Notes under the pieces: model-generated
What the model was told of the DNA's origin: nothing
Seen by the model: the letters and a program-made list of their open reading frames with translations, nothing else
Databases searched by the model: none
Assembly: GCA_031553315.1 (NCBI GenBank)
Contig: JAVBLT010000001.1
Span: 4,139 to 68,138, forward strand
From: Kiritimatiellia bacterium
GTDB taxonomy: Bacteria; Verrucomicrobiota; Kiritimatiellia; RFP12; DVOR01
Reading direction: 5' to 3'
DNA: 64,000 nt
Position numbers and translations under genes: made by a program
Shown: one piece after another, positions 1 to 64,000 of the stretch
How positions within the stretch are numbered: position 1 is the first letter of the stretch
Layout of the letters: each line of letters begins with the position of its first letter

Positions 1-224
1 GCGCCACCGTGCTCATTGCGGGGCAAGCCGCCGCCAACATGGGCGTGGTGACGGGGGTGCTCCCGACCAAAGGCCTGGCCCTTCCCTTCATCAGCTACGG
101 CGGCTCCAACCTGATTGTGGCCCTGGGCGCGGTCGGCCTTCTCTTCAACGTGGGCTGGAAATCGCTCATCGCGCGCGACGACGGCTCCCGCAGCCTCTCG
201 GAAAGCAAGATCCGCGAAATCTAG
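1..224 (+). CDS. SEDS-family protein (FtsW/RodA/SpoVE), C-terminal fragment; 5' end lies outside the window
   Basis: Translation ...NMGVVTGVLPTKGLALPFISYGGSNLIVALG... carries the conserved C-terminal PTKG-LPFISYGGSS signature of FtsW/RodA. Confidence 0.7.
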   Translation, partial: ATVLIAGQAAANMGVVTGVLPTKGLALPFISYGGSNLIVALGAVGLLFNVGWKSLIARDDGSRSLSESKIREI

Positions 225-318
225 CATCCGTACGGGCAACGGAATCTCCTCTTCACCGGCACGGCCTTTCCGATGAGGCGCGGGTAAAAGCGGAACACCG
301 GCTTTCTAAAACGCCGCA

Positions 319-347
319 TTGACTGCGCAGGCGGCTTTTGCTATCCT
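319..347 (+). promoter_or_regulatory. sigma70-like promoter for tRNA-Ser (TTGACT-17 nt-TATCCT)
   Basis: TTGACT at 319-324, 17-nt spacer, TATCCT at 342-347, 18 nt upstream of the tRNA 5' end. Confidence 0.4.
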
Positions 348-364
348 ATCACCGCCTTTCACAT

Positions 365-452
365 GGAGGGATGTCTGAGTGGTTTAAAGAACCGGTCTTG
401 AAAACCGGCGTGCCGCAAGGTACCGGGGGTTCGAATCCCTCTCCCTCCGCCA
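365..452 (+). tRNA. tRNA-Ser (anticodon TGA), long variable arm, encoded CCA
   Basis: GGAGGGATGTCTGAGTGG...anticodon loop CTTGAAA...long extra arm...GGTTCGAATCCC...CCGCCA; cloverleaf readable by eye. Confidence 0.9.
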
Positions 453-507
453 CTTTTGAAGCAGGCAACAGGTTCTTTCAGAGAGTGATAGCAACGGGTA
501 AAAAGCC

Positions 508-1548
508 ATGTCATTGATTTGTCGCCACATCGAGAAACTCCAAGGCTATACGCCCGGCGAGCAGCCCCGCTTCGAGGGCATGATCAAGCTCAACACCAAC
601 GAAAACCCCTACCCGCCCTCGCCCAAAGTCGGTGAAGCGCTGCACGCCTTCGATTACCGCAAGCTGCGCCTCTACCCCGACCCCATTTTCACACAGGTGC
701 GCCAACGCATCGCCCAGCTGCACGGCTGCCAGCCCGAACAGGTCTTTGTCGGCAACGGTTCCGACGAGATCCTCGCCCTGGTCACCCGCGCGTTTGTGGA
801 AGACGCCGGAACCGTGGGTTATCTCGACCCCACCTATTCGCTTTATTCCGTGCTGACGGAAATCCGCGATGCCGCCAAAAAATCCTGGCCGCTGAAAAAC
901 GACTTCACCTGGGAGGCGCCCCCCGCCGATTTTTCCTCCGTCTTCTTCCTCACCAACCCCAACGCGCCCACCAGCCTCACGGCCTCGCCCGAAAAGGTCA
1001 AAGCCTTCTGCTCGGCCTTTAAAGGCCTCGTTCTGATCGACGAGGCCTATGCCGATTTCGCCGATGCCGACTGCATGAGCATCGCGACCGCCCCCGACAA
1101 CGCCAATACCCTCGTGATGCGCACGCTCTCCAAATCGTTCTCCCTCGCCGGCATCCGCTTCGGCTACGCCATCGGCCCCGCCCGCCTCATCGCGGCGCTT
1201 TACAAGATCAAAGATTCCTACAACATGGATACCCTCGTTCAGCTCATCGGCCTGGCCGCGCTGAACGATATCCCCCACATGCGGGAAAACACCCGGAAAA
1301 TCCGGCTGACCCGCGCGCGCCTCACCGCCGCCCTCAAAGAGCTGGGCTGGAGCGTGCTCGATTCCTCAACCAATTTCCTCTTCGCCCGCCCCCCCAACGG
1401 CGAAGCGCTCCGCTACTTCGAAGAGCTCCGAAAACGGTATATCTTTGTGCGTTACTTCCCAGGTCCCAAAACCGAAGAATATCTGCGCATCTCCATCGGC
1501 ACCGATGAGGAAATCGACCGCCTGATCACCCTCTTCAAACACTGTTAG
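508..1548 (+). CDS. hisC: histidinol-phosphate aminotransferase
   Basis: 346 aa; LNTNENPYPPSP N-terminal motif and SKSFSLAGIRFGYA PLP-lysine region typical of HisC; followed by hisB and hisA. Confidence 0.9.
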   Translation: MSLICRHIEKLQGYTPGEQPRFEGMIKLNTNENPYPPSPKVGEALHAFDYRKLRLYPDPIFTQVRQRIAQLHGCQPEQVFVGNGSDEILALVTRAFVEDAGTVGYLDPTYSLYSVLTEIRDAAKKSWPLKNDFTWEAPPADFSSVFFLTNPNAPTSLTASPEKVKAFCSAFKGLVLIDEAYADFADADCMSIATAPDNANTLVMRTLSKSFSLAGIRFGYAIGPARLIAALYKIKDSYNMDTLVQLIGLAALNDIPHMRENTRKIRLTRARLTAALKELGWSVLDSSTNFLFARPPNGEALRYFEELRKRYIFVRYFPGPKTEEYLRISIGTDEEIDRLITLFKHC

Positions 1549-1558
1549 GAACCTGCGC

Positions 1559-2146
1559 ATGCGAACAGCAACCCTTCACCGCGCCACGCGCGAAACCGAT
1601 ATCGAAGCGACCCTGAACCTCGATGGAACCGGCGTTTCCTCCATCTCCACGGGGATCCCCTTCCTCGACCACATGCTCGAGCTCTTCTCGCGCCATTCCC
1701 TCATCGACCTCACCGTAAAGGCCACCGGCGACCTCGCCGTGGATTACCACCACCTGGTCGAAGACCTCGGCCTGGTCATCGGCACCTGCCTCGACGAAGC
1801 CCTCGGCAACCCCCGCAAAGGCATCCGCCGCTACGGCTGGGCCATGCTCCCGATGGATGAATCGCTGGCCGAAGTGGCCGTGGACCTCGGCGGCCGCCCC
1901 TTCCTGGTGTGGCAGATTTCCTGCCGCGAACGCTTCATCCGCGATTTCAATGTGAAACTGCTCGAAGAATTTTTCCGCGCGCTCATCGTCCAGGCCCGCA
2001 TGAACCTCCATGTGCGCCAGCCCTACGGCGACGAAGTGCACCACGCCTACGAAGCCGTTTTCAAGGGCTTTGCCCGCGCCATGCGCACGGCGGCCGAACC
2101 CGACCCGCGCGATACCGGCATCCCTTCAAGCAAAGGTGTGATTTAG
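1559..2146 (+). CDS. hisB: imidazoleglycerol-phosphate dehydratase
   Basis: 195 aa; ATRETDIEATLNLDGTG...PFLDHMLELFSRHSLIDL...DYHHLVEDLGLVIG matches IGPD signatures. Confidence 0.9.
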   Translation: MRTATLHRATRETDIEATLNLDGTGVSSISTGIPFLDHMLELFSRHSLIDLTVKATGDLAVDYHHLVEDLGLVIGTCLDEALGNPRKGIRRYGWAMLPMDESLAEVAVDLGGRPFLVWQISCRERFIRDFNVKLLEEFFRALIVQARMNLHVRQPYGDEVHHAYEAVFKGFARAMRTAAEPDPRDTGIPSSKGVI

Positions 2147-2147
2147 C

Positions 2148-2888
2148 ATGATTATCCTCCCCGCCATCGACCTCAAAGACGGCCACTGCGTGCGCCTGCG
2201 CCAAGGCCGCGCACAAGACGTCACCGTATACTCCGACGACCCCGTCGCCCAGGCCCTGAAATGGCGCGACCAAGGCGCCCGGGAGCTCCATGTGGTCGAT
2301 CTCGACGGCGCCTTCTGCGGCCAACCCATGCACACCCTCGTCATCCACGAAATCATCCGAAAAACCGGCATGAGGGTCGAAGTCGGCGGAGGCATCCGCG
2401 ACGACCGCGCCATTGAACAGCTCGTCGAAGCCGGCGTCGCCCGCGCCATCATCGGCACCCGCGCCCTCGAAAACCCCACCCAGCTTAAGCGCTGGATCGG
2501 CCTCTACGGCGACACTGTGGCGGTCGGCATCGACGCCCGCGCCGGCCTGGTCCAGGTGCGCGGCTGGGTTGAATCGAGCGACACCCGCGCCACCGACCTC
2601 GCCAGGCGCGTGGCCGATTGGGGCGTGAAAACCATCATCTACACCGACATTGAGACCGACGGCATGCTCGGCGGAACCAACCTCGCCGAAATGGCCGCCA
2701 TGTGCGACGCCGTCCCCGGCGTCAACATCATCGCCTCCGGCGGCGTCAGCGATCCCGCCCACATCCGCGCGCTCGCCGGCCTCACCCGCCCCAATCTCTA
2801 CGGAGCCATCGTCGGCAAAGCCCTTTACGATGGCCGCACCACCCTGCCCGCCATGATCGAAGAGGCCGCCTATGCTGGACAACGTTAA
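2148..2888 (+). CDS. hisA: ProFAR isomerase (phosphoribosylformimino-AICAR-P isomerase)
   Basis: 246 aa; MIILPAIDLKDGHCVRLRQG start and (beta/alpha)8 HisA pattern; last gene of the hisC-hisB-hisA run. Confidence 0.9.
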   Translation: MIILPAIDLKDGHCVRLRQGRAQDVTVYSDDPVAQALKWRDQGARELHVVDLDGAFCGQPMHTLVIHEIIRKTGMRVEVGGGIRDDRAIEQLVEAGVARAIIGTRALENPTQLKRWIGLYGDTVAVGIDARAGLVQVRGWVESSDTRATDLARRVADWGVKTIIYTDIETDGMLGGTNLAEMAAMCDAVPGVNIIASGGVSDPAHIRALAGLTRPNLYGAIVGKALYDGRTTLPAMIEEAAYAGQR

Positions 2889-4155
2889 TTTAACACGCCT
2901 CCCCAACGGCATCCGCGTGGTGACCGTGCCCAACGACCGGGCCGAATCCGCCGTGGCCAGCATCTGGGCGCAGGTCGGCTCCCGGTATGAGACCGACGCG
3001 CTCGCCGGCGCCAGCCACTTCATCGAGCACCTGCTTTTCAAAGGCACGCCTTCGCGCTCGGCCAAAAGCATCTCCCAGGCCATCGAAGGGCGCGGCGGCG
3101 AGCTCAACGCCATGACCGGCGAAGACTACACCTGCTACTACGCCCGCCTCCCCCACGAAAAGCTCGCCGACGGGTTCCGCGTGCTGGCCGACATGTACCA
3201 GAACGCATTGCTGGATCCGGTCGACGTGGAGCGCGAGCGCGCCGTGATCATTGAAGAGATCCGCATGTACAGCGACCTGCCCCAGGAAGTGGCCCAGGAG
3301 CAGCTCAACGCCGCCCTCTGGCCCGGCCACCCGCTCGGCCGCTCCATCGCCGGATCGGAAGCCACCGTCGCGGCCATGACGCGTGAAGCCGTCGCCGATT
3401 TCCGCGCCCGCGCCTACGTGCCCGCCGCCACCTTCCACATCTTCGCCGGCCGCGTCGACCACAGCCGCTGCGTGCGCCTCGTGGAAAAAGCCACCTCCCA
3501 CCTGCCCGCCGCCGCGCCGATCGCCGCCGACCCCTTCACGCCCGCAATCGGGCAAAACCGCCTTGCCGTAACGCGTAAACACGTGGAACAGGCGCAGACG
3601 CTCCTCGGCTTCCGCATCTTCAACCGCGAAGATCCCCGCTGGCCCGTGCTCAAAATGCTCACCACCCTCCTCGGCGGAAACATGAGCTCGCGCCTCTTCC
3701 AATCCGTCCGCGAAAAACACGGGCTTTGCTACGACATCTCCGCCCACACACAGCTCTTCTCCGATACCGGCGTCTTCCTCGTCAGCGCGGGCTTCGACCG
3801 GGCCCGGGCCAAAAAAGCCATCGCCCACGTGCTCAAGGAGCTCGATCGCATCCGCCGCGAAGCCCCCGGCGAAACCGAGCTCCGCCGCACCCGCGATTAT
3901 GTGCTCGGCCACTACCGCCTCGCGATGGAAAACATCTTCACCCAGATTCTCTGGGCGGGCGGCAACTACATCAGCCGCGCAAAACCCCTCATGCCCGAAG
4001 AGTTTATCGAGCAGATTTCCGGCGTGACCGCCGCCGACATCCGCTGCCTCGCCGGTGAAATCCTCACCCGCGAAAACCTCTCGCTTTCCCTCCTTCTTCC
4101 CAACGAAGACCGCACGGCCGACACCGTGTGGCAAAACCTCATCGACCGCTTTTAA
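2872..4155 (+). CDS. M16-family (insulinase-like) zinc peptidase
   Basis: 427 aa; inverted zinc-binding motif HFIEHLLFKGT (HxxEH) near the N-terminus; 17-nt overlap with the hisA end. Confidence 0.8.
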   Translation: MLDNVNLTRLPNGIRVVTVPNDRAESAVASIWAQVGSRYETDALAGASHFIEHLLFKGTPSRSAKSISQAIEGRGGELNAMTGEDYTCYYARLPHEKLADGFRVLADMYQNALLDPVDVERERAVIIEEIRMYSDLPQEVAQEQLNAALWPGHPLGRSIAGSEATVAAMTREAVADFRARAYVPAATFHIFAGRVDHSRCVRLVEKATSHLPAAAPIAADPFTPAIGQNRLAVTRKHVEQAQTLLGFRIFNREDPRWPVLKMLTTLLGGNMSSRLFQSVREKHGLCYDISAHTQLFSDTGVFLVSAGFDRARAKKAIAHVLKELDRIRREAPGETELRRTRDYVLGHYRLAMENIFTQILWAGGNYISRAKPLMPEEFIEQISGVTAADIRCLAGEILTRENLSLSLLLPNEDRTADTVWQNLIDRF

Positions 4156-4169
4156 CACAGGGAATTTTC

Positions 4170-4634
4170 ATGATCATCAATAAAATCTGCATCACCATCG
4201 CCGAATCCGAAATCTCCAACGCCCTCCTCGCCGGCATGGCCCGCGGCGGCGAACAGGCCGAACAGCTCAAGCAGATCAAAGATCCCCGCATTGAATTCAA
4301 ACAAGGCAAGATCGCCTTCAAATGCAAATACACCATGGGCTTCATGCCCGTGCCCGTTGAAGCCCAGATCGAGCTTTCCCCCGCCTGCGACGGCCGCGCG
4401 CTGGCGATTCGCCTGGCCAAAGTCTCCCTCGCCATGATGGGCGGCAACTCCGCCGCCACCGCCCTCCTCCAGCAGCTCGCCCCCCACATCGCCGGAAAAC
4501 CCGGCCTCGCCTTGGATGGCGACACCCTCACCGTGGATCTCAAAACCCTCGGCCAGATGCGCGGCATCGTCGTCAACGGCAGCCTCCGCACCATCGCCGT
4601 CTGCCCCGGCACGCTCACGCTCGAGCTCGAATAG
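4170..4634 (+). CDS. hypothetical protein (154 aa)
   Basis: ATG at 4170 (MIINKICITIAESE...), codon usage consistent with neighbours; no recognisable motif. Confidence 0.45.
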   Translation: MIINKICITIAESEISNALLAGMARGGEQAEQLKQIKDPRIEFKQGKIAFKCKYTMGFMPVPVEAQIELSPACDGRALAIRLAKVSLAMMGGNSAATALLQQLAPHIAGKPGLALDGDTLTVDLKTLGQMRGIVVNGSLRTIAVCPGTLTLELE

Positions 4635-4644
4635 GAGGCGTTTC

Positions 4645-5412
4645 ATGTTGAAAAAACTCATCCTCGGCGCCCTCGCCTTCGCCTCTCTTTCGTTCGCCCA
4701 GGAGCCCGCCAAAGAACGCAAAGACGCCACCGAAGGCCTTACCGCCCCGCAGATCCTCGCGCAGGCGCGCGACATGCTTCCCCGTGAAAACCTCTCGCTG
4801 ACCGGCCGCCTCATCGTCCGCCGCGAGCGCGGGTTCATCAACTCCGAGCGCCCCTTCCGCCTGAACCTCAACTGGTCCGGCCTCAACCCGACGGGCGAGT
4901 GCATCCTCTACCGTTCCGAAAAAGAAAAAGAGCAAATCCAGCGCGCCGTGCTCACCCGCATCGCCAACCGCAAGGCCGATATCCGCATCTTCGATGAAAC
5001 CGACGCCGAATCCACCGTCAAGCCCCGCTTCAACATGACCGTCGGCGAAACCGACATGACCTGGATGGATCTCTCCTTCGACTACCTTTGGTGGACCGAT
5101 GCCCGGATCATCGGCCGCGAAGACCGCATCCTCGGCAGCGATTGCCTGCTCATCCTCGCCAAGCCCCCGCTGCCGATTCCCGGTTGCTCCGCCGTCAAGC
5201 TCTGGGTCGACCGCCGCGTGGGCTTCATGATCCAGGTCGAACACCTCGGTGACGACGGCCAGCCCGTCCGCCGCCTCTGGATCCAAAAGCTCCGCGAAAT
5301 GAAAGAACGCTGGATGCCCCGCCTCATGTACGCCAAGACCCTCGGCCTGAGCCGCATGACCGAATTCTGGATCGACGACCTCATCGTCAACGGAGAAATT
5401 GTGCAGGAATGA
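4645..5412 (+). CDS. hypothetical secreted protein (signal peptide, 255 aa)
   Basis: GGAGG RBS 7 nt upstream of ATG; N-terminus MLKKLILGALAFASLSFAQE is a typical Sec signal; no motif recognised. Confidence 0.55.
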   Translation: MLKKLILGALAFASLSFAQEPAKERKDATEGLTAPQILAQARDMLPRENLSLTGRLIVRRERGFINSERPFRLNLNWSGLNPTGECILYRSEKEKEQIQRAVLTRIANRKADIRIFDETDAESTVKPRFNMTVGETDMTWMDLSFDYLWWTDARIIGREDRILGSDCLLILAKPPLPIPGCSAVKLWVDRRVGFMIQVEHLGDDGQPVRRLWIQKLREMKERWMPRLMYAKTLGLSRMTEFWIDDLIVNGEIVQE

Positions 5413-6581
5413 AAACCGATCGCGTGCCGCTCCGCTTCACCCCCCACCAGAACAAGCTCATCACGGGAGCCATCACCGCGCTGAGCCTTCTGGTTTTCGT
5501 GGTGATCGCCTTCTACGCGGTCACCGCGGGGCTCCAGCTCCTCGGGCGGTTCGTGCACATCGTCGGGCCGGTCATCGTCGGCTTCTTCCTCTCCATCCTC
5601 ACCAAACCCTGGTACCTTTTGATCCGCCGGCACCTGCATATCCGCAACGACGTGCCCGCGCTCATCGTCTTCGCCCTTTCCCTCCTTCTGCCCGTTCTGC
5701 TCACCGGCTGGCTTTTCGGTTCGCTTCTCGTGACCCAGGTCGCAAACCTCATCACCGCCCTCCCCGAGCTCGCGGGAAAAGTCTGGTCGAGCCTCGTCGA
5801 GCAGACCCCCGCCGTCCGCGAGCTCCTCGCCAAATACGGGCTCGATAAAGCCGTCGCCGACTTCCTCAAGACCTTCCCCGCGCACAACGCCGCCAACCTC
5901 GTGCAAAACCTCGGCGCCGTCGGCACCCGACTGCTTCACTTCGGCACGGTCCTGGCCATGTGGTGCGTGCTGCCCATCTACTGGGGCATATTCCTCATCC
6001 GCCCGCCCCTTTCAGGCAGACAGATTGCCGCCGGCGTCCCCTTCCTCTCCGAAAAAGTCATCGATCCCCTCGGCCAGCGCATCCAATCGTTTATCGACAT
6101 CATGGTTTCCTACTTCCACGGCCAGTTTCTCGACGCCTTCATCCAAGGCCTCCTCTACGCCGCCTCCTTCTTCTTCCTCGGCCTCAGCTACGGAATCCCC
6201 GTGGGCTTCACCCTCGGCCTGCTCAACGTCGTCCCCTACCTCGGCAACGCCATCGGCCTGAGCCTCGCCATCCCCCTGGCCCTCTTCGGAGCCGGCGGCG
6301 GCCACCTCCTGCTCATCGGCGTGCTCACAGCCTTCGTGATCATCCAAACGGTCGACGGCTACTTCATCCTTCCCGCCATCCAGGGCAACCGCATGCAGCT
6401 TGAAGCCTGGGTCATCATCTTCGCCCTGCTCTTCTGGACCAGCGTCGGCGGCTTCCTCGGCCTTCTCCTCGCCGTGCCCCTTTCCGCCTTCATCAAACTG
6501 AGCTGGGTCGACGTCATGCGCTATTCCCGCAAGCTCGCCAACGTCCGCGCCCAGCCCCCCCCAAAGGAAACCACCCCATGA
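5409..6581 (+). CDS. AI-2E family transporter (PerM/UPF0118-like permease)
   Basis: 390 aa, polytopic; architecture and length typical of the AI-2E family; ATGA overlap with the upstream gene. Confidence 0.75.
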   Translation: MKTDRVPLRFTPHQNKLITGAITALSLLVFVVIAFYAVTAGLQLLGRFVHIVGPVIVGFFLSILTKPWYLLIRRHLHIRNDVPALIVFALSLLLPVLLTGWLFGSLLVTQVANLITALPELAGKVWSSLVEQTPAVRELLAKYGLDKAVADFLKTFPAHNAANLVQNLGAVGTRLLHFGTVLAMWCVLPIYWGIFLIRPPLSGRQIAAGVPFLSEKVIDPLGQRIQSFIDIMVSYFHGQFLDAFIQGLLYAASFFFLGLSYGIPVGFTLGLLNVVPYLGNAIGLSLAIPLALFGAGGGHLLLIGVLTAFVIIQTVDGYFILPAIQGNRMQLEAWVIIFALLFWTSVGGFLGLLLAVPLSAFIKLSWVDVMRYSRKLANVRAQPPPKETTP

Positions 6582-7135
6582 CCGCCACCGCCTGGTGTTA
6601 CACCCTCGCCGCCCTCGCCTTCATCAAAGCCGCCCTCCTCCTGGCCATTCCCGACCGCACCGCCGCCCTCATGAAAGCCATGCCCACCAGCCTCGCCACA
6701 GGCTGCATCCTCACCGCCATCGCCTGGATCTGGGCCGCCTTCACCCTCAACGCCTACCCGATCGACTTCCTCTCCTTCATCCAAGGCCCCCCCACCTTCA
6801 TCATCGCCATCGTCTGCATCCCCCTCTCCTGCCTCCTCATGCCCGACCTCCTCGCCTGCCGCGCCCTCGCCGCCCTCTACATGCTCTACCCCATGCCCCT
6901 CATCCTCGCCACCCGCGACGCCGAAACCGCCTGGCGCCTCCTGCCCATCACCCTCGGCTACATCTCCCTCACCCTCGGCATGGTCATCATGTTTTACCCC
7001 TGGCACCTCCGCCGCCTCATCTTCCGGTTGACGGCGCGCCGCCCCCTCATGATCGCCTCCGGCCTCCTCTCCCTCCTCGCGGGCGCCGCCCTCTGCGCCG
7101 CCGCCCTTGCCCTCGCCGCCGAAGCCGCCCGTTAG
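6578..7135 (+). CDS. hypothetical integral membrane protein (185 aa)
   Basis: ATGA overlap with the AI-2E gene; several hydrophobic helices; no motif. Confidence 0.5.
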   Translation: MTATAWCYTLAALAFIKAALLLAIPDRTAALMKAMPTSLATGCILTAIAWIWAAFTLNAYPIDFLSFIQGPPTFIIAIVCIPLSCLLMPDLLACRALAALYMLYPMPLILATRDAETAWRLLPITLGYISLTLGMVIMFYPWHLRRLIFRLTARRPLMIASGLLSLLAGAALCAAALALAAEAAR

Positions 7136-7147
7136 AAAGTTTTTTTC

Positions 7148-8245
7148 ATGCGCATTCTCAGCCGCTACGTCCTCCGCGAATTCCTCATTCCCTTCAGCTA
7201 CTGCTTCCTGGGCCTCACCTCCATTTACCTCCTCTTCGAATCGTTCGACATCATCGGCGCCCTCTTCGAAAAACGCCCCCCCCTCGCCCTCGTCTTCGCC
7301 TACTTCGGCGGCCGCTTCGCCCTTTACCTCGAATGGCTCCTCCCCGCCACCTTCCTCCTCGCCACCCTCTACACCATGTGGCAATTCTGCCGCCACAGCG
7401 AGCTCATCGCCATGCGCGCCAACGGCATCGGCTTCCCCACCATCGTCCGCCCCATCCTCACCGTCGCCGCCATCGGCGCCATCCTCTGCTACCTCAGCAA
7501 CGAATACTACGCCCCCAACGCCGCCGAATACGCCAAAACCATCTCCCTCAACAAATTCGAACCCGTCAAGGCCGACGTCAAGACCAACATCGCCTTCGAC
7601 AACTCCCTCCAGCACCGCACCTGGCTCATCCAGGAGATCGACTTCGCCAACCCCACCACCCTCACCGGCGTCAAAATCACCGTCCGCCGGCCCGACCGCA
7701 GCAAAGACTACGAAATCTTCTCCCGCCACGTTGAATACCTCGACGGCGCCTGGTGGTTCCACACCCCCGTCTGGAGCTTTTTCGACGAATTCGACCTCCC
7801 CGTCGACCCCCCCTCCCCCCACTACGCCTGCTCCACCCTCCGCCCCCTCTTCTTCCTCACCGAAACCCCCAAAGACATCGTCATCCAAAACAAAACCGTC
7901 GAATTCCACAGCATCCGCAACCTCCGCCACTACCTCCAGATCAACCCCTTCCTCACCCGCGAAGACCGCGTCGCCCGCAAATACGAAATCTACCGCCGCT
8001 ACGCCTCCCCCCTCGCCTCCGTCATCATCGCCCTCTTCGCCATCCCCGCCGGCGTCGCCACCGGCCGCCAGAGCGTCTTCAAAGGCATCCTCACCGCCCT
8101 GGGCCTCTTCCTCGGCTTCTACATCCTCACCAGCGCCTCCATGGTTCTCGCCAACCGCATGATCCTGCCCCCCGCCTGGGCCGCCTTCCTGCCCAACATC
8201 ATCTTCCTCATCCTCGGCGGCTACCTCTTCCACCGCCAGCGCTAG
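7148..8245 (+). CDS. LptF/LptG-family LPS export permease (YjgP/YjgQ)
   Basis: 365 aa; N-terminus MRILSRYVLREFLIPFSYCFLGLTSIYLLFESFDIIG is the characteristic LptF/LptG start; 6 TM pattern. Confidence 0.8.
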   Translation: MRILSRYVLREFLIPFSYCFLGLTSIYLLFESFDIIGALFEKRPPLALVFAYFGGRFALYLEWLLPATFLLATLYTMWQFCRHSELIAMRANGIGFPTIVRPILTVAAIGAILCYLSNEYYAPNAAEYAKTISLNKFEPVKADVKTNIAFDNSLQHRTWLIQEIDFANPTTLTGVKITVRRPDRSKDYEIFSRHVEYLDGAWWFHTPVWSFFDEFDLPVDPPSPHYACSTLRPLFFLTETPKDIVIQNKTVEFHSIRNLRHYLQINPFLTREDRVARKYEIYRRYASPLASVIIALFAIPAGVATGRQSVFKGILTALGLFLGFYILTSASMVLANRMILPPAWAAFLPNIIFLILGGYLFHRQR

Positions 8246-8252
8246 GGCCGCC

Positions 8253-9650
8253 ATGCTTCTTTTCGTCGCCGTCAACGCCAAATACACCCACCCCGCCTAC
8301 GCCGCCCGCAGCCTCCGCGCCAACCTTCCCCCCGGCATAGAAGCCGATATCCTCGAAGCCGACCTCGCCGCCACACCCTTCCAGCTCGCCGAAGCCATCC
8401 ACGCCCGCCGCCCCACCCGCCTCGCCTTCTCCACCTACCTCTGGAACGCCCCCCTCCTCCGCCAGACCGCCCGCATCATCCGCCGGATCGCCCCAGACCT
8501 GCCCATCCTCTTCGGCGGCCCCGAAATCACCCCCGACACCGCCCCCCGCTACCAGGATTGCGCCGACTTCCTCCTCATCGGCGAAGGCGAAACCATCCTT
8601 CCCCAATGGGCCCTCAACCCCGCCGCCTTCCCCCGCGTCATCCACGCAGACCCCGTCGACACCGCCACCCTCCGCATCCCCACCCACCTCCACACCGAGA
8701 CCGACATCGCCCAAAAACGCACCCTCTACCTCGAAACCACCCGCGGCTGCCCCTACTCCTGCGCCTACTGCACCTCCGCCAACACACAGCTCCGCCCCCT
8801 CCCCCTCCAAACCCTCCTCCCCGCCATCGACGCCTACCTCGCCCGCGGCATCCGCTCCTTCAAATTCCTCGACCGCTCCTTCAACGCCCTCCCCGACCAC
8901 GCCGCCGCCATTTTACAACACATCCTCGCCTCACCCCACGCCCCCCGCCTCACCCTCCACTTCGAAATCCACCCCCGCCACCTCCCCGCCGCCCTCAAAA
9001 CCCTCTTCACCCAATGCCCCCCCGGCATGCTCCACCTCGAAGTCGGCATCCAGACCCTCAATCCCGCCGTCTCCCAAACCATCGGTCGCGGGGCCGACAC
9101 CGAGACCGCCTTGGAAAATCTCCGCTACCTCACCCGCCACACCGGCGCCGACATCCACGCCGACCTCATCTTCGGCCTTCCCGGCGAAGACGAAGCCTCC
9201 TTCGCCGCCGGCTTCAACCGCCTCATGACCGAATGCCGCCCCGCCGAGCTCCAGGTCAACCTCCTCAAACTCCTCCCCGGCACCCGCCTCCTGCGGGAAG
9301 CCCGCCTCCACGGCCTGCGCCACAACCCCGCCCCCCCCTACGAACTCCTCTCCACCCCTCACATGGATTTCGAGACCCTCACCCGCCTCCAGCGCTTCGC
9401 CCGCGCCTGGGAGCTCACCCACAACCGCGGCCGCTTCCCCCGCGCCGCCGGGCTCCTCCTTCAGCACAACACCCCCTACGCCGCCTACACCGCCCTCGCC
9501 GACCGCATCCACCTTGCCGAAGGCCGCCTCCACGCCCTGGGCCTCCCCACCCTCGGCCGGCACCTCGAAGCCACCCTCCTCGCCCTCGGCCACCCCTCCG
9601 CCGAAGTCACCGCCGCCCTCCACGCCGATCTCAACGCAAAACCCCTTTAG
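8253..9650 (+). CDS. B12-binding domain radical SAM protein (DUF4080-type C-terminus)
   Basis: 465 aa; N-terminal B12-binding-like fold (LLFVAVNAKYTHPAYAARSL), radical SAM core, C-terminal helical DUF4080-like region; stop codon TAG is the first triplet of MITE copy A. Confidence 0.7.
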   Translation: MLLFVAVNAKYTHPAYAARSLRANLPPGIEADILEADLAATPFQLAEAIHARRPTRLAFSTYLWNAPLLRQTARIIRRIAPDLPILFGGPEITPDTAPRYQDCADFLLIGEGETILPQWALNPAAFPRVIHADPVDTATLRIPTHLHTETDIAQKRTLYLETTRGCPYSCAYCTSANTQLRPLPLQTLLPAIDAYLARGIRSFKFLDRSFNALPDHAAAILQHILASPHAPRLTLHFEIHPRHLPAALKTLFTQCPPGMLHLEVGIQTLNPAVSQTIGRGADTETALENLRYLTRHTGADIHADLIFGLPGEDEASFAAGFNRLMTECRPAELQVNLLKLLPGTRLLREARLHGLRHNPAPPYELLSTPHMDFETLTRLQRFARAWELTHNRGRFPRAAGLLLQHNTPYAAYTALADRIHLAEGRLHALGLPTLGRHLEATLLALGHPSAEVTAALHADLNAKPL

Positions 9651-9810
9651 AGCATGTTTCGAATGAGATTTCCGGATCCTTCGAAGGTGATTTTGGGTTT
9701 TGACAAACGCTTTCAGATCGCCGCAGCAACGCTACGGCGATCTGAAAGCGTGAAGTTCAAACAGGAAAAGCACCGAGAAAAATCGAAAAGATCAATCGAA
9801 ATTTGCTCTA
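9648..9810. mobile_element. MITE copy A (IS630-derived, 163 bp, TIR TAGAGCA..TTTC.ATTGA)
   Basis: Left end TAGAGCATGTTTCGAATGAG, right end GATCAATCGAAATTTGCTCTA (inverted); internal hairpin GATCGCCGCAGC-AAC-GCTACGGCGATC; ~90% identical to copy E. Confidence 0.6.
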
Positions 9811-10569
9811 ACGAAATTCAAGGCGGTTGCCGATGGCGTTGTTGCGGAGCAGCGCTTCGGGAGAGGGAACGGGATCACAGGCGGTCTCAAGCCAGCGGTG
9901 AGCGCGGCGGGCGGGAGCGTCGTCGGCGATCAGGCGATAGAGAACGGCGAGGTTGAGCGTGCGCCCGTTCCAGGCGGTGAGGGCGGGGTCGGCGCCCCAG
10001 GAGCCCTCGGGAAGCTGGGTTTCAATGAGCGCGGCAAGCGCGCGGTCAAGCGGGGCTTTGAGCGTGGCGTCGCCGCCGGTGTGGCGGATGAGCAAGGCGT
10101 AGGTCACGAGGGCGTGGTTGTAAGCGCCGGCGAAGCTTCCATTGGGCTGTTGGATCGCCAGGAGAGCGCGCTGGGCACGCTCCACGGCGAAGCGGGTCGC
10201 TTCGGCGCCGGTGTTGAGCCGCAGGAGGGCAAGCGCGGTCAGACCGGGGGCGTAGGCGGCGGGGGCGGGCGGATCCGGGAGCCAAAAACCGTCGGCCTGC
10301 TGAGCGGCGAGCAACCGCTCAAGCGCCGGGTCGGCGGGCTTTTCGCCGGCCTTGGGCATGAAAAGCGGCAGCACAAGCAACAGAACCAACAGCACCAGCG
10401 CGGCGGCGATAAAAGGATAAAACCGGGGAGAGCGGCGCACGCCGGCTTCGGCTTTCACGGCCTCCATAATGCGCCGCGTGAGCTCGGGGGAATAGGTGGC
10501 GGTGGCGCGGCGGTCGATGGTTTTGCGAAGAGTTTCGAGATCGGGGTCGTTTTCGGGTGTTTTGTTCAT
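9808..10569 (-). CDS. putative membrane-anchored anti-sigma factor with C-terminal prenyltransferase/terpene-cyclase-like repeats
   Basis: 253 aa; ATGA overlap with the upstream ECF sigma gene; single TM helix (FIAAALVLLVLLLVLPLF); stop codon is the terminal CTA of MITE A. Confidence 0.5.
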   Translation of the reverse strand: MNKTPENDPDLETLRKTIDRRATATYSPELTRRIMEAVKAEAGVRRSPRFYPFIAAALVLLVLLLVLPLFMPKAGEKPADPALERLLAAQQADGFWLPDPPAPAAYAPGLTALALLRLNTGAEATRFAVERAQRALLAIQQPNGSFAGAYNHALVTYALLIRHTGGDATLKAPLDRALAALIETQLPEGSWGADPALTAWNGRTLNLAVLYRLIADDAPARRAHRWLETACDPVPSPEALLRNNAIGNRLEFR

Positions 10570-11165
10570 GAGTCACCTCGCTTTCCGTCGAAGAAGGCGC
10601 GGAGGGAACGCAGGGCGTTGAAAAGGCGCGATTTAACAGTCCCCACCGGAATGTTCATGGCGTCGGCGATTTCCTGGTGAGGCTGATCCATGAGAAAAGA
10701 ACGCTCGACCACTTCGCGCAGCGCGGGGCTGAGCCGGTCAAGGGCGGCGGGCAAATCAAGCAGAAGCGGGTTTTCAGGCAGACCGCAATCGGCGGCCGCG
10801 ATTTGGATTTCCTGCGTGAAGGCATCGGCGGTGCGTTCAATCCGCCGGCGCTTCCTCCAATGATCGACCCACACCTGCCGGGCGATGAGGTAGAGAAAGG
10901 TCGAGACTCGGGCGGAAGGCCGGTAGCGGTCGCGATAACGGTAAATGCGCAGAAACGTCTGCTGGGTAAGATCTTCGGCTTCATTTCGCACGCCGCAGCG
11001 CAGAAAAAAGTTCATGAGCCGCACCTGCCACCGGGCGACGAGTTCCTCAAACGCCTCAAGATTTCCCTTCACGATGAGCCGCATGAGGGGGGCGTCGGGA
11101 TCGGGGGTGGTATCATCGGGCGCGGTCATGCCCCTACTAACGCCGGAGGCTGCCGCGAAGTTCAC
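10566..11165 (-). CDS. ECF (sigma-24 family) RNA polymerase sigma factor
   Basis: region 2 (FLRIYRYRDRYRPSARVSTFLYLIARQ) and region 4 (QEIADAMNIPVGTVKSRL) motifs; alternative start ATG 11129. Confidence 0.85.
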   Translation of the reverse strand: MNFAAASGVSRGMTAPDDTTPDPDAPLMRLIVKGNLEAFEELVARWQVRLMNFFLRCGVRNEAEDLTQQTFLRIYRYRDRYRPSARVSTFLYLIARQVWVDHWRKRRRIERTADAFTQEIQIAAADCGLPENPLLLDLPAALDRLSPALREVVERSFLMDQPHQEIADAMNIPVGTVKSRLFNALRSLRAFFDGKRGDS

Positions 11166-12045
11166 TCACCGAGGAAAAACCGTGGCGCTTCATGTAGGCG
11201 GCAATGCCGTCGATCACCCGCAAAGGCGTGGTCGGGTCGATGAAGTTGGCGGTGCCGACGGCGACGGCGGTCGCGCCCACAATGATGAATTCAATGGCGT
11301 GCTCCGGCTCCATGACGCCGCCCATCGCCAAGATCGGAATCTTCACCGCCTGGGCGGCTTCGTACACGCACTTCACGGCCACCGGGTGAATCGCCGGGCC
11401 GGAGAGGCCGCCGAAACAGTTGGCCAGCACGGGGCGGCGCTTCTCAATGTCGACCACCATCGCGGGAATGGTGTTGATGAGCGCAAGAGCGTCGGCCCCC
11501 GCGTCTTCGGCGGCCTTGGCGAAGTCTTTGACGTTGGGCACGTTGGGCGCGAGCTTGGGCATGAGCGGCAGCGTGGTGTGGCGGCGCACGCGCCTGACGA
11601 GCGCCTCAAAGGGTTTCAAACTGGTGCCGAAGGAGGCGCCGCCCTCCTTCACGTTGGGGCACGACACGTTGACCTCGAGCCCGCTCACGCCCGGCACCCC
11701 CGTGAGGCGCTCGGCCACTTCGGCGTATTCCTCTTCGCTGGTGCCCCAGATGTTGACGATGACCGGCACGCCGCGTTCGCGCAAAAACGGCACGTCGTCG
11801 CGGATAAAGGCCTCTACGCCCGGCCCCTGCAGGCCGATGGCGTTGACCATGCCGCCGGAGACTTCCGCATGGCGCGGCAGCGGATTGCCCGGCCACGGGC
11901 AGGCACGAATGCCTTTCACCGTCACGGCGCCCAGGCGGGAGATGTCGATCAGCTCCGCGTATTCCTGGCCGTAGCCGAAGGTGCCGGAGGCCACGGTGAC
12001 GGGATTCTTCATGGCGATGCCGCCGAGGTTGACGCTCAGATCCAT
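11137..12045 (-). CDS. pyrD: dihydroorotate dehydrogenase, class 1 catalytic subunit
   Basis: 302 aa; MDLSVNLGGIAMKNPVTVASGTFGYG...NAIGLQGPGVEAF typical of class-1 PyrD. Confidence 0.85.
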   Translation of the reverse strand: MDLSVNLGGIAMKNPVTVASGTFGYGQEYAELIDISRLGAVTVKGIRACPWPGNPLPRHAEVSGGMVNAIGLQGPGVEAFIRDDVPFLRERGVPVIVNIWGTSEEEYAEVAERLTGVPGVSGLEVNVSCPNVKEGGASFGTSLKPFEALVRRVRRHTTLPLMPKLAPNVPNVKDFAKAAEDAGADALALINTIPAMVVDIEKRRPVLANCFGGLSGPAIHPVAVKCVYEAAQAVKIPILAMGGVMEPEHAIEFIIVGATAVAVGTANFIDPTTPLRVIDGIAAYMKRHGFSSVSELRGSLRR

Positions 12046-12082
12046 AGTGCTTCCTTTGATTCAGTGTGAAGGAGTCAATCGC

Positions 12083-12669
12083 TTACGCTTGCGGTCTTGC
12101 CAGCGTGCGCAGCCACGGCCACCAGCGGGTGCCGAGGAAGAAAGCGGCATAGCCCAAAAATATGCCGGGAGTGTTCAGGATAACATCGTCGACATCCACA
12201 TAGCGCCCGACGAAAAGCTGTGCCGCCTCAATGCCGCACGCAAACACCAGGCACACCGCAAGCGTTTTCCAGAGGTTTTGAAAACATCGCCAGAACAACG
12301 GCAGACCGCACGCGATCGGCGCAAAGAAACCGAGGTTTCCAAGGATGTTGACCAGAAAACGCCAATGGTCAATCATCCCTAAAAAGATGCGGATTTCATG
12401 AAAAGGCCATAGGTTGATCCCCCACCCCGAATGGAGCCGCCCCCATGCGAAGGAAGGCATCTCCAGGAATGGAATCTTTTGCTGAACCACAAAAACGGTG
12501 AGCGTGAGGATGGCGGCAATGTAGAGCGCCCAGGCGGCCAATGCCGCCTCGCGCCAGGGGTCGACGGGGTCTTTCGTCGCCGCGCGAAAGCGTCCGCGAA
12601 CATAAAAATAAACAGCCCCGGCGAAACAAACAAGCCAAGGCAGGGTATGGAAGGTGTAGACCTTTTCCA

Positions 12670-12670
<1 letters not shown>
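12083..12670 (-). CDS. VanZ-family membrane protein
   Basis: 195 aa; conserved VanZ motif GIEAAQLFVGRYVDVDDVILNTPGIFLGY. Confidence 0.7.
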
Positions 12671-14052
<1,382 letters not shown>

Positions 14053-15243
14053 TTACGATTTGTTTTTGGTGAGGATTTCGCGGCGGGACGTGAAGCGCTC
14101 CATCAGCCGTTTGGCGCGGAGCTGCTCGGGGAAGCTCGAAGGCGAGAGCGATTGCGAAAAACTTTCCAGAATCCGCTTTTGCTCCGAAGTCAGATACTGC
14201 GGCGTCTCCGCGCAGACCCGCACATGCAGATCGCCCGCCGGGTGGCCGTTGAAAGCCGGCACACCCTGACCGCGCAGGCGGAAGACATGGCCGTTGGCCG
14301 AGCCCGGCGGAATCTTGATTTTGCCCTCGCCGTTGGGCGTCACCACCGGAAGCTCGCCGCCCAGCGTCAGCAACACAGGCGAAACCGACACCTCACAGGC
14401 CAGTTCCTGACCCTCGCGGTGAAAGAACTCATGATCCCTCACATGAAACTCCACATGGATATCGCCCCGCGGCCCGCCGTTGACGCCGCCATTGCCCTCG
14501 CCGGGAATGCGCATCACATTGCCGGAATCCACCCCCGCCGGAATCTTCACCGCAATCGTGCGGCGATTGCGGTTCTGTCCGCTGCCGCGGCATTTTTTAC
14601 ACGGCGATTTGATAACCGAACCCTGACCGCGGCACACCGGGCACGTCTGCTGCATCATCATGCCGAAAAGGCCGCCGTTGACCGCGACCGAACCCCGGCC
14701 CCCGCATTGCTTACAGGTTTCCTTCGAAGATCCCGGCTCCGCGCCCGAGCCGTTGCACCCATCGCAACGGTCACTGACATCAAGCTCCACCGTGCGCGTG
14801 CTTCCGAAAAGCGCCTCTTCGCAATCAATCTCCATCGCACAGCGGATCGACTCCCCCTTCTGAGGCGCATTGGGATCCGGGCGCCGACGCGCCCCCCCCC
14901 CCCCGCCAAAATTGAAACCGCCCCCTCCGAAAAAGGAATTGAGAATGTCATTGATATCCGCGCCGTGCGTGAAATCGCGATTGAAATCGAAACCGCCCGC
15001 GCCAAAGGCCGACTTCATGCCATCGTGCCCGAACTGGTCGTATTGCTGCCGCTTCTTCTCATCGCTCAAGACCTCATAGGCCTCGCTGATTTCCTTAAAC
15101 TTCGCCTCCGCCTCCGCATTCCCCTGATTCTTATCCGGGTGGTACTGCATCGCCAGCTTTCGGTAAGCCTTCTTCAACTCATCGGCCGTAACTGCGCGCG
15201 CGACGCCCAGCACCTCGTAATAATCACGTTTCTTCGCTGCCAT
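14053..15243 (-). CDS. dnaJ: chaperone DnaJ
   Basis: J domain DYYEVLGV...YHPDKN, Gly-rich linker (a C12 run on the plus strand), CxxCxGxG zinc-finger repeats. Confidence 0.9.
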
Positions 15244-15249
15244 AACAGA

Positions 15250-15855
15250 TCAACCCTCTTCCGTTCCGGCCGGGCTGCCCGCCGAAACGATCACCTGCGC
15301 CGGCCGGATCAACTTGCCGTCCAGGCGCCACCCCTTGCGAAACTGCTGCACAACCTCATGCTCCGGCACCGTTTCCGACGGCACCGCCTGAAGCGCCTCA
15401 TGCAGAGCCGGGTCAAAGACCGCCCCCTCCGCATCAACCACCTCAACACCGGCCTCCGTGAGCACATTCAAAAACTGCGCGCCAACCATTTTAACACCCT
15501 TCGTGAACGCATCCTCAGCCTTCACATTCGCCAGCGCCAGCTCCAAATGGTCAAACACCGGCAACAGCTTTTCGAGCAAGCCCTCATTGGCCCGCTTGAT
15601 TACCTCCTCGCGTTCGCGGATCTGCCGCTTGCGCATATTGTCGAAATCGGCCAACAGGCGCACATAGCGCTCCTTCGCGGCGGCAAGCTCCCCCTGCGCG
15701 GTTTCGAGCGCCTTTTCGGCATCATCCGCCCGCTTTTCCAACACCTTGAGCGCTTCGGGTTCAGCCTCCGCGCCCTCAACGGCCTCATCAACCGGTTCCT
15801 GTCCCACATCCGGCTGTTTGTGCGGCGTTTTTTCATCGGATTTTTTCTTGAACAT
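15250..15855 (-). CDS. grpE: nucleotide exchange factor GrpE
   Basis: 201 aa; RLLADFDNMRKRQIRERE GrpE signature; directly upstream of dnaJ with no dnaK between them. Confidence 0.85.
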   Translation of the reverse strand: MFKKKSDEKTPHKQPDVGQEPVDEAVEGAEAEPEALKVLEKRADDAEKALETAQGELAAAKERYVRLLADFDNMRKRQIREREEVIKRANEGLLEKLLPVFDHLELALANVKAEDAFTKGVKMVGAQFLNVLTEAGVEVVDAEGAVFDPALHEALQAVPSETVPEHEVVQQFRKGWRLDGKLIRPAQVIVSAGSPAGTEEG

Positions 15856-15883
15856 GATTCCTCCTCCGGCGTTTGGCCTTCAA

Positions 15884-15971
15884 TGGTGCCCGGGGGGGGA
15901 TTCGAACCCCCACGCCTTGTTAAGGGCTGCGGATTTTAAGTCCGCTGTGTCTGCCATTCCACCACCCGGGC
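15884..15971 (-). tRNA. tRNA-Leu (anticodon TAA)
   Basis: reverse complement GCCCGGGTGGTGGAATGGCAGACACAGCGGACTTAAAATCCGC...long extra arm...GGGGGTTCGAATCCCCCCCCGGGCACCA. Confidence 0.85.
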
Positions 15972-16127
15972 GATAACCAAATCAAGCCATAAACGCTTAT
16001 TTCAAATTTTCTGTCTTTGCAATTGCGCTTTTTGAAACGCTATGCCACACTTGTGCTACATGGTTTGAACGAACACCACTCTAACGCGAAATGAAGCGAA
16101 ACGAAGCGCAATGAAACGAAACAGGGG

Positions 16128-16337
16128 TTGATTATGCCATACGAAGGCTATCTTGTAAAGCGTAAGCAGTCGCCCTTTTGGTATATGCGGGTCGTGATTG
16201 ATGGCGTGCAGAAATGGAAGCCGACCGGCACACGCAATGAAAAAGAAGCCGAGAAGATGCTGATTGATTTTTGTTCGCCCTATAATGCCGCTGATAAGGC
16301 TGCCGCTTGGCTGTTTCTGCTCAAAGACAGGAGGTAA
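16128..16337 (+). pseudogene. N-terminal fragment of a tyrosine integrase (arm-type DNA-binding domain only)
   Basis: 69 aa: YLVKRKQSPFWYMRVVIDGVQKWKPTGTRNEKEAEKML resembles the integrase N-terminal AP2-like domain; no catalytic domain follows; low-GC region next to tRNA-Leu. Confidence 0.5.
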
Positions 16338-16509
16338 AGAACTGGCAAGCCTGTCTTCCGTCGTTTTCGTCAGCACACGCGACAAATCAAATCTTCTCAA
16401 ATACAATTGTTTTTCTGTGTCAAATACAGCCTCTTTTGGGATCTCGTTACGCATATTCCAACGGAACCGTTCAGTTGCAAATCCTTTGGAGCAAAAAAAT
16501 ATTCCCTGT

Positions 16510-16673
16510 TAGAGCAATTTTCAAATGAGAATTCCTGATTTTATGAAAGCGATTTTCTTTTTGACGAACCCTTGAAAGGGAAGCGTAGCCGCGCTGCGAC
16601 AACCTGAAAAGGGTGAAGTTCAAAAACAAAAAGTACCGAGAAAAAGCGGAAAGATCAATCGAAATATGCTCTA
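16510..16673. mobile_element. MITE copy B (164 bp)
   Basis: TAGAGCAATTTTCAAATGAG ... GATCAATCGAAATATGCTCTA; the terminal CTA is the stop codon of the minus-strand antiporter gene. Confidence 0.55.
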
Positions 16674-17705
16674 TCCCTTCCAGCAGAGATAAGCCGTGTA
16701 AACACCGTAAAGCCCCAACAGAACCGCGCCGTGGAAGCGGTTGAGGCGCCCCATGCGCCCCTTGCTGAAACGGTAGCAAAAAGCGAAAAGCAGCAGTGTG
16801 ACCACATTCATGACCGGCAAGTCGCGCAGAATGATCACCGGTTCGACCGGCATCCCCGATTGATCCGGCCAGACCAGCCCCGCCACGCCGACCACGGCCA
16901 GCGTGTTGAACAGGTTGGAACCGATAACGTTGCCGATGGCCAGATCGTCTTCCCCCCGGAAAACCGCCACAATCGACGAAAAAAGCTCGGGCAGCGATGT
17001 GCCCACCGCCACCACCGTCAGCCCGATAACCAGCTCGGAAACGCCAAAGGCCCGCGCAAGCGCCACGGAACCGTTCACAAAAAAACGGGAGCTGATCACG
17101 AGCGCGGCCAGCCCGATCACCGACCAGACAATCGCATGGCGGCGGGAAATCAGCGGCTTCGCGGCCGCGGAAACGCCAAAAGGCTCCTGCGCGAGAATGT
17201 CGAAAGTCTGCACCCGCGTTTGCCGCACCGTGCGGATCATCAGCACCGCAAACACAAGCAACAGGATCACCGCATCGATCTTCGAGAGCATGCCGCCATC
17301 GACCAGGCCCACCGAAAGCAGGCTCACGCCCGCCAGCAGCGGCAGCTCCTCCGTCAGCACCTGCGAGTGCACGCGCATCGGCTTGAGCAACGCCGCCAGA
17401 CCCAGAATCAACGCGATGTTGACGATGTTGGAGCCATAGGCATTGCCTAGCGCAATCCCCGGCTGGTGCCTCAGTGAACTGATGGCCGAAACCATCATCT
17501 CCGGGGCCGACGTTCCGAATCCGATGATCACCATGCCGATCACCAGCGGCGATATTTTAAAATGGCGGGCAATCGCGGCCGAACCGGCCACAAAACGATC
17601 CGCGCTCCACACCAGCACGGCCAGGCTGACCCCCACTTCAATCAAAGCAAGCGCAAAAGGCGACATAGAACCTCCAGTATGTGCCCGAAAGTGTACTTGA
17701 CCCAC
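16671..17705 (-). CDS. CaCA-family sodium/calcium antiporter (YrbG-like)
   Basis: 344 aa; duplicated alpha-repeat motifs GTSAPEMMVS and GTSLPELFSS with GNAYGSNIVNI / GNVIGSNLFN. Confidence 0.85.
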   Translation of the reverse strand: MGQVHFRAHTGGSMSPFALALIEVGVSLAVLVWSADRFVAGSAAIARHFKISPLVIGMVIIGFGTSAPEMMVSAISSLRHQPGIALGNAYGSNIVNIALILGLAALLKPMRVHSQVLTEELPLLAGVSLLSVGLVDGGMLSKIDAVILLLVFAVLMIRTVRQTRVQTFDILAQEPFGVSAAAKPLISRRHAIVWSVIGLAALVISSRFFVNGSVALARAFGVSELVIGLTVVAVGTSLPELFSSIVAVFRGEDDLAIGNVIGSNLFNTLAVVGVAGLVWPDQSGMPVEPVIILRDLPVMNVVTLLLFAFCYRFSKGRMGRLNRFHGAVLLGLYGVYTAYLCWKG

Positions 17706-17778
17706 CTCCCGAGGTCAAGCCGTATTGTTCATAAAAAAGCGCGCGCGAAGCCTTTTTTTCATCAACCCCTCTCGCGGC

Positions 17779-17808
17779 TTGACGAACCGCCCGCAAGTGT
17801 CATATACT
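17779..17808 (+). promoter_or_regulatory. sigma70-like promoter upstream of rpoZ-smpB-tatA (TTGACG-17 nt-ATATAC/TATACT)
   Basis: TTGACG at 17779-17784, -10 region at 17802-17808, 28 nt before the rpoZ start. Confidence 0.35.
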
Positions 17809-17835
17809 TGTTTTCTCAACTGATTGGAGGGATTG

Positions 17836-18083
17836 TGAACGTTGAATTGATTGAAAAAGCGAAAATCCGAATTCCGAGCGTGCCCGTGCTGGTGAATCTC
17901 GTGTCGCAGCGCGTGCGCCAGCTCAACCGCGGCGAACGCCCTTTTCTGAAGCCCCTGAGCCCCGATGAAGACAAGGCCGACATCGCCCTGCGCGAAATTG
18001 CCGACGGTCTAATCGTCGCCGAAGTGGATTTCGACGCGCTCCAGCGCCGCGAAATCGCCCAGACCCGCTGGTCCGATTATTGA
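17836..18083 (+). CDS. rpoZ: DNA-directed RNA polymerase omega subunit
   Basis: 82 aa from GTG with GGAGGG RBS; SVPVLVNLVSQRVRQLNRGERPFL and DIALREIADGLI match the RpoZ core; the longer track ORF from 17562 is rejected. Confidence 0.6.
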
Positions 18084-18111
18084 TTCACCCGCCGGCCGGG
18101 AGAGCACCGTC

Positions 18112-18588
18112 ATGGCTGAGAAAAAACCACGCGCCGCCTCGGCAAACCTTGCAGTCAACCGCAAGGCTTTGCACGATTACGCCGTGCTGGAAAAATTCGA
18201 AGCCGGAATCGAGCTCGTCGGCACCGAAGTGAAAGTGCTGAGAAACGGCGAAGGCGGCCTCCTCGGCGCCTGGTGCAAAGTGGAAAACGGCCAGCTGTTC
18301 ATCCACCAGGTTCGCATCCCGCCCTACGCCTACGGCAACCGTTTCAATCACGACGCGCTCCGCACCCGCCGCCTGCTGATGCACAAGCGCGAGATCCTCC
18401 GCCTCCAGGCCAAGACCGAACAAAAAGGCCTGGCCTTGATTCCCCTGCGCATCTACCTCACGCCGAAAGGGCTGATCAAAATCGAGGTCGCGCTGTGCCA
18501 GGGCAAGAACCAGTATGACAAACGAGAAACAGTCAAACGGCGCGAAGCCGATCGCGACGCCCGGCGGGCAATCGCGCATTTCCGTTGA
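18112..18588 (+). CDS. smpB: SsrA-binding protein
   Basis: 158 aa; HDYAVLEKFEAGIELVGTEVK...YGNRFNHDALRTRRLLMHKREI... is a canonical SmpB. Confidence 0.9.
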   Translation: MAEKKPRAASANLAVNRKALHDYAVLEKFEAGIELVGTEVKVLRNGEGGLLGAWCKVENGQLFIHQVRIPPYAYGNRFNHDALRTRRLLMHKREILRLQAKTEQKGLALIPLRIYLTPKGLIKIEVALCQGKNQYDKRETVKRREADRDARRAIAHFR

Positions 18589-18603
18589 AAAGGAAGGTGA
18601 GCC

Positions 18604-18840
18604 ATGATCCCCATCGCATTTTTACAGAACTTCAGCGGCCCCGAAATCCTCGTGGTCCTCGTCGTCATCATCGTGCTTTTCGGTGCCAAGAAGATTCCCG
18701 ACATCGCCCGCTCCCTCGGCCGCAGCATGGGCGAATTCAAAAAAGGCCAGAAAGAAGGCGAAGATCTCGCCCGCCAGACCGCCGAGCAGAAAGCCGTGGA
18801 ACCTCCCGCCGAAAACAGCGACAAACCCGCCGCCCAGTAG
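18604..18840 (+). CDS. tatA: twin-arginine translocase subunit TatA/E
   Basis: 78 aa; single TM helix then amphipathic helix FGAKKIPDIARSLGRSMGEFKKG; stop codon TAG is the first triplet of MITE copy C. Confidence 0.85.
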   Translation: MIPIAFLQNFSGPEILVVLVVIIVLFGAKKIPDIARSLGRSMGEFKKGQKEGEDLARQTAEQKAVEPPAENSDKPAAQ

Positions 18841-18904
18841 AGCGCCTTTCGATTGAAAAGGAAAAGCGCCCAAAAAAGCGGCCTGTTCAATCGAAACATG
18901 CTCT
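18838..18904. mobile_element. MITE copy C (minimal 67-bp, palindrome-like version)
   Basis: TAGAGCGCCTTTCGATTGAAAAGG ... CCTGTTCAATCGAAACATGCTCT; both TIR cores present, internal region reduced. Confidence 0.45.
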
Positions 18905-18958
18905 TGTATCCGTTTTAAATCGTAGAAGCAACCCCTGAAAGTGGAGCGAAAGCAACGT

Positions 18959-21118
18959 ATGGAACCGAGTTCTTTGGATGCAAAAATGGCTGCCGCCCTC
19001 GCGGCCTCCCCGATCCCCGTGGCCGACATGCTGGCAGAGCTTGCCGCCGTGGCGGCGCTCAACGCCCCCGCGGTCGAGAAAAACCTCAACGCGTTGATCG
19101 AGGCCGTGGAGAAAGCCAAAGATTTCCCCGGCGCCGTCGCCTGCATCCGCTCCGCCGGCCGCTGGTTCCCCGCCTACCCCCGCGTTAAAGCCCGCGACAC
19201 ACTCTGCCGCACCGCATCCTGCCGCCGCCAGCAAGCCTTCATCGAACACGTCGGCATCATGGAAGCCGCGTCGCTGATCGACGCGATGAACCGGCTCGAC
19301 ACTCTTGCCGCGCTCGAACCCGGTGACCTCGTTTTCAACAAATCCTGGGGCTTCGGCATCATCCGCAAAATCGACGATTTTTACGCAAAAATCATCGTAG
19401 ACTTCACCGACAAAACCGGCTACACCTTCGGCTTCGCCGTCGCCGGCGAGCACCTCATGTCGGCCCCCGCCGACCACATCATGACCCGCCTCCACACCGA
19501 CAAAGCCTCCGTTCTCGCCGCCGCCTCCGAGACCCCCGGCGAGCTCCTCAAACACGTGATCCGCAGCTACGGCCCCATGACCGTCGCCCGCATCGAAACC
19601 CTTCTCGACCAGACCGGCATCGTGCCCAAAGGCAAATGGAAGACCTTCTGGTCCGCCGCCCGCGCAGAACTCAAGGGCGACAAGAAAATCGCCATTCCCG
19701 CCAAGCGCACCGAAACCGTCCGCATCCTCGACCGCGAACAGGGCCACGACGACGCCTGGCTCGACGCCCTCCGCGCCAACCGCGAGCCTAAAAAGATTTA
19801 TGCCGAAATCGGCGACTACCTCGCCGCCACCGAAGACGCCCCCCTCGCCGGCGCCTGGCTCGAAACCATCGAGAACCGCACCCGCTTCGCCATCCTCGGC
19901 GCCTACAAAACCGACCCCGCCCTCTACGCCCAGACCATCCTCCTCCTCAACCGCCTGCGCACCACCGGCGAAAACGGCGCCATCGTCTCCGTCGCCACGC
20001 AGGCGGATCGCGACGCCGCCTGCGAACACCTGATCGACGAAGACCGCTTCCTCGCCGCCGCCCAGGATCTCTCCGCCCGCGACATCCACGGCATGCTCGA
20101 TTTCCTCGTGCGCAACTGCTCCCAGGCCCCGGCCCGCGTCCGCGCCGCCTTCCCTCAGATGACCAGCGTCTGCCTCACCGAGGCGCTCGCCGTGCTCAAA
20201 GCCGACCCCGAAGCCGGAGCCGAAGTCCGCCGCCTCCTGAAAGACGCCAACGCCGCCCCCACCCTCCTCGTGTGGGCCATCCGCAACCGCGAAGCCGCCG
20301 ACGCCTGGCAAGCTCCCGGCCTCTTCGAGCTCCTCATGCAAGCCGTCCACGTCATCGAGCAAAAGCACACCGGCGAATCCCTGCGCATGCGCAACACCCT
20401 CCAGCAGTTCTTCGACTCCCAGAAATGGCTCGAAGAGGTGATGAAACAGCTTAAACCCTTCGAGCAGAGCGTCCTCTTCGAACGCATCCAGGCCGCCTCC
20501 GCCTGGGAAACCACCTCCCAGCGCAGCGTGCTCAACCGCATGGTCCGCTTCAACCCCGAGCTTGCCAAATCACGCAAAGTGCTCGCCGCCGAAGCCCAGG
20601 CCGAACACTACACCTCCTGGCGCTCACTCGCCGAATACCGCAACCAATACGAACGCCTTGTCCGCATCGAAATGCCGAAAAACGCCCAAGACATCGCCGC
20701 CGCGCGAAGCTACGGCGACCTGCGCGAAAACTTCGAATACCAGGCCGCCAAGGATCACCAGCGCGTGCTCCTCAACCGCCAGGCCGAAATGGATCTCGAG
20801 CTCAAAACCATCAAAGGCACCGATTTCGCCGACGCCAAGACCGACGTAGCCATGCCCGGCACCCAGATCACCCTGAGAATGGAAGACGGCAAAATCCGCA
20901 TCTTCACCATTCTCGGCGAATGGGATCGCAACGAAAAGCTCAACATCATCTCCAACAAAAGCCGCCTCGCCCTTTCCGTGCTCGGAAAGCCCGCCGGCAC
21001 CACCGTCCTGGTTCCCTCCGCCCTGGGCGAGCTCCAGGCCTCCCTCGAAAAGGTCGAACCAATCAGCGACGCCGTCAGGACCTGGCTCTCCTCCGAGCCG
21101 CCCCCGGTTAAAGAGTAA
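18959..21118 (+). CDS. GreA/GreB-domain protein with ~570-aa N-terminal extension
   Basis: C-terminal 150 aa (YGDLRENFEYQAAKDHQRVLLNRQAEMDLELKT...GTQITLRMEDGK...LSVLGKPAGTTVLVP) matches the GreA coiled-coil tip plus FKBP-like domain; N-terminal 570 aa has no recognised motif; start could be 18941 (GTG) or 18986. Confidence 0.65.
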   Translation: MEPSSLDAKMAAALAASPIPVADMLAELAAVAALNAPAVEKNLNALIEAVEKAKDFPGAVACIRSAGRWFPAYPRVKARDTLCRTASCRRQQAFIEHVGIMEAASLIDAMNRLDTLAALEPGDLVFNKSWGFGIIRKIDDFYAKIIVDFTDKTGYTFGFAVAGEHLMSAPADHIMTRLHTDKASVLAAASETPGELLKHVIRSYGPMTVARIETLLDQTGIVPKGKWKTFWSAARAELKGDKKIAIPAKRTETVRILDREQGHDDAWLDALRANREPKKIYAEIGDYLAATEDAPLAGAWLETIENRTRFAILGAYKTDPALYAQTILLLNRLRTTGENGAIVSVATQADRDAACEHLIDEDRFLAAAQDLSARDIHGMLDFLVRNCSQAPARVRAAFPQMTSVCLTEALAVLKADPEAGAEVRRLLKDANAAPTLLVWAIRNREAADAWQAPGLFELLMQAVHVIEQKHTGESLRMRNTLQQFFDSQKWLEEVMKQLKPFEQSVLFERIQAASAWETTSQRSVLNRMVRFNPELAKSRKVLAAEAQAEHYTSWRSLAEYRNQYERLVRIEMPKNAQDIAAARSYGDLRENFEYQAAKDHQRVLLNRQAEMDLELKTIKGTDFADAKTDVAMPGTQITLRMEDGKIRIFTILGEWDRNEKLNIISNKSRLALSVLGKPAGTTVLVPSALGELQASLEKVEPISDAVRTWLSSEPPPVKE

Positions 21119-21120
21119 GC

Positions 21121-22137
21121 ATGAAACCGCCCCACAGCGAAGCCAGCCGCAACACGCGCCCGCGCGGCAACGCCGCGCGCGTGCTGCAAGCCCTGCACGC
21201 TTACCCCCGCATCCTCGTGACCGGCCACGTCCGGCCCGACGGCGACTCCGTCGGCTCCTCCGTCGCCCTCGTCCTCATCCTCCAGGCCCTCGGGCACCGC
21301 GCCGCCCTCTCCATCCTCCCCGAAACCGTCGGCGGCCCCCGCTTTCTCCTTCAAGGCCTCCCCAACATCGCCCCCGCCGACCTTGCCGCCGGCGATTTCG
21401 ACGCCGTGGTCGCCCTCGACAGCAGCGCCGATTACCGCATCCCCGACCACATCCAGCCCCTCCTCCAGCGCCTCCCCGTCATCACCATCGACCACCACGG
21501 CACCAACCCCGGCTTCGGCATCATCTCCTGGGTCGAAAGCAACGCCTCCTCCACCGGCGAGCTCATCTACCGCCTCGCCCACCACGCCAGGCTCCCCCTC
21601 ACCCCAGCCATCGCCGAAGCCCTCTGGGTCGCCGTAATCACCGACACAGGCCGCTTCGCCTACGACTCCACCCACCCCTCCACCCTGCGCATGGCCGCCC
21701 GCCTCCTCGCAGCCGGCGTCCGCACCGCCGAAATCAACGACAAAATCTACATCTTCGCCTCCCGCAACGCCCTCGACCTGAAAAGCCGCGCCTACCAATC
21801 CCTCCAGACCTGGTACGAGGACCGCGTCTCCCTCGTCTCCCTCACAGCGGCCGACTTCCGCGAAACCGGCTGCAACAAGAGCGATGTGGAAGACGTCGTC
21901 GACATTCCCCGCGCCATCGAAAACAGCCTCGTCAACCTCTTCTTCTACGAATCCAACAGCCAGCCCGGCGTCACCCGCCTCAGCATCCGCACCCGCGGCG
22001 CGTGCGACGCCACCCTCCTCGCCGCCCAATTCGGCGGCGGCGGCCACTACCGCGCCGCCGGGTGCGACATCCCCGGCGACCTGCCCGCCGCCCGGCAAAC
22101 CGTCAAACAAGCCCTCGCCACCTGGTTCACACGCTAA
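21121..22137 (+). CDS. nrnA: DHH/DHHA1 phosphoesterase (NrnA-like oligoribonuclease/pAp phosphatase)
   Basis: 338 aa; DHH motifs ILVTGHVRPDGDSVGS, ALDSS, ITIDHHGTN; DHHA1 C-terminus with GGGH. Confidence 0.8.
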   Translation: MKPPHSEASRNTRPRGNAARVLQALHAYPRILVTGHVRPDGDSVGSSVALVLILQALGHRAALSILPETVGGPRFLLQGLPNIAPADLAAGDFDAVVALDSSADYRIPDHIQPLLQRLPVITIDHHGTNPGFGIISWVESNASSTGELIYRLAHHARLPLTPAIAEALWVAVITDTGRFAYDSTHPSTLRMAARLLAAGVRTAEINDKIYIFASRNALDLKSRAYQSLQTWYEDRVSLVSLTAADFRETGCNKSDVEDVVDIPRAIENSLVNLFFYESNSQPGVTRLSIRTRGACDATLLAAQFGGGGHYRAAGCDIPGDLPAARQTVKQALATWFTR

Positions 22138-22141
22138 CGCC

Positions 22142-23101
22142 ATGCAAAAAACACCCACCGTCTCCATCGGCCTGCCCGCCTACAAAGCCGCCTACTTCAG
22201 AACCGCCATCGAAAGCCTCCTCGCCCAGACCTACCCGCACTTCGAGCTCATCATCGTAAACGACGCCTCCCCCGAAGACCTCACCGCCATCGTCAATTCA
22301 TACACCGACCCCCGCATCCGCTACTACATCAACGAAGAAAACCTCGGCAAAACCTGCATCGTCAAAACCTGGAACCGCTGCCTCTCCTACGCCACCGGCG
22401 ATTACTTCGTCCTCGCCTCCGACGACGACATCTACCACCCCCGATTCCTCGAAAAGCTCATCGCGCGCGCCCTTGAGCAACCCGCCACCAACGTCTTCCA
22501 CTGCCGCATCAGCGTCGTCGACGAAAACGAAAACCTCCTCAGCGTGGCCCTCCCCTGCCTCACCCACGAAAGCCAGCTCGAATTCATCTTCAACCGCACC
22601 GTCCTGCGCCGCCAGCAAGTCGCCCCCGACTTCATGAGCCGCACCAGCCGCCTGCGTGAAATCGGCGGCTTCATCGAGCTCCCCCTCGGCTGGTACAGCG
22701 ACGACCTCACCTGGTTCCACCTCGCCGACCACGGCGTCGGCTACATCGAAGACCCCCTCTTCAAATGGCGCCTCTCCAAAATCAACATCTCCGGCTCCCC
22801 CGCCCAAGGCGAACAAAAAGCCCTCGCCGCCTTCGAATTCCACCGCCGCCTCTTCGACCTCATCCGCACCCTCGCCCCCGCCAACGAACGCGAAGCCTAC
22901 TGGCTCGGCAAAATCAACGCAAAAGGCCCCAGCGCGATCTTCATCCAGATGGTGAACGACATCCTCCCCCTCACCCACCTCCATTTCTGCAAGCTCTTCC
23001 TCCAGTTTGCCCGCCGCCGCGACTACCCCCGCCGCTTCCTCCCCTACATGCTCTTCAAAAAAATACAGCACACACTCGGCATCGAATTCCACTGGCCCTG
23101 A
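22142..23101 (+). CDS. family 2 glycosyltransferase
   Basis: VSIGLPAYKAAYFRTAIESLLAQTYPHFELIIVNDASPED and DxD (LASDDDIYHP) motifs of GT2. Confidence 0.8.
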   Translation: MQKTPTVSIGLPAYKAAYFRTAIESLLAQTYPHFELIIVNDASPEDLTAIVNSYTDPRIRYYINEENLGKTCIVKTWNRCLSYATGDYFVLASDDDIYHPRFLEKLIARALEQPATNVFHCRISVVDENENLLSVALPCLTHESQLEFIFNRTVLRRQQVAPDFMSRTSRLREIGGFIELPLGWYSDDLTWFHLADHGVGYIEDPLFKWRLSKINISGSPAQGEQKALAAFEFHRRLFDLIRTLAPANEREAYWLGKINAKGPSAIFIQMVNDILPLTHLHFCKLFLQFARRRDYPRRFLPYMLFKKIQHTLGIEFHWP

Positions 23102-23170
23102 GAAACACCCTTTACCTTCAATCAGCAATCCGGTATAGTATCAGGCGTTAGAACCGATATAGGAGACGCC

Positions 23171-25258
23171 ATGAACGTGACCGCCCTCTTCCCCATCCTC
23201 ATCGCCGGCAGCCTCTTCGCCGCCCCCGCCCGCCACCCCAGCTACGAACCCGACCCCCCGACCCCCGCCCTCGGCGGCCCCCAAAACCTCTTCCTCAACG
23301 CCAAAACAACCGCCAAAGACCACTGGTCCGACCGCACCCCCGCCCTCGCCGTCAACGGAAAAACCACCCCCGACAACCACTGGGCCAGCGACACCCTCCC
23401 CTCCTGGCACAGGATCGACCTCGAAAAAATCCAAACCCTCTCCACAATCCGCATCATCCCCTATTGGCCCGACGGCCGCATTTACCAGTTCCACATCGAA
23501 GCCTCGACCGACGGCCAAACCTGGATCACCCTCGCCGACCAGCGCGCCAACTCAATCAACACCGGCCCCAGCGGCTTCACCTTCACCTTCGACCCCACCC
23601 CCGCCCGCCACATCCGCACCACCTTCACCGGCAACACCGCCAACAACGCCGGCCACATCGTCGCCATCGAAGGCTACGCCGCAAAAATCGACCCCGCCGC
23701 CATCACCCTCCACCCCGGCCAGCGCTGGAAACGCTACCACCGCGACCAACCCGCCGACCTTGCCGGCGCCCCCACCGCCATCACCCTCCGCGGCTGGAAA
23801 GGCGAACGCGTCAACGCCATCGCCGTCGCCCAATCCCCCGAAAGCTTCAAAGAACTCATCATCGAACCCTGCACCCTCACCGGCCCGAAAGGCGAACAAA
23901 TCCCCGTAAAGGTCGACATCATCCGCTACACCCTCGCCAACGGAAACCTCACCCCCGACATCCTCGACGGCACCACCCAAACCACCTTCAAAGGCATCAC
24001 CCGCCCCCTCTTCATCAGCATCGACATCCCCCCCGCCGCCCCCCCCGCCGCCCACGGCACCCTCACCCTCCACATCAACGGCAACACCCGCACCCTCCCC
24101 ATCACCCTCAAGGTCGACGACCTCACCCTCCCCCCTCCCCCCCAATGGGTCAGCCATATCGACATCTGGCAACACCCCCACGCCGTCGCCCGCTGGCACG
24201 ACGTCCCCCCCTGGTCCCCCCAGCACCTCGCCCTCATGAAACCCGGCCTCAAACACCTCGCCGGCATCGGCCAGAAAACCATCACCGCCACCCTCATCGA
24301 CGAAGCCTGGAACAGCCAGACCTACGACCGCTTCCCCTCCATGATCCAATGGATCAAAAACCCCGACGGCACCTTCACCTACGACTACACCGCCTTCGAC
24401 ACCTGGGTCAGCTTCATGATCAGCGAAATCGGCATCAACAGCCAGATCTCCTGCTACACCATGCTCCCCTGGACCCTCACCTTCCCCTACTACGACAAAA
24501 CCCTCAACCGCACCATCTCCCCCCGCCTCCAGCCCGGCACCCCCCAATACGAAGCCCACTGGGGCCCCTTCCTCACCGACTTCACCACCCACCTCCGCCA
24601 AAAAGGCTGGCTCGGCATCGCCACAATCGCCATCGACGAACGCCCCGACAACCAAATCAAACCCGCCCTCGCCATCCTCAAAAAATACGCCCCCCAGCTC
24701 CGAATCACCTCCGCCTGCAACGCCCCCAGCGCCATCAACGAAGAATTTCACGACGTCTCCTACATCTTCACCCACGCCGAAAAAGCCGCCGCCCTCGCCG
24801 CCCAGCGCCGCGCCCAAGGCAAAAAAACCACCTACTACGTCTGCGTCCACCCCTTCCGCCCCAACACCTTCCTCGTATCCGACCTCGCCGAATCCGAATG
24901 GTTCCCCACCATGGCCGCCCACTACGGGTTCGACGGCATCCTCCGCTGGGCCTACCAATCCTGGGTTGAAAACCCCCTCCACACCACCGACTACACCGCC
25001 TTCCCCACCGGCGACACCGCCCTCATCTACCCCGGCGACCGCTCCTCCCTCCGCCTCGAATACCTGCGCGACGGCATCGAAACCCTCGAAAAATTCCACA
25101 TCCTGCGCACCATCGCCACCCCCCAGCAACGCGCCCCCATCGAAAAAGCCATCCAAGCCTTCACCGTCAAACGCGGCGGCACCCCCGGCATCCACGCCAG
25201 CGACCTCATCCCCCTGCACACCGCCCTCGACCACGTCGCCGACAACCTCGCGAAATAA
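23171..25258 (+). CDS. secreted protein: N-terminal F5/8 type C (discoidin/CBM32-like) domain plus DUF4091-like putative glycoside hydrolase domain
   Basis: signal peptide MNVTALFPILIAGSLFAAPA; discoidin-like block HWSDRTPALAVNGKT...NHWASD...WHRIDLEK...IPYW; the family of the C-terminal 450 aa is uncertain. Confidence 0.55.
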   Translation: MNVTALFPILIAGSLFAAPARHPSYEPDPPTPALGGPQNLFLNAKTTAKDHWSDRTPALAVNGKTTPDNHWASDTLPSWHRIDLEKIQTLSTIRIIPYWPDGRIYQFHIEASTDGQTWITLADQRANSINTGPSGFTFTFDPTPARHIRTTFTGNTANNAGHIVAIEGYAAKIDPAAITLHPGQRWKRYHRDQPADLAGAPTAITLRGWKGERVNAIAVAQSPESFKELIIEPCTLTGPKGEQIPVKVDIIRYTLANGNLTPDILDGTTQTTFKGITRPLFISIDIPPAAPPAAHGTLTLHINGNTRTLPITLKVDDLTLPPPPQWVSHIDIWQHPHAVARWHDVPPWSPQHLALMKPGLKHLAGIGQKTITATLIDEAWNSQTYDRFPSMIQWIKNPDGTFTYDYTAFDTWVSFMISEIGINSQISCYTMLPWTLTFPYYDKTLNRTISPRLQPGTPQYEAHWGPFLTDFTTHLRQKGWLGIATIAIDERPDNQIKPALAILKKYAPQLRITSACNAPSAINEEFHDVSYIFTHAEKAAALAAQRRAQGKKTTYYVCVHPFRPNTFLVSDLAESEWFPTMAAHYGFDGILRWAYQSWVENPLHTTDYTAFPTGDTALIYPGDRSSLRLEYLRDGIETLEKFHILRTIATPQQRAPIEKAIQAFTVKRGGTPGIHASDLIPLHTALDHVADNLAK

Positions 25259-25460
25259 CCCATGCACAGCGGCATAGACAACGTCGTCATCTGCGCCTCC
25301 GCCGGCTCAGGCAAAACCTACCAGCTCGCCCAGCGCTACATCAGCCTCCTCCGCCAAGGCGTCCCACCCGAACGCATCTGCGCCCTCACCTTCACCCGCA
25401 AAGCCGCCGGAGAAATGTTCGATAAAATCGTAGAAGCCCTCCTCCGCGCCCAACACGAAG

Positions 25461-25472
25461 CCCCCCCCCCCC
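25461..25472 (+). repeat. homopolymeric C12 tract at the first frameshift site of the helicase gene
   Basis: 12 consecutive C; reading frame changes from phase A to phase B across it. Confidence 0.8.
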
Positions 25473-27447
25473 GAAGCCCAAACCCTCACCCACATCCTCC
25501 GCAAACTCCTCCACGCCATCCCCCGCCTCCAAATCGCCACCCTCGACTCCTTCGCCTCCGGCATGGCCCGCGCATTCGCCTTCGAGCTCGGCCTCCCCGC
25601 CGCCATCACCCTCATGGACACCCAATCCCCCGAAGGCCGCGAAGAACAAGCCAAGCTCCTCGCCAACCTCACCGACCCCCGCCGCATCACCAAAAAAGCC
25701 CGCAACGACCTCCTCAAAGCCCTCACCCTCGCCACCCACGGCCAAGCCAGCAAAAAAAGCATCGAAACCACCCTCCAAACCTTCCTCGACCACTACGCCC
25801 CCACCCTCCGCGCCACCGCCCGCCACTGGGGCGACCTCACCCGCGCCTTCCCCCAAGGCCACCCCCGCCCCATCGCCGACCCCAGCCACCGCCGGCAGCT
25901 CCTCCAAACCGCCCAAACCAGCCTCCAGGCCGAAGCCCCCCAAATCGCCGACCGCCTCCTGCCCACCCTCCGCGCCTGCGCCCAATTCACCCCCGACCAC
26001 CCCCTGCCCAAATTTGAAGAGACCCTCCCCAAACAGCTCCTCACCCTCCTCGACCCCAGCCAAACCACCCTCACCTACAACCGCAAAACCTACCCCCTCA
26101 GCCAGCAAACCCTCACCCCCATCCGCGCCCTCCTCACCCACCTCGCCGCCACCGACCTCCAGCGCCACGCCCGCCAGACACACGGCATCGCCCTCGCCCT
26201 CGAACCCTACCTCCAGCTCGAAAGCAACCACATCATCCGCACCGGCCGCATGACCTTCGACGACCTCACCCGCCTCCTCACCCTCGCCGACGCCACCTTC
26301 ACCTCCGCCCACCCCACCCTCCTCGAAAAACGAATCTACATCGACTTCCGCATGGACACCCGCCTCGACCACTACATGCTCGACGAATTCCAAGACACCA
26401 GCGACCGCCAGTGGCAGCTCCTCCAACCCCTCATCAGCGAAGTCGTCACCCCCCCCCCCGGCGAAAAACGCTCCTTCTTCTACGTCGGCGACGTCAAACA
26501 ATCCATCTACGGCTGGCGCGGCGGCAACTACCACCTCTTCGGCCAGATCCACGACCAATACCGCCCCTGGCTCACCCAGCGCCAGCTCAACCAATCCTTC
26601 CGCTCCTCCCCCCCCGTCATCCAAACCATCAACCACGCCTTCGACCTCACCCGCCTCACCCAAACAACCCGCCAAAACCTCCCCCCCGCCACCCTCCAAT
26701 TCTGGCAAAACCAGTGGCAGCCCCACACCATCTCCCCCAAAAGCAAACCCCGCAACGGCATCGCCGAGCTCATCACCCACCCCCCCGGCGCCCCCGCCTC
26801 CGACACCATCGGCGACATCCTCCGCCACCTCCAAAGCCACGGCCCCAAACAGCTCAGCATCGCCATCCTCACCCGCAGCAACGACCAAGGCGCACACCTC
26901 GCCCAAGCCCTCAAAAGCCAAGGCTTCCCCATAGCCCTCGAAGGCAACCGCGACATCCTCGACTCCCCCCTCATCCACCTCGCCATCTCCTTCCTCCGCG
27001 CCATCAGCCACCCCGCCGACACCGCCGCCTGGGGCCACCTCCTCATCAGCCCCCTCGCCGCCACCTACGCCCCCGCCTGCGGCACCCCCACCGAACCCGG
27101 CACCCAAGCCCTCCGCACCGCCTTCTCCCACACCCACCTCCGCCACCTCCACCGCCACGGCCTCCAAAACCTCCTCAACAACCACCTCCTCCCCTTCCTC
27201 TGCCCCCAAACCTTCACCCCCCACGACACCCGCCGCTGGCGCGACCTCCTCCGCCTCGCCCGCCACGCCGACCAAAACGGCGACACCGACCTCGACACCT
27301 TCCTCCGCGCCATCCAAAGCCACACCATCCAAGACACCCCCACCGCCGGCACCATCCGCATCATGACCATCCACAAATCCAAAGGCCTCGGCTTCAACAT
27401 CGTCATCCTCCCCTTCCCCGAGCACGGCGAATCCCTCTCCAACCCCG

Positions 27448-27458
27448 CCCCCCCCCCC
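27448..27458 (+). repeat. homopolymeric C11 tract at the second frameshift site of the helicase gene
   Basis: 11 consecutive C; reading frame returns to the original phase across it. Confidence 0.8.
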
Positions 27459-28422
27459 TCCTCACCGGCCCCGACTGGGCCCTCCTCCGCCCCCACCCCC
27501 CCACCTGCAAGCTCCTCCCCCCCATCACCCAACACGACCAGCCCGCCCGCGCCGACAAAGCCTACGAAACCCTCGCCACCCTCTACGTCGCCCTCACCCG
27601 CGCCGAAAACGCCCTCTACATGATCCTCCCCCCCCCACCCAAAACAGAAACCACCATCCGCCCCGCCACCCTCCTACGCGAGACCCTCGCCGGCCAAACC
27701 CAAGGCACCTACCCCTCCGGCGCCGAAATCCACTACCGCCAAGGCGACCCCCACTGGCACCAAACCATCGCCCCCCTCCCCACAGCCACCCCCGCCCCAC
27801 CCTTCGACCCCGCCACCCTCAACCTACCCCCCGGGCACCCCCGGCCCAAACGCTTCGAGCCCTCCGCCACCCCCCCCCACCCCCAAACCATCGCCAGCCT
27901 CCTCGACCCCGCCCAAATCGCCATACGCGATTTCGGCACCGCCATCCACCGCCTCTTCAGCCGCATCCGCTGGCTCACCGACACCGACCTCGAAACCCAG
28001 ATCGCCACCTGGAAAGCAACCGCCCCCGAAGACCCCCAAATCATCCGCGACGCCGAAACCCAATTCCGCCACGCCATCACCCAGCCCCCCATCCGCGCCG
28101 CCCTCACCCCCCCCCCCACCCCCTGCACACTCTGGCTCGAAACCCCCTTCACCACCCGCCTCAGCCCCAGCCAATACATCGGCGGCCGCTTTGACCGCGT
28201 CCACATCCACCCCCACCGCGCCGAAATCTTCGACTACAAAAGCAGCCTCGTCGACACCCCCGCCCAAGCCCGCCACGCCGCCCAAACCTACCACCCCCAA
28301 ATGGCCCTCTACCGCCTCGCCCTCGCCCGCCTCCTCAACCTCCCCCCCCCCGCCATCACCGCCCACCTCCTCTTCACCCGCACCGGCCAACGCATCACCC
28401 TCACCTTCCAGGATTGATCGCC

Positions 28423-29343
28423 ATGCACCTCACCACCACCCCCGCCCACACCGGCACCCGCCTCGACGCCACCCTCGCCGCCCACCTCCCCCACTACCCC
28501 CGCCCCCTCCTGAAAGACGCCTTCGCCGCCGGCCTCATCCACGTCAACAACCGCCCCGCCCCCAAAGGCCTCATCCTCCAGCCCCACATGACCATCGACC
28601 TCAGCCGCCTCCCCCCCCCCGCCAGCCAATTTGCCCACCCCAACCCCGACCTCCCCCTTCCCCTCATCCACCAAGACCCCCACCTCCTCGCCTTCAACAA
28701 ACCCGCCGGCATACCCTGCCACCCCAACCGCCGCACCGAGCGCCACACCCTCGCCAACGCCATCGCCCACCACTACCCCACCCTCCTCGGCCTGGGCGAC
28801 ACCCCCCTCATGACCGGCATCCTCCACCGCATCGACACCCACACCTCCGGCCTCACCCTCGCCGCCCGCACCCCACACGCCTACACCCACCTCCGCCGCC
28901 AATTCCAGGCCCACACCATCGAAAAAATCTACCACGCCCTCGTCATCGGCACCCTCACCCGCCCCGCCACCCTCCGCCACAACCTCGCCCACCACCCCAC
29001 CTGCCCCGGCCGCATCATCAACGCCGACCACTGGCACGCCCCCCCCCGCCCCATGCCCGCCACCACCGCCTACACCCCCCTCAGCCACCACACCCTCAGC
29101 GGGCGCCCCTACACCCTCCTGGAAGTCACCATCCACACCGGCGTCACCCACCAGATCCGCGCCCAGCTCAGCTTCAGCGGCCACCCCATCCTGGGCGACA
29201 CCCGCTACGGCGCCCCCCCCCACCCCGCCTTCCCCCGCCACTTCCTCCACGCCAGCGCCCTCACCCTCCTCCACCCCCAAACCAGCCACCCCATCACCCT
29301 GCGCGCCCCCCTTCCCCCCGACCTCCAGCAACTTCTCACCTGA
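28423..29343 (+). CDS. RluA-family pseudouridine synthase
   Basis: HQDPHLLAFNKPAGIPCHP and LHRIDTHTSGLTLAART (catalytic Asp motif); overlaps the helicase stop. Confidence 0.8.
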   Translation: MHLTTTPAHTGTRLDATLAAHLPHYPRPLLKDAFAAGLIHVNNRPAPKGLILQPHMTIDLSRLPPPASQFAHPNPDLPLPLIHQDPHLLAFNKPAGIPCHPNRRTERHTLANAIAHHYPTLLGLGDTPLMTGILHRIDTHTSGLTLAARTPHAYTHLRRQFQAHTIEKIYHALVIGTLTRPATLRHNLAHHPTCPGRIINADHWHAPPRPMPATTAYTPLSHHTLSGRPYTLLEVTIHTGVTHQIRAQLSFSGHPILGDTRYGAPPHPAFPRHFLHASALTLLHPQTSHPITLRAPLPPDLQQLLT

Positions 29344-29348
29344 AAAGT

Positions 29349-29377
29349 TTGACACTCCCCCCGCATTCTGTTATTCT
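29349..29377 (+). promoter_or_regulatory. sigma70-like promoter for tRNA-Thr (TTGACA-17 nt-TATTCT)
   Basis: TTGACA at 29349-29354, TATTCT at 29372-29377, 16 nt before the tRNA. Confidence 0.45.
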
Positions 29378-29393
29378 CCTTCCCACATTTACC

Positions 29394-29469
29394 GCCGGGT
29401 TAGCTCAGTTGGTAGAGCAGCTGATTTGTAATCAGCAGGTCGTCGGTTCGAGTCCGGCCCCCGGCTCCA
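29394..29469 (+). tRNA. tRNA-Thr (anticodon TGT)
   Basis: GCCGGGTTAGCTCAGTTGGTAGAGCAGCTGATTTGTAATCAGCAGGTCGTCGGTTCGAGTCCGGCCCCCGGCTCCA. Confidence 0.85.
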
Positions 29470-29552
29470 AATAACAAAATAAAAATCAATTATTTAATCA
29501 AAACAAGCCCAAATAAAAACAGTCAAGCAATTCAAAAATTTCTGACAGCTTC

Positions 29553-30656
29553 TAGAGCAACTTTCTATTGAAATGTCCTTGCCTGGCATGATCTGAACCA
29601 CCCTTCTGTATCAAGACTTGTAACCCTTGAAATCGCCTCCGTAATGGCATCAGACAAGAGCTCTTGTGTTCGTGCGGCCAAACCGCGTAACGTTGTTTTG
29701 ACCTTGCTCCACATCTTTTCAATCGGGTTGAAATCAGGACTGTAAGGCGCAAGAAAGAGAACACGGGCACCACAATTTTCAATGATCACTCTGGCTTGAG
29801 GATCAAGGAGTGTGCTGAGATCGTCCATCACAACGACATCGCCCGGGCGCAGTTTGGGCGACAAAACGTACTCAACACAGGCGCGAAACGCGGCTCCATT
29901 CATGGCTCCCGGCAATTCCATCACCGCCGTTGAACCATCCAGCCAGACGGCGCCAATGAGCGTGGTCGTACACCCATGCCCGTGCGGCGCGTGGGCAAAG
30001 AGGCGTTCGCCGCCGTAAGCCCATCCGCGCAAACGGGTCATGTTGGTTTTCGCACCGGATTCATCGATAAAAATCAGGTGTTCGGGATCGAGCGTTTGGA
30101 GTAATTGGAGCCACAGGAGCGCGCCGGTCGAATCGAAACACCAATCCGCCACTTCCCACGGCAGCCACAGCGAGAGGCGCACCCGGTCGCCGAGGGCTTG
30201 GCGCTGGGCAAGGGTGCGCTGCACGGGCCGCCCGGTCTCGGGGTCAACGGCGGCGGCGCACCGGTCGGCCTGAACCCAGAGCCACTGGCACGCGGTGAGC
30301 GTTTCCGACACATCGAGCCAGAAATCGGCAATGCTTTTGCCGGTGCCCGTGCAGTCGGCCTCAAACGCGGGGTCGATGCCCGCGCGCTCGATCTCGCGGC
30401 TGAACAGATACTGATTGATTTTGGCGGCCACGCGACCCGCGTCGTTGACCACCGCCGCGCGGTTGCGGCGGCCGGTGCACCCCGAGGCGGCGAAAGGGCG
30501 GTTGCCCGTCCACGACGCCTCGCTTTCATTGGGCGCCCTCCACAGGCGGGCGTCTACATACGCCCTGCCGCCGTGCAGCGCCAAAACGTTCAAGACAAGC
30601 TGATCCTTGCGCCCGGCCAGAATCCGGTGCCGCCGCTTCGCGATGATTCCCTGCAT
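29553..30656 (-). mobile_element. IS630-family insertion sequence (one recognisable end at 29553; the other end not identifiable)
   Basis: terminal sequence TAGAGCAACTTTCTATTGAAATG at 29553 shares the TIR core of the five MITE copies; contains the transposase ORF below. Confidence 0.6.
29565..30656 (-). CDS. IS630/Tc1-mariner family DDE transposase
   Basis: 363 aa; IFIDESG (first D) and APYSPDFNPIEKMWSKVK (the classic IS630 D-34-E region). Confidence 0.85.
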   Translation of the reverse strand: MQGIIAKRRHRILAGRKDQLVLNVLALHGGRAYVDARLWRAPNESEASWTGNRPFAASGCTGRRNRAAVVNDAGRVAAKINQYLFSREIERAGIDPAFEADCTGTGKSIADFWLDVSETLTACQWLWVQADRCAAAVDPETGRPVQRTLAQRQALGDRVRLSLWLPWEVADWCFDSTGALLWLQLLQTLDPEHLIFIDESGAKTNMTRLRGWAYGGERLFAHAPHGHGCTTTLIGAVWLDGSTAVMELPGAMNGAAFRACVEYVLSPKLRPGDVVVMDDLSTLLDPQARVIIENCGARVLFLAPYSPDFNPIEKMWSKVKTTLRGLAARTQELLSDAITEAISRVTSLDTEGWFRSCQARTFQ

Positions 30657-30658
30657 GG

Positions 30659-31183
30659 TTACCCTTTCACAATCCGTTCGATCATCTTTTCAAAGTCTTC
30701 GGTGATTTTTTTTTCGCTGTCGGCCAGTGCCCGCTCGATGAATTTATGGTCGGCGCGGTCGCCCTTCGCCCGCGTGCCGGGGCCGCGTTTGCGCCAACTG
30801 GTACCCTTTTCATTGTGGATTTTCGCGGCGTATTTGCCCGCCTCGCTGTTGGCGGCCACAAAAACCTCGGCCTCAAGGCTGGGATACACCTTCTGTTCGA
30901 TGCTCCGCTCAAGACCTCGGGGTTTGGCGCGGCTTGTGGCGCGGTTGTTGCGCTTACCTTTGCGCTTGGTTTTTTTGAGAGCGTTTTTCTGTGCCTGCGT
31001 GGGGCTTCGGGGGGCGTTGCGCCGCGCCTCGCGCTGCACGAGCAGAGCGGCTTTCGCAAGTTGATCATTGACCCTTTCGAGCAATTTCTTGCCCTTGAAG
31101 CCCAATTGCGCGACCAATAAGCCGACGTCTAAACCTGTGGTGTAAATCTCCATGCCATTGGCCACGGTGTCAACCCGGGGCAC
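30659..31183 (-). CDS. phage-related protein, possibly an HK97-gp10-like head-tail connector (weak)
   Basis: 174 aa, Lys/Arg-rich middle; stop codon lies 2 nt from the transposase start; lies in the phage-remnant island. Confidence 0.35.
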   Translation of the reverse strand: MPRVDTVANGMEIYTTGLDVGLLVAQLGFKGKKLLERVNDQLAKAALLVQREARRNAPRSPTQAQKNALKKTKRKGKRNNRATSRAKPRGLERSIEQKVYPSLEAEVFVAANSEAGKYAAKIHNEKGTSWRKRGPGTRAKGDRADHKFIERALADSEKKITEDFEKMIERIVKG

Positions 31184-31198
31184 AAAAAAGCCGCCCGG

Positions 31199-31465
31199 TC
31201 AGGGGCGGCGGTTGAGGCGTGCGAGGCGTGATTGCTTCGGGTCGAAACCGATGAGATTCCATCGCTTCTTTTTTGGGTCGTACTCATACTCGGCGTCTTT
31301 TTCAACAAATTCTTTGATGCGCGCCTCGGTTACAGTCATATCAAGGTCGGGCTCATTTGCGAATCTCGCCATGCCGATAGCTTTATGAATGGCGAATGCC
31401 CGCGCGGGGTGGCGCCCCGTTCCGGCGGGAAGGGTACCCCAATCCTCTTTGTAAAGCCCGACCAT
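31199..31465 (-). CDS. small hypothetical protein immediately downstream of the MuF C-terminal module (candidate immunity protein); start uncertain (31465 ATG or 31582 TTG)
   Basis: 88-127 aa; lies in the same low-GC (~45%) segment as the MuF C-terminal domain; no motif. Confidence 0.3.
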   Translation of the reverse strand: MVGLYKEDWGTLPAGTGRHPARAFAIHKAIGMARFANEPDLDMTVTEARIKEFVEKDAEYEYDPKKKRWNLIGFDPKQSRLARLNRRP

Positions 31466-31529
31466 CTCATCGAAGTCGGCGTCTGTGTAGCCCAAATCCG
31501 GGCGAAAATCATAAATTAAATGCACGGAG

Positions 31530-32816
31530 TTACTCCTCTTTGTGGCGAAGCACCTTATACGACATTCCTGTTTCTTTTGCAACTCTTTTCCAAATCATAT
31601 TTCCTTCCAATATGTCACGTTCGGCTCTGGTTATCCGTTCGCTTGCCATTCGTTTGGAAAGGATTTCATTCACTTCTCTTTCCGCCTTCAAGTAGGATCT
31701 TGTGATGTCGTTTTCGTGTGGCCATTTTCCCTCACGGGTCATTACATAGTCGCGGCGAGGCGAAACCGCGCGAATCGAGCGCATGTTGCCATCTGCCGCC
31801 GTCACCACGTCCGCAAAGGAAAGACTGGTTCCGTATCCCATAAACTGCCCGGGGTGGTTGTGAACCATCGTCGCATCAACAAGTTTTCCAAACCACTCTT
31901 TTGGAAGTTTCCCGCCGTTTACGCCACTGCGCTTCCGGTCGAAAAGCATATTGCCGTTGGAATCCATCGCACTGAAATACTCGCACCCCTTCGATTTCAT
32001 GTAGTCGCGCTCACTGGCAATTTTAGCCTTCAGTTCCGGGCTTTCGATACGGTCTTCGGCGCGTTGCTTTTCAATTTGCTTCGCTTCCTCTTTTTCGAGT
32101 TTTTCACCGTATTTTCGCCCCTCCGCCGCCGCGCGTTCCCGTGCCTTTTCGAGTCGCGTTTCTTTTCGGTCATCTTCGCGCTGTTTTACGCGTTCCTTCG
32201 CTCCTGCTATTTTTTCTTTTCTCGCCGCTTCCCGCGCCTTCTTCGCTTCGCGCTCGGGGTCTTCGCCGCGGGCTCGCCCCGCCGCCGCCTTGAGGCCGCC
32301 GACAACCTCCTCGGCTCCGGCGCCGCGTTCCACGCGTAAAACGCCGCCCCTGCTACTCATGCGGAAGCCCGGCTGTTCGCCCTTCTTGGCATACTGGATG
32401 CGCGGCAGCTCGCCCTTGTAAAACGTATCAAGGTCTTCGGGCTTGGCCGATGCCGCCGCTTCCTTCGCAATGGCGCTGTCGAAAAGACCGTGGCGCACGG
32501 CGGTTTCGACTTCATCGCGGGCGGTCTGGCGCTCGGCATCTTGCCGCGAAAGCCCCCCCTCCTCCATGTGGCGCCGCGTGGTCAATTCGCGTTGGCGGCG
32601 GTGCATGGCCTCTTCATCGGCCATCTCATCGGCGGTCGGCTTGCCCAGCGCCGCCTGCCGCGCCATTTCGCCCGCTTCGCGCGGTTCGTCGATGTATTCC
32701 AGGCGATGGGTGCAGTTGGGGTGAAAGACTCCCGCCGCCTGCGCCTCGGCGTAGGTCGGGTAATCCTTCGATTTGCCCGCCACGCAGACGATTTGCCCCT
32801 CCCATGCGCCGCACAC
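31530..32816 (-). pseudogene. N-terminally truncated phage MuF/SPP1-gp7 family head morphogenesis protein with charged linker and divergent C-terminal domain
   Basis: begins (GTG) just before the MuF domain's terminal motif VFHPNCTHRLEY (hPNCRC-like); open frame upstream to 32990 lacks the rest of the domain; long E/K/R-rich linker; the last ~150 aa sit in a low-GC segment. Confidence 0.5.
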
Positions 32817-33021
32817 ATCGCAGGGGGAGCCGGAATCGGCGGAAATCAGCGCCAGTGAAATCTCGCTTTCAACGGGGGTGTCGATGTAGGCCTCGTTATG
32901 ACGAACTGCGGGGGCGGAAGGTTTTTTCTTTTTGGCTTGTCTTTCGGGCTCGGCGGGATTATTCTGTTCGCTTCCATTTTTGTATCATAGAGGCGTATTT
33001 TTTTATTGTTAGAGGCAGAAT

Positions 33022-35029
33022 TATGGCAACGATCACTCACGAGCAACTGGCGTTGGCGGCAAATACCCTGCGCTGTCTTTCCATCGATGCGGTTCAGGCG
33101 GCTAAATCCGGTCATCCCGGCATTGCCCTGGGCCTGGCCGATGTGGCGGCTGTGCTGTGGCTCAAATACCTGAAGGCCTGGTCGGGTCACTCCAAATGGC
33201 CCGACCGCGACCGTTTTGTGCTCTCCGGCGGTCACGGCAGCGCTTTGCTCTACAGCCTTCTGCACCTCTCGGGGTATCAGATTTCGATCGATGATCTCAA
33301 GCGCTTCCGTCAATTCGGCAGCAAAACCCCCGGCCACCCCGAATACGGCTACACCGATGGCGTGGAAACCACCACCGGCCCGCTCGGCCAGGGCATCGCC
33401 AACGGTGTGGGCATGGCCGTCGCCGAGCGTATGCTGGCGGTGCGTTTCAACTGCGAGGCGCGCACGGTGGTCGACCACCGCACCTGGGTCTTTTGCGGCG
33501 ACGGCGACATGATGGAGGGCATCAGCCACGAAGCCTGTTCCATGGCCGGTCACCTCGGGCTTGAAAAGCTTGTGATGTTTTACGATTCGAACAACATCAC
33601 CATCGAAGGCAAGGTCGACCTTGCCATGACCGATGATACCGCCAAGCGTTTCCAGGCCTACGGCTGGCATGTGCTCGCCTGCAACGGCCATGATTTCGAC
33701 GACATCGACAAAACCATCCGCAAGGCCACCCGCCTCACCGGCAAGCCCGTCCTCATCATTTGCACGACGACCATCGGCAAAGGCTCCCCCAACAAGGCCA
33801 ATTCCGAGGAAAGCCACGGAGCGCCTTTGGGCGAAGACGAAGTGCGCCTCACCAAAACCGCCCTCGGCTGCGACCCCGACCTGCATTTCCACGCCCCCGA
33901 TTCCGTCTACGATCTCTTCCAGGCCCGCCAGGACGAAGTCAAAAAAACTTACGGTCGCTGGAACCGCATGCAGAAGGCCTGGGCCAAGGAAGACAAAACC
34001 TCCTTCGAGCTTTGGCGCGCGTATAATGAAGACGTTATTCCCGACCTGAGCGGCGTGATGCCCTCTTTCGACCCCGCCAAACCCGTCGCCACCCGCTCCG
34101 CCTCCGGGGCCGTGCTCAACGCCATCGCCCCGCTTGTGCCTCAGCTCGTGGGCGGTTCCGCCGATCTGGGCTCCAGCAACATGACTGTGCTCAAAGGCCT
34201 GGGCGACATCACCGCCGGCGCCTTCGAAGGGCGCAACTTCCACTTCGGCGTGCGCGAGCTGGGCATGGCCGGCGTGATGAACGGCATCGCCATCCACGGC
34301 GGTCTGCGCGTCTACGGCGCCACCTTTTTCGTGTTCAGCGACTACTGCCGCCCCGCCATGCGCATCGCCGCGCTCATGGGCGCTCCCGTGGTCTATGTGT
34401 TCTCGCACGACAGCTTCTATGTGGGCGAAGACGGCCCCACTCACGAACCCGTGGAGCAGCTCGCGGCGCTTCGGATGATGCCCGGCATGACCGTGATCCG
34501 CCCGGCCGACGCCACCGAAACCGTCGCCGCCTGGAACGTGGCCCTCAACCACAAGCACGGCCCCGTGGCTCTCCTGCTCACCCGCCAGAACGTGCCTGTG
34601 CTCGACCGCGCCGTTTACCCCGCGGCCGAAAACCTCGCCAGGGGCGCCTACACCCTCTGGCAGACCCGCCCGGAAGAGACGCCGGAAATGATCATCATCG
34701 CCACCGGATCCGAGGTGGAAATCGCCCTCGAAGCCGCCAAGGCCTTCACGCACCGCAATGTCCGCGTCGTCAGCATGCCCTCGTGGGAACTGTTCGACGA
34801 ACAGCCCAAAGCGTACCGCGATTCCGTGCTCGACCCCGCCTGCGCCAAGCGCATGGCCGTGGAAGCCGGTTCCTCCTTCGGCTGGCAGAAATACATCGGG
34901 TGCGACGGCGCCACCGTCTGCCTCGACACCTTCGGCGCCTCCGGCCCCTTCAAAGTGCTCGCCACGCAATTCGGTTTCACCGCCGAAAACGTGCTCATGG
35001 TCGCCCGCACTCACATGATCGCCAAGTAA
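33022..35029 (+). CDS. tkt: transketolase
   Basis: 669 aa; N-terminus EQLALAANTLRCLSIDAVQAAKSGHPGIALGLADVAAVLW and the GDGDMMEG TPP-binding motif. Confidence 0.9.
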
Positions 35030-35043
35030 CCCCAGGATTTTCC

Positions 35044-36525
35044 ATGACCGAAGAACCCACCCTCGAAACCGCTCCCACCCAGGCCGAGCTCAACGAATAC
35101 CGCGCCAACCGCCTCGCGAACCGCGATGCTCTCGCCGCCCTCGGCTACAAGCCCTACGGCCGCGCCTTCGCCCGCACCGGCAACCTCGCCGAAATCCGCG
35201 CGGCCTTCGCCGAAGGCCTCGAAGTGAGAGCCGCGGGGCGCATCACCACCGTCCGCCGCATGGGCAAAGCGCTCTTCATGGACATCAACGACGGCTCGGA
35301 TCGCTTCCAGCTTTTCATCAAGAAAGACGGCGTGGGCGAAGCCGCTTTCGAAGCCACCAAACACCTCGATCTGGGCGACTTCATCGGCGTGGCGGGTTCC
35401 CTCTTCACCACCAAGACCGGCGAACCCAGCGTCAACGTGGCTTCGTGGGACCTCCTTGCCAAAGCCGTGATGCAGCCCCCCGGCAAGTGGCACGGTTTGC
35501 AGGATATTGAAGACCGCTACCGCAAGCGCTACCTCGACCTCATGAGCAACCCCGAATCGCGCGAGCGCTTCAACAAGCGCCACAAGATTCTCCTCGAAAT
35601 CCGCAACTACCTCACCAGCCGCGGCTTCGTCGAAGTGGAAACTCCGATGATGCAGATTCAGGCCGGCGGCGCTGCGGCCAAGCCCTTCATCACCCACCAC
35701 AATGCGCTCGACACCGAAATGTACATGCGCATCGCCCCCGAGCTCTACCTCAAGCGCCTGCTCGTGGGCGGGTTCGACAAAATCTTCGAGCTGGGCAAAG
35801 ACTTCCGCAACGAAGGCATCGACCGCACCCACAACCCCGAGTTCACCGTCCTTGAAATCTACGAGGCGTATGGCGACCGCACCTCCATGAAGAACATCAT
35901 TGAGGGCCTCCTTCCGTACCTCTGTGAAAAGGTGCTCGGCGGCATGACCGTGGCATTCGGCGAGCAGAAAGAGCTGATCGATTTCACCCCCCCTTACCGC
36001 GAAGCGGCGTACTGCGACCTCGTGAAGGAACGCATGGGCGCCGACTGGTTCTCCCTGCCTTACGAAACCATGCGCGAAAAAGCCCTCGCCGAAGGCCTCG
36101 CGCTCGACAAGGAGGTCGACAGCGCTCTCCTCGTTACCCATGAAATCTACGATAAGCTCATTGAGAAAACCCTGCGCCAGCCGACCTTCGTCACCCGCGT
36201 GCCGCGCCAGTTCGTGCCGCTGGCCAAAGCGTGCGAAGACGATCCCGATCTGGTCGACGTGTTTGAATTCGTGGTGGGCGGCAAGGAGCTGTGCCCCGGC
36301 TACACCGAGCAGAACGACCCCGACGCCCAGCGCGCCGCCCTCGCCGACCAGGCCAATGAGGATCCCGAGAAGATGGATGAGGATTTCATCCTCGCCCTCG
36401 AGCACGGCATGCCCCCCACCGGCGGCCTCGGGATGGGCATCGACCGCCTCGTGATGTTTCTGACCAACACCGAGGTCATCCGCGACGTGATCCTCTTCCC
36501 GCAGATGAAAAACGCCGGAAAATAA
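35044..36525 (+). CDS. lysS: lysyl-tRNA synthetase (class II)
   Basis: 493 aa; OB-fold N-terminus, class II motifs 1-3 (FRNEGID, GGLGMGIDRLVMFLT). Confidence 0.9.
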   Translation: MTEEPTLETAPTQAELNEYRANRLANRDALAALGYKPYGRAFARTGNLAEIRAAFAEGLEVRAAGRITTVRRMGKALFMDINDGSDRFQLFIKKDGVGEAAFEATKHLDLGDFIGVAGSLFTTKTGEPSVNVASWDLLAKAVMQPPGKWHGLQDIEDRYRKRYLDLMSNPESRERFNKRHKILLEIRNYLTSRGFVEVETPMMQIQAGGAAAKPFITHHNALDTEMYMRIAPELYLKRLLVGGFDKIFELGKDFRNEGIDRTHNPEFTVLEIYEAYGDRTSMKNIIEGLLPYLCEKVLGGMTVAFGEQKELIDFTPPYREAAYCDLVKERMGADWFSLPYETMREKALAEGLALDKEVDSALLVTHEIYDKLIEKTLRQPTFVTRVPRQFVPLAKACEDDPDLVDVFEFVVGGKELCPGYTEQNDPDAQRAALADQANEDPEKMDEDFILALEHGMPPTGGLGMGIDRLVMFLTNTEVIRDVILFPQMKNAGK

Positions 36526-36534
36526 GACAACGAA

Positions 36535-36562
36535 GGGCGCGGCAAACGTCGCGCCTTTTTTG
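36535..36562 (+). terminator. intrinsic terminator after lysS
   Basis: GGGCGCGG-caaacgt-CGCGCC followed by TTTTTT. Confidence 0.5.
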
Positions 36563-36645
36563 TGCCGAATTATTTCCTTGCGGCAAATGGGAAATCACGG
36601 GTAAAATGACCCTGTTTTTTAAAAGTCAGAAATAGGGAGATTTTT

Positions 36646-37920
36646 ATGACAGTCGCCGAATTTTTCGCCGTCAACGGGTTTTCAACGGGCGCCGAGTGCG
36701 AACAGCAGATGCTGGCCGACTTTTTCCGCGAGATGGACGCGGGGCTTGCCGGCGCCCCCTCGACCCTGCGGATGATCCCCTCCTACGTCTCGCCCGGCAA
36801 GGCGCTGCCGCTCAATACGCCCGTGCCCGTGCTCGATGCGGGCGGCACCAACCTGCGCGCGGCGATTGTGGAATTCGATTCCTCCGGCAAGCCCGCCATC
36901 AGCAACTTCACCAAAACCTCCATGCCCGGCACGCTGAGCCCTGTGGACAACGAGGCTTTTTACAATGCCCTCGCCGATGTGCTCGCGCCGGTGATTCAGC
37001 CCGGCCAGACCTTCGGCTTCTGTTTTTCGTACTCGGCCGACGTGACCCCCGAAAGCGACGCGCGCCTCTACAAGTGGTCCAAAAACATTCAGGCGCCCGG
37101 CATCGAGGGGCGGCTTGTGGGCAGCGACCTCTCCGCCTGCCTCGCCCGGCGCGGCATTCCCGGCACCCGCGCCGTGGTGTTGAACGACACGGTGGCCACG
37201 CTTCTCGCCGCCTCTTCCGAAAACATCTCCGACTGCATCGCCTGCGTGGGCTTCATTCTCGGCACCGGCACCAACACCGCGTATTTCGAAAGCAACGCCG
37301 CCATTGCCAAGCTCCCCGCGCTCGACCCCGCCGGGCTGACGGCGATCAACTGCGAATCGGGCGCGTTTGGCTGTGTGGCGCAAAGCGCCTTCGACCGCGA
37401 AACCGATCGCCTGACCCTTGACCCCGGCCGCTACCAGCTTGAGAAGACAATGGCCGGCGCTCACATGGGCGCGCTGGGCACGGTGATCCTCCGCCGCGCC
37501 GCCGAGGCGGGCCTCTTCTCGGATGCCGCCGCCAAAGCCATTCTTGAGCACGCACCTTATACCAACATCGCGCTTGATTGTTTCTGCGCCAACCCTTCCG
37601 GGAGCCTCTTCGCCGGAACGGCCGGAGATTTCGCCGCCGCGGCGGATCTGATCCGACCGATCTACATCCGGGCGGCCCATTTTGCCGCCGTCAACATGAC
37701 CGCCGCGACACTCCGCGCCGCCCGGGCCGCCGGAAAGAAGGGCACGGTCTGCATCAATGTGGATGGTTCCACGTTTTACAAGACCCAGGCGATTCCCTTC
37801 CGCGCCACGGTCGAGGACCACATGAAACGCCTGCTGGCGCCTTACGGCCTCAGCTACCGCATCATCCATGTCGCCGACGCTCCCATGCTCGGCGCGGCTG
37901 TGGCCGCTCTGACCCGCTGA
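36646..37920 (+). CDS. hexokinase (eukaryote-type hexokinase family)
   Basis: 424 aa; LRMIPSYV, LDAGGTNLRAAIVEF (phosphate-1), GQTFGFCFSY (hexokinase signature LGFTFSFP-like), VLNDTVATLLAAS. Confidence 0.7.
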   Translation: MTVAEFFAVNGFSTGAECEQQMLADFFREMDAGLAGAPSTLRMIPSYVSPGKALPLNTPVPVLDAGGTNLRAAIVEFDSSGKPAISNFTKTSMPGTLSPVDNEAFYNALADVLAPVIQPGQTFGFCFSYSADVTPESDARLYKWSKNIQAPGIEGRLVGSDLSACLARRGIPGTRAVVLNDTVATLLAASSENISDCIACVGFILGTGTNTAYFESNAAIAKLPALDPAGLTAINCESGAFGCVAQSAFDRETDRLTLDPGRYQLEKTMAGAHMGALGTVILRRAAEAGLFSDAAAKAILEHAPYTNIALDCFCANPSGSLFAGTAGDFAAAADLIRPIYIRAAHFAAVNMTAATLRAARAAGKKGTVCINVDGSTFYKTQAIPFRATVEDHMKRLLAPYGLSYRIIHVADAPMLGAAVAALTR

Positions 37921-37929
37921 AAGTAAACT

Positions 37930-39372
37930 ATGCAACACTCTGTTTCCAGGCAGCTCGCGACCGAGGATATCGGCCGGTTGCTCTGGCGGTTTTCCACGCC
38001 CGCCGTCATCGGCATGGCGGCCAACGCCCTTTACAACGTGATCGACCGCCTCTATGTGGGGCGGTGCGTGGGGCAGGCGGGGCTGGCGGGTTTCGCGCTG
38101 ACCTTTCCCCTGAGCATGATTCTGCTCGGGGTGGGGCTGCTCACGGGGGTGGGAACCGCCACGCTCGTTTCGCTCTACATGGGCAAGGGCAAGCGCCGCA
38201 TTGCCGAGTGCCTGCTGGGGCAGGCCGTGTTGATCTATGTGATTCTCTCGGCGGTTGTCTTTCCGTTGTGCGGGTGGTTCGTGGTGCCGATTTTGGGGGC
38301 TTTCGGCGGCACGCCCGATACCATTCCCTACGCAAAGAGCTACATGGAGATTATTTTTTACTGCTCCTTCGCCCAGTTTGCCGCCTTCGGCCTGAACCAC
38401 ACGATCCGGGCCGACGGTTTTCCGAAGAAGGCGCTCGTCACGCTGCTCATCGGCGCCGTGCTCAACGCGGTTCTCGATCCGTTTTTTATCTTTGCCGAAT
38501 TCACCCTCTTCGGCCTGCGCATGCCCTGCCTGAACCTGGGCGTTCGCGGCGCGGCGATTGCCACGGTGCTGTCGCAGTGCGTGAGCGCGGTGTGGGTGCT
38601 TTCGCACTTTTTGGGAAAAAGCGCCACGATTCGGCTCAAAGCGGGGTACATGAAATTTTACCCGTCGCTTTTCTTTCAGGTCGCGGGTGTGGGGATCGCG
38701 CCTTTTTTGCTCAACACCATGGGCAGCCTCATCCAGGCCGCCTACAACATTTCATTCCGCCATTACTCCGCCACCTTTGCCGAGGCGGAGATGAACATGG
38801 CCGCCTTCGGCATCATCATGACTGTGGGCGGGCTGATCGTGATGCCGGTGCTGGGGATCGCGCAGGGCATGCAGCCTATTGTGGGCTACAACTACGGCGC
38901 CCGCAATTACCGGCGCGCGCTCAAGGCGTTTTACAAGGCGATGCTTTTTTCCACCGTGTGGGTCACGGCGGGAATGCTTGGCGTTTTCCTGTGGAGCCGG
39001 CAGATTGTGGCTGTTTTCAGCAACGATGAGCTGGCCGCCGGGCTGATCGCCCACGCGCCTCACGCGATGAAGGTGGTCTACGGCATGTTTTTTCTTGTGG
39101 GCGCTTCGATTATCGTGGGGCAATTCTTCCAATCCACGGGGCGCGCGCTGATTTCGGTGTTTATGAGCCTGTCGCGCCAGGGTTTGATGCTTCTGCCGTT
39201 GATTCTGCTTCTGCCGCGCTTCTGGGGCGTGCCGGGGATCTGGTGGAGCGCGCCGGTTTCCGATCTCCTCGCGGCGGCGGTGGCGGCCTGGCTCTTCTTT
39301 CGCGAACGCGCGCGCCTCACGCGGCTGATTGCCGAAACCGCGCCGCTCAACCCTGCGGAGCGAAGAGAATAA
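37930..39372 (+). CDS. MATE-family efflux transporter
   Basis: 480 aa, 12 TM; the N-terminal lobe and a second repeat have MATE-like topology. Confidence 0.8.
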   Translation: MQHSVSRQLATEDIGRLLWRFSTPAVIGMAANALYNVIDRLYVGRCVGQAGLAGFALTFPLSMILLGVGLLTGVGTATLVSLYMGKGKRRIAECLLGQAVLIYVILSAVVFPLCGWFVVPILGAFGGTPDTIPYAKSYMEIIFYCSFAQFAAFGLNHTIRADGFPKKALVTLLIGAVLNAVLDPFFIFAEFTLFGLRMPCLNLGVRGAAIATVLSQCVSAVWVLSHFLGKSATIRLKAGYMKFYPSLFFQVAGVGIAPFLLNTMGSLIQAAYNISFRHYSATFAEAEMNMAAFGIIMTVGGLIVMPVLGIAQGMQPIVGYNYGARNYRRALKAFYKAMLFSTVWVTAGMLGVFLWSRQIVAVFSNDELAAGLIAHAPHAMKVVYGMFFLVGASIIVGQFFQSTGRALISVFMSLSRQGLMLLPLILLLPRFWGVPGIWWSAPVSDLLAAAVAAWLFFRERARLTRLIAETAPLNPAERRE

Positions 39373-39375
39373 AAA

Positions 39376-39406
39376 AAGACGCGCTTTTGGGGCGCGTCTT
39401 TTTTTG
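39376..39406. terminator. bidirectional intrinsic terminator between convergent MATE and glycosidase genes
   Basis: AAAAAAA-GACGCGC-ttttggg-GCGCGTC-TTTTTTT. Confidence 0.55.
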
Positions 39407-39420
39407 TTTTGATTTTTGCC

Positions 39421-41256
39421 TCAATCGATTTTGGGCATGGGCGATTCGTAGAGGTGGAAATCTTTGTTGGGGTCGAGGAGCTCGGGGAATTCGTTGTCGG
39501 CGATGACGACGTTGACGGCGCGGTCGAGCTTGAAGATGAATGTGTTGGGGTGCCAGGGCTTGTAATCTTCGGTTTTCACGATCTCGTTGCCGCGGAAGGT
39601 GAGGCCGTCGATCGATTTGGCGTAGAGGATGGGGCGGTCGAAGGTTTCGAAGAGGTTGTTTTCGATGACGACGCCGCTGTGGAAGTATTTCTTCTGGTTC
39701 AGGAGGTCGGGAATCTCGGGGTAGATGGAGATGACGGCTTCGGTGAACTGGTAGGCGGAGGTGAGGCCGTTGAGGAAGCGGTTGTTGCGGATGGTGACGT
39801 CGCGGCAGGCGCCGGTTTCGTACCAGCCGTTGCAGTCGCCGCAGAGGAGGATGGCGGTGCCGGAGGTGTGGTCGAAGAAGTTTTCTTCAATGACGACGGG
39901 TTTGGGGGTGCTGAAGAGGGCGCCGCGGGCGCGGTTGTTGCGGACGGTGTTTTTGCGGAAGACCACGGAAGGAGTCCAGGTCAGGTTTTCGATGCCGATG
40001 GAGGCTTCGGGGGTGATGCCGGCGGCGAGGGGCTTTTCGAAGGTGATTTCGAATTCGCGGCAGCCCTGGTTGATGGGTTTGTCGAGGGATTTGATGGATT
40101 TGACGGTGTTGGGTTCGCCGGTGATTTCCATGGTCTTGGAGGCGATGAACTGGACCTGGTCGCCGGGGTCGCCCCATTTGAAGCCCCAGGCCTGGCCGTG
40201 CATGTAGCGGGCGCGGAGGGTGTTGTCGCCGGTGCGGGCGAGCACTTTGAGATAGGTGCCGTGGACGTTGATCGCGTCGTCCATCATGCCTTCGTAGAGG
40301 CCGTTTTCGGAGAGGATGAGGCCTTTGCAGCCGGAGAAGTGGGTGGCGTCGGCCTGGGTGGTGAAGGCGCGGGGGTCGTCTTTGCCGCGGAGGGAGACGT
40401 TGAAGCGGTCGAGGTGGATGTTGTCGCAGAGCTGGGCCACGAGGGCCATGCCGTCGGCGTAATGGATGGTGACGTCGCGCAGGGTGGTGTCGGTGCATTC
40501 GGCGAGGAAGATGCCGGGGCAGGGGCGCTCCCAGGAGCGGGCGGCGAACATCATGCCGGGGGCGTAGCGGGCGGCGTTGTTGACTTTGGAGGCTTTGAAG
40601 AGGTTGTCGCCGATGGGTTCCACGTGTTTGAGGTTGAGGCCGAAATCGGCGGTTTGCTGAACCACGCGCTTGGTGCCCGCTTCGAAGAGGATGCCCATGC
40701 CGGGCTGGTTTTTCCAACCGTCGCGACCGGGTGTGAAGCGGCCGTTTTCGAGGGTGTACCGCACGCCGGGGAGGAGGGAGAAGGTGAGGGATTTTTCGGC
40801 GGGGTCGACGCTTTGGATGTTGATCTGGGTGATTTGGGGCTGTTCGAAATCGAAGGAGAAGTTTTTGAGGGTGAGGTTGGCGCAGTTGAGGGCGCCGATT
40901 TCCATCATGCGGCCGTGGATGATGAAGTCGGAGCCGCCGCCGTCGAGGGTGAAGTCTTTGAGGCCTTCGAGGGCGAAGGCCACGCGGCGGGGGTTGACCT
41001 GGTCGTGGTTGGAGGTGTACCACTCGCGGGAGGCGGCGTTTTCCTGGCGGAAGTGGTAAGTGCCTTTGGGAAAGAAGAGGGTCACGCCGCCTTCGGGGGG
41101 ATTGGCTTTGATGCCGGCGAGGAGTTTTTCCACGAGCGGGGAGGCGTCGCACGCCGGGGTGGGAAGGATGCCGTGATCGGCCACGTTGATGCGGGTCGCG
41201 GCGGCGAGGGGGAGGGTGAAGAGGGCGGCGAGGGCGAAGACAATCGGTTGTTTCAT
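39421..41256 (-). CDS. secreted right-handed parallel beta-helix protein, putative glycoside hydrolase (GH110/pectate-lyase-fold-like)
   Basis: 612 aa from ATG 41256 (AGGAG RBS) with signal peptide MKQPIVFALAALFTLPLAAA; repeated NN/GxxxxN beta-helix rungs; family assignment tentative. Confidence 0.55.
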   Translation of the reverse strand: MKQPIVFALAALFTLPLAAATRINVADHGILPTPACDASPLVEKLLAGIKANPPEGGVTLFFPKGTYHFRQENAASREWYTSNHDQVNPRRVAFALEGLKDFTLDGGGSDFIIHGRMMEIGALNCANLTLKNFSFDFEQPQITQINIQSVDPAEKSLTFSLLPGVRYTLENGRFTPGRDGWKNQPGMGILFEAGTKRVVQQTADFGLNLKHVEPIGDNLFKASKVNNAARYAPGMMFAARSWERPCPGIFLAECTDTTLRDVTIHYADGMALVAQLCDNIHLDRFNVSLRGKDDPRAFTTQADATHFSGCKGLILSENGLYEGMMDDAINVHGTYLKVLARTGDNTLRARYMHGQAWGFKWGDPGDQVQFIASKTMEITGEPNTVKSIKSLDKPINQGCREFEITFEKPLAAGITPEASIGIENLTWTPSVVFRKNTVRNNRARGALFSTPKPVVIEENFFDHTSGTAILLCGDCNGWYETGACRDVTIRNNRFLNGLTSAYQFTEAVISIYPEIPDLLNQKKYFHSGVVIENNLFETFDRPILYAKSIDGLTFRGNEIVKTEDYKPWHPNTFIFKLDRAVNVVIADNEFPELLDPNKDFHLYESPMPKID

Positions 41257-41444
41257 GGCGAGGCTCCTGAAAAAGGTGTGCGGTATGCGGTTTTTGCGTC
41301 GACGGGCGTCATCATACAAGGCTCTTCCGATGAAAACAATCCTTTCAATCTGAAAAAGCATTTCCCCTGCGTTGCGCAGCACGCAGCTTTTTTGCCTTGT
41401 AACCGGTTTTGTTTTCAGGTACTGTTTATGTAGAGGAGAAAAAC

Positions 41445-43583
41445 ATGAGAACGATCGGATTTCTGCTGTGCACATGGGCGATTCTGGCCGCGGGCGCGCT
41501 TCGCGCGGAGAAGCTGCGCATCCCGGAAGGCGAGGCGGTGAAGACGGATGCGGCGTATCTCGCCGAAAAGGCCGTTCCCTTTTACACCCGCCACCTGGTC
41601 GATTCCTTCGACCCCGCCGCGATTGCCGCGAAGGAACGCATCCCCGATATCGTGGCCGTTCGCAACGCGCTGGCGTTGCGCTATGCTGCGGGGAACCGGG
41701 CGTATTGCGGGCCGGCGATGCGTGAAAAGGCTCAGGCTCTGGTGAAAGGCGGCTGCAAAGACGCAGGCGTGGCGCTGATGCAGGCGGAGCGCGATTCCGT
41801 GGCGGCGAATGACCGCCTCAAAAGCATTGACGCGGCGTTGGCGGAGCTTCAAAAGGCGGAAAAGCCCGATGCGGTGCTGATGGCGATGCTGAGGATGAGT
41901 GCTTTTGTGCTGAAGGCCGATGATGCGCGCGAGAAGGCGTTTTGCGAGAGCCTGGCATCGGCTTTTGCGTGTTCCGACGGATTCGCACAGGCCGACCCGC
42001 GCATTGCGCTGCGCCTGCTCAAGCCGGTCAAACGCAACAAAAAACACCCTGCCGGCATTTTTACCATTCAGATGCCCGACCCGTGGATTCAAATGATTTT
42101 GCGCGGCAATGATCTTGGAACAGAAGCATTTGATGCGCGCGGGCGCGGTCTTGCCTATACCGTGACGGATGAAGGCTGGAAAGGATTCGCCGAAAAAAAC
42201 ACAACCGCTTACCGCCTCCTTGAAGCGGCTCACAGCCTCCATCCCCAATGGCCCGACGCCGCCGCCGAACTGGCCGATTTGGCGCATCACGCCAAGGGAA
42301 AACCCGCGCTCTACTGGTTGAACAAAACCCTCGCCGCTTCGTTCGACGTACCCGAAGCCGTGAAGCGCCACGCTCATTTTTCCACCAGCCGCTGGTGCGG
42401 CTCCACCGAGGGAATCGTTGCGCTCGCCAAAGCGTGCATGCGTACGAAACGGTATGATTCACTGTTGCCGTTTGCCGGAATGCGCATTGTCTTCGAAACG
42501 ATTCCCGCCTATGAAATGGGCCTCCCTGAAGCGGCTGAAGCCTGGTTGCGCCAAGATCGCGAACTTTTCGATCTGATCTATGCCACGGCAGAAGGCTATC
42601 TGGACGAGCCTGAGCACCCGCAGACGGGGCCGCGCGATTTTTACGCCCGTGCCGGCATCGTGGCGGCGCTTTTCGACGGCGACTGGGCAAAAGCCCGCTC
42701 TTTCGCCGATCGGCTCACAACTAAAAAACAAATTTTTCAGGATTGGCCCTTCTTCCGCTCCATGTCTCCTTTGCGCATGAGCCATTGTTACTTTCCCGCC
42801 ACACAGGCCTTGATCAACGGGCGGTTCCCTGCCGACATCGCCCGCGCCGAATCCCTCGCCGCTTCCGGAAAAACGGATGAGGCTCTCGCGTTGTTCAAAG
42901 AAATCCGCACCCGGAAAAATGCAACGGAGGCCGACTGCAACTATTGCGATGCGCGCTTTTTCACCCTCCGCGCCCGTGCGGGCATGAAAAGCGGCGAATG
43001 GTTCAGCCTCATGCCCACGCCCTCGGGAATCGAAGGCATGAGTTTCTGGACGCGTTGCAAGGTGGAAAACGGCATCGTGCGCGGCCGCAACAACACCCAA
43101 TCCGTGCAATGCAGCGCAACCCCGCTGCCCGATGACTGCCTCGAATTCGCCGGAACCATCCATTTCCTCCCCAACGAAAAACAGAAGAAATGGGAAGCCG
43201 GCTGGACCTTCAATCACATCTACGATTGCGCCACCTACATCCCCGAATTCCAATTTGTAAGGGAAAACGGTCGCGACACCCTTCATGTGAAGAAACGGAC
43301 GAAACCCTACAAAACCATCGCGCTCGAAGGCACCCCGGCCACCCGCGATTTCCGCGCAGTGATTAAAAACGGGCGCTTTGTGTTTGAGGTCGATGGTAAA
43401 ACGGTCGTGGACGACGCACAGGAGGAAATGACCGACCCCGACATCTGCATCTACCTGGGCGGCAACTGCTGCCTGCCCGTGATTCACATGAACGTGAATA
43501 CCGGCATCGGCGAGTACCGCTGCCGCACGCTCCCCGGCTGGGATCGCGGCCGGCCGTGGAGCAGCCCCGCTTTCCATGATTGA
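41445..43583 (+). CDS. hypothetical secreted protein (712 aa)
   Basis: RBS AGAGGAG; signal peptide MRTIGFLLCTWAILAAGALRA; no recognised motif. Confidence 0.5.
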   Translation: MRTIGFLLCTWAILAAGALRAEKLRIPEGEAVKTDAAYLAEKAVPFYTRHLVDSFDPAAIAAKERIPDIVAVRNALALRYAAGNRAYCGPAMREKAQALVKGGCKDAGVALMQAERDSVAANDRLKSIDAALAELQKAEKPDAVLMAMLRMSAFVLKADDAREKAFCESLASAFACSDGFAQADPRIALRLLKPVKRNKKHPAGIFTIQMPDPWIQMILRGNDLGTEAFDARGRGLAYTVTDEGWKGFAEKNTTAYRLLEAAHSLHPQWPDAAAELADLAHHAKGKPALYWLNKTLAASFDVPEAVKRHAHFSTSRWCGSTEGIVALAKACMRTKRYDSLLPFAGMRIVFETIPAYEMGLPEAAEAWLRQDRELFDLIYATAEGYLDEPEHPQTGPRDFYARAGIVAALFDGDWAKARSFADRLTTKKQIFQDWPFFRSMSPLRMSHCYFPATQALINGRFPADIARAESLAASGKTDEALALFKEIRTRKNATEADCNYCDARFFTLRARAGMKSGEWFSLMPTPSGIEGMSFWTRCKVENGIVRGRNNTQSVQCSATPLPDDCLEFAGTIHFLPNEKQKKWEAGWTFNHIYDCATYIPEFQFVRENGRDTLHVKKRTKPYKTIALEGTPATRDFRAVIKNGRFVFEVDGKTVVDDAQEEMTDPDICIYLGGNCCLPVIHMNVNTGIGEYRCRTLPGWDRGRPWSSPAFHD

Positions 43584-43608
43584 AAAGAAACGGCGAATCT
43601 GGTATAGT
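43580..43608 (+). promoter_or_regulatory. sigma70-like promoter (TTGAAA-17 nt-TATAGT) upstream of the HIT gene
   Basis: near-consensus hexamers 33 nt before ATG 43641. Confidence 0.45.
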
Positions 43609-43640
43609 CCGGCCGTGCTTTTCACAAAGAGGAAGTCATT

Positions 43641-44048
43641 ATGAGCGATTCATGTGTTTTTTGCCGGATTTTCAAAGGGGAAATCCCTTCGCGCCGTATC
43701 TTTGAAGACGACCACGCCTACGCGTTTCTCGATATTGAGCCCGCCGAAGAAGGCCATACCCTCGTGATCCCCAAATTCCATGCCGCCACCCTCTTCGAGC
43801 TCCCCCCCGAAGAGCTCGCCGGCATGATGCCCGCCGTTCACCGCGTGGCCATGATGCTCCGCCACCGCCTCGCCTGCCACGGCATGAACCTCCTGCAATC
43901 CAACGGCGCCTGCGCCCTCCAGACCGTGGGCCACGTGCATTTCCACCTCATTCCCCGCTGGGAGAACCGGGCCGTGACCTGGCACGCCAACCGCGAAGCC
44001 GCCGCTCCCGAACAGCTCGATGCGCTTCACAAAAAAATCATTGGCTAA
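43641..44048 (+). CDS. HIT-family nucleotide hydrolase (HinT-like)
   Basis: 135 aa; CVFCRIFKGEIPS..., histidine triad HVHFHLIPR. Confidence 0.85.
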   Translation: MSDSCVFCRIFKGEIPSRRIFEDDHAYAFLDIEPAEEGHTLVIPKFHAATLFELPPEELAGMMPAVHRVAMMLRHRLACHGMNLLQSNGACALQTVGHVHFHLIPRWENRAVTWHANREAAAPEQLDALHKKIIG

Positions 44049-44066
44049 GCCCCGGAAAATTTGAAC

Positions 44067-47000
44067 ATGGACAACGCACACATCGAGCAGCTGCCCGCTC
44101 CAGGCCAGCGCCTTCTCAAATGGGTTGGAGACGTTCTGGAAATCAACGTCAAGCGCCTGGGCGAAAAGCGCCCCGGCCGCATGGTCTTCCGCACCAACAT
44201 CGGCCAAGCCCCCGTCTACCGCCGCGAGCTCATCGCCGAAGTGGAGACCGACGCCCCCATCCTCGGGAAAGACTGGCACGACCTGCCCATGCTCGAAACC
44301 ATCCCCGGCCATTACCGCGTGCGCATTCCCCTGCTCCAGGTCGGCATTTTCTCCGGCAAGGCCTGCTTCCTCCCCGCCGGCTGCGACACCCCCGAATGGC
44401 CCTGCGGCGCGAACCTCACCGTTAAAGTGGCCCCCGCCCACACCGCCGCCGGCAACACCCTCTACGCCGCCTTCACCCGCCAGTTCTCGAAAACCTACAC
44501 CCTCCCCGCCTCACCCGGCGCCCACGCCGCCCTCGAAAAGCTCTTGGATCAACACGGCTACACCGTGATCCCCCCCTCGGGCACCTTCCGCGCCCTCATC
44601 CGCGAGCTGGATCACATCCTCGGCGCCCTCGGTTTCCGCACGCTCCTGCTCCTGCCCATCCACCCCACGCCGACCACCTACGCCCGCATGGGCCGCTTCG
44701 GCTCCCCCTTCGCGGGGCTCGACTTTCTCTCCATCGACCCCGCCCTGGCCGAGTTCGACCCCGCCGCCACCCCGCTCGACCAGTTCAAAGAACTCCTCAA
44801 CGCCGTCCATGCCCGCCAGAGCGCCCTCTTCATGGATCTGCCCGCCAACCACACCGGCTGGGCCGCCACCTTTCAGACCCACCACCCCGAATGGTACAAA
44901 CGCAACCCCGACGGCTCCTTCCATTCCCCCGGCGCCTGGGGCGTGGTCTGGGAAGACCTCGTGGAGCTCGATTACAGCCACGACGCCCTCCGCCGCGCCA
45001 TGGCCGACGTGTTTCTCTACTGGTGCCGGCAGGGGGTCGACGGTTTCCGCTGCGACGCCGGCTACATGATCCCCGCCGCCGCCTGGTCCTACATCGTCGC
45101 CCGCGTCCGCGAAGAATTCCCCAACACCATCTTCCTCCTCGAAGGCCTCGGCGGCCCCATGCAGACCACCGACGACCTCCTCAGCCATTCCCACCTCGAC
45201 TGGGCCTACTCCGAGCTCTTCCAGACCTACGACCGCTCCGCCTGCGAACAGATGCTCCCCCACGCCATCGCCCTTTCCCAGGCCTGCGGCCCCCTCGTCC
45301 ACTTCGCCGAAACCCACGACAACAACCGCCTCGCCGCCCAAGGCCCCCTCTACGCCCGCCTGCGCACAGCCCTCTCCGCCCTCCTCTCCCAGCAAGGCGC
45401 ATTCGGCATCACCGCCGGCGTGGAATGGCTCGCCACCGAGAAGATCGACGTCCACCGCGCATCCGCCCTCAACTGGGGCGCGACCCCCAACCTCGTGGCC
45501 TGGATCCGCCGCCTCAACCTCATCCTCGCCCAGCACCCCGCCTTCGGCCCCCACACCACCCTGGGCATGATCCAGCAAGGCGGAGGCAACGTCCTCGCCG
45601 TTCGCCGCGCCTACGGGCAAGGCTGCGCCAAAGCGCTTCTCATCCTCATCAACTTCGAGCTCGGCCACCCCCAGACCGTCAGCTTCTCCGACCCCCTCTT
45701 CACCGAAACCACCCTCCACGACCTCATCACCGGCCGCGCCGTCGCCATCCACCCGGGCGGCCTCGTATCGCTCCAGCCCGGCGAAGCGCTCTGCCTCACC
45801 GCCGACCCCGGCGAGGTCGCCGCCATTGAAGCCGCCGCCCACCGCACCCAAGGCTGTTACCCCGTGCAGGGGCTCATCGAGCGCGCCCGCCGCGTGATGG
45901 CCATGCGCACCAAAGAAGCCCTCGGCGAAACCTACGACACCGACCCCGAAGCCCTCAAAAACCTCGGCCACGAACTCTTCAGCAACCCCGCCCGATTCTG
46001 CTCCGACCGCCACGGCATCCCCCGCGCCATCCGCTTCAGCCTCCCCGAAGACCTGACCCGCCAAGTCATGGTCCCCCCCGGCTTCCTCCTCTGGGTCGCC
46101 TCACCCGCCGAATTCCGAGCCCAAGTCGCCCGGCCCGACGGCACCGTCTACCACACCACCGCCTCCATACCCTTTGAAGACGGCACCCACGGCGCCATCT
46201 TCAGCGTACACGACGGCCACACCCGCACCCCCCACACCGCCCTCATCACCTTCGGCATCTACGCCCGCGAAAAAGCGTACCGCGCCCAGGCCCAAATCAT
46301 CGCCCTCCCCGAGCCCGGCCTTCAGAAAACCGTCATCCGCCAATTCCCCGGCCACCAGATCCGCAAAGACGAAACCCTCCTCACCCTCCTGACCAACGGC
46401 ACCGGCGCCATGAGCCAGATCCGCCTCGCCTGGAGCGCCATCCGCAGCCAATACGATTGCCTCCTCGCCCTCAACAGCCACCCCGGCGTGCCCGCAGACC
46501 GCACCGTTTTCCTCACCCGCTGCCGCGCCTGGCTCCGCTACAACGGCTACTCCGCCCCCATCGACGCCTCCTGCCTTGAACACTTCACCGCCGACGCCGC
46601 CGGCGAAGCCGCCGAATGGCTCTTCGCCGTACCCTCCGGCATGGGCCGCAAAGTGCAGATCCGCCTCCGCCTCGCCCTCCAGCCCGGCGCCAACCGCCTC
46701 GCCATGGCCATCACCCGCGAAGACAGCCCCAACACCCCCGCCGACGCCGTCACCCTCATCCTCAGGCCCGACATCGAATGGCGCAACTTCCACACCAAAA
46801 CCAAAGCCTTCGCCGGCCCCGAAAAAGACTTCCCCCATTGGTCCCGCCACACCGATACCGGCTTCCACTTCACACCGCCGGGCGCCCAACCCCTCGAAAT
46901 CAGCCTCAGCCAAGGCCAATGGCACCCCCAGCCCGAATGGATCTACATGGTGCCCAACCCCGACGAAACCGCCCGCGGGCAAGACGGCTCCACCGACCTC

Positions 47001-48317
47001 CACAGCCCCGGCTGGTTCGAGCTCCCCCTGCAAAACGGCCAGACCGCCCGCCTCACCGCCGGCGAACAAAACGCCCCCCAAGCCCCCATCCCAGGCCTCC
47101 ACAAAACCCTCGACCCCGAACCGCTCACCCTGCGAGAAGCCATGCACCAGGCCATCCGCGCCTACGTCGTCCGGCGCGACACCCATAAAACCGTCATCGC
47201 CGGCTACCCCTGGTTCCTCGACTGGGGCCGCGACACCCTCATCGTCCTGCGCGGCCTCATCGCCGACGGCCAGATCGACACCGCCTACGACATCATCTAC
47301 GAATTCGGCCGCTTTGAAAAACACGGCACCCTCCCCAACATGATCCGCGGCGAAGACGACGCCAACCGCGAAACCGTCGACGCCCCCCTCTGGTTCGGCG
47401 TCTGCGCCGGCGACCTCATCGCCCACAGCGGCCCCCAAAAAGCCCTCGCCTTCCGTTGCGGCCAGCGCACCCTGCGCGAAATCCTCCTCTCCATCGCCGA
47501 AAACTACATCAAAGGCACCCCCAACGGCATCCGCGTAGACCCCGAAAGCGGCCTCGTCTTCAGCCCCTCCCATTACACCTGGATGGACACCAACTACCCC
47601 GCCGGCACCCCCCGCGAAGGCTACCCCGTTGAAATCCAGGCCCTCTGGGCCCGCCTGCTCGACATCCTCGCCCAGCACATCGACCCCCGCTGGAAAGACC
47701 TCGCCGCCCAAGTCCGCACCTCATTCGCCCGCCTCTTCGCCCTCCCCGGCGCCGGCGGCCTCGCCGACTGCCTCCGCGCCACCCCCGGCACCCCCGCCGC
47801 CCTCGCCGCCCAGGACGACGCGATCCGCCCCAACCAGCTCTACGCCGTCACCCTCGGCCTCCTCGACCAGAACCGCCCCCTCGCCCGCGCCGTCATCCAA
47901 ACCTGCGAACAGCTCCTCACCCCCGGCTCCATCCGCACCCTCGCCAACCGCCCCGTCAAACTCCCCCTTGAAATCCTGCGCAACGGCCACCTCCTCGGCG
48001 ACCCCCGCCACCCTTACCGCGGCCGCTACGAAGGCGACGAAGACACCCTCCGCAAACCCGCCTACCACAACGGCACCGGCTGGACCTTCCCCTTCCCCCT
48101 CTACGCCGAAGCCCTCCACCGCGCCTACGGCCCCCACGCCCGCGCCACCGCCCTCGCCTGGCTCGGTTCCGCCACAGACCTCGTCAACAAAGACTGCGTA
48201 ACCCAGCTCCCCGAATGCACCCAGGGCGACGCCCCCCACGAACCCTGCGGCACCCACGCCCAAGCCTGGGGCGTCAGCGAGCTCCTGCGCGTGCTCATCC
48301 TCCTCCAGCAGCCATGA
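44067..48317 (+). CDS. glycogen debranching enzyme, eukaryote-type (GH13 alpha-amylase catalytic domain plus amylo-alpha-1,6-glucosidase GDE_C domain)
   Basis: ~1416 aa; GH13 region (GFRCDAGYMIPAAAW; FLLEGLGG); C-terminal six-hairpin glucosidase region (GYPWFLDWGRDTLIVLRGL). Confidence 0.7.
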   Translation: MDNAHIEQLPAPGQRLLKWVGDVLEINVKRLGEKRPGRMVFRTNIGQAPVYRRELIAEVETDAPILGKDWHDLPMLETIPGHYRVRIPLLQVGIFSGKACFLPAGCDTPEWPCGANLTVKVAPAHTAAGNTLYAAFTRQFSKTYTLPASPGAHAALEKLLDQHGYTVIPPSGTFRALIRELDHILGALGFRTLLLLPIHPTPTTYARMGRFGSPFAGLDFLSIDPALAEFDPAATPLDQFKELLNAVHARQSALFMDLPANHTGWAATFQTHHPEWYKRNPDGSFHSPGAWGVVWEDLVELDYSHDALRRAMADVFLYWCRQGVDGFRCDAGYMIPAAAWSYIVARVREEFPNTIFLLEGLGGPMQTTDDLLSHSHLDWAYSELFQTYDRSACEQMLPHAIALSQACGPLVHFAETHDNNRLAAQGPLYARLRTALSALLSQQGAFGITAGVEWLATEKIDVHRASALNWGATPNLVAWIRRLNLILAQHPAFGPHTTLGMIQQGGGNVLAVRRAYGQGCAKALLILINFELGHPQTVSFSDPLFTETTLHDLITGRAVAIHPGGLVSLQPGEALCLTADPGEVAAIEAAAHRTQGCYPVQGLIERARRVMAMRTKEALGETYDTDPEALKNLGHELFSNPARFCSDRHGIPRAIRFSLPEDLTRQVMVPPGFLLWVASPAEFRAQVARPDGTVYHTTASIPFEDGTHGAIFSVHDGHTRTPHTALITFGIYAREKAYRAQAQIIALPEPGLQKTVIRQFPGHQIRKDETLLTLLTNGTGAMSQIRLAWSAIRSQYDCLLALNSHPGVPADRTVFLTRCRAWLRYNGYSAPIDASCLEHFTADAAGEAAEWLFAVPSGMGRKVQIRLRLALQPGANRLAMAITREDSPNTPADAVTLILRPDIEWRNFHTKTKAFAGPEKDFPHWSRHTDTGFHFTPPGAQPLEISLSQGQWHPQPEWIYMVPNPDETARGQDGSTDLHSPGWFELPLQNGQTARLTAGEQNAPQAPIPGLHKTLDPEPLTLREAMHQAIRAYVVRRDTHKTVIAGYPWFLDWGRDTLIVLRGLIADGQIDTAYDIIYEFGRFEKHGTLPNMIRGEDDANRETVDAPLWFGVCAGDLIAHSGPQKALAFRCGQRTLREILLSIAENYIKGTPNGIRVDPESGLVFSPSHYTWMDTNYPAGTPREGYPVEIQALWARLLDILAQHIDPRWKDLAAQVRTSFARLFALPGAGGLADCLRATPGTPAALAAQDDAIRPNQLYAVTLGLLDQNRPLARAVIQTCEQLLTPGSIRTLANRPVKLPLEILRNGHLLGDPRHPYRGRYEGDEDTLRKPAYHNGTGWTFPFPLYAEALHRAYGPHARATALAWLGSATDLVNKDCVTQLPECTQGDAPHEPCGTHAQAWGVSELLRVLILLQQP

Positions 48318-49198
48318 CCGACAGCGGCCCCCCCACCCTCACCCGCCTCCGCCAGCGCAGCGACCTCCTGCGCGCCGTGCGAAACTTCTTTTACGACCGC
48401 GCCTTCCTCGAAGTAGAGACCCCCGTCCGCATACCCGCCCCCCCCAACGAAGCCTTCCTCGAAGCCCCCCCCTCCGGCCCCCGCGCCTGGCTGCGCACCT
48501 CCCCCGAGCTCCACATGAAACGCCTCCTCGCCGCCGGCACAGGCCCCATCTTCCAGATCGGCCCCTGCTTCCGCCAAAACGAACGCGGCGCCCGCCACAA
48601 CCCCGAATTCACCATGCTCGAATGGTACCGCCCCAACGAAACCATCGAAAGCCTTTATGCCGACGTCGAGGCCCTCTGCCACACCCTCGGCCTCACACAC
48701 CCCGCCCCCTTCCCCCGCCACACCCTCGACACCCTCTACCGCCGCCACGCCCACTGGTCCCCCCTCGAAACCTGGGATGAAGACCGCTTCGACACCGACA
48801 TGGCCCTCCTCATCGAGCCCGCCCTCCCCCAGACCACCCCCTGCTTCCTCACCGGCTACCCCGCCCAAGCCGCCGCCCTCGCCCGCCTCAGCCCCACCGA
48901 TCCCCGCATCGCCGAACGCTTCGAATTTTACCTCAACGGCATTGAAATCGCCAACGCCTACGGCGAGCTCACCGACCCCGCCGCCCAGCGCGCCCGCTTT
49001 CAAGAAGCCGCCGCCCGCCGCGCCCGCCACACCCTCACCGTGTACCCGCTCGACGAACCCTTCCTCCAAGCCCTCCCCGCCATGCCCCCCTCCGCCGGCA
49101 TCGCCCTGGGCCTCGACCGCCTCGCCATGCACCTCAGCGGCGCAACAGCCATCGACCAGGTTCGCGGCTTCTGCCCCCCCATCGGCCACTGCTGGTAA
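48314..49198 (+). CDS. epmA: EF-P lysine ligase (lysyl-tRNA synthetase paralog GenX/PoxA)
   Basis: class II aaRS core without anticodon-binding domain: FLEVETPV, FQIGPCFRQNERGARHNPEFTMLEWY, GIALGLDRL; ATG overlaps the GDE stop. Confidence 0.7.
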   Translation: MTDSGPPTLTRLRQRSDLLRAVRNFFYDRAFLEVETPVRIPAPPNEAFLEAPPSGPRAWLRTSPELHMKRLLAAGTGPIFQIGPCFRQNERGARHNPEFTMLEWYRPNETIESLYADVEALCHTLGLTHPAPFPRHTLDTLYRRHAHWSPLETWDEDRFDTDMALLIEPALPQTTPCFLTGYPAQAAALARLSPTDPRIAERFEFYLNGIEIANAYGELTDPAAQRARFQEAAARRARHTLTVYPLDEPFLQALPAMPPSAGIALGLDRLAMHLSGATAIDQVRGFCPPIGHCW

Positions 49199-49263
49199 AA
49201 GAAGCGCCCTATGATTCCACCGATAAATGACAGCGCGAAATGATTGCCAATTGAAGCCGCATC

Positions 49264-50271
49264 GTGTATACTACACCGGATATCTTAGAGGAAGCTAAAG
49301 CGATGCAAACACTCGACACCTCCACGTTCACCCAGGCGCTTGAAAAGACCCGCCGCCCCTATCAGGCCGATTACTACGCCTTCTACTCCAGCCTCTGGGA
49401 TGCCGTGACCTTCGACCCCGCCCTCATGCTCATTCCGGTCGACGACCACGTGGCGCACCGCGGCGACGGAGTCTTCGAAACCTTCAAATGCGTCAACGGC
49501 GCCGCCTACCTGCTCGAAGCCCACCTCAGCCGCTTTCACCGCTCCGCCTCCGGCATCTGCATCAGCTTTCCCGGCGGCAAAGCCGCCATCCGCGAAAAAG
49601 TGATCGCCGTGATGAAAGCCGCCGGAAAAGCCGATTGCTCCGTGCGCCTGCTCCTCTCCCGCGGCCCCGGCAGCTTCGGGGCAGACCCCGCCTCCGCCAT
49701 CGGAGCCGTGCTCTACATCGCCGTCTACGCCCTGGGCAAGCCCTTCATGGTCAAACACCCCGAAGGCGCCCGCGCCTGCCGGAGCCGCATCCCCCAGAAA
49801 CACGCCGACTTCGCAACCATCAAAACCTGCAACTACCTCCCCAACGCCCTCATGAAAGAAGAAGCCCGCCTGCTGGATGTAGACTTCACCGTGGGCTTCG
49901 ACGACAACGGCTTTATGACCGAAGGCGCGGTCGAAAACGTCGGCATCGTCTCCAAAACCGGTCGCCTCACCTTCCCCCCGCTCGACACCATTCTCCCCGG
50001 CACCACCATGCTCAGAGCCGCCGACCTCGCCCGGAGCCTCGAGGAAAAAGGCCTCATCAGCGGCGTGACCTTCCAGCAGATCACCTATAAAGACATGCTC
50101 GAAGCCCGCGAAATCCTCATCGTCGGCACCACCCTCAACGCCGTCGCCGTCGTCCAATTCGAAGGCAGAACCGTCGGCACAGGCACCCCGGGCCCCGTTT
50201 GGGAAGCCCTCAACAGCCTCCTCGTTTGCGACATCGAAAGCAATCCCGCCCTCCGCACCCCCTTTATGTGA
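49264..50271 (+). CDS. class IV (fold type IV) aminotransferase, BCAT/aminodeoxychorismate-lyase-like; alternative start 49303
   Basis: 335 aa; fold type IV pattern with EAHLSRFHRSA and catalytic-lysine region. Confidence 0.65.
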   Translation: MYTTPDILEEAKAMQTLDTSTFTQALEKTRRPYQADYYAFYSSLWDAVTFDPALMLIPVDDHVAHRGDGVFETFKCVNGAAYLLEAHLSRFHRSASGICISFPGGKAAIREKVIAVMKAAGKADCSVRLLLSRGPGSFGADPASAIGAVLYIAVYALGKPFMVKHPEGARACRSRIPQKHADFATIKTCNYLPNALMKEEARLLDVDFTVGFDDNGFMTEGAVENVGIVSKTGRLTFPPLDTILPGTTMLRAADLARSLEEKGLISGVTFQQITYKDMLEAREILIVGTTLNAVAVVQFEGRTVGTGTPGPVWEALNSLLVCDIESNPALRTPFM

Positions 50272-50291
50272 TTGAAAGAAAAGGTTTCCCC

Positions 50292-50747
50292 ATGAAATCA
50301 TACAACACCATGCTTGAAGACGCCGTCGTCGTCAGCGACCTCAAAGCCACCGACATGTTTGGCGCCATCGCCGAATTGACCGATGCCCTCGTTGAAAACG
50401 GCAAGCTCTCCACCGAAAGCCGCGAAGCCGCCCAGCAAGCCGTCGTCCGCCGCGAAATGAGCGCAACCACCGTCATGACCGACGAAATCGCCCTGCCCCA
50501 CGGCCGCACCGACGCCGTCGACACCCTCATCTGCGCCGTCGGCGTCAGCAAACAAGGCTTCAACGGCGAAGCCCCCGATGAAAAGCTCACCCGCATCGTC
50601 GTCATGCTCCTCATCCCCCCCAATTCAGGCGTCGGCTACATCCAGTTTCTCGCCAACCTCAGCCGCGTGCTCATGGAACCGCGCAACCGCGAAACCATCG
50701 TCAGCGCACCCACCCGCGAAGCCGTCCTCACCGCAATGACCGTCTAG
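50292..50747 (+). CDS. ptsN: PTS EIIA type-2 domain protein (PtsN/EIIA-Ntr-like regulator)
   Basis: 151 aa; active-site His in IALPHGRTD; no other PTS component nearby, which fits a regulatory EIIA-Ntr. Confidence 0.65.
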   Translation: MKSYNTMLEDAVVVSDLKATDMFGAIAELTDALVENGKLSTESREAAQQAVVRREMSATTVMTDEIALPHGRTDAVDTLICAVGVSKQGFNGEAPDEKLTRIVVMLLIPPNSGVGYIQFLANLSRVLMEPRNRETIVSAPTREAVLTAMTV

Positions 50748-50760
50748 CAAGGATAGCCCC

Positions 50761-53700
50761 ATGTTCAAGCCCGTCTCAAACAAGCCCGACTTCCCCGCCA
50801 ACGAAGAAGCCATCCTCGCCCAGTGGCAGGAAGAACAAACCTTCAAACAAAGCCTTGAACAGCGCAAAGACGCCCCCCCCTTCGTCTTCTACGACGGCCC
50901 CCCCTTCGCCACCGGCCTCCCCCACTACGGCCACCTCCTCGCCGGCACCATCAAAGACATCGTCCCCCGCTACCAGACCATGCGCGGCCGCTACGTGGAG
51001 CGCCGCTTCGGCTGGGATTGCCACGGCCTGCCCATCGAAGCCCTCGCCCAAGAAGCCCTCGGCGTGAGCGGAGCCTACGAAATCCGCAACCTCGGCATCG
51101 CCGCCTTCAACGAACAATGCCGATCCATGGTCCAGCGCTACGTCGCCGAATGGGAAAAAACCGTCACCCGCATGGGGCGGTGGGTCGACTTCGAAAACGA
51201 CTACAAAACCATGGATCCCACCTTCATGGAAACCATCTGGTGGGTCTTCAAACGCATCTTCGACCAGGGCCGCGTCTACAAATCCCACCGCATCATGCCC
51301 TACAGCTGGAAACTCTCCACCCCCCTCTCCAACTTCGAAGCCGGCAACAATTATAAAGACGTCCAAGACCCCGCCGTCACCGTCCGCTGCCGCCTCAAAG
51401 CCCCCGACCCCGCCTGGGGCGAAGAAACCCACCTCCTCATCTGGACCACCACCCCCTGGACCCTCCTCACCAACTTCGCCATCTGCGCCGGCCCCGACAT
51501 CGACTACGTCGCCCTTCGCGACCTCAAAGAAAGCCGCACCTACATCCTCGCCCAGGCCCGCGTGTGCGCCTACTACAAAAACCCCGAAGAATACCAGATC
51601 CTCCAGACCTTCAAAGGCAGCCGCCTCAAAAGCCTCGCCTACGAACCCATCTTCCCCTGCTACGCCGGCAAACCCAACGCCTTCGTCGTCGCCACCGACG
51701 ACTACGTCACCACCACCGACGGCACCGGCCTCGTCCACAACTCCCCCGCCTACGGCGAAGACGACTTCCGCGTCTGCCAAGCCCTCGGCATCACCCTCGA
51801 AGACCCCATGGACGAATCCTGCGCCTTCACCGCCCCCGCCCCCGAAGAATACCGCGGCCGCTTCTGCAAAGACTGCGACAAAGACATCATCAAAGCCCTC
51901 AAAGCCACCGGCAAACTCGTCCACCAAACCACCATCGTCCACTCCTACCCCTTCTGCGACCGCACCGACACCCCCCTCATCTACCGCGCCATCGACGCCT
52001 GGTACATCCGCATCGAAGACATCCGCCACCGCCTCCTCGCCGCCAACGCCACCACCCGCTGGATGCCCGAATACGTCGGCGAAAAACGCTTCGAAAACTG
52101 GCTCAAAGACGCCAAAGACTGGAACATCTCCCGCAACCGCTTCTGGGGCTCCTGCATCCCCATCTGGGTCAACGAAACCGACCCCACCGACCTCATCTGC
52201 ATCGGCTCCATCGCCGAGCTCGAAACCCTCAGCGGCCAAAAAGTCACCGACCTGCACAAACACAACATCGACCCCATCCTCATCCAAAAAGACGGCAAAA
52301 CCTACCGCCGCACCCCCGAAGTCCTCGATTGCTGGTTCGAATCCGGCGCCATGCCCTACGCCCAGCGCCACTACCCCTTCAGCGGCACCGGCACAGAAGC
52401 CGACTTCTTCCCCGCCCACTTCATCGCCGAAGGCCTCGACCAGACCCGCGGCTGGTTCTACACCCTCCTCGTGCTCGGCACCCTCCTCTTCGACCAATCC
52501 CCCTACCGCAACGTCGTCGTCAACGGCCTCATCCTCGCCGAAGACGGCAAAAAAATGAGCAAACGCCTCAAAAACTACCCCGACCCCATCCACGTCATCA
52601 ACACCTACGGCGCCGACGCCCTCCGCCTCTACATGGTCCACTCCCCCGTCGTCCGAGCCGAAAACCTCCGCTTCAGCGAAAGCGGCGTCAAACAGCTCCT
52701 CCGCGACCTCCTCATCCCCTGGTGGAACGCCTACAGCTTCTTCGTCACCTACGCCAACGTCGACGGCTTCGAAGAACCCCAAGTCACCGTCCCCGACAGC
52801 CCCAACGACCTCGACCGCTGGATCGTCAGCTCCATCGAAACCCTCATCCAAGACGTCACCGCCGCCATGGATTCCTACGACCTCCAGCGCGCCGTCCGCC
52901 CCTTCGTCGCCTGCGTCGAAGACCTCACCAACTGGTACATCCGCCGCTCCCGCCGCCGCTTCTGGAAAACCAAAGACGACGCCGACAAACGCCACGCCTA
53001 CCGCACCCTCCGCTACATCCTCGTACAGCTCGCCAAAGTCGCCGCCCCCTTCACCCCCTTCATCAGCGACACCATCTACCGCAACCTCAAAGGCCCCGGC
53101 GATCCCCCCTCCGTCCACCACAGCCCCTTCCCCACCCCCAACGCCGCCGCCCGCGACCGCGACCTCGAAACCCGCATGGCCCTCGTCCAGCAAGTCGTCA
53201 AACAAGGCCGCCAGCTCCGCACCGAAAACGACCTCAAAACCCGCCAGCCCCTCCCCGCCCTACACATCGTCAGCGCCAACCCCGAAATCCGCCGCATGCT
53301 CACCGGCTTCGAAGCCACCATCTGCGAAGAGCTCAACGTCAAAGAAATCCGCTACGGCGCCGACGAAACCACCCTCGCCACCCTCACCGTAAAGGCCGAC
53401 TTCCGCAAACTCGGCCCCCGCTTCGGCGCCAACATGAAACACATCGCCGAGCTCATCACCCGCCTCACCCAGCAGCAAGCCTCCCACCTCGCCGCCGGCG
53501 CCCCCATCGACCTCACCCTCGACGGCGAACCCATCACCCTCACCGCCGCCGACATCACCCTCCAGCGCACCCCCCACCACGGCCTCGTCGTCTCCACCGG
53601 CGGCGACCTCCTCACCGCCCTCGAGACCGACCTCACCCCCGCCCTCATCCACGAAGGCCTCGCCCGCGAAACCGTCAGCCGCATCCAAGCCCTCCGCAAA

Positions 53701-53901
53701 GACGCCGACCTCGCCGTCACCCAGCGCATCGCCCTCACCCTCCAGACCGACCCCGAGCTCCAGACCGCCCTCCAAACCTGGCGCGCCTACCTCCTCGAAG
53801 AAACCCAGGCCGACACCCTCCTCTTCGCCCCCACCGAAGCCCCCCCCCTCGACATCAACGGCCACCCCTGCGCCATCCAAATCGACCCCATCGCCGGGTA
53901 A
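50761..53901 (+). CDS. ileS: isoleucyl-tRNA synthetase (type 2, eukaryote/archaea-like form)
   Basis: 1046 aa; HIGH (PHYGHLL), KMSKS (KMSKRLKN), CP1 editing domain, no C-terminal Zn-finger extension. Confidence 0.9.
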   Translation: MFKPVSNKPDFPANEEAILAQWQEEQTFKQSLEQRKDAPPFVFYDGPPFATGLPHYGHLLAGTIKDIVPRYQTMRGRYVERRFGWDCHGLPIEALAQEALGVSGAYEIRNLGIAAFNEQCRSMVQRYVAEWEKTVTRMGRWVDFENDYKTMDPTFMETIWWVFKRIFDQGRVYKSHRIMPYSWKLSTPLSNFEAGNNYKDVQDPAVTVRCRLKAPDPAWGEETHLLIWTTTPWTLLTNFAICAGPDIDYVALRDLKESRTYILAQARVCAYYKNPEEYQILQTFKGSRLKSLAYEPIFPCYAGKPNAFVVATDDYVTTTDGTGLVHNSPAYGEDDFRVCQALGITLEDPMDESCAFTAPAPEEYRGRFCKDCDKDIIKALKATGKLVHQTTIVHSYPFCDRTDTPLIYRAIDAWYIRIEDIRHRLLAANATTRWMPEYVGEKRFENWLKDAKDWNISRNRFWGSCIPIWVNETDPTDLICIGSIAELETLSGQKVTDLHKHNIDPILIQKDGKTYRRTPEVLDCWFESGAMPYAQRHYPFSGTGTEADFFPAHFIAEGLDQTRGWFYTLLVLGTLLFDQSPYRNVVVNGLILAEDGKKMSKRLKNYPDPIHVINTYGADALRLYMVHSPVVRAENLRFSESGVKQLLRDLLIPWWNAYSFFVTYANVDGFEEPQVTVPDSPNDLDRWIVSSIETLIQDVTAAMDSYDLQRAVRPFVACVEDLTNWYIRRSRRRFWKTKDDADKRHAYRTLRYILVQLAKVAAPFTPFISDTIYRNLKGPGDPPSVHHSPFPTPNAAARDRDLETRMALVQQVVKQGRQLRTENDLKTRQPLPALHIVSANPEIRRMLTGFEATICEELNVKEIRYGADETTLATLTVKADFRKLGPRFGANMKHIAELITRLTQQQASHLAAGAPIDLTLDGEPITLTAADITLQRTPHHGLVVSTGGDLLTALETDLTPALIHEGLARETVSRIQALRKDADLAVTQRIALTLQTDPELQTALQTWRAYLLEETQADTLLFAPTEAPPLDINGHPCAIQIDPIAG

Positions 53902-53961
53902 TCCGCTCCAAACAGAAAAGTGGTTTTGTGATATTCTGGTGCGAAATGAAAGGGTTTCTCC

Positions 53962-54206
53962 ATGCCGGAATGCAAAAACCGTAAATGCGGACGCCTCATC
54001 AAAAGTGAATTCACACGAGGAAAGCAACCGTATCACTGCTTGGAATCCGGTTATCATTTTGTTGCCGGCGAGGCCGGACCCATGAAAAAATCGCGGCTCG
54101 AAAAGCGATGTGCGTGTTGCTTTACACGCAGGGCAAAGCCTCCTTCACCATGATTGCCAAACGCTTTGATATGCGGCAAAAACAAGCACTTGCCATCTGT
54201 AGGTGA
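53962..54206 (+). pseudogene. remnant of a transposase N-terminal DNA-binding region (Zn-ribbon CxxRxCG..YHC plus HTH), frameshifted
   Basis: MPECKNRKCGRLIKSEFTRGKQPYHCLESGYHF (zinc ribbon), then RLEKRCAC with a frameshift into VLLYTQGKASFTMIAKRFDMRQKQ (HTH-like); low-GC; abuts ssrA. Confidence 0.3.
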
Positions 54207-54305
54207 AAACTCTCAAATTTACCCAAATCCGGCATGGAAAGATATGGGGCCTGAAAAAGAAAAAGTCGCTATTGCTTTCACAATAACGACTTATCATTTT
54301 GAGAT

Positions 54306-54660
54306 TGGTGGAGGCGGGGGGAGTTGAACCCCCGTCCGAAACAGCGTTATTCCAGCCTCTACGTGCGTGTTTCACCTTCAGTTCTCGCCGCGGGGAATGC
54401 CGGTGAACGGGCTCACCCCGCGGCCAGAAGCCACGATTCGTCAAGACTCGGACGCCCGGCTACCCGGCCTCCGGCAGGATCTGCTAGTCGTCGCGTTCCC
54501 GCTCAGCAGACATCGGCGGTTCAGCGTCGGGGCCTAATTAGGCCGCGAGGGCGAAGTTATCGTTCGCAGTTGTGTTGTTGATGGATGTTTTACGGGGCCA
54601 ACCATCATCCCCGGCACGCAACCAAAACTCCGACATGCCCCGTCGAAACCGGTCGCCCCC
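54306..54660 (-). ncRNA. ssrA: tmRNA (ssrA); encoded tag peptide ANDNFALAA
   Basis: 5' end GGGGGCGACCGGTTTCGACGGGG, 3' tRNA-like end GGACGGGGGTTCAACTCCCCCCGCCTCCACCA, tag ORF GCG AAC GAT AAC TTC GCC CTC GCG GCC TAA. Confidence 0.9.
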
Positions 54661-54722
54661 TTAAATAAGGAACGGCGTCACTCTATCACATCTGGCGCGC
54701 TTGGGCAAGCCCAAAGCAACGG

Positions 54723-54751
54723 TTGACCTTTCGGGGCGGGCGTGGTATCAT
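54723..54751 (+). promoter_or_regulatory. sigma70-like promoter for htpG (TTGACC-17 nt-TATCAT), preceded by the palindrome TTGGGCAAGCCCAA at 54701-54714
   Basis: hexamers 43 nt before ATG; perfect 6+2+6 inverted repeat just upstream of the -35. Confidence 0.4.
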
Positions 54752-54794
54752 TTTTCCCATTATTTTTCAGCCCGATACCGATAGGAGAAAAACC

Positions 54795-56663
54795 ATGGCT
54801 CAAACACACGAATTCAAAGCGGAAATCAAACAGGTCCTCGACCTTGTGATCCATTCTCTTTACTCAAAGAAGGAAATCTTCCTCCGTGAACTGATTTCCA
54901 ACGCCTCCGACGCCATCGACCGCGCGCAGTATCTCGGCCTCACGGAGGCGGAGGTGGTGGCGGATAATCCGGTCTGGGGGATCTCGCTCATCGCCGATAA
55001 AACGGCTCGCACGCTGACCGTCGCCGATAATGGCATCGGGATGACGCCGGAGGAATTGGAGGATTCGCTCGGCACCATCGCCAAGTCGGGCACGAAGGCT
55101 TTCATGGAGGCGCTCAAGGGCAAGGACGGCGCCAATGCGCCTGAGCTTATCGGTCAATTCGGCGTGGGTTTTTACGCGGCGTTTATGGTCGCCGATTCCG
55201 TCACCGTGGAAACGCTTCGCCGCGGCAAGGGCCAGAAGGCCGTGCGCTGGTTCTCCACGGGCGACGGCACTTATTCCATCGACGACGGCTCGCAGGCAAC
55301 CCCCGGCACGACCATCACGCTGCACCTGCGCGAAGAGATGGACAATTTCACTGCGGAGTGGACGCTCAAGGATCTTGTGAAGCGCTACTCCGATTTCATC
55401 GCCTACCCCATTCTTCTCGGCCAGGACGGCAAGCCGCCCGCCGCCGACGCTCAGCCGATCAACACCATGCGCGCCATCTGGAAGCGCTCCAAGAGCGAAA
55501 TCACCCCCGAAGAATACACTACCTTCTACAAGCACATCGCCCATGAGGTGAAAGACCCGCTCAAGGTGTTGCACATTTCGGCCGAAGGCGTGCTCGAATA
55601 CAAGGCCATTCTTTTCATTCCGCAGGACGGCGGCATGGATCTGATGATGCCCGGCCCCAGGCGCGGCATCAACCTCTATGTGAAAAACGTGTTTATCGGC
55701 AACGACTTCGAGGAGCTCATGCCCTCTTACCTGCGCTTCATCAAGGGCGTGGTCGATTCGAGCGACCTCCCGCTCAACGTCTCGCGCGAAATGCTCCAAG
55801 ACGACCTCGTGATCCGCAAGATCCGCACCGATCTCACCAACCGCGTGCTCAAAGCGCTCGCCGAAATGGCCAAGGACAAACCCGAGGATTACGCCGCCTT
55901 CTACAAAGCCCTCGGCGCCATCCTCAAAGAAGGCCTCCACGCCGACTGGGAAAACAAGGACAAGCTCAAGGAGCTCCTCCGCTACCCCTCCATGAAAACC
56001 GAAAGCGGCGAACCCATCAGCCTCAAAACCTACCGCGAAGCCATGCCCGAAGGCCAGAAAGCCATCTACTACATCGTGGCCGATTCCCTCCAGACCGCCC
56101 GCCACTCTCCCTACCTCGAAACCTTCCGCAAACGCGGCTTCGACGTGCTCTTCATGGCGGATCCCGTGGATGAATGGATCGCCGATTCCCTCGGCGAGTT
56201 CGACAAGATTCCCATTCAATCCATCGCCGCCGCCGACCTCGACCTCGGCGAGCCCGAAGCCGAAAAGGAAGCCGAAAAGAAGGCGCTCGATGAAGCCGCC
56301 GACGGTTTCAAGGCGCTCACTGGCGCGATCCAGACCCGCCTCGCGGCCGATGTGAGCGAAGTCCGCGTCTCCTCCCGCCTGGTGGATTCCCCCTGCATCC
56401 TCGTCGCCGCCAAAGACGCGCTCTCCCCCTCCATGGCCCGCATGATGCAGGCCATGGGCCAGAGCGTGCCCAAACAGCTGCGCGTGCTCGAAATCAACCC
56501 CCGGCACCCCCTCCTCGAAAAAATGAAGGCCGCCGCCGCCGCAGGCGAAGACCTCGCCGACGCAATCGACCTGCTCTACGGCCAGGCCCTCATCGCCGAA
56601 GGCTCGGAGCTGCCCGACCCCGGCCGCTTCGTGAAACTCGTCAGCACCCTCATGATGAAATAA
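54795..56663 (+). CDS. htpG: molecular chaperone HtpG (Hsp90)
   Basis: 622 aa; LRELISNASDAIDRAQY (Bergerat ATP lid), GQFGVGFYAAFMVAD, C-terminal dimerisation region. Confidence 0.9.
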   Translation: MAQTHEFKAEIKQVLDLVIHSLYSKKEIFLRELISNASDAIDRAQYLGLTEAEVVADNPVWGISLIADKTARTLTVADNGIGMTPEELEDSLGTIAKSGTKAFMEALKGKDGANAPELIGQFGVGFYAAFMVADSVTVETLRRGKGQKAVRWFSTGDGTYSIDDGSQATPGTTITLHLREEMDNFTAEWTLKDLVKRYSDFIAYPILLGQDGKPPAADAQPINTMRAIWKRSKSEITPEEYTTFYKHIAHEVKDPLKVLHISAEGVLEYKAILFIPQDGGMDLMMPGPRRGINLYVKNVFIGNDFEELMPSYLRFIKGVVDSSDLPLNVSREMLQDDLVIRKIRTDLTNRVLKALAEMAKDKPEDYAAFYKALGAILKEGLHADWENKDKLKELLRYPSMKTESGEPISLKTYREAMPEGQKAIYYIVADSLQTARHSPYLETFRKRGFDVLFMADPVDEWIADSLGEFDKIPIQSIAAADLDLGEPEAEKEAEKKALDEAADGFKALTGAIQTRLAADVSEVRVSSRLVDSPCILVAAKDALSPSMARMMQAMGQSVPKQLRVLEINPRHPLLEKMKAAAAAGEDLADAIDLLYGQALIAEGSELPDPGRFVKLVSTLMMK

Positions 56664-56674
56664 GGGCGTTTCCC

Positions 56675-57223
56675 ATGGCTAAAAACATCCTCATCCTCAC
56701 CGGCAGCCCCCGCAAGGGCGGCAACACCGACCTGCTGGCCGACGCCTTCGCCAAAGGCGCCGCCGCCGCAGGCCACACCGTGGCCCGGTTCGATTCGGGC
56801 CGCGCCCGAATCGGCGGCTGTGTAGACTGCAAGACCTGTTTCAGCAACGAGGGCAAGGCCTGTTCGTTTGACGACGACTTCAACGCCCTCGCCCCCCTCA
56901 TTGCCCAGGCCGATGCGATCGTCTTCGCCGCCCCGCTCTACTTCTTCACCTTTCCCGCCCAGATCAAGGCCGCCATCGACAAACTCTACGCCTTCTTCGT
57001 AGCCGGAAAACCGCTGAAGATCAAGGAAAGCGCCTTCATCGCCTGCGGCGAGACCGACGACCCCGCCCACTTCAAAGGCATGGTCGAAACCTACCAAATC
57101 ATGGCCGGATTCCTCGGCTGGGCCGACAAAGGCCGGATCATCGCAACCGGCGTCCACACGAAAGGCGACGTGCTCGGCACACCCTTCCTTCAGCAGGCCG
57201 AAGCGCTCGGAAGCGCACTTTAA
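56675..57223 (+). CDS. flavodoxin-fold NADPH-dependent FMN reductase / iron-sulfur flavoprotein-like
   Basis: 182 aa; ILILTGSPRKGGNT FMN-binding start, compact Cys cluster CVDCKTCFSNEGKAC. Confidence 0.65.
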   Translation: MAKNILILTGSPRKGGNTDLLADAFAKGAAAAGHTVARFDSGRARIGGCVDCKTCFSNEGKACSFDDDFNALAPLIAQADAIVFAAPLYFFTFPAQIKAAIDKLYAFFVAGKPLKIKESAFIACGETDDPAHFKGMVETYQIMAGFLGWADKGRIIATGVHTKGDVLGTPFLQQAEALGSAL

Positions 57224-57233
57224 CGAACGCGCC

Positions 57234-57328
57234 TAGAGCAGGTTTAAATTGAAACTTCGTGATTTTTGCCGAATCCTTGAACGCGAGCCGTAGCAGCGTT
57301 GCCGAAGTTTCATTTTAAATATGCTCTA
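57234..57328. mobile_element. MITE copy D (95 bp)
   Basis: TAGAGCAGGTTTAAATTGAAAC ... GTTTCATTTTAAATATGCTCTA, a 22-bp inverted repeat pair. Confidence 0.5.
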
Positions 57329-57339
57329 TACACAAAAAA

Positions 57340-57381
57340 GCACAGATGCGCCCATGATCCGCATCTGTGCTTTTCTTTTTT
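57340..57381. terminator. intrinsic terminator (11-bp perfect stem plus T-run)
   Basis: GCACAGATGCG-cccatgatc-CGCATCTGTGC-TTTTCTTTTTT with an A-run upstream. Confidence 0.6.
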
Positions 57382-57426
57382 CCGCCAATCAGGTATCCTT
57401 AGTCCGTATCATGTTACAAAGGAGCT

Positions 57427-60051
57427 ATGATGAAACGTCTACTGAGCTGTGTTGTCCTCCTCTTCGCAAGCGGCCCCGCATTCGGTTATCCCGCGGTCGA
57501 AGGCCTCATCGGCCGCCTCCTGCCCGCCTATCAGGATCAGATCGTGTTGGAAGACAATCTCCCCCCCGCCCCCGGCGGGCGCGACGCCTTCATCATTTCC
57601 ACCGACGCCCGGGGCCGCCTCGTGCTCGGCGGCTCCAGCCCCGTGGCCCAGGCCTCCGCCCTCGGCTGGTACCTCCGCCACACAGCCGGTTGCGAAGTGA
57701 GCTGGGAAGGCACACAGCTCAACCTCCCCGAAAAGCTCCCCCCCCTCGCCCAGCCCATCCAAAAAACCACCCCCTACCGCTTCCGCCCCTACCTCAACTA
57801 CTGCACCCTCAGCTACTCCGCCCCCTTCTGGAACTGGCAACGCTGGGAGCGCGAGATCGACGTCATGGCCCTCAACGGCATCAACATGCCCCTCTCCCCC
57901 ATCGGCCTTGAAGGCGTGTGGTACAACATGCTCCGCCAATTCGCCTTCACCGATGCCGAAGCGCGCGAATTCCTCGTAGGCCCCGCCTTCTTCGCCTGGC
58001 AGTGGATGACCAACATCGAAGACTTCGCCGGCCCCCTCCCCAAAAACTGGATCGAGACCCACATCACCCTCGGCCAGCGCATCATGAAACGCCAGCTCGA
58101 TTTCGGCATGACCCCCATCCAGCAAGGCTTCACCGGCTTCGTACCCCTTAAAATGAAAGAAAAATTCCCCCAGGCCGCCATCAGACAGCAGCCCCCCTGG
58201 TGCGGAGCCTTCAAAGGCAGCGCCCAGATCGACCCCCTCGACCCCCTCTTCCCCAAGCTCGCCGCCGCCTTCTACGCCGAGCAGAAAAAACTCTTCGGCG
58301 CCCACGGCTACTACGGCGCCGACCCCTTCCACGAAAGCTCACCCCCCCAAGCCGGCGACGCCTACCTCACCGCCGTCGGCAAAATCATCTGCCAAGAAGC
58401 CCTCAAAGCCGACCCCGACGCCACCCTCTGCATGCAATCCTGGAGCCTCCGCACCCCCATCATGCGCGCCATCCCCAAAAACCACCTCCTCGTGCTCGAC
58501 ATCGGCGGCAAATGGGCCCGCTCAAACGCGTTCGACGGCTACCCCTTCACCATCGGCACCATCCACAACTTCGGCGGCCGCACCCGCCTCTTCGGCGATC
58601 TCGCCGGCCTTGCCCGCAACAGCTTCCTCAGCGCAAAAACCCAAAATCCCAACTGCATCGGCATGGGCCTCTTCCCCGAAGCCATCCAAAACAACCCCGT
58701 CTACTTCGGCATGATCTTCGACCTCATCTGGCGCGACACCCCCCTCGACATCGCCCAATGGATCCCCGCCTACACCGCCCGCCGCTACGGCACCCAAGAC
58801 CCCGCCATCGACCAAGCCTGGCGGCTCCTCCTCCAAAGCGTCTACAAACCCGGAACCGGCCGCGGCTCCTCGCTCATCTGCGCAAGCCCCGCCCTCAACA
58901 TACGCCAGGCAGACCCCAACGAAGGCTTCCGCATCGACTACAACCCCCTCACCCTCCTCAGCGCCTGGGAAACCCTCCTCAGCGCCAGCCCCAAAATCAA
59001 AAACGCCCCCGGCTACAGCTTCGACCTCGCCGACATCGGCCGCCAAGTCATGGCCGACACCCTCCTCGCCCTCCACTGCACCGTCGCCAACGCCTACCTC
59101 GACCAAAACCTCGCCGCCTACCGCCGCGCCGTCGAGACCTTTCACGCCTTCGCCCTCGATTTCGACGCGCTCATGAAAACCCAGCCCCTCTTCTCCTTCG
59201 AGAAATGGGTTCAGGATGCCCGCGCCTGGGGCGCCACCCCCGCCGAAAAAGACCTCTACGCCCTCAACGCCGCCCTCCAGATCACCCAATGGGGCGCCAA
59301 CGGCAACCACCGCCCCCGCATCTGCGAATACGCCTGGAAAGAATGGTCCGGCCTCATCCGCGACTACTACATCCCCCGCTGGGCCATCTTCCACAACGAG
59401 CTCGAAAAAAACCTCATCGCCGGCGCCCCCTGGCCCGATGAAGACAAAAACAAAATCAAAGACTGGGGCCGCACCGCCTACCGCACAACCCCCTTCATGA
59501 ACACCTTGGCCGACTTCGAAGACCCCTGGATCCGCTCCCCCCACATCTACCCCCCCCATCACCCCGGCGACACCCCCGCCGAAGCCGCCCGCATCCTCGC
59601 CAAATGGGGCAGCCACATCAAAGCCAGCCTCGCGACCAACCCCATCGACCAGATCCGCCGGATCCGCCAGCGCATCGCCGCGCGCGACACCACCGCCGAC
59701 CTCGGCGCCCCCGTCTTCACCTGGTCCAAAAAAGACTGCGCCCTCGGCTGGAAAACCTGGACTGTCGACATCACCCCCGCCATCATCCAAAACGGCCAAT
59801 ACGAAATCACCTTCCTCTACCAAAACGGCGGCGCCCGCCTCGACATCGCCGAAGCCACCCTCCTCCAAAACGGCCGCGAAATTTCCAAAGACGCCCACCC
59901 CGGATCCACCGGCGACATCAACACCGCCAACACCTACCTCCTGAGCCACACCGACCCCATCATCGGCGCCACCTTCACCCTCCAGGCCAAAGTCAAAACC
60001 CACGGCTCCACCAGCTCCAACGGCAAAATCTGGGTTCGCCTCCGCAAATAG
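57427..60051 (+). CDS. alpha-N-acetylglucosaminidase (GH89, NAGLU-like) with C-terminal F5/8-type C / CBM32-like domain
   Basis: 874 aa; signal peptide; YRFRPYLNYCTLSYSAPFWNWQRWEREIDVMALNGINMPL matches the GH89 N-terminal/TIM-barrel junction; stop TAG is the first triplet of MITE E. Confidence 0.8.
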   Translation: MMKRLLSCVVLLFASGPAFGYPAVEGLIGRLLPAYQDQIVLEDNLPPAPGGRDAFIISTDARGRLVLGGSSPVAQASALGWYLRHTAGCEVSWEGTQLNLPEKLPPLAQPIQKTTPYRFRPYLNYCTLSYSAPFWNWQRWEREIDVMALNGINMPLSPIGLEGVWYNMLRQFAFTDAEAREFLVGPAFFAWQWMTNIEDFAGPLPKNWIETHITLGQRIMKRQLDFGMTPIQQGFTGFVPLKMKEKFPQAAIRQQPPWCGAFKGSAQIDPLDPLFPKLAAAFYAEQKKLFGAHGYYGADPFHESSPPQAGDAYLTAVGKIICQEALKADPDATLCMQSWSLRTPIMRAIPKNHLLVLDIGGKWARSNAFDGYPFTIGTIHNFGGRTRLFGDLAGLARNSFLSAKTQNPNCIGMGLFPEAIQNNPVYFGMIFDLIWRDTPLDIAQWIPAYTARRYGTQDPAIDQAWRLLLQSVYKPGTGRGSSLICASPALNIRQADPNEGFRIDYNPLTLLSAWETLLSASPKIKNAPGYSFDLADIGRQVMADTLLALHCTVANAYLDQNLAAYRRAVETFHAFALDFDALMKTQPLFSFEKWVQDARAWGATPAEKDLYALNAALQITQWGANGNHRPRICEYAWKEWSGLIRDYYIPRWAIFHNELEKNLIAGAPWPDEDKNKIKDWGRTAYRTTPFMNTLADFEDPWIRSPHIYPPHHPGDTPAEAARILAKWGSHIKASLATNPIDQIRRIRQRIAARDTTADLGAPVFTWSKKDCALGWKTWTVDITPAIIQNGQYEITFLYQNGGARLDIAEATLLQNGREISKDAHPGSTGDINTANTYLLSHTDPIIGATFTLQAKVKTHGSTSSNGKIWVRLRK

Positions 60052-60180
60052 AGCAGATTCCGAATGAGATTTCCGGATTCTTCGAAGGTGATTTTGGGTT
60101 TTTACAAACGCTTGAGGTGAGCCGTAGCAACGCTACGGCGAGCTGAAAGGCAGATTGCAACGGAATCAAGCACGATACCC
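60049..60180. mobile_element. MITE copy E (left end defined, right end degenerate)
   Basis: TAGAGCAGATTCCGAATGAGATTTCCGGATTCTTCGAAGGTGATTTTGGGTTTT...GCCGTAGCAACGCTACGGCGAGCTGAAAG is ~90% identical to copy A over ~110 bp. Confidence 0.5.
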
Positions 60181-60195
60181 CCCCGCCCATTCAAT

Positions 60196-61026
60196 TCAGC
60201 GAAGAGCCGAATTTTGGTAGACGCGGACATAATCAATCACGAAATACGCCGGAAGAGCCGTTTTTTCGAGGCTCCCGCCGGTGCTGCCCATCGCGAGGTT
60301 GAGGAGCAGATACATCGGTTCGCGGAAGGGCTCTTTGGCGCCCTTGCCATCGGGATTGAGGGCTTCGGAGAGAGGCACGGCATTGAGCAGCTCCTCATCG
60401 AGATAAAGGCGGATGGATTCGGGCGACCAATCCATGCGCCACGTGTGGAAGGATTGATCCCAATCGTCGGCGCCGAAGTGGCTCATGGGGCGCTTGGCGG
60501 AGCGCCAGTTTTGCGCATAAGCTTCGCCTTCTTTCGCCCAGCAGAGGTTGGCGAGAATCGAATGGTGGTAGTATTCCATGAGGTCGATTTCGCCGCATTC
60601 AGGCCATGCGCGATGGGTGCCCAGGAACCAGATGGCGGGCCAGAGGCCGGTTTCGGCGCGGATTTTGGCGCGGATTTCAAAGCGCCCATACGTCCACGCC
60701 TGGCGGTGCCGGGTGGTGAGGCAGGCGGAGGTGTATTCAATGTTTTTGCGCGCGGCGCGCCAATCGTCTTTTTTTTCGGGGTTGTAGAGCGGGTTGGGGC
60801 GGATTTCCCTCCGGCCTTCAATCCAGAGAAAGCCGTTGGAGCAGGCGGCGTTTTCGGCCTGATACCACTGCATTTCCTTGTTGCGCGAATAGCCGATCTC
60901 GTAGTTCCACCTGGCGGGGTCGGGGGCGCCGGCGAGGTCGAATTCGTCGCTCCAGACCAAACGGTAACCGTCATCCGCCACTGCCGGCCCTGCAATGAAG
61001 AGGGCGAAAAACAAAAAAGCACGCAT
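60196..61026 (-). CDS. GH16 family glycoside hydrolase (laminarinase/beta-glucanase-like), secreted
   Basis: 276 aa from ATG 61026; signal peptide MRAFLFFALFIAGPAVA; catalytic motif GEIDLMEY (ExDxxE). Confidence 0.8.
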   Translation of the reverse strand: MRAFLFFALFIAGPAVADDGYRLVWSDEFDLAGAPDPARWNYEIGYSRNKEMQWYQAENAACSNGFLWIEGRREIRPNPLYNPEKKDDWRAARKNIEYTSACLTTRHRQAWTYGRFEIRAKIRAETGLWPAIWFLGTHRAWPECGEIDLMEYYHHSILANLCWAKEGEAYAQNWRSAKRPMSHFGADDWDQSFHTWRMDWSPESIRLYLDEELLNAVPLSEALNPDGKGAKEPFREPMYLLLNLAMGSTGGSLEKTALPAYFVIDYVRVYQNSALR

Positions 61027-61181
61027 CGTTTGATTCCTTTCCGGAGGCAGAGTATAACGCGGTTTTTGCTTTTGGAAAAGCCGCGTGCGGAAAATTCCCG
61101 GCATTCGGATGCGTATTGCGGTATGCAGCCGCGGGCTTTTTGCGGGGCTGCGGGAATCGTTGTTGACAAAAACCGCCCGAG

Positions 61182-61730
61182 ATGGAAGACTATTTGATAA
61201 TGAATCGCACACCCGCACATATTCGCGCCCGTTCATCCGGTCAGGCGATCACGGAACTGGTCATCACGATGATTCTTTTTTTAATCATCGCGATCGGAAC
61301 GGTTCATTTCGCGGAGCTTGCTTTCGCGCAGCTTGGCCTGAAGACGGAACTGCGCGCGCAAACGGGAGTCGACGCCATGAGCATGGCCTCCCGGATGCTT
61401 CCCGAAGCGGTTTACGATTGGAACGCGGGCGCGGACGGTTTGGATTATACCGCCGACGACCGGCCTCAGCCCGGCGGCGCCACGGCCTTTTCGAGGCTGC
61501 ACAGCTTTGCGGAGTATGACGGCGGCGCGATGCTCACGCGAAGCCGGCTCGATGATTCGCCCGCCCAGCTTTCGAGCGCGGGATTCTCGCTTTTTCAGGT
61601 GGGGCTGATCCGCCGGACGAATTCGGCGGATGTGCCGGTCGACCCTTTTCTGGTGGATACGGTTTACGCGAAGCCGGTCGTGAAGCTGCGTGAAACCCGC
61701 TGGATGCCGCTGATGGGGGGGATGTTGTGA
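61182..61730 (+). CDS. TadE/TadG-like Flp pilus assembly protein (pseudopilin-like)
   Basis: N-terminal SSGQAITELVITMILFLIIAIG resembles the TadE-like hydrophobic segment; located upstream of cpaB/cpaF. Confidence 0.45.
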   Translation: MEDYLIMNRTPAHIRARSSGQAITELVITMILFLIIAIGTVHFAELAFAQLGLKTELRAQTGVDAMSMASRMLPEAVYDWNAGADGLDYTADDRPQPGGATAFSRLHSFAEYDGGAMLTRSRLDDSPAQLSSAGFSLFQVGLIRRTNSADVPVDPFLVDTVYAKPVVKLRETRWMPLMGGML

Positions 61731-62362
61731 CGAAAAAACGCATCTTCCTCGCCCTTTTTTCAGGCTTTGCCGCGCTGGCGCCGGCGGCGGTTTTCATGAA
61801 GCTGGGGCGCACGCCGCTTGAGGCGCGCGCGGAGGCGCTGGGCGGAAAAAAAGTGTATGAAAGCGCGGTCGAAGTGAACGGCGCGGGCGGTCGGCTGCAG
61901 TGTTTCGGCTTCGAAAGCCGCCCTGAAAACCTGGCGGCGCTGGGGTTGCCCTCCGGCGGATCGGGCGCGCTGGCGACCCGCGAAGAGGGCGGCGAACGGA
62001 TCACCGCGCTTTTTGTGCCGCACGGCGAGGGCGGCGTGCTGACGGTATTCCGCCGGCCGAAGGCGGATGCCGCGGCGCAGTGGCCGGGCGCGCTGCCGCG
62101 CATCGAGGGAATCACGCCGACCTTCTCGGCGGTTTGCCGCGAGAACGATTCAGTCTTGGGTATCGGCACGGTCGAGACGGATGAATTTTCGGCGTTGGGG
62201 CGGGCGGGCGATGCCTTGCGCGCCGCGGGCTGGCGGGGGCTCCCGCCGGAGACCGGCCTGATGCGGTGGTTTTACCGGGACGGGCGGGTGTGCCTCGTCT
62301 TCGCCCGGCAGGCGGATGAAACGGGAAAGGTTCGGCTCGCGTTGCTGACCGGTCGCGGCTGA
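61727..62362 (+). CDS. hypothetical secreted protein in the Tad locus (GTG start)
   Basis: signal-like N-terminus IFLALFSGFAALAPAAVF; overlaps the tadE-like stop. Confidence 0.4.
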   Translation: MTKKRIFLALFSGFAALAPAAVFMKLGRTPLEARAEALGGKKVYESAVEVNGAGGRLQCFGFESRPENLAALGLPSGGSGALATREEGGERITALFVPHGEGGVLTVFRRPKADAAAQWPGALPRIEGITPTFSAVCRENDSVLGIGTVETDEFSALGRAGDALRAAGWRGLPPETGLMRWFYRDGRVCLVFARQADETGKVRLALLTGRG

Positions 62363-62377
62363 CGGAAGGTTTGATGC

Positions 62378-63196
62378 ATGAAACAAAAGGTTGTGTTGAT
62401 TTTATCGGTGGTGATCGGGTTGCTGGCGGCGTTTTTGTCGAGGCAGTTTCTCAACGCCAAGGAACGTCAGCTCGAGCAGGATCGCGCGGAGCTTCAATCG
62501 CAATTCCGCACGGTTCAGGTGGTGGCGCTCAAAGAATCGATGCCCGCGGGCACCATCCTCAAGCGCGAGGATCTGAAATGGCGCCGCTTTGCGGAATCGG
62601 CCCTGCGCGAGCAGGCGATTCTGAAGGTCGAAAACATCGATTACATGCTCGACGGTCGCAAGCTTGCCGTTTCGGTCGAAAAGGAAAAGCCCCTGCTGTG
62701 GTCCGATATCGTGGGCGGCGATCCCCATGCCCGAGGCCTGGCCGACAAGCTTCCCGCCAAGCGCCGGGCGATCTCCATCAACGTGAGCGGGGCGGCTTCG
62801 GTCAGCGGCATGGTTCAGCCCAATGACCGGGTCGACGTGCTGGGCACCTTCTCTTTTCCTTCGAAGACCAACCCCGCCGAGCTGGAGCTTGTGACGATGA
62901 CGGTGCTGCAAAACGTGACCATTCTCGCCACGGGCCGCTCCATGAACCGCCAGGCCGGCAACACCGGTTCACAGGCGGGAGCCTCCTACAGCACCGTCAC
63001 CCTCGAGGTCACGCCGCACGAAGCCGAGATGCTCGTGTTCGCCGAGCAGATCAAGGGCCGCCTCACGCTTTCGCTGCGCAACCCGATCGACATCTACTAC
63101 GAAAAGACCCTCCCGCGGGTCAACTTCGAGTATATCCAGACCCAGATCGAAGAGATGAACCGTTTGCGCCAGGAAGAACGCCCCAGGGCGTTGTAA
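62378..63196 (+). CDS. cpaB: Flp pilus assembly protein CpaB (RcpC)
   Basis: 272 aa; N-terminal TM, SAF-like domain (VVALKESMPAGTILKREDL), C-terminal beta-rich domain. Confidence 0.75.
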   Translation: MKQKVVLILSVVIGLLAAFLSRQFLNAKERQLEQDRAELQSQFRTVQVVALKESMPAGTILKREDLKWRRFAESALREQAILKVENIDYMLDGRKLAVSVEKEKPLLWSDIVGGDPHARGLADKLPAKRRAISINVSGAASVSGMVQPNDRVDVLGTFSFPSKTNPAELELVTMTVLQNVTILATGRSMNRQAGNTGSQAGASYSTVTLEVTPHEAEMLVFAEQIKGRLTLSLRNPIDIYYEKTLPRVNFEYIQTQIEEMNRLRQEERPRAL

Positions 63197-63199
63197 GGA

Positions 63200-64000
63200 A
63201 TGACCATGCCGTATACGCTGACCATCGCCCTGCCGGGGAAATCCGTCAACACCGCGTCTCTTTCCGACGGCGTCTACATCATCGGGCGCGGCGAGGGCGC
63301 GACCCTGCGCCTGCGCCACCCCGAAGTCAGCGAACAGCACGCCCGCCTGACCCTTTCCGGCGGCACGGCGACCATCGAAGACCTGGGGTCCTCCAACGGC
63401 ACAATGGTCGATAACCGGCCCGTGGTCGATCCCGTGACGCTTTCGCCCGACAGCCTGGTTTCGCTCGGCTCCTGCATGCTTCGCGTGGAAACCGGCGGCG
63501 GCGAAGCCCAAACGCCTCCGCCGCCCGCGGTTGAAAAGGCCTCCGCGCCCCCCCCCCCGCCTCCCCCGCCGCCGCCCGCGCCCAAGATCGATCCCAATGC
63601 CGCCGTCCGCCGCGAAGTGAAGAACCAGATTCACTCCGAGCTCATTCAGCGCCTCGACCTCAAGCGGATGACCTCCCTGGGCATCGGCGCCGAAGACCTC
63701 CAGAAAAAAGCCACCGAAACCCTCCACCAGATCATCGGCGAAGTGCGCCAGCGCAACAAGCTCCCCGCCTTCATCAACCCCGATGAGCTGCTCATGGAAA
63801 TCTACAACGAAGCCATGCGCCTGGGGCCCATCGAAGGCTTCCTCGCCGATGATTCCATCAGCGAAATCATGATCAACGGCCCCGACAAGGTCTACGTGGA
63901 GCGCGGCGGGCGCATCGAGCTCACGGGGCAGACGTTTATGGACGATGAATCCGTCGGCGCCGTGATCGAGCGCATCGTGGCGCCCATCGGCCGGCGCATC
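63200..64000 (+). CDS. cpaF: Tad secretion ATPase CpaF/TadA with N-terminal FHA domain; 3' end outside the window
   Basis: FHA (GVYIIGRGEGATLRLRHPEVSEQHARLTL...LGSSNGTMV), P10 linker encoded by a C11 tract, then the CpaF N-terminal domain (IMINGPDKVYVERGGRIELTGQTF). Confidence 0.8.
   Translation, partial: MTMPYTLTIALPGKSVNTASLSDGVYIIGRGEGATLRLRHPEVSEQHARLTLSGGTATIEDLGSSNGTMVDNRPVVDPVTLSPDSLVSLGSCMLRVETGGGEAQTPPPPAVEKASAPPPPPPPPPPAPKIDPNAAVRREVKNQIHSELIQRLDLKRMTSLGIGAEDLQKKATETLHQIIGEVRQRNKLPAFINPDELLMEIYNEAMRLGPIEGFLADDSISEIMINGPDKVYVERGGRIELTGQTFMDDESVGAVIERIVAPIGRRI

Follow-up and report, generated by a model that had tools for sequence, protein, structure and literature searches.

RESULTS

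A MITE family whose ends are the stop codons of flanking genes

MITEs in the genome of a Kiritimatiellia bacterium end in a TAG triplet that repeatedly doubles as the stop codon of the neighboring gene, very probably because they have inserted into the TA of an existing TAA or TAG stop and rebuilt it. We have analyzed a 64-kb stretch of this genome, referred to here as the window. Five copies of the family (A to E) were found in the window, and their ends were defined by pattern search, BLAST and alignment. They range in size from 68 to 164 bp and have no coding capacity; reading inward from either end, a stop is reached within 0-95 nt in most frames. The TIR has the consensus TAGAGCAnnTTTCGAWTGA over ~19-21 nt, and is present at both ends of copies A, B, C and D. 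The copies are 76-82% identical over their common parts by BLAST, i.e. they differ at 18-24% of positions. On checking for a target duplication, TA was found at either flank of A, B and D; copy C has TA on one side and TT on the other.

There are nine defined element ends in the window, copy E contributing its left end only. At five of these a real gene uses the terminal TAG (CTA on the other strand) as its stop codon. The same five sites proposed in the first-pass annotation were recovered from the ORF lists, and the genes closed in this way are a radical SAM gene, a putative anti-sigma gene, a Na/Ca exchanger gene, tatA and a GH89 gene.

Copy A (9648-9810; 163 bp) is complete, having two TIRs and a TA at each flank, and it provides the stops of two convergent genes, as the annotation had also claimed. 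On the plus strand a gene encoding Radical_SAM and B12-binding domains (8253-9650) stops at 9648-9650, and on the minus strand the putative anti-sigma gene (9808-10569) stops at 9808-9810. The latter has a weak anti-sigma match, and overlaps the upstream ECF sigma gene by 4 nt. In both genes the first two bases of the stop codon are the duplicated target TA, and the third is contributed by the element as its first base. Copy B (16510-16673; 164 bp) is likewise complete and 76% identical to A. The CTA at its right end is the stop (16671-16673) of the minus-strand Na/Ca exchanger gene (16671-17705), which has a Na_Ca_ex domain. Copy C (18838-18905) is an internal-deletion derivative of 68 bp, also found in a second sample (locus L123). 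Its left TAG is the stop (18838-18840) of tatA (18604-18840, plus strand; TatA/E, TIGR01411). Its right end is mutated, reading TGCTCTT where TGCTCTA is expected, and lies 35 nt upstream of a GreA-like gene. Copy E (60049 to ~60173), the focal copy, has an intact left TIR, the TAG of which is the stop (60049-60051) of the GH89 alpha-N-acetylglucosaminidase gene (57427-60051, plus strand; NAGLU/GH89). It is 82% identical to A over 126 nt. Approximately 37 bp including the right TIR are gone from copy E, and it is therefore probably immobile. Logan assemblies are interrupted inside copies A and E, and one Logan contig (L124) begins within the latter.

Copy D (57234-57328; 95 bp) is a short form that retains both TIRs and is flanked by TA at each end. 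It is the sole insertion in the window that lies outside a stop codon, being placed 10 nt 3' of the TAA of an FMN-reductase gene (57221-57223). Its right end precedes a terminator. The hairpin and T-run just 3' of the copy (GCACAGATGCG..CGCATCTGTGC TTTTCTTTTTT; 57339-57375, plus strand) were read directly from the sequence, having been omitted on this strand by the automated hairpin scan on account of a 9-nt loop. They are probably the native FMN-reductase terminator, shifted 95 bp downstream by copy D. The left end of copy B closes only an ORF of 82 codons, within a low-GC integrase remnant. We considered this end as a stop-codon insertion and rejected it, since the pre-insertion codon would be TAT. 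The ORF is probably spurious. All five copies lie within 10 nt of some stop codon.

Pre-insertion sites and element-free orthologues

The annotation had proposed that insertion at TA by an element with G as its first internal base regenerates a TAG stop. We reconstructed the pre-insertion codons by removing the element together with one TA. At copy A the site becomes cttTAacg, giving TAA for the genes on both strands. The minus-strand codon at copy B is TAA, and that at copy C is TAG, assuming that the right TT was formerly TA. Four of the five window insertions are in pre-existing TAA or TAG stops.

Loci lacking the insertion were compared, as the annotation had suggested, using orthologues from other species at 56-84% identity rather than empty sites of the same strain. 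Two radical SAM orthologues without the element (L011 and L012; 84% and 65% identity) end in ...NAKPL followed by TAA and ...NAKPL followed by TAG respectively, so that a TAA or TAG stop is found at the same residue. GH89 homologues end in the same alignment column as the window protein, but with TGA as their own stop. At copy E the unchanged end of the GH89 protein is the one indication that the ancestral codon would have been TAA or TAG. Homologues of the Na/Ca exchanger align up to residues 340-344 of 344. A search for an empty site in the same species found none; look-ups with tatA and the gene at the end of the window returned only contigs from this organism, which carry the insertions seen in the window, and exact-protein look-ups with the exchanger and the first gene of the window recovered no contigs. 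The ends of the radical SAM, GH89 and exchanger proteins, together with the reconstructed codons, support the proposed regeneration of the stop codon.

The elements are related to IS630

An IS630-family remnant is present in the window at 29553-30100 on the minus strand, comprising a right inverted repeat and the C-terminal DDE half of a transposase. The inverted repeat (TAGAGCAACTTTCTATTGAAATG, 29553-29575) has the same terminal sequence as the MITEs, and contains the stop codon of the transposase (29565-29567). The transposase ORF (29565-30656) is a chimera, in which the first 183 codons come from an unrelated gene and are fused in frame to the DDE half. This half matches NF033545 at 104.7 bits (cut-off 100), covering only profile positions 139-298, and Pfam DDE_3 with E = 1.2e-25; its identity to residues 137-305 of a 312-amino acid IS630 transposase is 61%. 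A second TIR of the transposase-bearing copy was searched for and not found.

As a source of matching ends the window has only this 5'-truncated remnant, and an intact relative is found in a different Kiritimatiellae genome. This full-length element (L122, in another Kiritimatiellae MAG) is flanked by TA and has TIRs of the same type (TAGAGCATTTAACGATTGAAATG / TAGAGCGCTTCACGATAGAGGTG). TA targeting and TA duplication are established for IS630-family elements (PMC2170065). The assignment of the element as IS630/Tc1-like is upheld by the TA flanks of copies A, B and D and by the IS630-family transposase with the same end sequence. These features support the MITE copies as non-autonomous transposons of the IS630/Tc1-mariner type, which a transposase of this family may mobilize.

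Similar MITEs in other bacteria

We scanned 185,579 species genomes, a collection that does not include the source genome, with a two-TIR pattern. The window's own MITE family had no copy among them. The scan gave 10 loci of unrelated MITE families with TAGAGC ends, in Rhizomicrobium, Rhizobium, Pyrinomonadaceae and Actinomycetota MAGs. These loci were used as a test of generality. The elements close genes in eight of the 10 loci, and nine of their 20 ends close ORFs of at least 147 codons. All eight ORFs tested have Pfam matches, seven of them strong, and among these are full enolase, TerC and fasciclin domains. In these related elements, too, insertion is into TA, which is duplicated. Of nine independent insertions of such similar-ended MITEs in other phyla, seven are at pre-existing TAA or TAG stops. 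Reconstruction gave TAA or TAG for each of the 12 pre-insertion codons, and TAT or TAC for none (p = 2.4e-4 assuming even odds), in a total sample that is small, with five insertions in the window and nine elsewhere.

The family-specific left-TIR pattern gave no match in JGI metagenomes. The general pattern gave 106 loci, all on coral-metagenome contigs of 34-42% GC and all belonging to one family of ~152 bp. These contigs are probably host (eukaryotic) DNA. The loci were for that reason unusable for the stop-codon analysis, and served only as a source of selection-free target flanks. Scans of viral contigs found nothing, nor did BLAST searches of three of the MITEs against plasmids.

Chance, selection and target preference

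There are 905 TA dinucleotides in the window, of which 32-33 are in TAA or TAG stop codons. With every TA in the window an equally likely target, the probability of at least four of five insertions being at stops would be 7.6e-6. Allowing only non-coding TAs and stop codons it becomes ~0.008-0.013, an approximate value because the count of non-coding TAs rests on a simple GC3-based gene caller. TA is scarce, with an observed/expected ratio of 0.41. Stops make up 33 of the ~157 non-coding-plus-stop TAs; stop codons hold about a fifth to a quarter of the non-coding TAs. The most likely cause of the enrichment is TA-specific insertion combined with selection.

In the explanation that we consider best, and hold with good confidence, an IS630-type MITE inserts at the TA of TAA and TAG stops and rebuilds TAG, and the enrichment arises mainly from survival. 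The element ends in 5'-GAGCA..., and inserts into a TA that is thereby duplicated, so that every junction reads TA|G into the element on either strand. Where a TAA or TAG stop supplies the target TA, a TAG is rebuilt at the same codon and the protein is left unchanged. Since the ends are inverted repeats this works for genes on either side, and where convergent genes share a single TA (TTAA, as at copy A) both stops are rebuilt. The genome is 63% GC, gene-dense and TA-scarce, and the enrichment would mainly reflect which insertions survive in it. Coding insertions, including those in Tyr TAY codons, would be removed by selection, and stop codons would be the least harmful of the TAs that remain. 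Part of the effect may also come from a transposase that prefers A/T-flanked or YTAR sites.

The enrichment could instead be set at insertion, by a transposase that itself targets palindromic, stop-like YTAR or TTAA sites, with no role for later selection. We think this unlikely, though it has several points in its favor. The reconstructed bacterial target sites are YTAR in 10 of 13 cases and TTAA in six, while YTAR is rare in the window, accounting for 59 of the ~890 TAs outside the elements; 14 of these 59 are stop codons. TTAA also occurs at two of the three non-stop insertions (L001 and L009). A preference of this kind would be analogous to that of IS630, for which the favored target is reported to be TA within CTAG (Tenzen & Ohtsubo 1991, cited by title in PMC2170065). 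However, the R is forced at any stop codon and the Y as well at double-stop sites. At single-stop sites the free base is Y in six of nine, against a background of 41%, which is not significant. The coral family, with the same type of TIR, has W-TA-W flanks at 77 non-redundant sites, and YTAR at 23% of them against a background of 26%. Moreover, copies B, C and D are outside YTAR sites. An extended YTAR preference is at best suggested by the 13 bacterial sites, which are confounded by the stop codons themselves, and it is absent in the coral family. Gene truncation, in which an element enters a Tyr (TAY) codon or the 3' coding region and its TAG acts as a premature stop, would have a larger target, in that in-frame TA sites are far more often Tyr codons than stops; C-terminal tails are also often dispensable. 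Yet no TAY is found among the 12 reconstructed codons, element-free homologues share the last residue or alignment column of the radical SAM and GH89 proteins, and the enolase, TerC and fasciclin domains at the other loci are complete. Truncation is largely refuted, and we give it very little credence. Even less probable is coincidence or an artefact of ORF calling, with GC-rich open frames simply running on to the AT-rich TAG of an element. Spurious long ORFs are common in the window, and the left end of copy B closes one that is probably of this kind. But there are family matches for four of the five genes (a weak one in the anti-sigma case), three have intact C-termini matched by homologues, the probabilities calculated above are low under both models (7.6e-6 for all TAs, ~0.01 for non-coding TAs only), and the pattern recurs in four other phyla. 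The homologue comparisons refute this alternative.

Hairpins within the elements

With a complete copy behind the gene, the upstream mRNA would acquire a long 3' hairpin beginning at the stop codon. The predicted RNA fold of copy A has a free energy of -71.2 kcal/mol (z = -8.2) and that of copy B has z = -3.3, each forming a long hairpin that includes the whole element. Copy E (z = -1.2) folds no better than shuffled sequence. On the relevant strand, copies A, B, D and E contain no hairpin with a U-tract immediately after it; the sequence 3' of the central hairpins is GUGAAG or GAGCUG and not a run of U. An Rfam scan of the window gave no match to the elements, finding only tmRNA and three tRNAs. 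A role as intrinsic terminators was considered and rejected, given the absence of U-tracts after the hairpins. The earlier proposal that strong hairpins replace the terminators of the preceding genes thus stands only in so far as A and B fold stably; the U-tract is lacking, copy E does not fold well, and copy D has left a native terminator in place.

It might still be that a benefit to the host, with the element acting as a terminator, an RNA-stabilizing 3' hairpin or an RNase target, keeps the elements at 3' ends by positive selection. The very stable whole-element hairpins of the complete copies A and B would fit such a role, as would the position of every copy within 10 nt of a stop codon. 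In addition, between the GH89 gene and the convergent GH16 gene there is no canonical terminator apart from the element, while GH89 homologues have one. Against this, no U-tract follows any of the element hairpins, a third of the focal copy E is gone and its predicted fold resembles that of shuffled sequence, copy D lies upstream of an intact native terminator, and Rfam has no match. The 18-24% divergence and the deletion derivatives are what would be expected of decaying neutral insertions. We therefore regard maintenance by host benefit as improbable, and favor survival of protein-neutral insertions at stop codons.

DISCUSSION

Relationship to known repeats

Our search of the literature revealed no description of the TAGAGC...TTTCGAWTGA type of end, and no prior description of stop-codon-regenerating MITEs, only partial precedents. 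The RUP element of pneumococcus is similarly short (107 bp), non-coding and multicopy, with TIRs that match those of an IS630-family element and insertion at TA, and is thought to be mobilized by IS630-Spn1 (PMC2229807). Its sequence is unrelated, however, its host is low in GC, and it is described as intergenic, often within IS elements; a link between its ends and stop codons is not reported in the literature covered. IS630 and ISY100 share TA insertion, a 2-bp TA duplication and a DDE transposase (PMC2170065), and the window remnant and L122 belong to the same family. These are autonomous elements of ~1.0-1.2 kb, whereas the window copies are non-coding and 68-164 bp in length.

BOX repeats lead to the same kind of outcome, with gene stops encoded by the repeat. 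In Streptococcus pneumoniae ATCC 700669, the extreme 3' end of 36 genes, stop included, lies inside BOX, with no clear truncation of the protein (PMC3049150). BOX is nevertheless a modular repeat of another type, whose outermost triplet does not form the stop, and the overlap is not explained there by TA duplication and a first-base G. Correia/NEMIS and ERIC (RU-1) elements have terminal TA, TA duplication, transcribed stem-loops and co-transcription with neighboring genes (PMC2229807, PMC2759123). Their sequences are unrelated to those of the window MITEs, and the cases described within genes are in-frame fusions, by which C-termini are lengthened or replaced, the opposite of a protein-neutral regeneration of the stop.

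Implications

This 'safe landing' at stop codons is apparently general, and is not a new kind of system. The insertions suggest a rule for harmless settling that can be read from the sequence: TA duplication with G (or A) as the first base of the element rebuilds the stop. The base past the far copy of TA is the third base of the old stop codon, and with this record insertions can be checked without an empty site. For annotation, stop codons and 3' ends may be owned by repeats, TAA may be switched to TAG, and assemblies may break exactly at gene ends. In evolution, many genes may gain a new 3' UTR in a single step.

One could go further, and see the terminal G of a TA|GAGC... sub-lineage of IS630 as the element's own adaptation, making stops protein-neutral targets, the shared TA of overlapping convergent stops included. 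Elements beginning with C or T would turn TAA into a Tyr codon, and should be excluded from such sites. The adaptation would have permitted colonization of gene-dense, GC-rich genomes across four or five phyla at the least, perhaps with the aid of a YTAR preference. The coral-metagenome MITEs, which are probably eukaryotic, carry a near-identical 25-nt TIR, and this would hint at a very widely spread transposase lineage. Taken jointly, these propositions are tentative and on balance doubtful. If the end sequence is selected for this property, these MITEs would clearly exemplify a transposon that has evolved to limit the damage to its host. If it is not, their position at stop codons would be the ordinary result of TA targeting and purifying selection in a TA-poor genome.

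A family of short IS630-type elements

We searched the window for element ends with a pattern derived from the terminal sequence common to the copies. Ten ends were matched, where 3.3 would be expected by chance, and BLAST and alignment resolved them into five copies (A to E) of one repeat family plus a tenth end at 29553. Copies A (9648-9810, 163 bp) and B (16510-16673, 164 bp, 76% identity to A) are complete, with inverted ends of ~19-21 nt (TAGAGCAnnTTTCGAWTGA). C (18838-18905, 68 bp) and D (57234-57328, 95 bp) are internal-deletion derivatives. E, 82% identical to A over 126 nt, extends from 60049 to ~60173; ~37 bp are missing from its end, the right repeat with them. TA flanks A, B and D on either side. 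An Rfam search of the window found no family matching the copies.

The tenth end has the same sequence as the MITE ends, TAGAGCAACTTTCTATTGAAATG, and lies just past, and overlapping, the stop codon of an ORF of 363 codons at 29565-30656 (-). This ORF matches Pfam DDE_3, and NCBIfam 'IS630 family transposase' above cut-off over profile positions 139-298 only. Pairwise comparison reveals that two proteins are fused in frame. Residues 1-183 correspond to the N-terminus of a ~509-aa protein family that is unrelated and has no Pfam domain (73% identity to P0138). Residues 189-357, the DDE half, align with residues 137-305 of an IS630 transposase of 312 aa at 61% identity. The ORF is therefore a 5'-truncated remnant of an autonomous element with its right end retained, which explains why our search for a second repeat for the 29553 end found none. 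The chimera suggests a deletion that brought the IS remnant into frame with an island gene, itself disrupted.

An intact, TA-flanked relative of ~1 kb, with ends TAGAGCATTTAACGATTGAAATG and TAGAGCGCTTCACGATAGAGGTG, is present in a Kiritimatiellae MAG (L122). Insertion at TA with TA duplication is known for IS630-family elements (PMC2170065). The TA flanks, the related transposase remnant and this relative bear out the IS630/Tc1-like insertion at TA that the first-pass annotation had proposed; taken together, they indicate that copies A-E are MITEs of an IS630-type element. Matches to its proteins put the source organism close to Kiritimatiellia. The MAG L122 also has a T2SSE (type II secretion ATPase) gene in several pieces (L122:1074-4322), split by the IS630-family element and by another whose transposase is of the rve integrase type; the insertions are nested or adjacent.

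MITE B and the IS630 remnant lie at the edges of two low-GC stretches adjoining tRNA genes (15884-16510 and 29394-32800) that resemble integrated elements in decay. Beside tRNA-Leu is an N-terminal fragment similar to integrases (16128-16337); beside tRNA-Thr are an ORF with weak similarity to HK97-gp10 (30659-31183) and a weak match to phage CII (31530-32816). The left part of MITE B has two consensus-only matches to sigma-70-like promoters (16496-16567, -) facing outward (leftward); outward promoters are known from some other MITEs. Logan contigs of the same organism end 24 nt into MITE A (L013:9061-9087) and begin inside MITE E (L124:1-65), which suggests further, closer copies elsewhere in the genome. 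Such elements thus interrupt assemblies exactly at gene ends.

Insertion into stop codons

It had been noted that the terminal TAG, or CTA on the other strand, is the stop codon of a flanking gene at five of nine ends, and the ORF lists for the window confirm this. The gene is radical SAM/B12-binding at A, a Na/Ca exchanger at B, tatA at C and GH89 alpha-N-acetylglucosaminidase at E. At its other end A closes an ORF that has a weak anti-sigma match and a 4-nt overlap with the ECF sigma gene upstream of it, and so, as claimed, A gives stops to two convergent genes. D is the exception, lying 10 nt past the TAA of an FMN-reductase gene; all five insertions are therefore within 10 nt of a stop codon. 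Close to C, smpB (18112-18588) is directly upstream of tatA and away from the tmRNA gene (54306-54660, -; tag peptide ANDNFALAA), which lies in an 821-nt gap between called genes.

Given TA duplication, the base past the far copy of TA is the third base of the old codon, and deleting the element and one TA reconstructs the site. This gives TAA for both genes at A (...CTT-TAA-CG..., with TTAA common to the two stops), TAA at B, and TAG at C if the right TT was formerly TA. Two radical-SAM orthologues that lack a downstream element (84% and 65% identity) have the same final residues, ...NAKPL, followed by TAA and TAG respectively. The window GH89 protein shares its last alignment column with its three closest homologues (47-56% identity), which use TGA followed by a canonical terminator; for GH89 we therefore infer, rather than observe, a TAA or TAG before insertion in the window lineage. 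Alignment with Na/Ca-exchanger homologues reaches residues 340-344 of 344, 0-9 residues from their own ends. None of these three proteins is truncated or extended. Both the reconstructions and the C-termini support the suggestion that insertion into the TA of a TAA or TAG stop regenerates TAG.

Among ~51 called genes the stops are 14 TAG, 19 TAA and 18 TGA, so that TAG is unusually common. MITE ends supply five of the 14, and the family has therefore measurably shifted stop-codon usage.

TA supply and other MITE families

The window is markedly poor in TA (905 where 2,217 are expected, 0.41), and AA and TT are over-represented. Outside element interiors ~736 TAs are coding, 124 non-coding and 33 in TAA or TAG stops, on the gene calls of a simple GC3-based caller. 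The probability of at least four of five insertions in stops is 7.6e-6 with every TA equally available, and ~0.008-0.013 with availability limited to non-coding TAs and stops. The window alone is thus convincing against a uniform model, but only suggestive beyond one in which coding insertions are lost. Some regions (e.g. 23000-29300 and 44000-54000) have an extreme excess of C over G on the coding strand (GC skew -0.4 to -0.6) and long poly-C runs, whereas other genes are near balance.

A scan of species genomes did not find the window's own family. It turned up other MITE families with this end type at ten loci; the MAGs are assigned to Blastocatellaceae, Rhizomicrobium (three MAGs), Rhizobium, Pyrinomonadaceae and Actinomycetota. 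At eight of these loci (9/20 ends) the terminal TAG ends an open frame, 147-428 codons long, and one locus has genes on both sides. Pfam matches were obtained for all eight frames tested and are strong for seven; the eight include an enolase that is complete (to residue 426 of 428), TerC, fasciclin, M48 peptidase and NUDIX. Since one site occurs in two MAGs (L005 and L010), the independent insertions number nine, seven of them at stops. Reconstruction gave TAA or TAG every time. Combined with the window, 12/12 pre-insertion codons are stops and none is Tyr (p = 2.4e-4 at even odds), and stops account for 11/14 insertions (p = 4e-5 with a quarter of usable TAs in stops, 0.006 with 42%). The behavior thus belongs to the end type and not to this genome.

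Coral-metagenome contigs (L014-L119, 34-42% GC), which are probably host (eukaryotic) DNA, contain a ~152-bp MITE family whose end reads TAGAGCGGTTTTCAATTGAGTGTCG. A MITE end on the chromosome of a Pyrinomonadaceae MAG (L006:4944-5114) agrees with it at all of 25 nt. Possible causes are a transposase lineage of very wide distribution, horizontal transfer and contamination.

Origin of the enrichment

The geometry is clear: duplication of TA with G as the first base of the element rebuilds TAG on either strand. The simplest account of the enrichment would be a survival filter. Insertions in coding sequence would be lost, including those in the far commoner Tyr codons, and many intergenic TAs sit in promoters or ribosome-binding regions, while insertion in a stop codon leaves the protein unaltered. 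It is possible that the transposase also prefers a wider target. YTAR, which is a stop read on both strands, occurs at 10/13 bacterial sites (TTAA at six) and is very rare in the window (59 TAs, 14 of them, about a quarter, stops); IS630 itself is reported to prefer CTAG (cited in PMC2170065), in line with such a target. Yet a stop codon imposes the R and the residual signal is not significant, and at 77 sites the coral family, with the same end type, has W-TA-W flanks and no excess of YTAR. On a more novel reading, the end sequence itself may have been selected for stop regeneration.

The elements had also been thought to carry strong hairpins and to replace the terminator of the upstream gene. 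RNA folding gives whole-element hairpins with the stop codon in the base for A (-71.2 kcal/mol, z = -8.2) and B (-42.9 kcal/mol, z = -3.3), but the fold of E is no more stable than those of shuffled sequence (z = -1.2). No U-tract was found after the hairpins of the copies in the window, and directly after D there is a hairpin and T-run resembling the terminator of the FMN-reductase gene, left in place. A terminator role is thus not supported. The elements may instead act on the stability or processing of mRNA, as has been suggested for other MITEs of bacteria (PMC2229807).

Relation to known elements

Among known elements, RUP/IS630-Spn1, IS630 and ISY100, BOX, and Correia and ERIC come closest. 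In pneumococcus, 36 genes have their stop codon within a BOX repeat and show no evident truncation (PMC3049150). The intragenic cases described for Correia and ERIC are fusions that alter C-termini. The literature searched contained neither a match to the window end sequences nor a description of TA-duplicating, G-first MITEs rebuilding stops, which is not proof of novelty. The window copies are an unnamed IS630-type MITE family. To a specialist the rebuilding of stops would be elegant yet unsurprising; as a positional rule it is neat, apparently general and probably under-described.
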